32,000 nucleotides of DNA from an uncultured Verrucomicrobiota bacterium (GCA_937860055.1 CALMBO010000009.1:54414-86413); one strand, 5' to 3'; shown: positions 1-32,000, counted from the stretch's first letter. The notes: generated by a model not told the origin, from the letters alone. Program-made: numbers and translations.

Positions 1-2
1 CG

Positions 3-143
3 CCGGACGGCCTGCCGGCGGGCCTGCACGTGGTCGGCCCGGCGTTCCGGGAGGAACTGGCGCTGCGGATCGGCGCGGCGTACCAGCATGCGACGGAGTG
101 GCACCGGAAAAAGCCGGCGGATCCGAAAGGGGGCCGGCCATGA
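3..143 (+). CDS. gatA: Asp-tRNA(Asn)/Glu-tRNA(Gln) amidotransferase subunit A, C-terminal fragment (5' end lies outside the window)
   Basis: Frame 3 translates as PDGLPAGLHVVGPAFREELALRIGAAYQHATEWHRKKPADPKGGRP*, a typical GatA C-terminus. Its stop overlaps the gatB start (ATGA). Confidence 0.85.
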   Translation, partial: PDGLPAGLHVVGPAFREELALRIGAAYQHATEWHRKKPADPKGGRP

Positions 144-1567
144 GCGACTACATTCCCTCCATCGGGCTGGAAGTGCACGTGCAGCTGAAAACGCGCACGA
201 AGATGTTCTGCGCGTGTCCGGCCCACGAGGAAGGCGAGCCGAACACGACTGTCTGCCCGGTGTGCATCGGACTGCCGGGGGCGCTGCCGGTGATGAACCG
301 CGAGGCCATCCGCAAGACCGTCAAGGTGGGCCTGATGATCGGATCGCGGATTTCGCTGCGGAGCATGTTCGACCGGAAGAACTATTTCTATCCGGACATG
401 CCCAAGAACTACCAGATCACCCAGCAGGCGGCGCCGCTGTGCATCGGCGGAGCCGTGGAGATCGAGGCCGGCGGGCAGAGGAAGACCATCCGCGTGAACC
501 ACATCCACCAGGAGGAGGATGCGGCCAAAATCACGCACATGGAAACCACCTCGGAGATCGATTTCAACCGCGCCAGCACGCCGCTGATGGAGCTGGTGAC
601 GGAGCCGGACATGTCGAGTCCGGACGAGGCCATTGCGTTCCTGACGGCGCTGAAGGAGATGCTGATCTACGCGGGCATCAGCGACTGCAACCTGGAGCTG
701 GGGCATATGCGCTGCGATGTGAACTCGTCGGTGCGGCCGTCGGGGACGGACAAGCTCGGCGTGAAGTGCGAAATCAAGAACATGAACACCTTCAAGGGGA
801 TCCACCGCGCGCTGGAATACGAGCTGGAGCGGCAGGCGGAGACTCTGCGCAAGGGCGGCACGCTGGTGCAGGAAACGCGGCGCTGGGACGACGAGGCCGG
901 GATCACCCTGCCGATGCGATCAAAGGAATATGCGCACGACTACCGCTATTTCCCGGAGCCGGACCTGCCGCCGGTGGTGCTGGACGCGGCGACGGTGGAG
1001 GCGTGGCGCGCGGAGCTGCCGGAGCTGCCGGCGGTCCGGCGCGCGCGGTTCGTGAAGGACTACGGCCTGCCGGAATACGATGCGGGCGTGCTGACGGCGG
1101 ACAAGGCGATATCCGAATACTTCGAGGCGGCGGCGAAGAAGTCGAAGAACTTCAAGGCCGTGTCGAACTGGGTGATGGGCGAACTGCTGCGGGCGCTGGG
1201 CGAGAAGGGGCAGGGCATCGCGGACGCGAAGATTTCCCCGGAAGCGCTGGCGGCGCTGGTCGCGCTGGTGGACGCCAGGACGATCAACATGCCGGCGGCG
1301 AAGGATGTGTTCCAGGTTCTGTTCGAGAACGGCGGGGATCCGGCGGCCATCGTGAAGGAAAAGGGCCTGGCGCAGGTCAGCGATGCGGGGGCCATCGACG
1401 GTTTCGCGGAGCAGGCGATCGCGGCGAACGAGAAGGTCGCGGCGGAATACCGTGGCGGCAAGGAGGCGGCGCTGATGTTCCTGGTGGGGCAGGTGATGAA
1501 GCTCTCGCGCGGAAAGGCCAATCCACAGCTGGCGGCGGACGCGCTCCGCCGGAAGCTGGGAAAATAG
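140..1567 (+). CDS. gatB: Asp-tRNA(Asn)/Glu-tRNA(Gln) amidotransferase subunit B
   Basis: MSDYIPSIGLEVHVQLKTRTKMFCACP..., FDRKNYFYPDMPKNYQITQ, MELVTEPDM, RCDVNSSVRP, KCEIKNMNTFK are GatB signatures. The start is reassigned to the ATG at 140, which overlaps the gatA stop. Confidence 0.97.
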   Translation: MSDYIPSIGLEVHVQLKTRTKMFCACPAHEEGEPNTTVCPVCIGLPGALPVMNREAIRKTVKVGLMIGSRISLRSMFDRKNYFYPDMPKNYQITQQAAPLCIGGAVEIEAGGQRKTIRVNHIHQEEDAAKITHMETTSEIDFNRASTPLMELVTEPDMSSPDEAIAFLTALKEMLIYAGISDCNLELGHMRCDVNSSVRPSGTDKLGVKCEIKNMNTFKGIHRALEYELERQAETLRKGGTLVQETRRWDDEAGITLPMRSKEYAHDYRYFPEPDLPPVVLDAATVEAWRAELPELPAVRRARFVKDYGLPEYDAGVLTADKAISEYFEAAAKKSKNFKAVSNWVMGELLRALGEKGQGIADAKISPEALAALVALVDARTINMPAAKDVFQVLFENGGDPAAIVKEKGLAQVSDAGAIDGFAEQAIAANEKVAAEYRGGKEAALMFLVGQVMKLSRGKANPQLAADALRRKLGK

Positions 1568-1601
1568 GAGAAGCGCCCCCGGGGGGCCGGCAAGTCCCCT
1601 T

Positions 1602-1642
1602 CCCCGCAGAAGCGAAGGCGGCGCCCTTCGCTTCCGGCGGGG
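1602..1642 (+). terminator. Strong hairpin downstream of gatB (terminator-like or structural; no clear U-tract)
   Basis: CCCCGC-a-GAAGCGAAGG [cggcgc] CCTTCGCTTC-cg-GCGGGG: a 10-bp perfect inner stem plus a 6-bp outer stem. Confidence 0.5.
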
Positions 1643-1663
1643 AGCCCGGTCATCCGGTTCGTC

Positions 1664-1692
1664 TTGAGTTTGCGCGCAAAACATGGGATATT
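1664..1692 (+). promoter_or_regulatory. Candidate sigma70-type promoter for the GNAT gene
   Basis: TTGAGT - 17 nt - GATATT, with the -10 ending 7 nt before the ATG at 1700. Confidence 0.35.
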
Positions 1693-1699
1693 TCCGCAA

Positions 1700-2221
1700 A
1701 TGAATCCTCCCCATGCCATTCCGGCGACCGAGTCCTTCAAAACGGTACGGGTCGCCTCGCGTGAAGAGGCGGAGGAAGTGTCGGCGTTCCTGCTGCAGCC
1801 GGGCTTGTTCGGCACGCCCCTGACCCCCGGCGAGCAGGAGGAATTCAAGACCCATCCGGCCACGGCCGTCGGCTGCGCGGATGACGCCTACTGGTTGGTG
1901 CGGGATGGCCAAGGCGCGGTCTGCGCCGTGATCGGGGTCCGCATGAACGTGGAGAAAACCGGCATCTTCGAGGTCAGCGCGTTGGCGATCCATTCCTCCC
2001 GCCGCCGCCGGGGACTGGGCCGCCGCCTGCTCGAACTGGCATTGCGTTTCGTGGCCGAGGCCCATGGCCGCGGGCTGCTCTTCGAGACCTCCTCGGATCC
2101 CTCCTACGCGCCCATGCACAGCCTGCTGCATGCACTCGGGTTCAGGCAGGTCGGCCGGTTCCCCGATTTCTACTATCCGGGCGAAGACACACTCTGGTAT
2201 TATCGGGCGATAGAACGTTGA
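1700..2221 (+). CDS. GNAT family N-acetyltransferase
   Basis: Motif VCAVIGVRMNVEKTGIFEVSALAIHSSRRRRGLGRRLLELALRFVAEAHGRGLLFETSSDP...LHALGFRQVGRFPDFYYPGEDTLWYYR matches the GNAT acetyl-CoA binding motif. ATG at 1700 is preferred over the TTG at 1664. Confidence 0.85.
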   Translation: MNPPHAIPATESFKTVRVASREEAEEVSAFLLQPGLFGTPLTPGEQEEFKTHPATAVGCADDAYWLVRDGQGAVCAVIGVRMNVEKTGIFEVSALAIHSSRRRRGLGRRLLELALRFVAEAHGRGLLFETSSDPSYAPMHSLLHALGFRQVGRFPDFYYPGEDTLWYYRAIER

Positions 2222-2238
2222 CTCAACCGGGATATCCG

Positions 2239-5205
2239 ATGGATCGACCACGTTTCACGCTTCCCGTCCTTTTTGCCTTGGTCCTCCTGCTGGGGGGGGG
2301 ATTGTTCGTCCTGCGCGATCGCATTCCCGAAGCCTTTTCGCTGTCCAATTCGGTTCCGTTCGAGAAATTGTCCAAGGCGGCCCGTTGCGCCGACGGGTCC
2401 TTCGCCGTCGTGTTCGATTCCAACAAGCGCATCGCACGGGTGGGGGCCGATGGTTCCCTGATCTATCTCATTCCGGCCCGCAATGCCCCGGAAAAGGGGT
2501 TTTTCTTTGCCAACGAGATCGCGTTCGACCCCGGCGGCCACCTGTATGTGGCGAGCACGTATCTCGACACCGGCACGCTGGCGGTCAACCGCGAGGCGAT
2601 CGTGCGCTTTTCCCCGGAGGGCCGCTGGGAAGGCGTCCTCTACTCGCTCGAACACGACCCCGACCAGTATGTCGACAACATCGGACTGATCCGTTCCCTC
2701 CAGTGGACTCCCGACGGCCTGCGCTTCTGCCTTGCGCGCGAAGAAGGGATCCACAGCCTGCGGGTCGATCCCGCCGACGGGACGAAGGTCGACGAAACCA
2801 TCACGCCGTTCCCTGAGGGGGCGGCCAGCGTGATCTACGCCACGATTTCCGCAGACGGCCGCGAACTGGCGTATTCCACCGGCGCCACGGAGATCTACAC
2901 GGCGGTTCCCGGCCAGACCCCCTCCAAGCGCTATGACGGGCGCGCGCTACCCGACGAGGTGTACTCGATTCCTTCGGATCTCCATTACCAGGACGGCGAA
3001 CTGTATTTTTCCGATCTGGGCCGCGACGCCATCATGCGGCTGGCGGGGGAAAACGCCGCCGAGCCCCTGTTCGACCGGGCCATCGCCCTTGCGCATGGCT
3101 ACGAAGATGCCTTTTTCGAATGCAAGGGGTTCCAGCTGGAACCCGACCACCTGACCCTGCCCAACAACGGCAAGGTGGTCTATTTCCCGACCGGAGGATC
3201 CGCCGCCATCCGCACCTTCGACCGTGCCCGGGGCACGGCCGCGCTCTGGGGCCGTCGCGCCGCCCTCTGGTCGCAAATGGGATTGTTCGCGCTCCTGTCG
3301 GTCGCGCTGGTTTCGCTGGCGATCCGCCATGCCTCGCCCGACCGGCGGCGTCTGGCGAAGCAGGTCGCGCTGGTGGCCATGATGCTGGGCACGGCGGTGG
3401 GCATCACGACCTACATGATCTTCAACAACATGAACCGGCGGCTGGCGGAGGAGGCCCGGAACAACCTGCGGGGATATCTGGCGGTCGGACAGCTGGTGGT
3501 GGATGCCGAGGCCGTGGACCGGATCCAGCATGTGAAGCACTACATGAACGAGGATTACCAGGCCGTGCTGCGGCAGCTGCGGCAGACGATCACCCGGGAG
3601 GGCGAAATCGCCTCGGGCACCTATTCGGGCGTCTACAAGATCTTCGGCGACAAGCTTTCGGCGCTGGCATACCACGACGGCCTGCGGGGCATCTTCTATC
3701 CGTACGATTACCAGTACGGCCAATCCATCTACGCGCAGGTGGCCCAGACCGGCCAGCCGTACGTTGGCGAAGTCGTGGACATCTATGGAGTCTGGCTCAA
3801 CGGCGTGATTCCGCTGGTGAGCACGAACGGCGCCACCGTCGGCCTGCTCGAAGTGGGCGTGGATCAATCCGCCCAGCGCGAAGCCAACCGCGAGCTGTTC
3901 AAGAGCACGCTGATCGATCTGGCCATGGTCCTGTTCGTGCTGCTGTTCATCTTCTTCGAAATCGGGTTCTTCAGTTCCCATGTGCTGGACCAGGCCGGAC
4001 CGGATGACGAGAGGGCCGGGCAGCGCTACGACGAAGGGGCGTTGCGGTTCGTTTCATTCCTGGCCATCACCGGTGTTTTCCTTTCCGCCTCCTTCCTGCC
4101 GTTGTACATCAAATCGCTGGCCCCGGCTGTCGGCCGCGTCCCCGACCTGATCATCGGCCTGCCGATGGTGGTTGAAACGCTCTGCGGGGCGCTGATCGCG
4201 CTGCTCTATGGCCATGTCCGGATCCGCATGGGCATCAAGACGGATGTCGTGCTGGCCTGCCTGGTGATCATGGCGGGGATGGTGGCCACGGGGCTGGCCA
4301 CGACGTTCGACCGCCTGGTCGTCGGCCGGGTGCTGGTGGGCATGGGCATGGGCCTCCTGATGATCGCGTTCCGGACCTATTTCCTGATCGAGAAAAACGA
4401 AACCCGGAAGGAATCGGGCATCATCGCGCTGACCGCCGGAGTGGTGGCGGGCATCAATACCGGATCGGTTTCCGGCGGCATGCTGGCCGACCGGGTCGGC
4501 ATGAAGCCGGTGTTCCTGATCCAGGCGGCGCTGCTGGTGCTGGCGGCGGCGGCCGCACTGGTGCTGGTCCGCAACCGCCGGCGCGGGAAGCCGGCCGTCG
4601 CGGCCGCCGTCGCCCTTTCGCCGTGGACATTCCTGCGCGACCGCGCGGTCTGGAGCTTTTTCGTCTTTGTCTTCCTGCCGGTCACAGCCTGCGGCCTTTT
4701 CCTGGGATTCCTCTTCCCGCTGTTTGCCGAAGCGCAGGGCCACACGATCAACGAGATCAGCCTGGCCTTCATGCTGTTCGGCGCCGCCAGCGTCTATCTG
4801 GGGCCGTCCCTGACGCGCCTGACCACGGTCCTGTTCGGGGCGCGGCGCGCCATGCCCGTCGGGGCGCTGGTCATGACCGGCGCGCTGCTGCTGTTCGCCT
4901 ATTTCCAGACCCTCGCGGCCGCCTACGCCACCATCATCCTCTTTGGCCTGACGGAAAGCCTGCTCTTCAACCAGGGGATGTCCTACTATTCCTCGCTGCC
5001 GGGAGTCCGCCGCTTCGGGGAAGACAAGGCGATGGGGGTCTACAATGTCTTCGAATCCGGCGGGGAGGCGCTGGGGCCGATGGCCTTCGGGCTGGCCGCG
5101 AGCATGAGCCTGGGCGCCGGCATCGCCGCCATCGCCGCCGTGCTCGGCGCCTGCGCCGTGATCTTCTGGGCGATGGGCCCGCGGCCGGGAGGGGGGCGTC
5201 CATGA
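2239..5205 (+). CDS. Multidomain membrane protein: N-terminal TM + beta-propeller/SMP-30-like domain + TM pair + extracytoplasmic Cache-like sensor + C-terminal MFS transporter
   Basis: Hydrophobic N-terminus, repeated propeller-like strands (GFFFANEIAFDPGGHLYVAS, SLQWTPDGLRFCLA, DLHYQDGELYFSDLGRDAIMRL), TM segments, a ~140-residue sensor-like region, then a 12-TM MFS-like half with GMLADRVGMKPVFLIQAALLVL and GLTESLLFNQGMSYYSSLPGVRR. The ATG at 2239 is more plausible than the TTG at 2218. Confidence 0.75.
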   Translation: MDRPRFTLPVLFALVLLLGGGLFVLRDRIPEAFSLSNSVPFEKLSKAARCADGSFAVVFDSNKRIARVGADGSLIYLIPARNAPEKGFFFANEIAFDPGGHLYVASTYLDTGTLAVNREAIVRFSPEGRWEGVLYSLEHDPDQYVDNIGLIRSLQWTPDGLRFCLAREEGIHSLRVDPADGTKVDETITPFPEGAASVIYATISADGRELAYSTGATEIYTAVPGQTPSKRYDGRALPDEVYSIPSDLHYQDGELYFSDLGRDAIMRLAGENAAEPLFDRAIALAHGYEDAFFECKGFQLEPDHLTLPNNGKVVYFPTGGSAAIRTFDRARGTAALWGRRAALWSQMGLFALLSVALVSLAIRHASPDRRRLAKQVALVAMMLGTAVGITTYMIFNNMNRRLAEEARNNLRGYLAVGQLVVDAEAVDRIQHVKHYMNEDYQAVLRQLRQTITREGEIASGTYSGVYKIFGDKLSALAYHDGLRGIFYPYDYQYGQSIYAQVAQTGQPYVGEVVDIYGVWLNGVIPLVSTNGATVGLLEVGVDQSAQREANRELFKSTLIDLAMVLFVLLFIFFEIGFFSSHVLDQAGPDDERAGQRYDEGALRFVSFLAITGVFLSASFLPLYIKSLAPAVGRVPDLIIGLPMVVETLCGALIALLYGHVRIRMGIKTDVVLACLVIMAGMVATGLATTFDRLVVGRVLVGMGMGLLMIAFRTYFLIEKNETRKESGIIALTAGVVAGINTGSVSGGMLADRVGMKPVFLIQAALLVLAAAAALVLVRNRRRGKPAVAAAVALSPWTFLRDRAVWSFFVFVFLPVTACGLFLGFLFPLFAEAQGHTINEISLAFMLFGAASVYLGPSLTRLTTVLFGARRAMPVGALVMTGALLLFAYFQTLAAAYATIILFGLTESLLFNQGMSYYSSLPGVRRFGEDKAMGVYNVFESGGEALGPMAFGLAASMSLGAGIAAIAAVLGACAVIFWAMGPRPGGGRP

Positions 5206-6812
5206 GAGGGGTTGGCTGGTACCGCAGGCAGACGGTCCGGTGGAAGATCTTCATTCCGTTCTTCGCCATCACCCTTCTGTCGTCCACGCTGTTCACCGTC
5301 TACGGCTTCATCCAGAACAACCGGGCCATCGTCAACGAGATCGACAAGCGCCTGCTCATTGCCGCGTTGACGATGCCGCAGCTGCTGCCGGCGGATTATT
5401 TCGACCGGGTGCAGGCGCCGGACAGCATCCCGGAGGAGGAGCACTGGGCCCACACGCGGAGGCTGGAGCTCTTTCTCCGCAACGTCGGCGGCACGTACCT
5501 CTACGCGCTGCACAACGTGAGCAACCGGTACTACTTCGTTGCGTCCGCCGCCCTGGACACGCCGTATTGGACGGAATACGAGAAGCCGGCGCCGAACATC
5601 TACGAGGTCCAGAAGACGTGGCAGCCGCACATTTCGACCACGCCCGATCCGGACTACGGGCTGCTCCGTTCCGTCGTGATCGGGTACAAGGATTCGGCGG
5701 GCCGCCGCTTCATCATCGGGGCCGACATCCATGCCTACGAGGTGGCCGCGCTCAAGCGACGCGCGTTCCTGAACTTCTTCATGATGGGCGCGGCCAGTTT
5801 CTTCCTGGCGGTCCTGTTCAGCTATGTCGCCAGCACGGCCATCACGCAGCCGCTGTCCCGCCTCTCGAACTTCACCCGCCGCCTGGTGGAAGGCGGTTTT
5901 TCCGCCGCCATCCGGGTGGATCCCACCCTGTTTCCGGACGGGAACCAGACCGGTTCCGAAACCGCGATCCTGGCCTACGACTTCGACCAGATGCAGACGA
6001 ACCTCGCCGCGCATATCGAGCAGCTGAAGCTCACGCAATCCGCGCGGGAACGCGCGGAGAGCGAGCTGCGGATCGCCGGCCAGATCCAGGCGACCTTCCT
6101 TCCGGGCGCGTTCGACCCGTCCCTCTTCGGCGGGCGTGTGCAGATGCAGGCCGCCATGAAGACGGCCAAGCAGGCGGGCGGCGACTTGTACGACTACTTC
6201 GCGCTCGACGAGTCGCACCTGTTTTTCGCCATCGGGGATGTTTCGGGAAAGGGCATGCCGTCCGCCATGTTCATGTCGGCCGTGGTGGTGCTGCTCCGTT
6301 CCGCCGCCAAGCAGCTGCGCGATCCCGCGGAGATCCTGCGGCGGGTGAACGACGATCTGGCGATCCGCAACGAGAGCTGCACCTTCGTGACCCTCTTCAT
6401 CGGGATCCTCGACACCCTCACCGGCGAGGTGGTGCTGGCCAACGGCGGTCACAACCCGCCCCGCCGCCTGGGCGCCGACGGCGCGGTTTCCGGCGTGCCC
6501 GTGAAGACCAACATCGTCGTGGGGGCCGTGGACGGGGCGACATTCGCCCGCGAGACGCTGCTTTTGCGGCCTGGCGAGACGCTGTTCCTCTACACGGACG
6601 GCGTGACCGAGGCGATCGACGAAGGCGGAAAGCTCTATGGGGAGGAGCGCATGGATCGCCGGCTCTCCGCGTTGCCGGCGAAGGGGGGCGTTCCGGAGGT
6701 CATTCAGGGGGTTTCCGACGATGTCGCCGCCTTCAGCGGTTCGCGGGACCAGTCCGATGACATTACCCTGCTGGCGTTGCGGTACGAGCCCCGCGGGGCG
6801 AAAACTTCTTGA
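5202..6812 (+). CDS. Membrane sensor-HAMP-PP2C/SpoIIE family serine phosphatase (RsbU-like)
   Basis: N-terminal TM, extracytoplasmic region, TM + HAMP (TAITQPLSRLSNFTRRLVEGGF), then SpoIIE/PP2C motifs AGDLYDYFALDE, AIGDVSGKGMPSAMFMS, NGGHNPP, LYTDGVTEA, DDITLLALRY. The ATG overlaps the upstream stop (ATGA); the ORF track extends it upstream spuriously. Confidence 0.93.
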   Translation: MRGVGWYRRQTVRWKIFIPFFAITLLSSTLFTVYGFIQNNRAIVNEIDKRLLIAALTMPQLLPADYFDRVQAPDSIPEEEHWAHTRRLELFLRNVGGTYLYALHNVSNRYYFVASAALDTPYWTEYEKPAPNIYEVQKTWQPHISTTPDPDYGLLRSVVIGYKDSAGRRFIIGADIHAYEVAALKRRAFLNFFMMGAASFFLAVLFSYVASTAITQPLSRLSNFTRRLVEGGFSAAIRVDPTLFPDGNQTGSETAILAYDFDQMQTNLAAHIEQLKLTQSARERAESELRIAGQIQATFLPGAFDPSLFGGRVQMQAAMKTAKQAGGDLYDYFALDESHLFFAIGDVSGKGMPSAMFMSAVVVLLRSAAKQLRDPAEILRRVNDDLAIRNESCTFVTLFIGILDTLTGEVVLANGGHNPPRRLGADGAVSGVPVKTNIVVGAVDGATFARETLLLRPGETLFLYTDGVTEAIDEGGKLYGEERMDRRLSALPAKGGVPEVIQGVSDDVAAFSGSRDQSDDITLLALRYEPRGAKTS

Positions 6813-6883
6813 TTGGGCGGGCAAGGATGCGACAGGATGATTTTATATGACGAGGTCAAGGATCGTCGGGAAGGTGGTGCGGC

Positions 6884-7219
6884 ATGGTGATCTCCATTGA
6901 GAAGCAGGGTGAAACGGCGATCGTGGCGGCGGGCGGGCGGCTGGATGCCGTGGGGGCGCCGGAGCTTGAAGCGCGCGGAAAGGCGTCGATCCAGGAAGGA
7001 TCGAAGCGGCTGCTGCTGGATCTGGCCAAGGTGGAATACATCAGCAGCGCCGGCTTGAGGAGCCTCCTGGTCCTGGCCAAGACGGTGAAGGCGGCCGGGG
7101 GGGGGATGGCCCTGTGCAGCCTCACCCCGGCTGTCCGCGAAGTGATGACCATGTCCGGCTTCGACAACATCTTGTCGCTGGCGGCGGACCGTTCCGCCGC
7201 GATGGGGCTTTTGAAATAG
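6884..7219 (+). CDS. STAS-domain anti-anti-sigma factor (SpoIIAA/RsbV-like)
   Basis: MVISIEKQGETAIVAAGGRLDAVGAPELE...LLLDLAKVEYISSAGLRSLLVLAKTVKAAGGGMALCSLTPAVREVMTMSGFDNI; the ISSAGLR motif contains the regulatory Ser. Confidence 0.93.
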   Translation: MVISIEKQGETAIVAAGGRLDAVGAPELEARGKASIQEGSKRLLLDLAKVEYISSAGLRSLLVLAKTVKAAGGGMALCSLTPAVREVMTMSGFDNILSLAADRSAAMGLLK

Positions 7220-7238
7220 GCCCCGGGTTTCCGCGCCC

Positions 7239-7646
7239 ATGATGGAATTCTCCATGGTCAATACCGTTGCCGACCAGCAGCGGGTGATGGACGAGGTGGA
7301 AGCCCTCCTGTCGGCCCGTTCGGTTTCCGCCCGGCGGAAATCCGCGGTCCGCCTCGCCCTGGACGAGCTGTTGTCCAACGTCATCCAGTACGCCTATGAC
7401 GACGGCGGCGTCCACCGGATCGGGGTGAAGATCGATCCGGGAATCCCGTTCGTCCTGGCCATCGAAGACGACGGGCGGCCGTTCGATCCCTTGTCGGATG
7501 CGCCGGCGCCGGTCCTCGAAGGCCCGGTGGAGGATCGGCCCGTCGGCGGGCTGGGGCTGCACCTTCTCCGCTCGATGGGCATGGAGATGGACTACCGGCG
7601 CGAGAAGGGCCGCAACATCCTGCGCGTGGTTTTTCCCGGGGAATAG
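7239..7646 (+). CDS. Anti-sigma regulatory factor / serine kinase, HATPase (RsbW/SpoIIAB-like)
   Basis: VRLALDELLSNVIQYAYDDGGVH...LAIEDDGRPFDPLS...GGLGLHLLRSMGMEMDYRREKGRNILRVVF matches the N- and G-boxes of HATPase_c_2. Confidence 0.92.
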   Translation: MMEFSMVNTVADQQRVMDEVEALLSARSVSARRKSAVRLALDELLSNVIQYAYDDGGVHRIGVKIDPGIPFVLAIEDDGRPFDPLSDAPAPVLEGPVEDRPVGGLGLHLLRSMGMEMDYRREKGRNILRVVFPGE

Positions 7647-7655
7647 GGGGCGGCC

Positions 7656-8357
7656 TTGTCTTCCATGCTGTACATGAGCAGTCCGATCAACGCCCTGCTG
7701 GAGGGGTTCTATCGCGACGACATCACGATCGACACCCTGAGGGAGAAAGGCGACTTCGGCATCGGCACGTTCAACAACCTCGACGGCGAGATGATCGCCC
7801 TTGGCGGCCGGTTCTTCCAGCTCGACCTCGATGGCAACGCCCGTCCGGCGGAAGGCGGCATGAAGACGCCCTTTTCCACCGTCTGCCATTTCCAGCCGGT
7901 GTTGTCGGAGGAAATCGCCATGCCGCTGTCGCACGAGGCCTTCACGGAGCGGCTGAAGGGCATCCTGCCGTCGGACAACATGTTCTATGCCCTCCACATG
8001 GAGGGGCGGTTCCGGGCGGTCAAGACGCGATCCGTGCCGCGGACGGAGAACTACCGGCCGCTTTCCGAGGCGACGGAACGCCAGAAGATCCGCCAGTTCC
8101 AGGATGTCGAGGGGCATCTGGTGGGATTCTACACGCCGTCGTTCGTTCCCTCGGTCAACGTGCCGGGATACCACTTTCATTTCATCGACAAGACCTTTTC
8201 GGCGGGCGGCCATCTGCTGAGTTGCGAGCCGGGGCATCTGGACATCCGGTTGCAGATCTTCTTCAGCATGGAGCTGACGCTTCCCAAGACGCTCGACTAC
8301 CTGACGGCTTCCTTCACGCGCGACGCGAAGAAGGACCTGGAAAAAGCCGAGAAATGA
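7656..8357 (+). CDS. budA: Alpha-acetolactate decarboxylase
   Basis: LYMSSPINALLEGFYRDDITIDTLREKGDFGIGTFNNLDGEMIALGGRFFQLDLDGNARPA...TPFSTVCHFQP...VPGYHFHFIDKTFSAGGHLLSCEPG; typical family motifs with metal-binding His. An alternative start is the ATG at 7665. Confidence 0.93.
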   Translation: MSSMLYMSSPINALLEGFYRDDITIDTLREKGDFGIGTFNNLDGEMIALGGRFFQLDLDGNARPAEGGMKTPFSTVCHFQPVLSEEIAMPLSHEAFTERLKGILPSDNMFYALHMEGRFRAVKTRSVPRTENYRPLSEATERQKIRQFQDVEGHLVGFYTPSFVPSVNVPGYHFHFIDKTFSAGGHLLSCEPGHLDIRLQIFFSMELTLPKTLDYLTASFTRDAKKDLEKAEK

Positions 8358-8363
8358 TCCGGC

Positions 8364-11312
8364 TCAGGCGGCGCGCCCGGAGCTTTTCTTTCCCGGGAGG
8401 CGCACGGCGAGAAGCGCGGCGAGGGCCGCATTCATGAGCCAGAGCGCCGCCATGTCGAAGCCGTAGGTGCGGAACGTTTTTCCCGCGATCCGCTTTTCGC
8501 CGGCCATGAAGGGGGCGCGCCCCCATGCCGATCCGGGCGGCTGGTAGACGGGATCCGAAAGCCGGACGAGCCGGCCGCCCTGGATGCGGAGCGGCGCCAA
8601 CAGGCCCCTGTTGCGGGCCAGTTCGGCGATTCTCCGGTTGGTGTGCGCCTTGACGAAGGCCGACAGCCCGTCCTCGCCGTGTTCGGCGAGCAAGGCGTTG
8701 TGGATGTCGTTGCGGCGGCTCTGGACCGTTTGACGTCCGGCCTGTTCCGCGCGGGACAATTCGCGCAGGCTGGACTTGAGCGCATCCAGCCCGGAACGAT
8801 CCGGCGGGCGGAGACGGGCGGCGGCGAGGGCGGCGCCGGACAGGCGGCCGGATTCACCCTCCAGGGCGCGGAATTCGCGGACGAGCAGCGCGCGGGTTTC
8901 CTCGCGCTGTTCCGGGGTCGCGGAATCCAGGTAGAGCGCGTCGAGGCGTCCGATGATCGCGGGAATCCAATCGTTCACGAGATAGTCGATCCGGGAGAGC
9001 TCCCGGTCGACCTCCTCGAATTGCCGCTGGCAGGCGTTGGATTGGAATTGTTCGACAACCAGCGCCTCGAAGGCCCAGCGGGAGGCCGTGAGCTCGCCGA
9101 TCAGGGGGGGATGGGCGTTCGGAGCGTCTCGGGAGCGGAGATCGTCGTAGGAGACGATGAGCCCGCCCAGCAGCATCTGGGGCAGGAGCAGCAGCGGCAG
9201 CAGGATATAAACGGTGACGGCCGATTTGAACCAGGACGAGACATTGAGGCCCAGGAAGCCGCCGAAGACGGCGGCCGAGAACAGGGCGAACCAGAGCTTG
9301 GCGAAGAAGCCGGGGATCTGCAGGATGCCGGCGCCGATTCCCGCGCACACGCCTGTCTGGAGAAGGGCCAGGAGAACGACATGGAACATCTTGGCTCCGG
9401 AATAGGCGCTCCAGCTCAAATGGAGAAACCGCTCGCGGCGGAGCATGCGGCGGTCGCGCACGATTTCCTCCGCGCTCACGCTCAGGCCCAGGAAGATCGC
9501 CACGATGACGGACATGAAAAAGTAGATGTGGAGGTAGGGGTTGTCGCCGAGGACATAGGAGCCGCCGGGCGCGGCATGGCAGAGCCATGCGGTGAGGAGG
9601 GCGAGCAGCGGCGGTTCCAGCAGGTTCACGAGCCGGTAGGCGCGGTTGGCGAAGCGGGCGCGGAACGTGCGCGAGAAGAACACGGCGAGCTGGCGTGGCC
9701 ATGAGGGACGGTTGAGCTGGCGGGGCGGGAGGCCGGCGGCCTTCGTTTCGGCGGCCGGCGCCGGGGCGCTCTTCCTCCAGGCCTCGTGCCAGAACTCCGG
9801 CGGGAATTTCCGCTCGCGGGAGAAACGGCCATCGGCGTCGATCTCCTTGGATTCGATGATGGAAAAGATCTGTTCGGGGTTGACGTTTCCGCACTCGGGG
9901 CAGACGCTGCGGTCGGAGCCCGCCAGATGGGCGGCTTCGCGGAAGTGGCGGGCGGCTTCCAGGGGATGGCCCATGTAGATGGGGACGCCGCCCCGGTCGA
10001 GGATCCACAGCGCGTCGAAGAGCCGGAACAGGTTGGAGGAGGGCTGGTGGATGATCACGATGACCAGCCGTCCGCGGGCGGCCTGCGCCTTGAGCAGCCC
10101 CATGACGATGTCGGAGTCCGCGGAGGAGAGGCCGGAGGTGGGTTCGTCCACAAAGAGGACGGAGGGTTCGCGGATGAGTTCCAGCGCGATGTTCAGCCGC
10201 TTGCGCTGCCCGCCGCTGATGGTTTTCGCCAGCGGGTCGCCCACCCGGAGATCGGCGATCTCCTCCTGGTGGAGTTCCCGGAGCATTTGGCGGACGCGCT
10301 CGCGGCGTTCCTCGTCCGCCAGTTTGGCGAGGCAAAGGCGGGCGTTGTAGTCCAGGTTTTCCCGGACGGTCAGATCCTCGAAGAGCAGGTCGTCCTGGGG
10401 GACGTATCCGATGACGCCTTCGAGCGCGCCGGGGTTCCGGTACAGGTCGATTCCATTGAGGACGACCCGTCCGGAGCCGGGAGGGAGGCTCCCGTTGAGC
10501 AGGTTGATGAGCGTGGATTTTCCGACGCCGCTGCCGCCCATCACGCCGATGAGGCGTCCTCCCGTTTCGCGGAAGGAAAACCCATGGATGCCCTGTTCAC
10601 CGCCCGGAAAGCGGTACTCGACGTCTTCGGCTTCGAACCGGATCGGGGCGGAAACCGCGGCAAGGTCGAACAGGCGTTCGATTTCACAAAGGTAGGCCGC
10701 CTGTCCGCCGGGGTCGCGGAGGATCGAGCCGGGTTCGAGGGGATGGAACCGGCCGGGCGCGACCGGGTTTTCATCGAGGGAAAGCTCGCCTTGCAGGACG
10801 CGGATGAAGAAGCGCCCCGTCCACGGGCTGTGAAGGGCGGCGATTTCCGCGCGCCAGCCGGCGCGACGGAAGCGCCGGCAGAGAGGGGTGTCGGGCGAGG
10901 CGGGCGTGGCGGCGGCGAATTGCCGCCAGGCCTCCAGTTCGGCTTCGGGCACATGGAAGGCTTCCGCCACGCGGGCCATGAGACGGTCGACCCGTTCGCC
11001 GGAATCCGGGAGCGAATGGCGGATCTGCAGCGCGTGCAGCAGGAACGACTGCTTTTCGCCGGGCGACAGGAGGGTGGCGAGGCGGGCGCAGACCCCGTCG
11101 ATGCCGTGTTCGGGGGCGTCGGAGCCGGCTTGTTCCGCGTAGAGCTCCAGGAGATCGCCGAAAATGCCGAAGCTGGCATCCGTGCGGCGGAGCCCCATCG
11201 TGCCGACGAGGTAATCCTCCACCAGCCGGGCGGCTTCGTCCTTCTTTTCTCCCGCCAGCGCGGAAAAAACGGCGAATACGTGGATGATCCCGTTCAGCGA
11301 ATGTTCATGCAT
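8364..11312 (-). CDS. Fused ABC transporter: N-terminal helical (possibly TerB-like) region + ABCG-like ATPase + CxxC linker + ABC-2 type membrane domain
   Basis: Walker A MGGSGVGKSTLINLLNG, LSGGQ-like TISGGQRKRLNIALELIREPSVLFVDEPTSGLSSADS, H-loop VIIHQPSSNLF, CPECGNVN linker and multiple C-terminal TM helices. Confidence 0.92.
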   Translation of the reverse strand: MHEHSLNGIIHVFAVFSALAGEKKDEAARLVEDYLVGTMGLRRTDASFGIFGDLLELYAEQAGSDAPEHGIDGVCARLATLLSPGEKQSFLLHALQIRHSLPDSGERVDRLMARVAEAFHVPEAELEAWRQFAAATPASPDTPLCRRFRRAGWRAEIAALHSPWTGRFFIRVLQGELSLDENPVAPGRFHPLEPGSILRDPGGQAAYLCEIERLFDLAAVSAPIRFEAEDVEYRFPGGEQGIHGFSFRETGGRLIGVMGGSGVGKSTLINLLNGSLPPGSGRVVLNGIDLYRNPGALEGVIGYVPQDDLLFEDLTVRENLDYNARLCLAKLADEERRERVRQMLRELHQEEIADLRVGDPLAKTISGGQRKRLNIALELIREPSVLFVDEPTSGLSSADSDIVMGLLKAQAARGRLVIVIIHQPSSNLFRLFDALWILDRGGVPIYMGHPLEAARHFREAAHLAGSDRSVCPECGNVNPEQIFSIIESKEIDADGRFSRERKFPPEFWHEAWRKSAPAPAAETKAAGLPPRQLNRPSWPRQLAVFFSRTFRARFANRAYRLVNLLEPPLLALLTAWLCHAAPGGSYVLGDNPYLHIYFFMSVIVAIFLGLSVSAEEIVRDRRMLRRERFLHLSWSAYSGAKMFHVVLLALLQTGVCAGIGAGILQIPGFFAKLWFALFSAAVFGGFLGLNVSSWFKSAVTVYILLPLLLLPQMLLGGLIVSYDDLRSRDAPNAHPPLIGELTASRWAFEALVVEQFQSNACQRQFEEVDRELSRIDYLVNDWIPAIIGRLDALYLDSATPEQREETRALLVREFRALEGESGRLSGAALAAARLRPPDRSGLDALKSSLRELSRAEQAGRQTVQSRRNDIHNALLAEHGEDGLSAFVKAHTNRRIAELARNRGLLAPLRIQGGRLVRLSDPVYQPPGSAWGRAPFMAGEKRIAGKTFRTYGFDMAALWLMNAALAALLAVRLPGKKSSGRAA

Positions 11313-11333
11313 GGAACGGAGCCGCCCCCTGCG

Positions 11334-12149
11334 CTACTGGAGGATTTCCTTGCGGGCCTTGGCGATGGCGGGCCGCAGCTCATCCAGCTGTGCGGCGGAG
11401 ATGGCGGGCTGATCGCCCAGGATGACAAGGATGGAGACCAGCAGGTTGAGGCGGTCGTGCTTCTGGACCGTCATGGCGAACTCGGGGCTGTCGCCCAGGC
11501 GATAGAGGAGCCTCTTGTAGGCCTGGAAGGAGTCCCGCATATAGGCGACATACATCATGGAGGACGGGCTGTAGTTGGAAAGGACGCACAATTCGGAGGT
11601 GAGATGCAGTCCTTCGATCAGGAAGCCATAGAGGCCATCCACCACGAGATCGACGCCTTCGCCGGTCTGCAGCTTGTCCTGCCAGATTTCATCCTTTTCC
11701 TGGTCCTTGGCCAGTTGCCGCAGCCGTTCCTCCCCGCCGGGCTGGTCGATCTGGTCGAGCGCCTCGCGGTAGCGGCGTTCCATGTCGGGTTGCGGATAGC
11801 CCAGCTGTTCCAGCAGCCGGTAGAGGCCCTGGCCATAGCGGGCGGTGGGTTCGCGCTGGTCGAACGTCGATGCATAGGTCAGGTCCATCAGGTACACGCC
11901 CACCATCAGGCGGCGCCTTTCCATGCTTTGGAACCGGTCGACATCGACGGGGGCGACGAGTTCCGGCAGATAGGAGGATCCGCTTTCGCGCAAGGCCGCC
12001 ATCACTTCGCCCATCCGGGGCCCTTCCTTCTGGACGGCCTCGACATCGCCTTGGATCTGCTTCCGGAGTTCGTCGGAGATCTCGAATTCGGAAGCTTCCA
12101 GCGCCGTCGCCATCAACGCCATCCCCAACGCCATGCCGCATGCCTTCAT
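11334..12149 (-). CDS. Conserved hypothetical secreted protein, likely co-transcribed with the ABC transporter
   Basis: Signal-peptide-like MKACGMALGMALMATALEASEF followed by ~250 helical residues. Stop lies 21 nt before the ABC gene. Start reassigned to 12149 from the 12224 ORF. Confidence 0.7.
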   Translation of the reverse strand: MKACGMALGMALMATALEASEFEISDELRKQIQGDVEAVQKEGPRMGEVMAALRESGSSYLPELVAPVDVDRFQSMERRRLMVGVYLMDLTYASTFDQREPTARYGQGLYRLLEQLGYPQPDMERRYREALDQIDQPGGEERLRQLAKDQEKDEIWQDKLQTGEGVDLVVDGLYGFLIEGLHLTSELCVLSNYSPSSMMYVAYMRDSFQAYKRLLYRLGDSPEFAMTVQKHDRLNLLVSILVILGDQPAISAAQLDELRPAIAKARKEILQ

Positions 12150-12328
12150 CTTCACGTGCCACCTCCTGTTTCCCGTGGACCCGGCGACCGCCGGTCGCCA
12201 ACATGCGGGAGAATGCTGAACCATTCGGGAAGTCGCGTCAACGGTTTTGTGATTTCCCGGCCCGGCGCTTCCGCGACTCCCGGCATAGGCAGGGCGAGGC
12301 GGCCGGCGGATGGGGCCTGGCCGTTTCC

Positions 12329-12357
12329 TTGCCTTGCCGGGGTCGTTGTGCTACAAG
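12329..12357 (+). promoter_or_regulatory. Candidate extended -10 promoter for the orphan STAS gene
   Basis: TTGCCT - 17 nt - TACAAG, with TG one base upstream of the -10 (TGcTACAAG). Confidence 0.4.
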
Positions 12358-12383
12358 GGCCCCAACCAAGAAAGGCGGGACAC

Positions 12384-12746
12384 ATGGCTTTGACGCTGAA
12401 GGTTGCTGAGAATACGCCGCGCATCTTCGTGGTGTCGCTGGGCGGGTCGCTGGATAGCACCACTTTTCCCGCGCTGGAGAAGAAAATGGACTCCCTGATC
12501 GTCGAAGGCGCGGCCAAGGCCATCACGCTGGACCTGGCCGGGCTGGAGTTCATCAGCAGCATGGGCATCCGGGTCATCTTCAAGGCCAAGAAAGACCTGG
12601 TGCGCACCGGCGGCTCCCTGTTCCTGGCGCGGGTTCCGCCGCCCATCCAGAAGGCCCTGGAAATCATCAATGCGCTTCCGTCCATGCAGATTTTCTCCAG
12701 CATCCAGGAAATGGACGACTATCTGGCCAAGATGCAGAAGCCATAG
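12384..12746 (+). CDS. STAS-domain protein (anti-sigma factor antagonist-like)
   Basis: MALTLKVAENTPRIFVVSLGGSLDSTTFPALEKKMDSLIVEG...LDLAGLEFISSMGIRVIFKAKKDLVRTGGSLFLARVPPPIQKALEII. RBS-like AAAGG upstream. Only the last part of the 9786..12746 ORF is real. Confidence 0.9.
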   Translation: MALTLKVAENTPRIFVVSLGGSLDSTTFPALEKKMDSLIVEGAAKAITLDLAGLEFISSMGIRVIFKAKKDLVRTGGSLFLARVPPPIQKALEIINALPSMQIFSSIQEMDDYLAKMQKP

Positions 12747-12798
12747 GCTGTTTTGCGGCCCAGGCGGAACGCGGGCGGGGTCGGGGGAGCCGTCCGGG

Positions 12799-13728
12799 CT
12801 AGCCATTCCCTGGCGCGCCGTCCGGTCCGGCCGCAAGCCCGATCGTGACGTGGCTGTTGCGGATCTGCGCTTCGATCTGGCGGCGCAGGCTGGCCGCCAC
12901 CGCCTGGATTTCCCCGGCCTTCTTTTCCGGGGCGAATTCCAGGAGGATTTCGATGTAGGCCTCCGGGCCCGATCGCCGCGACCGGATGCCATGGAGGAAC
13001 TCATAGCCGTCGAAATGCCTCGCCAGTTCGCGCAGGATCAGGATCTGGTCCTCCTCCTCGAGCGTCCGGTCGAGCAGTTCGCCGACCGAGGTGGAAAAGA
13101 TGCCCATTGCGGCCATCAGGATGGAGCCGGCGATCACGAGGGACGCGGCCGGGTCGATATAGCGCGCCCACCAGAAGCGCGCCAGGACGATGCTCGCCGC
13201 CAGCGAAAGGAGGATGAAGGCGTTGGCCGCCGCGCGCGTGAAGTGGAGGCGCGCCTGCGCCTCCAGCAGCGGCGAATTCTCCTGTTTCGCCGCGCGCCGG
13301 CATCGCCGGGCCACGACGCCGTTGATCACGACATAGACCAGCTGGGCCGCGATGCTGATCTGGATGCCGATGCCGGCGAGATGGGCGGGGTGCAGGATGT
13401 TGCGGACGGCGTTTCCAGCGATGACCAGCAGGCAGGCCGTCATGAGCACGCCCACGAACAGGCTGGCCAGGTGCTCCATCTTGCCCAGGCCATAGTCGAA
13501 GCCTCCGCCCGACCCGCGAGCCATTCGCCGGATCGCCCACCACGAGAGAAAGACCGCCACGAATTCGAGGAAGGTTTTGCAGAAGTCGGCGAGGATCACT
13601 GCCGAGTTGGCGGCGGCCATGGCGCCGAAGGTGACTAGGGTGTCCGCCAGCGCCATGATCGAAGCCTGGCGGGCGACCTTTTCCCGCGAGAGATTGGGTT
13701 TTCCGGCGGTTTCAGCCGGCGACTGCAC
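12799..13728 (-). CDS. Cation diffusion facilitator (CDF) family transporter
   Basis: Six-TM CDF-like N-terminal domain (FDYGLGKMEHLASLFVGVLMT; YIDPAASLVIAGSILMAAMGIFSTSVGELLDRT) and a cytoplasmic C-terminal domain. Starts with GTG. Confidence 0.85.
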   Translation of the reverse strand: MQSPAETAGKPNLSREKVARQASIMALADTLVTFGAMAAANSAVILADFCKTFLEFVAVFLSWWAIRRMARGSGGGFDYGLGKMEHLASLFVGVLMTACLLVIAGNAVRNILHPAHLAGIGIQISIAAQLVYVVINGVVARRCRRAAKQENSPLLEAQARLHFTRAAANAFILLSLAASIVLARFWWARYIDPAASLVIAGSILMAAMGIFSTSVGELLDRTLEEEDQILILRELARHFDGYEFLHGIRSRRSGPEAYIEILLEFAPEKKAGEIQAVAASLRRQIEAQIRNSHVTIGLAAGPDGAPGNG

Positions 13729-13962
13729 GGGCCGCCCCCTTTCCGGGGGCCGCCGCGGGGCGGCCTGGAAGTCGAATGGCGCAACGTGCTTCTGCGGTCA
13801 TGATGCCGGTTTTCCCATGATGCATGGACGGGGGCAGGATAATCTTCCGCCGTAGGCGCACAAGCCGGAAATGCGCGCCCTGGAATCCGCGCTGCCGGAA
13901 ACACCCGGCCGCCGCCGGCCGGAAGCATCGGACGGAGCCTTCCTGTCGTATAAGGGGGGGGG

Positions 13963-15759
13963 CTAGAGGTAGTCCTCGGCCTGGAGGCGCGCGAGGTAGT
14001 CCTTGGGATCGACGAGCGTCTGCTGGGCGGGCTCGGGAGCCATGTCCACGTGCTTGCCGAGTTTGGTGCGCTTGATCCAGAACTGGGGCTGCTGCTCGGC
14101 GAGGGCGATGCTCTTGGAGTGCTTCACGATGCGGTCGAGGGCGGAGATGTATTCGCCGAAGAAGATGCCGGCGATCGCGGTGACGGAACGCTGGGCGACC
14201 TTGTCGGTGAACATGGAGCGGGTATTGAGGCTTGCCTGCATGTAGTCGTCGCGCGCGCGCAGGATCTGCTGGGCGATCTCCTGGATGTTGTCCTTGTCCG
14301 CGTCGAGGGAGTCGATGACGAGCTTGAAGATGTGGAGTGCGTTCTCGTAGAGGCGGAAGAGGGTGTCGAAGGATTCCTTGTCCACGATGGCCTCGGGGAC
14401 CTTCTGGCGGCGCAGGGACAGGTCGCAGATGGATTCGATGTGGTCGCCGATGCGTTCAAGGTCGACCATGCAGCGGTCGATGTGCTGCAGCAGGACGGCC
14501 TGGCGCTTGGAGAGGTAGCGTCGGGTGAGGCTGTCGAGGTATTCCTTCATGGCGAGCTTGACGTCGTTGACGACCTGCTCGTTGAGCTTGATGGCCTGGA
14601 TGTCCTGCGGGGTGTGGGCGAAGAGGATGGTCTGGCCGGAAAGCCGCAGGCTCTTGAAGCAGATCTTGGCGACGCGCTGCAGTTCGCGGATGCTGGCGCA
14701 GACGGCCTGTTCGGGGTATTCCAGGAGCTTGTCGTCGAGATAGCTGGGTTCGGGTTCGGGCTTGCGGCTGCGGAAAATGCGGGTGATGAGCCGGGCATAG
14801 GGGACGGAGAAGGGGAGGACGAGGAAGGCCGCGACGACCATGACCGTGGTGTGGAGGTTCGCGGACTGGCGCACCACCAGCTCGGCGAGCTGGGTGGAGG
14901 CCGCATCGGCGGGGATGGGCGTGATCTTCTCCAGGAACCAGACCAGCGGCTCCTTGAGCAGGGAGGCGAGGGTGACGTTGAAGATGTTGAAGATCAGGTG
15001 GGCATAGGCGGAGCGCTTGGCGTTCATGCTGGTGCCGATGCTGCCCAGCAGGGCGGTGGCGCAGGTGCCGATGTGCGCGCCGAAGATGATCGGCATGGTC
15101 TGCTCGACGCTGGTGAGCACGCCGGCTTGCGCCAGCGCGAAAGCCATGCCGATGGTGGCGCCGCTGCTCTGGATGATGGAGGTGAGCAGCGTGGCCATCA
15201 GGATGCCGAGCACCAGGCCCCGGGTCGTTTCGCCGCTGATGGACGCCATGATGGGCTTGAGCAGGTCGCGGTACGGCTGGATGGCGCCGCTCATGAGGTT
15301 CATGCCAAGGAACAGCAGGCCGAAACCCATGATGGACAAGCCGATTTTTTTCACCTTCGGGTTCTTGGCGATCATGCTCAGGATGAAGCCGATGGTGACG
15401 GCGAAGAGCGCGTATTTGCCGAGGCTGAACGAAATCGCCTGCATGGAGACGGTGGTGCCGATGTTGGCGCCGAGGATGACCGGAATGCTCTGGGTCAACG
15501 ACATCAGGCCGGCGTTGATGAAGCCGACGACCATGACGGTGGTGGCGCTGCTGTGGACAAGGGTCGCGATGAGGGTGCCCAGTCCGATGCCCGACAGCTT
15601 GCGGGTGGTCATGACCGAGAGGACGCTGCGGAGTTTCTGGCCGGCGGCTTCGCGCAGGCCGTCCGACATGATGTTCATGCCGAAAATAAACAGCGCCAGG
15701 CCGCCGAGGACCTGGAAGGCCAAGAAGAACAGGGCGCCGGGAGTCATCAGTGGATCCAT
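13963..15759 (-). CDS. Na/Pi cotransporter family protein with C-terminal PhoU-like domain
   Basis: GLALFIFGMNIMSDGLREAAGQKLRSVLS, GTLIATLVHSSATTVMVVGFINAGLM, LVLGILMATLLTSIIQSSGATIGM; the C-terminal helical RELQRVAKICFKSLRL and VVDLERIGDHIESI segments are PhoU-like. RBS AGGAGA. Confidence 0.93.
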   Translation of the reverse strand: MDPLMTPGALFFLAFQVLGGLALFIFGMNIMSDGLREAAGQKLRSVLSVMTTRKLSGIGLGTLIATLVHSSATTVMVVGFINAGLMSLTQSIPVILGANIGTTVSMQAISFSLGKYALFAVTIGFILSMIAKNPKVKKIGLSIMGFGLLFLGMNLMSGAIQPYRDLLKPIMASISGETTRGLVLGILMATLLTSIIQSSGATIGMAFALAQAGVLTSVEQTMPIIFGAHIGTCATALLGSIGTSMNAKRSAYAHLIFNIFNVTLASLLKEPLVWFLEKITPIPADAASTQLAELVVRQSANLHTTVMVVAAFLVLPFSVPYARLITRIFRSRKPEPEPSYLDDKLLEYPEQAVCASIRELQRVAKICFKSLRLSGQTILFAHTPQDIQAIKLNEQVVNDVKLAMKEYLDSLTRRYLSKRQAVLLQHIDRCMVDLERIGDHIESICDLSLRRQKVPEAIVDKESFDTLFRLYENALHIFKLVIDSLDADKDNIQEIAQQILRARDDYMQASLNTRSMFTDKVAQRSVTAIAGIFFGEYISALDRIVKHSKSIALAEQQPQFWIKRTKLGKHVDMAPEPAQQTLVDPKDYLARLQAEDYL

Positions 15760-15909
15760 CTCATTTCTCCTGAATCAAAACCAATATCTTCCGAAACAGT
15801 GGGCCGGGTTGTCAATCTCGAGGGAAGCCGAACGGTAGAAAACCCGGTCCGGAGGGAGGGGGCAGAGGAAGCGCTTTACGTGGGGGGGAGGGCGCCGCCC
15901 GGGGCGCGC

Positions 15910-16608
15910 CTAGGCCGTGTAGACCATCCAGAGGCCGGCGAGGAGGACCAGGACGCCGCAGGTTTTCTTGAGGATCAAGGCGCCCCGCGAGGCCTCGTTC
16001 CAGTCCAGGTAGTGCTGGACGCTTTCGGTGAAGGTGCCGGCAAGGACGATGACGGCGCAGTGGCCGATGCCGTAGGCCAGCAGGAGGAGGATGCCGTAGG
16101 CCATCCGGGAATCGGCCAGCCGGAAGGTGACGGCAAGCATGGGCGCCATGAAGGCAAACGTGCAGGGACCCAGTGCGACGCCGAACACCAGGCCGAGGAG
16201 GAAGGCCGCGAGGCGGCCGCGCTTCTTCATTTTGACCTGTCCCGGACCGGTGAACGGCATCGGGACAATTCCCAGCAGATGCAGGCCGACGAACAGGAAA
16301 ATCGCGGCCACGAAATAATTGCCATAGGCGCCGACGTCGCCCAGCATGCGCCCGGCCGTTGCCGTGACGGCGCCGATGAGTCCGATGGTGACCAAGATGC
16401 CCAGCGCGAACAGCAGTGCGATCTGGAAGGCGCGTTTCGTGGAGATCTGTCCTTGTTCGTCGATGAATCCGACGATGAGCGGGATGCTGGCGAGATGGCA
16501 GGGGCTGAGCAGGATGCTCAAGAGGCCCCAGGCAAACGCGGCGGAGAGTGCGACGGCGGGGCCGCCCTCGATGGCTCGGGTCAGGGCGGTGAAAAGTTGC
16601 TCAAGCAT
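15910..16608 (-). CDS. CcdA/DsbD-like transmembrane thiol-disulfide electron carrier
   Basis: Six-TM protein with the paired active-site cysteine motifs LLSILLSPCHLASIPLIVGFI and VFGVALGPCTFAFMAPML. Confidence 0.9.
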   Translation of the reverse strand: MLEQLFTALTRAIEGGPAVALSAAFAWGLLSILLSPCHLASIPLIVGFIDEQGQISTKRAFQIALLFALGILVTIGLIGAVTATAGRMLGDVGAYGNYFVAAIFLFVGLHLLGIVPMPFTGPGQVKMKKRGRLAAFLLGLVFGVALGPCTFAFMAPMLAVTFRLADSRMAYGILLLLAYGIGHCAVIVLAGTFTESVQHYLDWNEASRGALILKKTCGVLVLLAGLWMVYTA

Positions 16609-16611
16609 CGG

Positions 16612-17790
16612 TCAAGTCTCCGGTTGCGGGAACCATCGCCGGGTGCGGGTGCAGATCTTCACCAGCCCGAGCATGACGGGCACCTCGATCAGGACGCCCA
16701 CCACGGTGGCCAAGGCGGCCCCCGAGCTGAGGCCGAAGAGCATCGTGGCCGTGGCGATGGCGACTTCGAAATGGTTGGAGGCACCGATCATCGCGGCGGG
16801 CGCGGCGTCGGCATAGGAAAGCTTCAGGACGCGGGCGGCGGCGTAGCTGAGCCAGAAGATCAGGAGGGTCTGGAGGAACAGCGGGATCGCGATCCAGAGG
16901 ATCGTCAGGGGGTTGGCCAGGATGACCTCGCCCTTGAAGCTGAAGAGGAGGACGAGGGTGGTCAGCAGGGCGATGATCGTGACGGGGGTGAGGACATGCA
17001 GGAACTTTTCCCTGAACCAGGCCTCGCCCTTCGCCGCGAGGATCCACTTGCGCGAATAATAGCCGGCGACGAGCGGCAGGGCCACGTAGATGGCGATGGA
17101 AAGCAGCAGGGCCTGCCACGGGACGGGGAGGCGGCCGACGCCCAGCAGGAATCCGCCGAGCGGGCCGTAGAGCAGGAGCATCGTCAGGGAGTTGATGGCC
17201 ACCATCACGAGGGTGAGGCCGTCGTTGCCGCGCGCGAGATAGCCCCAGACCAGCACCATGGCCGTGCAGGGGGCGATGCCCAGCAGGATGCACCCGGCCA
17301 GATAGCTGCGCCACAGGGGCACCTGAAGCATTTTGACGCCTTCGGCCAGCACCACCGTGCCCGCGCCGTGCTCCGCGCCCACGGGCAGGTCGAGACCGAA
17401 GGGCATCTTGACGAGATCGACCGCATCCGTTCCGATGAACGTCCGGAAAACGAATCCAAGGAAGAAATACGCGATGGCGTACATCGTGAACGGCTTGATG
17501 GCCCAGTTGATGAACAGCGTCAGCCACACGGGCTTGCCGCTCTTGCCCGCCTGGATCACCGAGGCGAAATCGATCTTCACCATGATGGGATACATCATGA
17601 AGAACAGGCAGACGGCGATGGGGATGGAGACCACCGGCGCGCCGTTGACGAAGATGGCCATGCCATCGAGGGTCTTGGCGAAATCCGGCGCGAGCTTGCC
17701 GAGGAGAATGCCGCCGGCGATGCACAGCGCAACCCAAAGGGTCAGGTAGCGTTCGAAGGGGTTGGTCAGCTTGCGATTTTCTCCGTTCAT
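16612..17790 (-). CDS. acr3: Arsenite efflux transporter, ACR3 family
   Basis: [96 protein letters not shown]. Start ATG at 17790 overlaps the arsM stop. Confidence 0.96.
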
Positions 17791-18587
17791 GGCCGTGCTC
17801 CTTTGATGGCCTCGATGGTGGCGGAGCGGACGAACTTTTCCGCGCCGCTTCCCGGGAACCAATCCTTGATGAAGATTTTGCTTTGCTCGTTCACGCGGAT
17901 GAGGATTCCGGAAAAGCCGGCGGCTCTGAGCATGCGCTTCGTTTGGGAAACGGTGGCGGATCCGGCAATGCAGCCGCTATGGGCCTGGAGGTTCCGTTTT
18001 ACCTTGGCCGGGATGGAGGCGACGGCCACGACATCGGAAATGGCCAGGCGCCCCCCCGCTTTCAGGATCCGGAAGGCTTCGGCGAAGACCTGCGGCTTGT
18101 CGGGCGACAGGTTGATGACACAGTTGGAGAGGATAACGTCCGCCGTCGCGTCCGCGACGGGCAGGTGCTCGATTTCGCCGAGGCGGAAATCCACGTTCCG
18201 GACCTTGCCCCTCACCGCGTTTTCGCGCGCCTTGTGGACCATTTCGGGTGTCATGTCCACGCCGATGACATGGCCCTTCTTGCCGACGCGGCGGGCGGCG
18301 AGGAAGCAGTCGAATCCCCCTCCGCATCCGAGATCGACCACGGTTTCGCCGGGCCGGAGATCCGCGATGGCCTGCGGGTTGCCGCATCCAAGGCCCATGT
18401 TCGCCCCCCCTGGAACGGCGGCGAGTTCTTCCTGCGAATAGCCGATCTGGGCCGAAGCGTCGGGGTTGAGCAAGGCGTCGGGCTGGCAGCAACTGCTGGA
18501 ACAGCCGCACGCGCCGCCGGATTTTGCGATGCCGGCGTAGCGGTTGCGGATATGTTGGCGGACCCGGTCTTTCTGGGGGGAAGGCAT
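17787..18587 (-). CDS. arsM: Arsenite S-adenosylmethionine methyltransferase
   Basis: N-terminal [73 protein letters not shown]; conserved ArsM cysteines and SAM-binding motif. Confidence 0.95.
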
Positions 18588-18590
18588 GAT

Positions 18591-19036
<446 letters not shown>

Positions 19037-19040
<4 letters not shown>

Positions 19041-19609
19041 TTGAACTCGAACCCCAGTTCCTTCCATTTCGCGAGGATGTCTTCCTTCGGGAAGAATCCT
19101 TCATGGCGGAAGAGCTCCTTGCCTTCGGCGTCGAAGAATATCTGCAGGGGAATCACGCGGACGCTGTATGTCTCGCCCGCGCTTTCCTCTTTCCAGACGT
19201 CGATGAAATCCACCTGGAGTTGGCCGGAGTAGGCGGCGCGGAGTTCATCGAGGATGGGCGCCATCATCTTGCACGGAATGCATTTGTCCGCTCCCAGCTC
19301 GAGGAGGCGCGGAAGGGCGGACGGCTTCTCAACGCCCGGGGCGGTTGCGGCGCCTTCCCGCGCCGGAATTTGTTCAACGGCCGCCAGCCGATTCTGTTTG
19401 AGGGTGAATACGGCGGCCAAAGCCAGAAGCAAGGCGGCGAGGATCGCGCCGGTCTGCCATTTCATCTTGGTTTTTCCTTTCCGTGCTCGGAGCCATTGGG
19501 TGGCGGCATATGACGCGAAGAAGATGCCCAGCACGACGAGCAGAGAAGCGAAATCGCTGCCGCCGCCCGGCGGGCAGCAGGCGGGAAAGGATTCCAATTC
19601 GTTGGTCAT
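19037..19609 (-). CDS. Membrane-anchored thioredoxin-fold protein
   Basis: Two N-terminal hydrophobic segments (ASLLVVLGIFFASYAA; TGAILAALLLALAAVF), then a thioredoxin-like domain with active site DKCIPCKMMAPILDELRAAY and VRVIPLQIFFDAEGKELFRHEGF. Confidence 0.85.
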
Positions 19610-19622
19610 CGCGGCGCCTCGT

Positions 19623-19856
19623 TCAGGCCAGATGCTTTTGGATTTCGCCGGGGCTCAAGACCTTGCCGACGCTTTTGACTGTGCCATCCACGACGAGGGC
19701 CGGGGTGGACATGACGCCGAACTTCATGATTTCCATGATTTTTTCGACCTTTTCGATTTTTGCCTCGATCCCGGCGGTTTTTGCGGCCGCTTCGGCGTTG
19801 GCGAACAGTTGCTTGCACTTCGGGCAGCCGGTTCCGAGGATTTGAATATGTTTCAT
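19623..19856 (-). CDS. Small thioredoxin-like redox protein
   Basis: MKHIQILGTGCPKCKQLFANAEAAAKTAGIEAKIEKVEKIMEIMKFGVMSTPALVVDGTVKSVGKVLSPGEIQKHLA; CPKC active site and cis-Pro (STPA). Confidence 0.92.
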   Translation of the reverse strand: MKHIQILGTGCPKCKQLFANAEAAAKTAGIEAKIEKVEKIMEIMKFGVMSTPALVVDGTVKSVGKVLSPGEIQKHLA

Positions 19857-19871
19857 GGCATTCCTTTCTCG

Positions 19872-21251
19872 TCAGGAAACAATGGCGCCGAACATCCATC
19901 CGGACAGCGTCGCCATGACAACGACCAGGCCCACGTAGGTCAGGGTTTTCCGGGGGCCGAGGATGGAGTTGATCACCAGCATGTTGGGGAGGGAGAGGGC
20001 GGGGCCGGCGAGGAGGAGGGCGAGGGCGGGCCCTTGGCCCATGCCGCTGTCGATCAAGCCGCGCAGGATGGGGACTTCGGTCAGCGTGGCGAAGTACATC
20101 CAGGCGCCGGCGAAGGCGGCGAAGAAATTGGTCCACAGCGGCCAGAGGAAGGAAAGCCAGGCCGGCGCTTCCGTTTCGGGGCGGCCGAGGAGGGAGAGCA
20201 GGGCCTGCGGCGAGTCGCCGACGAGCGCCTGGATCCAGAGATTCGGGACGATGCCGGCATCGGCATGGTCGGGGCTGCCGAGGAAGAACCCGGCGGCGAG
20301 CACGCCCATGAACAGGAGGGGGAGGATTTGCTTGGCGAAGCCCCACGACTGGTCGCGCCAGTCCTTGAGTTCCGCCCCGCCGAAGAACGTCAGGGCCGCC
20401 AGCCCGGCGGAACCTGCCGCGAAGGCCGCCACGGGGTATTGCGGAAGAGCGATGCCCAGCGCCAGGGCGGGGGCGGCGGCCAGGAGAACATGGGCCGGCT
20501 TGACCTGGAAGAACCGCCACAGACAGACGCCCATCAGGGCGGCGAACAGCGAGGTGAGGATCCATTTGGCCTGGAAGATTGCAAACCAAATGCCGGAGGT
20601 TTCCTGCGGTCTGGCCCAGTTGGCGAAGACGAGAATGCCGACCATGGAGAGAAAGTAGAGCGCGACTTGCCAGAGCGGGCGATCGTCCTTCTCGTCGTCG
20701 CCGAGGAACACTTCCTGGGGGTTGGCGGCCTTGGCTCGTTCCTCCTTCAGGAAAATCAAATGCATGAGCAGGCCGATGACGACGCTGAAGGCGATGGCGC
20801 CCGCGGCGCGGGCGGCGCCGAGCGGGAATCCCAGCACGCGGGCGGTCAGCACGATGGCCAGCACGTTGATGGCCGGGCCGGAATAGAGGAAAGCGATGGC
20901 GGGGCCGAGGCCCGCGCCGCGGAAGTAGATGCCGCCGAAGAGGGGCAGGACGGTGCACGAGCAGACCGCCAGGATCGTGCCCGAAACGGAGGCCACGGAG
21001 TAGGAAAGCCATTTCGGCGCCTGGGGGCCGAAGTATTTCATCACCGCGTTCTGGCGGACGAAGACGCCGATGGCCCCGGCGATGAAGAACGCCGGCACAA
21101 GGCAGAGCAGCACGTGTTCCCGGGCGTACCACTTGGCGAGATGCAGGGCTTCGAGGAGCGCCCCTTGGAAGCGGAGGTGCTCCATCGGCAGGAAGTAGAG
21201 GCCGAGGAGGGCGGCCAGAAGGCCGAGGAGGATTTTCAGTTCTTTGTTCAT
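19872..21251 (-). CDS. DUF318-family permease (ArsP-like putative organoarsenical/metalloid efflux permease)
   Basis: FFIAGAIGVFVRQNAVMKYFG, SVASVSGTILAVCSCTVLPLFGGIYFRGAGLGPAIAFLYSGPAINVLAIVLTARVLG, TLTEVPILRGLIDSGMGQGPALALLLAGPALSLPNMLVI; typical permease-family motifs, including the CSCT cysteine pair. Confidence 0.88.
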   Translation of the reverse strand: MNKELKILLGLLAALLGLYFLPMEHLRFQGALLEALHLAKWYAREHVLLCLVPAFFIAGAIGVFVRQNAVMKYFGPQAPKWLSYSVASVSGTILAVCSCTVLPLFGGIYFRGAGLGPAIAFLYSGPAINVLAIVLTARVLGFPLGAARAAGAIAFSVVIGLLMHLIFLKEERAKAANPQEVFLGDDEKDDRPLWQVALYFLSMVGILVFANWARPQETSGIWFAIFQAKWILTSLFAALMGVCLWRFFQVKPAHVLLAAAPALALGIALPQYPVAAFAAGSAGLAALTFFGGAELKDWRDQSWGFAKQILPLLFMGVLAAGFFLGSPDHADAGIVPNLWIQALVGDSPQALLSLLGRPETEAPAWLSFLWPLWTNFFAAFAGAWMYFATLTEVPILRGLIDSGMGQGPALALLLAGPALSLPNMLVINSILGPRKTLTYVGLVVVMATLSGWMFGAIVS

Positions 21252-21261
21252 GGCGGCCCGG

Positions 21262-21570
21262 TCAGACGGAGCCCTCTTGGCGCTTCTTGACGGATTTCAG
21301 GGCTTCGAAGGTGCAGCCAAGCGCTTGCAGCATGCAAGGGCAGGCGAGGTGGTGGATGACCCGTTTTCCGGCGCGCCGTTCAGTGACGATTCCGACTTTC
21401 TTGAGTTTCTCCAAATGGCGGGAAATGGTCGGCTGGCTCGTCGCGGCGAGACTGCGGAGGTCGTTGACGCAGCAATCGCCGCGGCCCAACGCGTCCAGCA
21501 TGAGGACGCGGGTGGGGTGGGCGAGGGCCTTCAGGAGATCGGCGCGGGCTTTGGCTTGGGCGGTGTTCAT
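21262..21570 (-). CDS. arsR: ArsR-family metalloregulatory HTH repressor
   Basis: ADLLKALAHPTRVLMLDALGRGDCCVNDLRSLAATSQPTISRHLEKLKKVGIVTERRAGKRVIHHLACPCML; winged-HTH motif with Cys pairs. Only the last 102 aa of the 21262..23259 ORF are real. Confidence 0.95.
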   Translation of the reverse strand: MNTAQAKARADLLKALAHPTRVLMLDALGRGDCCVNDLRSLAATSQPTISRHLEKLKKVGIVTERRAGKRVIHHLACPCMLQALGCTFEALKSVKKRQEGSV

Positions 21571-21608
21571 AGATTTAAGATATACACATATGTGTATAAG
21601 TGTCAAGG
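21571..21608 (-). promoter_or_regulatory. Promoter of the ars operon with embedded ArsR-type operator
   Basis: Minus-strand TTGACA-cttatacacatatgtg-TATATC, followed by TTAAATCT and the arsR ATG. An 18-bp perfect palindrome TATACACATATGTGTATA (21581-21598) lies between and over the promoter elements. Confidence 0.7.
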
Positions 21609-21714
21609 AGGGCGGGGGACGGTTCGCGGTTGATTTGCGGAGGGGCTCTGGCAACATAGGGATGGCCCAGCGCGCGCCGGCCGGCGCGTCGCCGGTCCAC
21701 CAAGGAGCAACGAC

Positions 21715-23142
21715 ATGAAGACGCTGAAAGCCTGTCTGGTTTCCCTGTTCATTCCCCTGTGCGCGCCGGCGGCAACGATGCCGGAGGCGATGCTGATCCT
21801 GGACGCGTCGGGCAGCATGATGGGGGCGGCGGGGGGGCAGACCAAGATCGATGCGGCCAAAGCGGTGCTGGCCCAGGTGGTGCCGGCCGTCGCGCCGGAA
21901 GTGAAGATCGGCCTGGCCGCCTATGGCCACCGCCGGCCGAACGATTGCGCGGACATCGAAATTCTCGTCCCGCCCGGCAACGAAGACCGCGCCGCCGTGC
22001 TGGCCCGCATCGCCGCGATGCAGCCGCGGGGGATGACCCCCATTTCGGCGGCGGTGACGCAAGTGGCCGATCTGCTGAAAGGGCGCGACGCGGAAACCAC
22101 GATCGTGCTCGTGAGCGACGGCCAGGAGACCTGCGGCGGCGATCCGTGCGCGACGGTGAAGGCGCTGAAAGCCGCCGGCGTGAAATTCGTGATGCATGTG
22201 GTGGGATTCGACGTGACGGAGGAGGACAAGGCGCAGTTGGCGTGCATCGCGGAGGCCGGCGGCGGCAGGTATTTCGGCGCGTCGGACGCGGCGGGTTTGC
22301 TGGCGGCGATGCAGGCCGTGAACCAGGAAATCGCGCAGAAGGTGGAACAGGCCAAGACGCAGGTGGTGCAGCAGGCGACCGGCCTGGGCAAGCTGCGGAT
22401 CGCGGTTCCGGAAAGCGCCCTGCAAAGCCTGAAGGGGTTCCGCATCGTCCGCAAGAGCAGCGGCAAGGTGGTGAAGGAGGGCGAACTTCCGGCGGCGGAT
22501 TCGACGCATCCGCTGATGTCGGGCGACTACTCGCTGACGCTGCTGTTCGCGAATCCGAACTACCAGCCGCCGACGGAAATGCCGCTGGGCGATTTCACGG
22601 TGGTGAAGGGCGGCACGGCCGCGATGGAGCTGGGAGCGCTGGTCTTCAACATCGCCGAGGAGCTGAAGGAGGCCCCGGTGGAGGCGATCATCGTTTCGGA
22701 GAGCGGCGCGGACCGCGAGGTGCTGCGGATCCTGCCGCACGGGAACGACTATTATCTCTTCAAGCCCAAGGCACTGCTGCCGGGCACCTGCGATGTGTCG
22801 TTCCTCTACCGCCGCTGCGAGAAACCTTCGAAAGTCGCAGCGGGGCTCGGGGTGGCGGCGGGCCAGGAAACCGTTCTGACGCTGGATTCGGGGATCCTCG
22901 TCACGCGGCCGGGGGAAACCCGGGTGCGCGGCTGGGACCTGCTGCCGGCGGGCGGCGGCGAACCCGTGCTGTCCATCCGGCGGGGATTCGACAACGAGGA
23001 GCCGCTCTGGCGCCCGTTCCCGGTGCCGCCGGGGACGTACGACCTGATCCTGAAGGTCAGCGACATGGACGAGGACCTCCCCGCCGGAGAAGGCATCGCG
23101 ATCGAAGCGGGCAGGACGGTGCGGTTCGACACCGGCCTGTAG
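21715..23142 (+). CDS. Secreted von Willebrand factor A (VWA) domain protein
   Basis: Signal-peptide-like N-terminus MKTLKACLVSLFIPLCAPAA, then MLILDASGSMMGAAGGQTKIDAAK (MIDAS), GMTPISAAV, TTIVLVSDGQETCGGDPC. Confidence 0.9.
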   Translation: MKTLKACLVSLFIPLCAPAATMPEAMLILDASGSMMGAAGGQTKIDAAKAVLAQVVPAVAPEVKIGLAAYGHRRPNDCADIEILVPPGNEDRAAVLARIAAMQPRGMTPISAAVTQVADLLKGRDAETTIVLVSDGQETCGGDPCATVKALKAAGVKFVMHVVGFDVTEEDKAQLACIAEAGGGRYFGASDAAGLLAAMQAVNQEIAQKVEQAKTQVVQQATGLGKLRIAVPESALQSLKGFRIVRKSSGKVVKEGELPAADSTHPLMSGDYSLTLLFANPNYQPPTEMPLGDFTVVKGGTAAMELGALVFNIAEELKEAPVEAIIVSESGADREVLRILPHGNDYYLFKPKALLPGTCDVSFLYRRCEKPSKVAAGLGVAAGQETVLTLDSGILVTRPGETRVRGWDLLPAGGGEPVLSIRRGFDNEEPLWRPFPVPPGTYDLILKVSDMDEDLPAGEGIAIEAGRTVRFDTGL

Positions 23143-23166
23143 GCCGCCTTCCTGCGCCGGCGGACG

Positions 23167-23249
23167 GTTTTCCACGCCGTGGAAAAACTGCCGAAAGTTT
23201 TTCCATTGCGTGGAAAAAGGCGTGAAAGTTTTTCCATTGTGTGGAAAAG
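23167..23249. repeat. Array of three regularly spaced short palindromes (TTTTCCA-N5-TGGAAAA)
   Basis: ttttccaCGCCGtggaaaa (centre 23177), tttttccaTTGCGtggaaaaa (centre 23208), tttttccaTTGTGtggaaaa (centre 23239), all at 31-nt spacing. Confidence 0.85.
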
Positions 23250-23282
23250 TGGCCGGCAAACCAAAAAGGGCGCCCGATAGAT

Positions 23283-23462
23283 ATGAGCAAAGGAATGATC
23301 CTGGGACTGTCGATCCTGGCCGCGTTCATCATCGTGTTGATCATGACGAGGGACAGCGTGACGGTGAACGTGTTTTCGATGAAGGTGACAATGAGGGCGT
23401 CCTACGCGTTGCTGGCGGCGGCGGGGGTCGGGGTGGTGGCGGGGGCGCTGCTGCGCAAATAA
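23283..23462 (+). CDS. Small (59-aa) membrane protein of unknown function
   Basis: MSKGMILGLSILAAFIIVLIMTRDSVTVNVFSMKVTMRASYALLAAAGVGVVAGALLRK; two TM segments, loosely LapA/DUF1049-like. Confidence 0.65.
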   Translation: MSKGMILGLSILAAFIIVLIMTRDSVTVNVFSMKVTMRASYALLAAAGVGVVAGALLRK

Positions 23463-23498
23463 GGCGCATGGCGGGGGACGCCGAGGCCGGGAATCCGG

Positions 23499-23524
23499 CG
23501 GAAAACCCCGTTTTTCGGCTTTTC
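23499..23524 (+). terminator. Possible rho-independent terminator of the small membrane protein gene
   Basis: CGGAAAAC-ccc-GTTTTTCG hairpin (one G-T wobble) followed by gcttttc. Confidence 0.45.
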
Positions 23525-23589
23525 AAGAGGGGGGGCGTGGTGGACAATGCCGCGCAAATCGTTTTTCCTATAAGGAAAGGAATCAGCAG

Positions 23590-24171
23590 ATGGATATGAA
23601 GAAGATCGTTGCGGTGGCGGCGGCCCTGGGTTTCCTGGCGTCGGCCGTCGGGGCGGCGGAACTGAAAATCGCGACGGTAGACCTGGACAAGGTGTTCACG
23701 GCGCATCCCAAGACGCAGGCGGCCGAAGCGGACCTGAAGAAGGCCGAAGACGGCATCCAGGAGGAGATGGACAAGATCGTGGCCGAGGGCCGCGCCCTGG
23801 AGGAGGAAGTGGCCAAGCTGCGCGAGGCGGCCAAGAACCCCCTCCTGTCGGAGGATGCGCGCCTGAAGAAGCGCAACGAGGCCGAGGACAAGCTGACGGA
23901 ACTGCAGGAATTCCAGCTGCGCGCCCGCCGCACCCAGGAGACCAAGCTCAAGCAGATGCGCGAGCAGGTGATGAAATCCAGGCAGGGCATCGTGGACGAG
24001 CTGATGGTGGCGGTGGCCGATTTCGCGAAGGCGGAGGGTTATGATTTCGTGCTCGACCGGTCGGGCATGACGATGAACGCAGTTCCCCTGGCGGTCTATT
24101 CCAATCCCGACCTGGACGTGACGGAGAAGCTGATCGAGCGCCTGAAGGCCTCGGCGGCGGATGCGGAATAG
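23590..24171 (+). CDS. skp: Periplasmic chaperone, OmpH/Skp family
   Basis: Signal-peptide-like MDMKKIVAVAAALGFLASAVGAAELKIATVDLDKVFTAHPKTQAAE followed by a long charged coiled coil; immediately followed by lpxD. Confidence 0.85.
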   Translation: MDMKKIVAVAAALGFLASAVGAAELKIATVDLDKVFTAHPKTQAAEADLKKAEDGIQEEMDKIVAEGRALEEEVAKLREAAKNPLLSEDARLKKRNEAEDKLTELQEFQLRARRTQETKLKQMREQVMKSRQGIVDELMVAVADFAKAEGYDFVLDRSGMTMNAVPLAVYSNPDLDVTEKLIERLKASAADAE

Positions 24172-24183
24172 GCGGAGGGGACC

Positions 24184-25233
24184 GTGCCTACGTTGACGAC
24201 CGGCGAATTGGCGGCGAAGCTGGGGGCCGCGCTCGAGGGGGATTCCGGCATCGTTCTGCAGGGCGTGTCGGATCTGCGCGCGGCGGGGGCGGGCCAGGTG
24301 TCGTTCGCGGGGAATCCGAAGTACCTGCCCGAAGTGGCGGCCAGCCGCGCTTCGGCGGTGATCGTGCCGAAGGAGGCGGCGATCCCCGCGCCCCATCCCG
24401 CGCTGCTGCGCGCGGCGGATGCCGATGCGGCCTTCGCCGCGGCCTGCGCGCTCTTCGCGCCCAGGCCGGTGGTGCTGCCGCGCGGGGTGCATCCGCAGGC
24501 GCTGGTTTCGCCGCAGGCGAAGCTGGGCAGGGAAGTTTCCATCGGCGCCTTCGCGGTGGTGGAGGCCGGGGCCGTGATCGGGGACGGCACCACGCTCTAT
24601 CCGCAGACCTACGTCGGCCACGAGGCGAAGCTGGGCCGGGACTGCCTGCTCTATCCCTTCGCCAGCGTGCGCGAGAGGTGCGAGCTGGGCGACCGGGTCA
24701 TCCTGCACAACGGAGCGGTCATCGGCAGCGACGGGTTCGGCTACGCGGTGGATGCGAAGGGGGTGCGCACCAAGATCCCGCAGACGGGCATCGTGGTGCT
24801 GGAGGACGATGTCGAGATCGGCGCGAACACGACGGTGGACCGCGCGCGGTTCGGCCGGACGCGGGTGGGGAAGGGCACCAAGGTGGACAACCTGGTCATG
24901 ATCGCCCACAACTGCGTCATCGGCGAACATTCGGTGCTGTGTTCCCAGGTGGGGCTGGCGGGGACCACCACGCTGGGCAATCATGTGATCTGCGCCGGGC
25001 AGGCGGGTCTGGCCGGGCATCTGACGGTTGGCGATGGCGCCGTGGTCGGTGCGCAGGCGGGCGTCTCGAAGGATCTGCCCGGCGGCCAGATGTATCTGGG
25101 CGCGCCGGCGGTTCCGCGGCTGGAGTTTGGCCGGTCCCTTGCGCACGTGGCGGGGATTCCCAAGCTCAAGGAGCAAATCAAGGCCCTGGAGGCCCGGCTG
25201 GCCGCGCTGGAGCGCGGCGGGACCGAGGCATAG
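24184..25233 (+). CDS. lpxD: UDP-3-O-(3-hydroxyacyl)glucosamine N-acyltransferase
   Basis: GTG start; left-handed beta-helix hexapeptide repeats (IGAFAVVEAGAVIGDGTTLYPQTYVGHEAKLG), GSDGFGYAVD, KIPQTGIVVLEDDVEIGANTTVDRARFGRTRVG. Confidence 0.95.
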   Translation: MPTLTTGELAAKLGAALEGDSGIVLQGVSDLRAAGAGQVSFAGNPKYLPEVAASRASAVIVPKEAAIPAPHPALLRAADADAAFAAACALFAPRPVVLPRGVHPQALVSPQAKLGREVSIGAFAVVEAGAVIGDGTTLYPQTYVGHEAKLGRDCLLYPFASVRERCELGDRVILHNGAVIGSDGFGYAVDAKGVRTKIPQTGIVVLEDDVEIGANTTVDRARFGRTRVGKGTKVDNLVMIAHNCVIGEHSVLCSQVGLAGTTTLGNHVICAGQAGLAGHLTVGDGAVVGAQAGVSKDLPGGQMYLGAPAVPRLEFGRSLAHVAGIPKLKEQIKALEARLAALERGGTEA

Positions 25234-25303
25234 GATCAAAATCAACGACGCCCGGCGGAATGCGCGGCCGCGGGCGGACATTTCCACGCGCGAGGTGGAC
25301 GAG

Positions 25304-28300
25304 ATGACATTGACGAAAGCGTCGGAGAAGCAGATCGAAAAACTGGCGGCCCAGGCCCAGGCCGGCTTCTTGGACAATGCCACCGGCGCGTTCTTCCGCC
25401 GCATCGACTGGTGGGCCTTCTGGATCGTGTTCCTGGCGACCTTCGGCGTCTATTTCTACACGCTGGCGCCGACGCTCACGCTGGAGGATTCCGGCGAGCT
25501 GGCGGTGGCGTCGGACTATCTCGGCGTCCCGCATCCGCCGGGCTATCCGATCTGGACGCTGGTGACCTGGTTCTTCCAATGGGTCTTCCACTGGGTGACG
25601 TACCACGGGCATCCGAATCCGGCGTGGTCGGTGGGGCTGGCCTCGGCGGTGGCCGGGGCGGGGGCGTGCGCCTTGCTGGCGCTGCTGATCAGCCGTTCGG
25701 GCGCGGACCTGCTGCGGAGCATTCCGGCGCTGACGGACAAGGTCGGGTTCCGCACGGAGAACCTGTTCTGCCTGGTGGCGGGCATCTCGGGCGGGCTGCT
25801 GCTGGCATTCAGCCCGGTGCTGTGGTCGCAGAGCGTCATCGTGGAGGTATACAGCCTCAACGCGCTGTTCCAGCTGGCGGTGCTGCTGCTGATCTACATG
25901 TGGATGTGCCGCCCCAAGAGCGACACGCTGCTGTTCCTGGCCGCGTTCCTGTTCGGGCTGGGGCTGACCAATCACCAGACGCTGCTGTTCCTGGGCCTCG
26001 CCCTGGCGGTGGCCGTGCTGATGAAGGACGCGAACCTGTTCCGCGATTTCGCGATCGCGGCGGTGCTCGTCGGCGTCGTGTTCCTGCTCGCGGCCAAGGG
26101 GGTGGGGGTGGTCGTCGGAAAGGCGCAGATGGAGCTGGCCGGGGCCGATCCCACGATCTGGAAATGGTCGAGGGGCCCCTATACCGAGCCCTTCTGGATC
26201 TACAACTACCTGTTCCTGGCGGTTCCGATCGCCCTGGCGCTGGGGAGCGCCCTGCGGGACCGGACGGCCTCGGCCCGCCTGGGGTTCGGATTCCTGGCGA
26301 GCATGGCCATCTACCTCTGCATGGTGGCGGCCGCCGCCTTCCACCTGCGCCTCCTGGCGGGGAACGCCCAGCTTGCGCCGGAAGTCATGCAGGAGGCCCA
26401 GGGCTTCAGTCCGTGGCTGTTCAACTCGCTGCTTCCTCCCGAGACGGAGCGGGCGGCGAGTCCCTTCGCGGCATGGCTGTGGCAGGGGCCCGGCCAGCGG
26501 CTGGGCTTCCTGCTCCAGGTCTCCCTCCTGCTGCCGGTGGTGCTGGCGCTGGTGCGGCTGCCGCACGGCAAGACGGTGTGCGCGACCATCCTCCTGGCGG
26601 AGCTGGGGGTGGCGTTCTACCTCTATCTGCCGTTCGCCTCGGAGCAGAATCCGCCGATGAACTGGGGATATCCGCGCACGTGGGAAGGCTTCATGCACGC
26701 GGTGACGCGCGGGCAATACGAGGCCATCGTTCCGACGGACGTCTTCAGCGAGAAGTTCATCCAGCAGCTGGGCGCCTACCTCTCCGACCTGCGCAGCCAG
26801 TTCTCGCTGCCGGTGGCGGTGCTGGGCTTCCTGCCCTTCTGTTCCTGGGGCCTGGTGCTGGGCGGCAAGCGCCGCTCGGCGTTCCCGCTGGCCCTGGGGC
26901 TGGTGCTGGCGTCGTCGGCGCTGATCGTGCTGGAAACGGTGGCGGGCTGGACGGGGGCGGAGAAGCTGTACCGCCTGCTGATCGCGCCGATCCTGTTGCT
27001 GGCGGGCTGGGGGTTCTTCACGCTGCTGGCGCTCTACCTGAACAAGCAGATCTCCGACCTGCGCAACTACGCACTGGGGACGAAGCTGGTCATCGGGGGC
27101 TTCCTGGCCGTGGTGGCGCTCGGCGTGGTGTGGGTGGACGTGATGACCCTGAAGGCGCTGTTCACGGACAAGACGCTGTCGCAGATGGGCCGGGTGATCT
27201 TCGCCGGGGTGGTGATCGGTCCGCCGGTGGCGGTGGCGCTGGCGTGGGCGCTGGGCCGGTCGCGCTTCCAGCTGGATTCCGACCTGGGGGTTTCGCAGCA
27301 GCGGTGGCTGCTCACCTCGATGGTGGGTTTCTTCTCGGTCAGCGTGATCTTCCTGATCTTCCAGAACCCGCAGCTGGACATCCAGAACCTGTTCATCGGC
27401 CGCGTGCAGTTCATCCAGAGCCATGCGCTCTATTCGCTGTGGCTGGGCTACGGCATCCTGCTGTCGACGGCGTGGCTGGAGCGGATGCTGGGCCGCAAGG
27501 CGCTGCTTCCGGCCATGCTGGCCGGCCTGCTGCTGCCGGGCATCCTGCTGTGGCAGAACGGATATGACGAGGAGCAGCTGCGGATCGTCGGCGGCGCGGA
27601 GCAGAACGGCCACCACTACGGCTGGCAGTTCGGCAACTGGTCGCTCGAGGGCATCGGGGGGATCCGGGAGGATTTCCAGTATTGGTTCCCGGACGAAGAG
27701 GACTTCGCCCGCGAATGGGGGGCGCTAACCAGCGCGATGGGCAAGCCCGAGCCGGACTATCCGCCGCCGATGACGGAGGGGGCGATCTTCTACGGCGGCA
27801 CCGATCCGGGGCGTTTCGTGCCGACCTACATGATCTATTCGGCGGACGTGCGGCCCGACGTGTATCTCATCACCCAGAACGCGCTGGCGGACAACACGTT
27901 CATGAACATCACGCGCGACCTCTACGGCGACACCATCTACATTCCGTCGCTGGAGGACAGCAACGAGGCCTTCCGCAAGTACGTCGACGACGTGAACGCC
28001 GGCCGCATCCAGGCCGGGGCCGACATCAAGATCGAGAACGGCAAGGTCAGCGTGCAGGGCGTCGGCGGCGTCATGACCATCAACGGCATCCTGGCGGACC
28101 TGATCTTCAAGGAAAACAAGGACAAGCACGACTTCTACGTCGAGGAAAGCTATGTCATCGGCTGGATGTATCCCTACCTGACGCCGCACGGGATCATCAT
28201 GAAGCTCAACCGCGATCCGGTGACGAGCCTGGATCCCCAGCTGGTGGAGAACGACCACAAGTTCTGGGGCTGGTACACGAAATGGCTGCTGGACCAGCCG

Positions 28301-29101
28301 GGGTTCCGCCGCGACATCTGCGCGCGGAAGTCCTTCTCGAAGCTCCGCAGCGCCATCGCGGGCATCTACGACTACCGGCGCATGTACGACGAGGCCGAAT
28401 ACGCCTTCAAGCAGTCCATCGACCTGTATCCGCTGAGCCCGGAGGCCAACTTCCGCCTGGCGCAGATGTACATGAACATGCAGCGGTTCGAGGATGCCGG
28501 GAACCTCATCCGGGCCTTTGCGGAGGCCGACCCCAAGAACGAAAGCTCCAAGGGGTTCCTCGCCCAGATCGAGGGCACGATGAAGATGTCCCAGCGCCGG
28601 AGAGAGATCGAGCGGAAGCAGCAGGAGACGGGTGTCCTGACTCCCGACGAGGCGCTCGAGCTGGTGTCGATCTACCGCGCCTCGGGCATGCAGGGGGCCT
28701 ACCAGAACCTGGCTTCGCGCCTGCTTTCCGACACGAATCTTCCGCCGCAGCACATCCTCGCGCTGGCGAGCTTCTTCGCGCAGGAGCAACGCGTCGAGGG
28801 CCTGATCTATGCGCTGGAGCAGTACGTCCGGCAGGAGAGCGGAAACCTGGACGTGTGGCTCGACCTGGCCGCCGCCCATGCCTTCCTGCGGCGCGACGCG
28901 AACGCCATCGAGGCCACGCGCCGGGCCATCGAGATCGGCGGCGACCGCGCCCGCGAGGCGATTCTGCGCGACCCGCGCTTCCAGCCGCTGGCCACCAACC
29001 GCGAATTCCGCGCGCTCTTCCCGCGACAGACCGCCCCGCGTCCGGCCGGTCCCGTTCCGTTCCAGGGCGGCGCGCTGCCGAATCTGCCCGGCCTGAGATA
29101 G
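25304..29101 (+). CDS. DUF2723-family polytopic membrane protein (putative glycosyl/mannosyl transferase-like) with C-terminal TPR region
   Basis: FLATFGVYFYTLAPTLTLEDSGELAVASDYLGVPHPPGYPIWTL is a DUF2723 hallmark. Many TM helices, then a soluble C-terminus with TPR-like repeats (AEYAFKQSIDLYPLSPEANFRLAQMYMNMQRFEDAGNLI). Start uncertain. Confidence 0.88.
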   Translation: MTLTKASEKQIEKLAAQAQAGFLDNATGAFFRRIDWWAFWIVFLATFGVYFYTLAPTLTLEDSGELAVASDYLGVPHPPGYPIWTLVTWFFQWVFHWVTYHGHPNPAWSVGLASAVAGAGACALLALLISRSGADLLRSIPALTDKVGFRTENLFCLVAGISGGLLLAFSPVLWSQSVIVEVYSLNALFQLAVLLLIYMWMCRPKSDTLLFLAAFLFGLGLTNHQTLLFLGLALAVAVLMKDANLFRDFAIAAVLVGVVFLLAAKGVGVVVGKAQMELAGADPTIWKWSRGPYTEPFWIYNYLFLAVPIALALGSALRDRTASARLGFGFLASMAIYLCMVAAAAFHLRLLAGNAQLAPEVMQEAQGFSPWLFNSLLPPETERAASPFAAWLWQGPGQRLGFLLQVSLLLPVVLALVRLPHGKTVCATILLAELGVAFYLYLPFASEQNPPMNWGYPRTWEGFMHAVTRGQYEAIVPTDVFSEKFIQQLGAYLSDLRSQFSLPVAVLGFLPFCSWGLVLGGKRRSAFPLALGLVLASSALIVLETVAGWTGAEKLYRLLIAPILLLAGWGFFTLLALYLNKQISDLRNYALGTKLVIGGFLAVVALGVVWVDVMTLKALFTDKTLSQMGRVIFAGVVIGPPVAVALAWALGRSRFQLDSDLGVSQQRWLLTSMVGFFSVSVIFLIFQNPQLDIQNLFIGRVQFIQSHALYSLWLGYGILLSTAWLERMLGRKALLPAMLAGLLLPGILLWQNGYDEEQLRIVGGAEQNGHHYGWQFGNWSLEGIGGIREDFQYWFPDEEDFAREWGALTSAMGKPEPDYPPPMTEGAIFYGGTDPGRFVPTYMIYSADVRPDVYLITQNALADNTFMNITRDLYGDTIYIPSLEDSNEAFRKYVDDVNAGRIQAGADIKIENGKVSVQGVGGVMTINGILADLIFKENKDKHDFYVEESYVIGWMYPYLTPHGIIMKLNRDPVTSLDPQLVENDHKFWGWYTKWLLDQPGFRRDICARKSFSKLRSAIAGIYDYRRMYDEAEYAFKQSIDLYPLSPEANFRLAQMYMNMQRFEDAGNLIRAFAEADPKNESSKGFLAQIEGTMKMSQRRREIERKQQETGVLTPDEALELVSIYRASGMQGAYQNLASRLLSDTNLPPQHILALASFFAQEQRVEGLIYALEQYVRQESGNLDVWLDLAAAHAFLRRDANAIEATRRAIEIGGDRAREAILRDPRFQPLATNREFRALFPRQTAPRPAGPVPFQGGALPNLPGLR

Positions 29102-29106
29102 CCGCC

Positions 29107-30087
29107 GTGGCCGATCCCGCCGGAGCCGCCGGTTTCGCGGCATTGACGCCCGATGCCGTGATGGACCGCGCCGAACGGGCCTCGGGGCGCCGGGTTTCCG
29201 GCATCTGCCGCCCGCTGACCTCCTACATCAACCGCGTCTACGAAGTCGGCCTCGAGGACGGCGGGTTCCTCGTCGCCAAGTTCTACCGTCCCGGGCGCTG
29301 GACGAGGGAGGCCCTGCAGGACGAGCAGGATTTCCTGCTCGAACTCGCCGCCGACGAGATTTCCGTCGTCGCGCCGCTGGCGGATGCGGAAGGCCGGACC
29401 CTCCATGAAGAAGACGGGATTTTCTTTGCCCTGTTCCCGCGCATGGGCGGACGCCCCTGCGACGAACCTTCCCGGGAGGAATGGCTGCAGATCGGCCGCC
29501 TGCTGGGGCGCATCCACCAGGTGGGCGCGCGCCATTCCGCCGCGAACCGCCTGGAGCTCCATCCGCGGAAATCCTCGCGGACGCATCTGGAGTTCCTGCG
29601 CGATTCCGGCGCGATCCCGTCCGAGGTCCAGGGCCGCTATCTCGACGTCGCGCAGCGCCTGCTCGACCGCATCGCGCCGATGTTCGATGGCATCGAAACG
29701 CAGCGCCTGCATGGCGATCTGCACCGCATGAACCTGCTCTGGCGGCCGGGCGAGGGATTCCACGCCATCGATTTCGACGACATGGCCATGGGGCCCGCCA
29801 TCCAGGACCTGTGGATGCTGCTGCCGGACCGCCTGCCGGCGGCGCGGCCCGAGTTCGAGCTGCTGCTGGAGGGCTACGACACCTTTGCGGAATACGACGA
29901 CGCGCAGACGCGGCTCATCGAGCCCCTGCGCGCCATGCGCTATCTGCACTATGCCGCCTGGTGCGCCCGCCAGAAGGCCGACGGGGGGCGCGGGCTTCTG
30001 GCCGCCGACTGGGGCACGGCGGAATTCTGGCGCCGCGAACTCGCCGATCTCCAGCGCCAGGCCCGGGATATCGAAGACCTGGCTTGA
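29107..30087 (+). CDS. APH-superfamily kinase, SrkA/RdoA (YihE)-like
   Basis: TSYINRVYEVGLEDGGFLVAKFYRPGRWTREALQDEQDFLLELAADEISVVAPL, QRLHGDLHRMNLLW, HAIDFDDMAMGPAIQDLWMLL (catalytic HGDLHxxN and DFDD). GTG start 5 nt after the DUF2723 stop; only the C-terminal part of ORF 27682..30087 is real. Confidence 0.85.
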   Translation: MADPAGAAGFAALTPDAVMDRAERASGRRVSGICRPLTSYINRVYEVGLEDGGFLVAKFYRPGRWTREALQDEQDFLLELAADEISVVAPLADAEGRTLHEEDGIFFALFPRMGGRPCDEPSREEWLQIGRLLGRIHQVGARHSAANRLELHPRKSSRTHLEFLRDSGAIPSEVQGRYLDVAQRLLDRIAPMFDGIETQRLHGDLHRMNLLWRPGEGFHAIDFDDMAMGPAIQDLWMLLPDRLPAARPEFELLLEGYDTFAEYDDAQTRLIEPLRAMRYLHYAAWCARQKADGGRGLLAADWGTAEFWRRELADLQRQARDIEDLA

Positions 30088-30098
30088 GCCATCCATTT

Positions 30099-30130
30099 TT
30101 TCCGGATTCGGGATTGAATCCCCGCGGAAA
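30099..30130. other. Intergenic imperfect hairpin
   Basis: TTTCCG-GATTC [gggatt] GAATC-cccg-CGGAAA. Confidence 0.4.
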
Positions 30131-30265
30131 GGGAGCGAGGATGGAATCGCAGATGAAAGCACGGGATGCAGGAATGGCGGCGCCGGGTAACGGGCATGGA
30201 TGGAAGATTTCCGCCGTTCCCGCCGCATCCCGATCCGGATACGCGAAGATCTGAGGCCCATACCG

Positions 30266-31114
30266 ATGTCGGAAAAGTTATGCGTGAAGAAGGCCGCCGA
30301 CCTCCTGGCTTTCCTCCATGCCTATTTGCATGGATGGTCCCGCAACACCATCAAGCAGCGGTTGCTGGCGGGCTGCGTTCGGGTAAACGGCGCGTCCGTC
30401 GGCCGGCATGATTTCGCGCTCAAGGCCGGCGACCAGGTCGAGGTTTCGGCGCCTTCCCGGCCGGCGGGCGATTCGCTGCCATCGCTGGAAATCCTGTATG
30501 CCGACCGCGATTTGATCGCCATCAACAAGCCGGCCGGCCTGTTGGCGGTGGGCACCACCCAGGAGAACCGGCGGCATGCCCTGGCCCTGCTCCGCCACCA
30601 GCTGTCGCGCCGGTCGTCCGCGGTCCGGCTATGGCCCGTGCACCGGATCGACCGGGACACGTCGGGCGTCCTGCTGTTTGCCACGTCCCGCGAAATGCGG
30701 GAGGCGGTCATGGCCCGGTGGACCACCGCCGAGAAGATCTACCTGGCGGTGGTGGAGGGGTGCCCGGCCCCTGCGCATGGCACGATCGACCAGCCCCTGC
30801 GGCTGGATGAAGAGGAATACCGGGTGCATGTGGGCGCCCATCCCCGCGCCAAGCCGGCGCGGACGCATTATGCGACCGAGAGCACGGAGGGGGGGAGATC
30901 CCTGGTGCGGATCCAGCTGGAAACCGGCCGGCAGCATCAGATCCGCGCGCACATGGCCTGGCTCGGCTGCCCTGTCGTGGGGGATCCTCGCTATGGCAAG
31001 GCGGGCGGACGCCTGGGCCTGCATGCCCTGAGATTGAAAATCGCCAGCCCCGGCGGCGGCAAGGATCTGATTTTCGAGGCGCCCGTTCCGGACGATTTTT
31101 GGGCGCTCCTGTAA
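30266..31114 (+). CDS. RluA-family rRNA/tRNA pseudouridine synthase with N-terminal S4 domain
   Basis: S4-like region NTIKQRLLAGCVRVNGASVGRHDFALKAGDQVEV; ILYADRDLIAINKPAGLLAVG; catalytic VHRIDRDTSGVLLFA; QIRAHMAWLGCPVVGDPRYG. Start reassigned to the ATG at 30266. Confidence 0.93.
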   Translation: MSEKLCVKKAADLLAFLHAYLHGWSRNTIKQRLLAGCVRVNGASVGRHDFALKAGDQVEVSAPSRPAGDSLPSLEILYADRDLIAINKPAGLLAVGTTQENRRHALALLRHQLSRRSSAVRLWPVHRIDRDTSGVLLFATSREMREAVMARWTTAEKIYLAVVEGCPAPAHGTIDQPLRLDEEEYRVHVGAHPRAKPARTHYATESTEGGRSLVRIQLETGRQHQIRAHMAWLGCPVVGDPRYGKAGGRLGLHALRLKIASPGGGKDLIFEAPVPDDFWALL

Positions 31115-31174
31115 GGCGGGCCGGGAAGCGCATTCATCCGGAGGGAGCGGCGCCGCCGTTCCGCACGGATATTC

Positions 31175-31933
31175 CTACATCTTCCGCGCGACGAACAGCC
31201 AATCCCACGGGAAGGGGGCTTTCATCCACCGCGGCGGGATCGCGAACTCGGTTCCCCAGGGATACTCGATTTTTTCGATCTCCAGCGTGCGCATGCCTCT
31301 GTTCCCCAGGAGGATCATCACTTCTTCCCTGAGGAAGTGCTTGGTTTCGATGCCGTCGATCCGCACGACCCCTTCATGGGCCCTGGGCTTGCGGATGGGC
31401 CGATGGGCCCGGAACCCGGAGCGGACGGCGCGGCCCGGCCGCATGCCTTCCCGGAGATTCCACTCGATCAGCCGGAAATCGGCGAGGAAGATGGATTCCA
31501 GGGCGGGCACGACTAGGACCAGATGCCCTCCGGGGCGGAGGTGCCGGCACGTGACGTCGAGGAGTCGGTTCCGGTGGGTGATCGAGGGCGAGATGGCGGA
31601 GTTCACGCACAGGGCGAAATCGGCGGGGGGGAGGCGCATGCCCGGTGCCGCCAGATCGGCGGTGCGATAGGACACGTTAGAGAGGCGGGAATGCGCCGCC
31701 CGGGCCTTGGCGATGCATTTGGACGACAGATCCAGCGCGAGGACCTTCCGGAACTGTCCGGCCAACAGCGGGAGAAAATGGCCGATGCCGCATCCGATGT
31801 CGCTCGCCGCCTGGTTCTTCTTTCCATACCGGCGGATCCGGCTTGCGATGAGGTCCGCCCGGTCATGCTCCCGCACGCTGAAGATCTCGTCTTCGTAGCG
31901 ATCGGCCATTCGGTTCCAATAGGTACGGTTCAT
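31175..31933 (-). CDS. Class I SAM-dependent methyltransferase
   Basis: MNRTYWNRMADRYEDEIFSV...ASDIGCGIGHFLPLLAGQFRKVLALDLSSKCIAKARA...DFALCVNSAISPS...HLRPGGHLVLVVPALES. Confidence 0.88.
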   Translation of the reverse strand: MNRTYWNRMADRYEDEIFSVREHDRADLIASRIRRYGKKNQAASDIGCGIGHFLPLLAGQFRKVLALDLSSKCIAKARAAHSRLSNVSYRTADLAAPGMRLPPADFALCVNSAISPSITHRNRLLDVTCRHLRPGGHLVLVVPALESIFLADFRLIEWNLREGMRPGRAVRSGFRAHRPIRKPRAHEGVVRIDGIETKHFLREEVMILLGNRGMRTLEIEKIEYPWGTEFAIPPRWMKAPFPWDWLFVARKM

Positions 31934-32000
31934 GGGGCGGCTTACCTTGGTTTCCAGATTTTCAAGCCTACGCCGGGGGAAAGGAGGGAGTCAAGGAAGG

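Follow-up and report, generated by a model that had tools for sequence, protein, structure and literature searches.

A stretch of 32,000 nucleotides from an uncultured Verrucomicrobiota bacterium (GCA_937860055.1 CALMBO010000009.1:54414-86413), hereafter the window, carries what we read, with a probability of roughly 60%, as a single sensory operon with two receptors, through which a cue from outside the cell would control transport and, in parallel or as part of a complex, a phosphatase-driven partner switch. Positions 2239-7646 of the plus strand encode, in this order, a sensor fused to a major facilitator transporter (sensor-MFS), a membrane phosphatase of the PP2C/SpoIIE type, a STAS protein and an RsbW-like HATPase, as assigned by gene calls and domain matches. 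Across related loci, the conserved unit is formed by a GNAT acetyltransferase, the sensor-MFS and the PP2C phosphatase, and the STAS and HATPase genes are a variable add-on. The switch is of an ordinary kind, whereas no earlier description seems to exist of the sensor-transporter family or of its constant pairing with a phosphatase.

Organization of the locus

The features of the locus are collected in Table 1. The four-gene order and the ATGA overlap given in a preliminary description of this DNA are borne out by gene calls, domains and direct reading, the ATG of the phosphatase at 5202 overlapping the TGA of the sensor-MFS gene at 5203-5205. Two genes have alternative starts: the longest open reading frame of the GNAT gene begins with the TTG at 1664, the 173-aa form being the called gene, and public gene calls give the kinase as a 130-aa form starting at 7254. 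No match to Rfam families is found in positions 1-13000 of the window.

Table 1. Features of the sensory operon and neighbouring genes, in window coordinates
Feature	Position	Strand	Details
GNAT acetyltransferase	1700..2221	+	173 aa from ATG 1700; Pfam Acetyltransf_1
Sensor-MFS fusion	2239..5205	+	988 aa; Pfam MFS_1 aa 604-947, E 1.7e-25
NHL-repeat beta-propeller, extracytoplasmic, in sensor-MFS	2326..3258	+	aa ~30-340
Cache-like (PAS-like alpha/beta) domain, extracytoplasmic, in sensor-MFS	3454..3918	+	aa ~406-560
Glu574 codon, sensor helix TM4 of sensor-MFS	3958..3960	+	membrane-embedded acidic residue, diagnostic of MFS-fused members
12-TM major facilitator domain, DHA1-like	4048..5178	+	aa ~604-980 of sensor-MFS
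ATGA stop/start overlap, sensor-MFS/phosphatase	5202..5205	+	read directly in the sequence
Membrane phosphatase	5202..6812	+	536 aa; SpoIIE/PP2C aa 337-528, E 1.1e-45 (PF07228)
STAS anti-anti-sigma-like protein	6884..7219	+	111 aa; Pfam STAS PF01740, E 5e-18; TIGR00377
RsbW/SpoIIAB-like GHKL serine kinase	7239..7646	+	135 aa; HATPase_c_2 PF13581, E 8e-20
Alpha-acetolactate decarboxylase (alsD)	7656..8357	+	AAL_decarboxy E 6e-69; 10 nt past the kinase gene
Second STAS-only gene	12384..12746	+	120 aa; 33% identical to the first STAS

Three of these genes, the GNAT gene upstream, alsD and the second STAS gene, had gone unremarked in the preliminary description. The second STAS protein keeps the serine of 'FISSMG' and has a 74%-identity ortholog at the equivalent place in locus L055, with traces at the ends of L003 and L012. 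The alsD gene is probably co-transcribed with the kinase gene, and its membership in the system is uncertain.

Conservation of the gene unit

At least 10 non-redundant contigs show the four-gene order, and the stop/start overlap between the sensor-MFS and phosphatase genes, in the form of a 4-nt (A/G)TGA or a 7-nt ATGCTGA, is found in all 22 loci compared, at identities as low as 50%, and in L063 as well; the arrangement is therefore not due to chance. Such overlaps occur often in operons, also between genes whose products form no complex. Co-occurrence of all four genes, which the preliminary description had in view, holds for only part of the family, as STAS and HATPase genes follow the phosphatase in the closest clade (clade A) alone. 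The core stands without adjacent STAS and HATPase genes in several loci (L006/L032, L009, L011, L013, L033 and L034), the HATPase gene lies upstream and in divergent orientation in L063, and STAS-GPP34 fusions flank the core in L015 (Victivallales); counting the downstream order of clade A, parts of the switch adjoin the core in three arrangements. The linkage between the MFS fusion and the phosphatase, on which the preliminary description had staked its proposal, is conserved in every homologous locus, and the unit extends to the GNAT gene: GNAT, sensor-MFS and PP2C genes are contiguous in every family locus of at least 50% identity with enough flanking sequence. This core spans genomes labelled Kiritimatiellia, Victivallales and Desulfobulbus, amid neighbours that change from locus to locus (T2SS, nucleoside phosphorylase, a FabI-like SDR enoyl-ACP reductase, T6SS, porin).

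The GNAT gene lies directly upstream of the sensor-MFS gene in loci with upstream sequence, separated by a gap of 5-20 nt or joined by a 6-nt overlap. Its product is a member of a distinct subfamily whose genes accompany the NHL-Cache sensor module, and homologs (E 1e-37) are encoded beside distant sensor-MFS or sensor-cyclase genes. The enzyme in this upstream position varies, being a GNAT, an LPG_synthase_C protein (L022), a SET protein (L020) or an NNMT-like methyltransferase (L062). Other arrangements are found as well: a PP2C relative at 37% identity adjoins a sensor-MFS gene in divergent orientation (L060), a PP2C with the same sensor type occurs with no sensor-MFS (L061), and pairs of sensor-cyclase and GNAT genes occur without sensor-MFS (L038-L054). 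Since the phosphatase and the cyclase/GNAT pairs are each found alone, each receptor can probably act by itself.

Two receptors with paralogous sensors

The sensor-MFS protein, for which 61 full-length homologs were found, consists of a first TM helix, an NHL propeller, a TM2-TM3 hairpin, a Cache-like domain, TM4 and a 12-TM MFS domain; its AF2 model (pLDDT 86) is all-beta over aa 38-331. The window sequence alone gives just a weak SGL match in the propeller, whereas the family profile of this region matches the PknD sensor domain 1rwi (E 2e-17), the 'Pizza' proteins (E 1e-36), which are designed derivatives of the PknD propeller, and the NHL domains of TRIM2/3/71. The second sensory domain is named Cache-like because its fold assignment rests on AF2 secondary structure. 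No Cache family model reaches its curated threshold in the sensors of the sensor-MFS or the phosphatase, the best being sCache_3_2/3_3 at 18-20 bits against a 28-bit cut-off; a weak sCache_3 match lies at aa 492-552 of the sensor-MFS. Inside this domain lies AYHDGLRGIFYPYDY, better conserved than any other stretch of the protein, and columns 475-493 are invariant.

The phosphatase begins with TM1 and a long helix (aa 12-61), followed by a Cache/PAS-like domain (66-177), TM2 with HAMP-like helices (178-299) and the PP2C domain (305-528). Its N-terminal sensor is a propeller-less paralog of the sensor-MFS Cache module (hhalign probability 96.7%, E 4e-10; BLASTP 27% identity over 154 aa), and its homology to the family's Cache module runs in register from one TM helix to the other. 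The HAMP domain named in the preliminary description is retained in a weaker form: PF00672 scores 12.2 bits (E 0.24) in the window phosphatase, under the curated cut-off of 25 bits, and the region is called HAMP-like because the AF2 model (pLDDT 90.6) has two helices there, at aa 178-230 and 253-299, and relatives at 33-36% identity carry PF00672.

Two residues separate the members that end in a transporter from those with a HAMP output. Position 574 holds Glu in 60 of 60 MFS-type members and Leu, Ile or Val in 41 of 41 HAMP-output members, and Arg603 occurs in 98% of the former and 0% of the latter. That Glu574 is universal (100%) in MFS-fused members and absent (0%) from those with a HAMP output is an argument for gating of the transporter by the sensor fused to it, and as sequence signatures the two MFS-type-specific residues together suggest that the sensor is coupled to the MFS domain of the same chain rather than to a partner protein.

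The NHL-Cache module in other bacteria

The N-terminal module of the sensor-MFS is common to 454 representative clusters, and among 47 sampled members its outputs include MFS_1 (25), HAMP (18), Guanylate_cyc (11), HisKA/HATPase_c (3-4) and SpoIIE (2). Judged by these relatives, in which it drives cyclases, histidine kinases and PP2C phosphatases, the module at the N-terminus of the transporter is a genuine extracytoplasmic signalling input. Direct NHL-Cache-HAMP-PP2C fusions exist (P0158 and P0198), and distant sensor-MFS genes (~25% identity) adjoin genes for NHL-Cache-HAMP-cyclases instead (L017, L018, L020 and L037); in L020 and L018 the adjacent sensors are each other's best or near-best match. 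NHL-Cache-MFS proteins account for at least 84 clusters at 50% identity among the best 149 matches. They may thus be viewed, though this is a speculative extension, as a widespread and undescribed class of receptor-gated transporters, in which the receptor would control a facilitator through a transmembrane glutamate/arginine pair and which would travel with a GNAT-fold enzyme and a signalling enzyme bearing a paralogous sensor, forming a split hetero-receptor in the present lineage. If so, this would be the first partner-switching pathway with a transporter-fused co-receptor as its input.

The partner switch

The assignment of RsbU/RsbV/RsbW-type components made in the preliminary description agrees with the catalytic and acceptor motifs, which are all intact. 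At the sequence level, membership in a partner switch is indicated by the PP2C metal site, the STAS acceptor serine and the N, G1 and G2 boxes of the kinase. The metal-binding aspartates of the phosphatase (D328, D346, D466, D519 and D520) show no variation among 42 homologs, and its best Foldseek match is the PP2C domain of SiaA (6k4e, TM-score 0.88), with RssB and SpoIIE also matched. Ser55 of the STAS protein is the predicted phospho-acceptor, its 'YISSAGL' aligning with 'FMDSSGL' of SpoIIAA (Ser58) and with TM1442, and the kinase has an N-box (ELLSNVIQYA), a G1 box (DDGRPFD) and a G2 box (GGLGLHLL) that align with RsbW 6m36.

No match to sigma-factor families is found in the ~30 plausible genes of the window, nor in related loci with called genes. 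The lack of a nearby sigma gene, which the preliminary description had singled out, thus stands for the 32 kb, but it is hardly noteworthy: the closest relatives of the kinase outside the cassette belong to sigma-less Cache-HAMP-PP2C/STAS/HATPase triads, and with the published Chlamydia Rsb and SiaABCD systems as precedents too, such an absence is ordinary for cassettes of this kind.

Proposed mechanism and alternative readings

In the two-receptor reading, the operon would comprise the GNAT, sensor-MFS, sensor-PP2C, STAS and HATPase kinase genes and probably alsD, with an input layer of two membrane receptors whose periplasmic Cache-like sensors are paralogous. The first receptor, the sensor-MFS, would expose its propeller and Cache-like domain to the outside, and TM4 with its glutamate would lead into the NorA/VMAT-like 12-TM transporter, so that ligand bound outside would gate transport. 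The substrate would probably be a compound on which the cytoplasmic, co-conserved GNAT acts, possibly an amine, by analogy from the NorA/VMAT similarity and from an upstream enzyme as in Blt/BltD. The second receptor, the phosphatase, would relay its cue from the propeller-less Cache module through the HAMP-like helices to PP2C, and once activated would dephosphorylate STAS-P at Ser55. Unphosphorylated STAS would then bind the RsbW-like kinase and free the target that the kinase holds, presumably a sigma factor from another locus (the Chlamydia case) or a target other than a sigma factor (the SiaABCD case). The conserved stop/start overlap would ensure that the two receptors are made in a fixed proportion, and whether next to each other or joined in a hetero-oligomer, both would answer a shared cue or related ones.

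The preliminary description had instead taken transporter occupancy or flux, jointly with the phosphatase's own sensor, to set STAS phosphorylation, and a ligand-gated transporter beside the phosphatase fits at least as well, given the receptor module and Glu574/Arg603. We regard a trigger-transporter or split-receptor model, close to that of the preliminary description, as tentative. In it, the two membrane proteins would join into a hetero-oligomer by way of their paralogous TM-Cache-TM modules, and the propeller-less HAMP-PP2C would read out the propeller as well as the MFS transport state, so that occupancy or flux would set STAS phosphorylation. The PP2C of the window clade indeed has no NHL propeller, while cyclase partners retain it; the overlap that would couple translation is strictly kept, and linkage persists in divergent orientation. 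Transporters are also known as co-sensors of kinases, as in DctA/DcuS (PMC4280142) and CbrA (PMC7096432). Against it, the phosphatase relative with the same sensor occurs alone in L061, and the two MFS-type-specific residues favour the sensor's own transporter.

It is improbable that the MFS domain no longer transports and serves as a membrane scaffold or a UhpC-like pseudo-transporter sensor for the signalling partner. The TM2-TM3 motif A is degenerate by eye (GHVRIRMGIK), and the sensor-MFS family is always found beside a signalling enzyme; however, the MFS domain, like the Cache-like domain, is better conserved across clades than the rest of the protein (74% mean identity), and its fold is complete with 12 TM helices (positions 3-347 of 347 in the MFS_1 model). 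Foldseek TM-scores to the active transporters NorA and VMAT1/2 reach 0.80-0.87, profiles match VMAT and NorA, with a weak NCBIfam match to MdtG, and the membrane acidic residues E646, E939 and E943 are kept within the clade. The GNAT-fold or methyltransferase enzyme kept upstream suggests a small-molecule substrate.

There is even less reason to expect that the kinase has a locally encoded non-sigma partner, either acetolactate decarboxylase or, in Victivallales, the STAS-fused GPP34 protein whose genes flank the core in L015. In Bacillus operons, sigF and sigB hold the position taken here by alsD. The start of alsD lies 10 nt beyond the kinase stop, and the gene follows that of the kinase in all loci that have STAS-HATPase, and outputs other than sigma factors do exist, as in SiaABCD (PMC7647112). 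Yet those loci share wider synteny too, from which the alsD linkage is inseparable, and the enzyme resembles any regular ALDC, its metal site being intact and its HxH...H ligand motif aligning with 6j3d.

The reading of the adjacency as inherited synteny, with switch genes and transporter as independent neighbours, is very unlikely and largely refuted: the closest clade is syntenic throughout (alsD, an ABC transporter, a 296-aa protein), so that conservation there is weak evidence alone, but GNAT, sensor-MFS and PP2C stay together to 50% identity across labelled lineages and amid changing neighbours, linkage persists divergently at 37% identity and the two sensors are homologous.

Comparison with known systems

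The Rsb system of Chlamydia trachomatis comprises RsbU, RsbV1/RsbV2 and RsbW, with its target sigma-66 encoded elsewhere; its membrane PP2C is said to sense a periplasmic metabolite, and its STAS proteins are phosphorylated at Ser55/56 (PMC11619594). The window resembles it in its origin within the PVC superphylum, the membrane PP2C, the RsbW-type kinase, the two STAS paralogs and a cassette without a sigma gene, and differs in the transporter and GNAT, none being described for Chlamydia (PMC11619594). Chlamydia RsbU and the window phosphatase are compared here by description, the window sensor being of the NHL-Cache family.

In Pseudomonas aeruginosa, the phosphatase SiaA, the kinase SiaB and the STAS-like SiaC make up a switch whose output is not a sigma factor (PMC7647112), and SiaA is both the best named match (NF038263) and the best structural match of the window phosphatase. 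However, the NF038263 score is 46 against an equivalog cut-off of 700 bits, and no GGDEF domain, as expected of a SiaABCD-type diguanylate cyclase, is found in the window. SiaC is phosphorylated on Thr68, whereas the window STAS has a canonical Ser acceptor, and Sia lacks the sensor-MFS and GNAT.

The RsbU/RsbV/RsbW-sigB and SpoIIE/SpoIIAA/SpoIIAB-sigF systems of Bacillus subtilis share the same three protein families, with aligned acceptor serine and kinase boxes. The window operon, in contrast, has no sigma gene and starts with a GNAT and a sensor-transporter, and its phosphatase is a periplasm-sensing membrane protein, those of Bacillus being RsbT-activated or divisome-bound. The blt-bltD pair of B. 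subtilis encodes a DHA1 MFS exporter and a GNAT spermidine acetyltransferase. It likewise sets a NorA-like MFS gene beside a GNAT gene, but Blt is not known to have a sensor module or a signalling partner, and by analogy the likeness may serve as a lead for the substrate class only.

A transporter or MFS homolog is tied to a membrane signalling enzyme in DctA/DcuS, UhpC/UhpB and CbrA (PMC4280142, PMC7096432, PMC6978683). These systems use histidine kinases rather than a PP2C switch, and none of their transporters carries a large receptor module outside the cytoplasm. CbrA joins its transporter to the kinase itself; in the window, it is the transporter that bears the receptor, and the enzyme is a receptor of its own, paralogous to the first. 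Finally, PknD of Mycobacterium tuberculosis also places an NHL propeller outside the membrane on a signalling protein, but joins it to a Ser/Thr kinase by one TM helix, while here the propeller is followed by a TM hairpin, a Cache-like domain and either a transporter or a HAMP output.

Input architecture and gene content

Partner switches are well understood downstream, and the input signal of most of them is unknown. What is new in the cassette is its input layer, which comprises a receptor-transporter partner and a conserved core of three genes, encoding a GNAT enzyme, the sensor-MFS and the PP2C/SpoIIE phosphatase. No account of the sensor-MFS family, or of an operon pairing MFS with SpoIIE, turned up in a search of the full-text literature.

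The G+C content of the window is ~65%, and real genes were told from the many spurious ORFs by codon-position G+C. The preliminary description of the genes is accurate: sensor-MFS, phosphatase, STAS protein and HATPase kinase are present, the ATG of the phosphatase gene overlaps the TGA of the sensor-MFS gene (ATGA), and no sigma factor is encoded nearby, none of the ~30 genes judged plausible across the 32 kb matching any sigma-factor family. It left out the GNAT gene, the acetolactate decarboxylase gene (alsD) and a second STAS-only gene. The start codons of the kinase and GNAT genes are ambiguous. A promoter and terminator scan gave no signal exceeding shuffle expectation, an Rfam search of window positions 1-13000 matched no family, and none of the window's genes was recognised as an acetolactate synthase. 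The minus strand carries an apparent arsenic-resistance cluster.

Features of the window and of relatives' loci (L numbers; coordinates within each locus)
Feature	Coordinates	Strand	Remarks
gatB	2..1567	+	ORF/domain calls
GNAT	1700..2221	+	173 aa from 1700; longest ORF from 1664; public gene calls use the 1700 start
sensor-MFS	2239..5205	+	988 aa
Conserved stretch of sensor-MFS	3661..3705		aa 475-489
PP2C/SpoIIE phosphatase	5202..6812	+	536 aa
STAS	6884..7219	+	ORF/domain calls
HATPase_c_2 kinase	7239..7646	+	public gene calls: 130 aa, start 7254, not the longest ORF
Acetolactate decarboxylase (alsD)	7656..8357	+	HxH...H metal site intact; 10 nt past kinase gene
Second STAS-only gene	12384..12746	+	120 aa; 33% identity to cassette STAS
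Apparent arsenic-resistance cluster	15910-21251	-	by increasing coordinate: DsbD-like, Acr3/SBF permease, SAM methyltransferase (ArsM-like), LMW phosphatase (ArsC-like), thioredoxin, ArsP permease
STAS-GPP34 fusions	L015 79-1092, 7128-8192; L016 7479-7676		flank the core
Contractile-injection neighbours	L017 1-5451; L018 1-975; L038-L054 upstream regions; L063 14805-22961; L062 1-539
LPG_synthase_C (MprF synthase domain)	L022 5105-6004		stand-alone; in GNAT's place
SET-domain protein	L020 5361-5957		in GNAT's place
NNMT/PNMT-like methyltransferase	L062 6212-6997		upstream of paralogous PP2C; adjoins unrelated MFS

A receptor module with several outputs

In its AF2 model (pLDDT 86), the sensor-MFS opens with TM1, an all-beta domain (aa 38-331), a TM hairpin and an alpha/beta domain (aa 423-542), and continues on the C-terminal side with a long TM helix and 12 more helices. 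A family profile search places the beta domain among the PknD-type NHL propellers; the C-terminal part has the complete MFS fold and most resembles NorA and VMAT (TM-score 0.80-0.87). Used as query in a full-database HMMER search, the N-terminal 599 aa retrieve 454 representative clusters, nearly all aligned over the whole module. The outputs that follow the module differ, with an MFS in 84 among the top 149 relatives; a Pfam scan of 47 relatives gives MFS_1 in 25, HAMP in 18, an adenylate/guanylate cyclase in 11, a histidine kinase in 3-4 and a SpoIIE domain in 2. Given such different C-termini on a shared module, the N-terminus is a true receptor module whose outputs can be exchanged, the transporter being the commonest. 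Together with the residue pair and the co-inherited phosphatase described below, this module, joined in the course of evolution to cyclases, kinases and PP2Cs and above all to MFS transporters, makes the anatomy of the input layer unusually informative.

All 60 MFS-type members have Glu574 in the final helix of the sensor, where the 41 others all have L, I or V; Arg603, where the MFS begins, occurs in 98% of the MFS-type members versus 0% of the others. No other feature points as strongly to a mechanical coupling of the sensor to its own transporter, and the residue pair is diagnostic, telling transporter-coupled from HAMP-coupled members. Conservation along the protein peaks at A-x-AYHDGLRGIF-x-PY, within the Cache-like domain. 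This stretch falls on the one loop of the sensor part to which AF2 gives low confidence (aa 481-488, pLDDT <50), and it may be where a ligand or a partner binds.

Conservation of the core and its surroundings

Full-length sensor-MFS homologues at >=50% identity number 61, under the labels Kiritimatiellia, Verrucomicrobiota, Victivallales and Desulfobulbus, and wherever a locus is covered by enough sequence, GNAT, sensor-MFS and PP2C follow one another in this order. The stop/start overlap is present in 22/22 loci (~18 non-redundant), as (A/G)TGA down to 65% identity and as ATGCTGA in the 50%-identity clade; the phosphatase, with its paralogous sensor, is strictly co-inherited with the sensor-MFS. 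Only in the closest clade is the phosphatase gene followed by STAS, HATPase and alsD. In L006/L032, L009, L011, L013, L033 and L034 it is followed by unrelated genes, and in Victivallales by a porin-like gene and genes for STAS-GPP34 fusions. The Desulfobulbus genome has a divergent HATPase_c_2 gene upstream of GNAT and a T6SS cluster downstream. The four-gene cassette is rejected as a conserved unit, since STAS and HATPase are not next to the core in several clades.

Among more distant relatives, one phosphatase shares the architecture at 37% identity and adjoins a 1036-aa sensor-MFS divergently (L060), and another such phosphatase stands alone (L061). Sensor-MFS genes at ~25% identity adjoin NHL-Cache-HAMP-cyclases (L017, L018, L020), the adjoining sensors being mutually best or near-best matches in two of these three loci.

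Two further features of these neighbourhoods deserve mention. STAS fused to GPP34 (Golgi phosphoprotein 3-like) flanks the core in the Victivallales-like loci L015 and L016, where no kinase gene was found nearby; we know of no description of this architecture. Contractile-injection genes, none of which occur in the window, recur beside members of this sensor family, adjoining sensor-cyclase+GNAT loci and the Desulfobulbus sensor-MFS/PP2C locus (L063), and include eCIS core and baseplate, PAAR-like small proteins and T6SS components (SciN, VasE, DotU, IcmF, TssG).

Paralogous receptors and a proposed mechanism

The TM-sensor-TM segment of the phosphatase aligns in register with TM3-Cache-TM4 of the sensor-MFS, and the two sensors match both in BLASTP (27% identity over 154 aa) and in profile-profile comparison (96.7% probability, E 4e-10), which makes the phosphatase a member of the same sensor family without the propeller. 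We favour, with a probability of about 0.6, a dual-receptor operon, in which one extracytoplasmic cue, or two related ones, would reach the two receptors, gating the MFS transporter through E574/R603 and activating the paralogous HAMP-PP2C receptor, which would in turn dephosphorylate STAS and thereby titrate the kinase. A trigger-transporter model close to the earlier proposal, in which sensor-MFS and phosphatase would form a hetero-oligomer, would suit the conserved stop/start overlap, the lack of a propeller in the phosphatase and a linkage that outlasts rearrangement, but it seems less likely, as solo relatives exist and each protein is self-contained in architecture.

Were the sensor to gate the transporter, as the dual-receptor operon supposes, the protein would be a rare bacterial ligand-gated facilitator, and transport and gene regulation would be wired to one cue. 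Signalling in Kiritimatiellia and Victivallales has, to our knowledge, barely been studied, and the core provides a concrete, testable handle on it.

The upstream enzyme and a possible substrate

The enzyme encoded upstream of the sensor-MFS is in most cases a GNAT of one and the same subfamily, whose members match across phyla at E 1e-37, and the other enzymes met in comparable positions, an MprF-type synthase domain, a SET-domain protein and a methyltransferase, hint at a group-transfer step coupled to transport. When metagenome contigs were scanned with the GNAT alignment, 17 Firmicute-like loci were recovered, with a sensor-cyclase directly upstream of GNAT in 12 and a sensor-MFS in none, so that GNAT is tied to the sensor module and not to the transporter as such. 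A modified amine may be the transporter substrate, a lead only, drawn from the similarity to NorA and VMAT, the GNAT and methyltransferase neighbours and the analogy with Blt/BltD.

Comparison with known partner switches

In the alignment, Ser55 of STAS is in register with the SpoIIAA phospho-acceptor Ser58; the N, G1 and G2 boxes of the kinase align with RsbW, and the metal-binding aspartates of PP2C are invariant across 42 homologues. Modelled by AF2 (pLDDT 90.6), the phosphatase has a TM1 extended by a long helix, then an alpha/beta domain of PAS/Cache-like type (aa 66-177), a TM2 leading into two long helices, and a PP2C domain that superposes best on SiaA (TM-score 0.88), then on RssB, SpoIIE and Rv1364c. 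HAMP is sub-threshold in Pfam for this phosphatase and is recognised in relatives at 33-36% identity. Judged by these motifs, STAS, kinase and PP2C look functional, and the partner switch itself is of a known, ordinary kind. The second STAS protein keeps the phospho-acceptor serine and has a 74%-identity ortholog in the same relative place in locus L055.

Directly after the kinase gene, alsD holds the position of sigF/sigB in Bacillus operons; AlsD was considered as the target of the switch and set aside, its linkage being inseparable from general synteny. The missing sigma factor, which the preliminary description had stressed, is not the interesting part, because there are sound precedents for it. 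The kinase's nearest relatives outside such cassettes lie in sigma-less Cache-HAMP-PP2C/STAS/HATPase clusters, SiaABC controls a diguanylate cyclase (PMC7647112), and further sigma-independent STAS outputs have been reviewed (PMC8256260). Chlamydial Rsb, likewise from the PVC group and without a sigma gene in its cassette, acts on sigma-66, whose gene lies elsewhere, and includes two RsbV paralogs (PMC11619594), a RsbV1/RsbV2 pair that the two STAS genes of the window recall.
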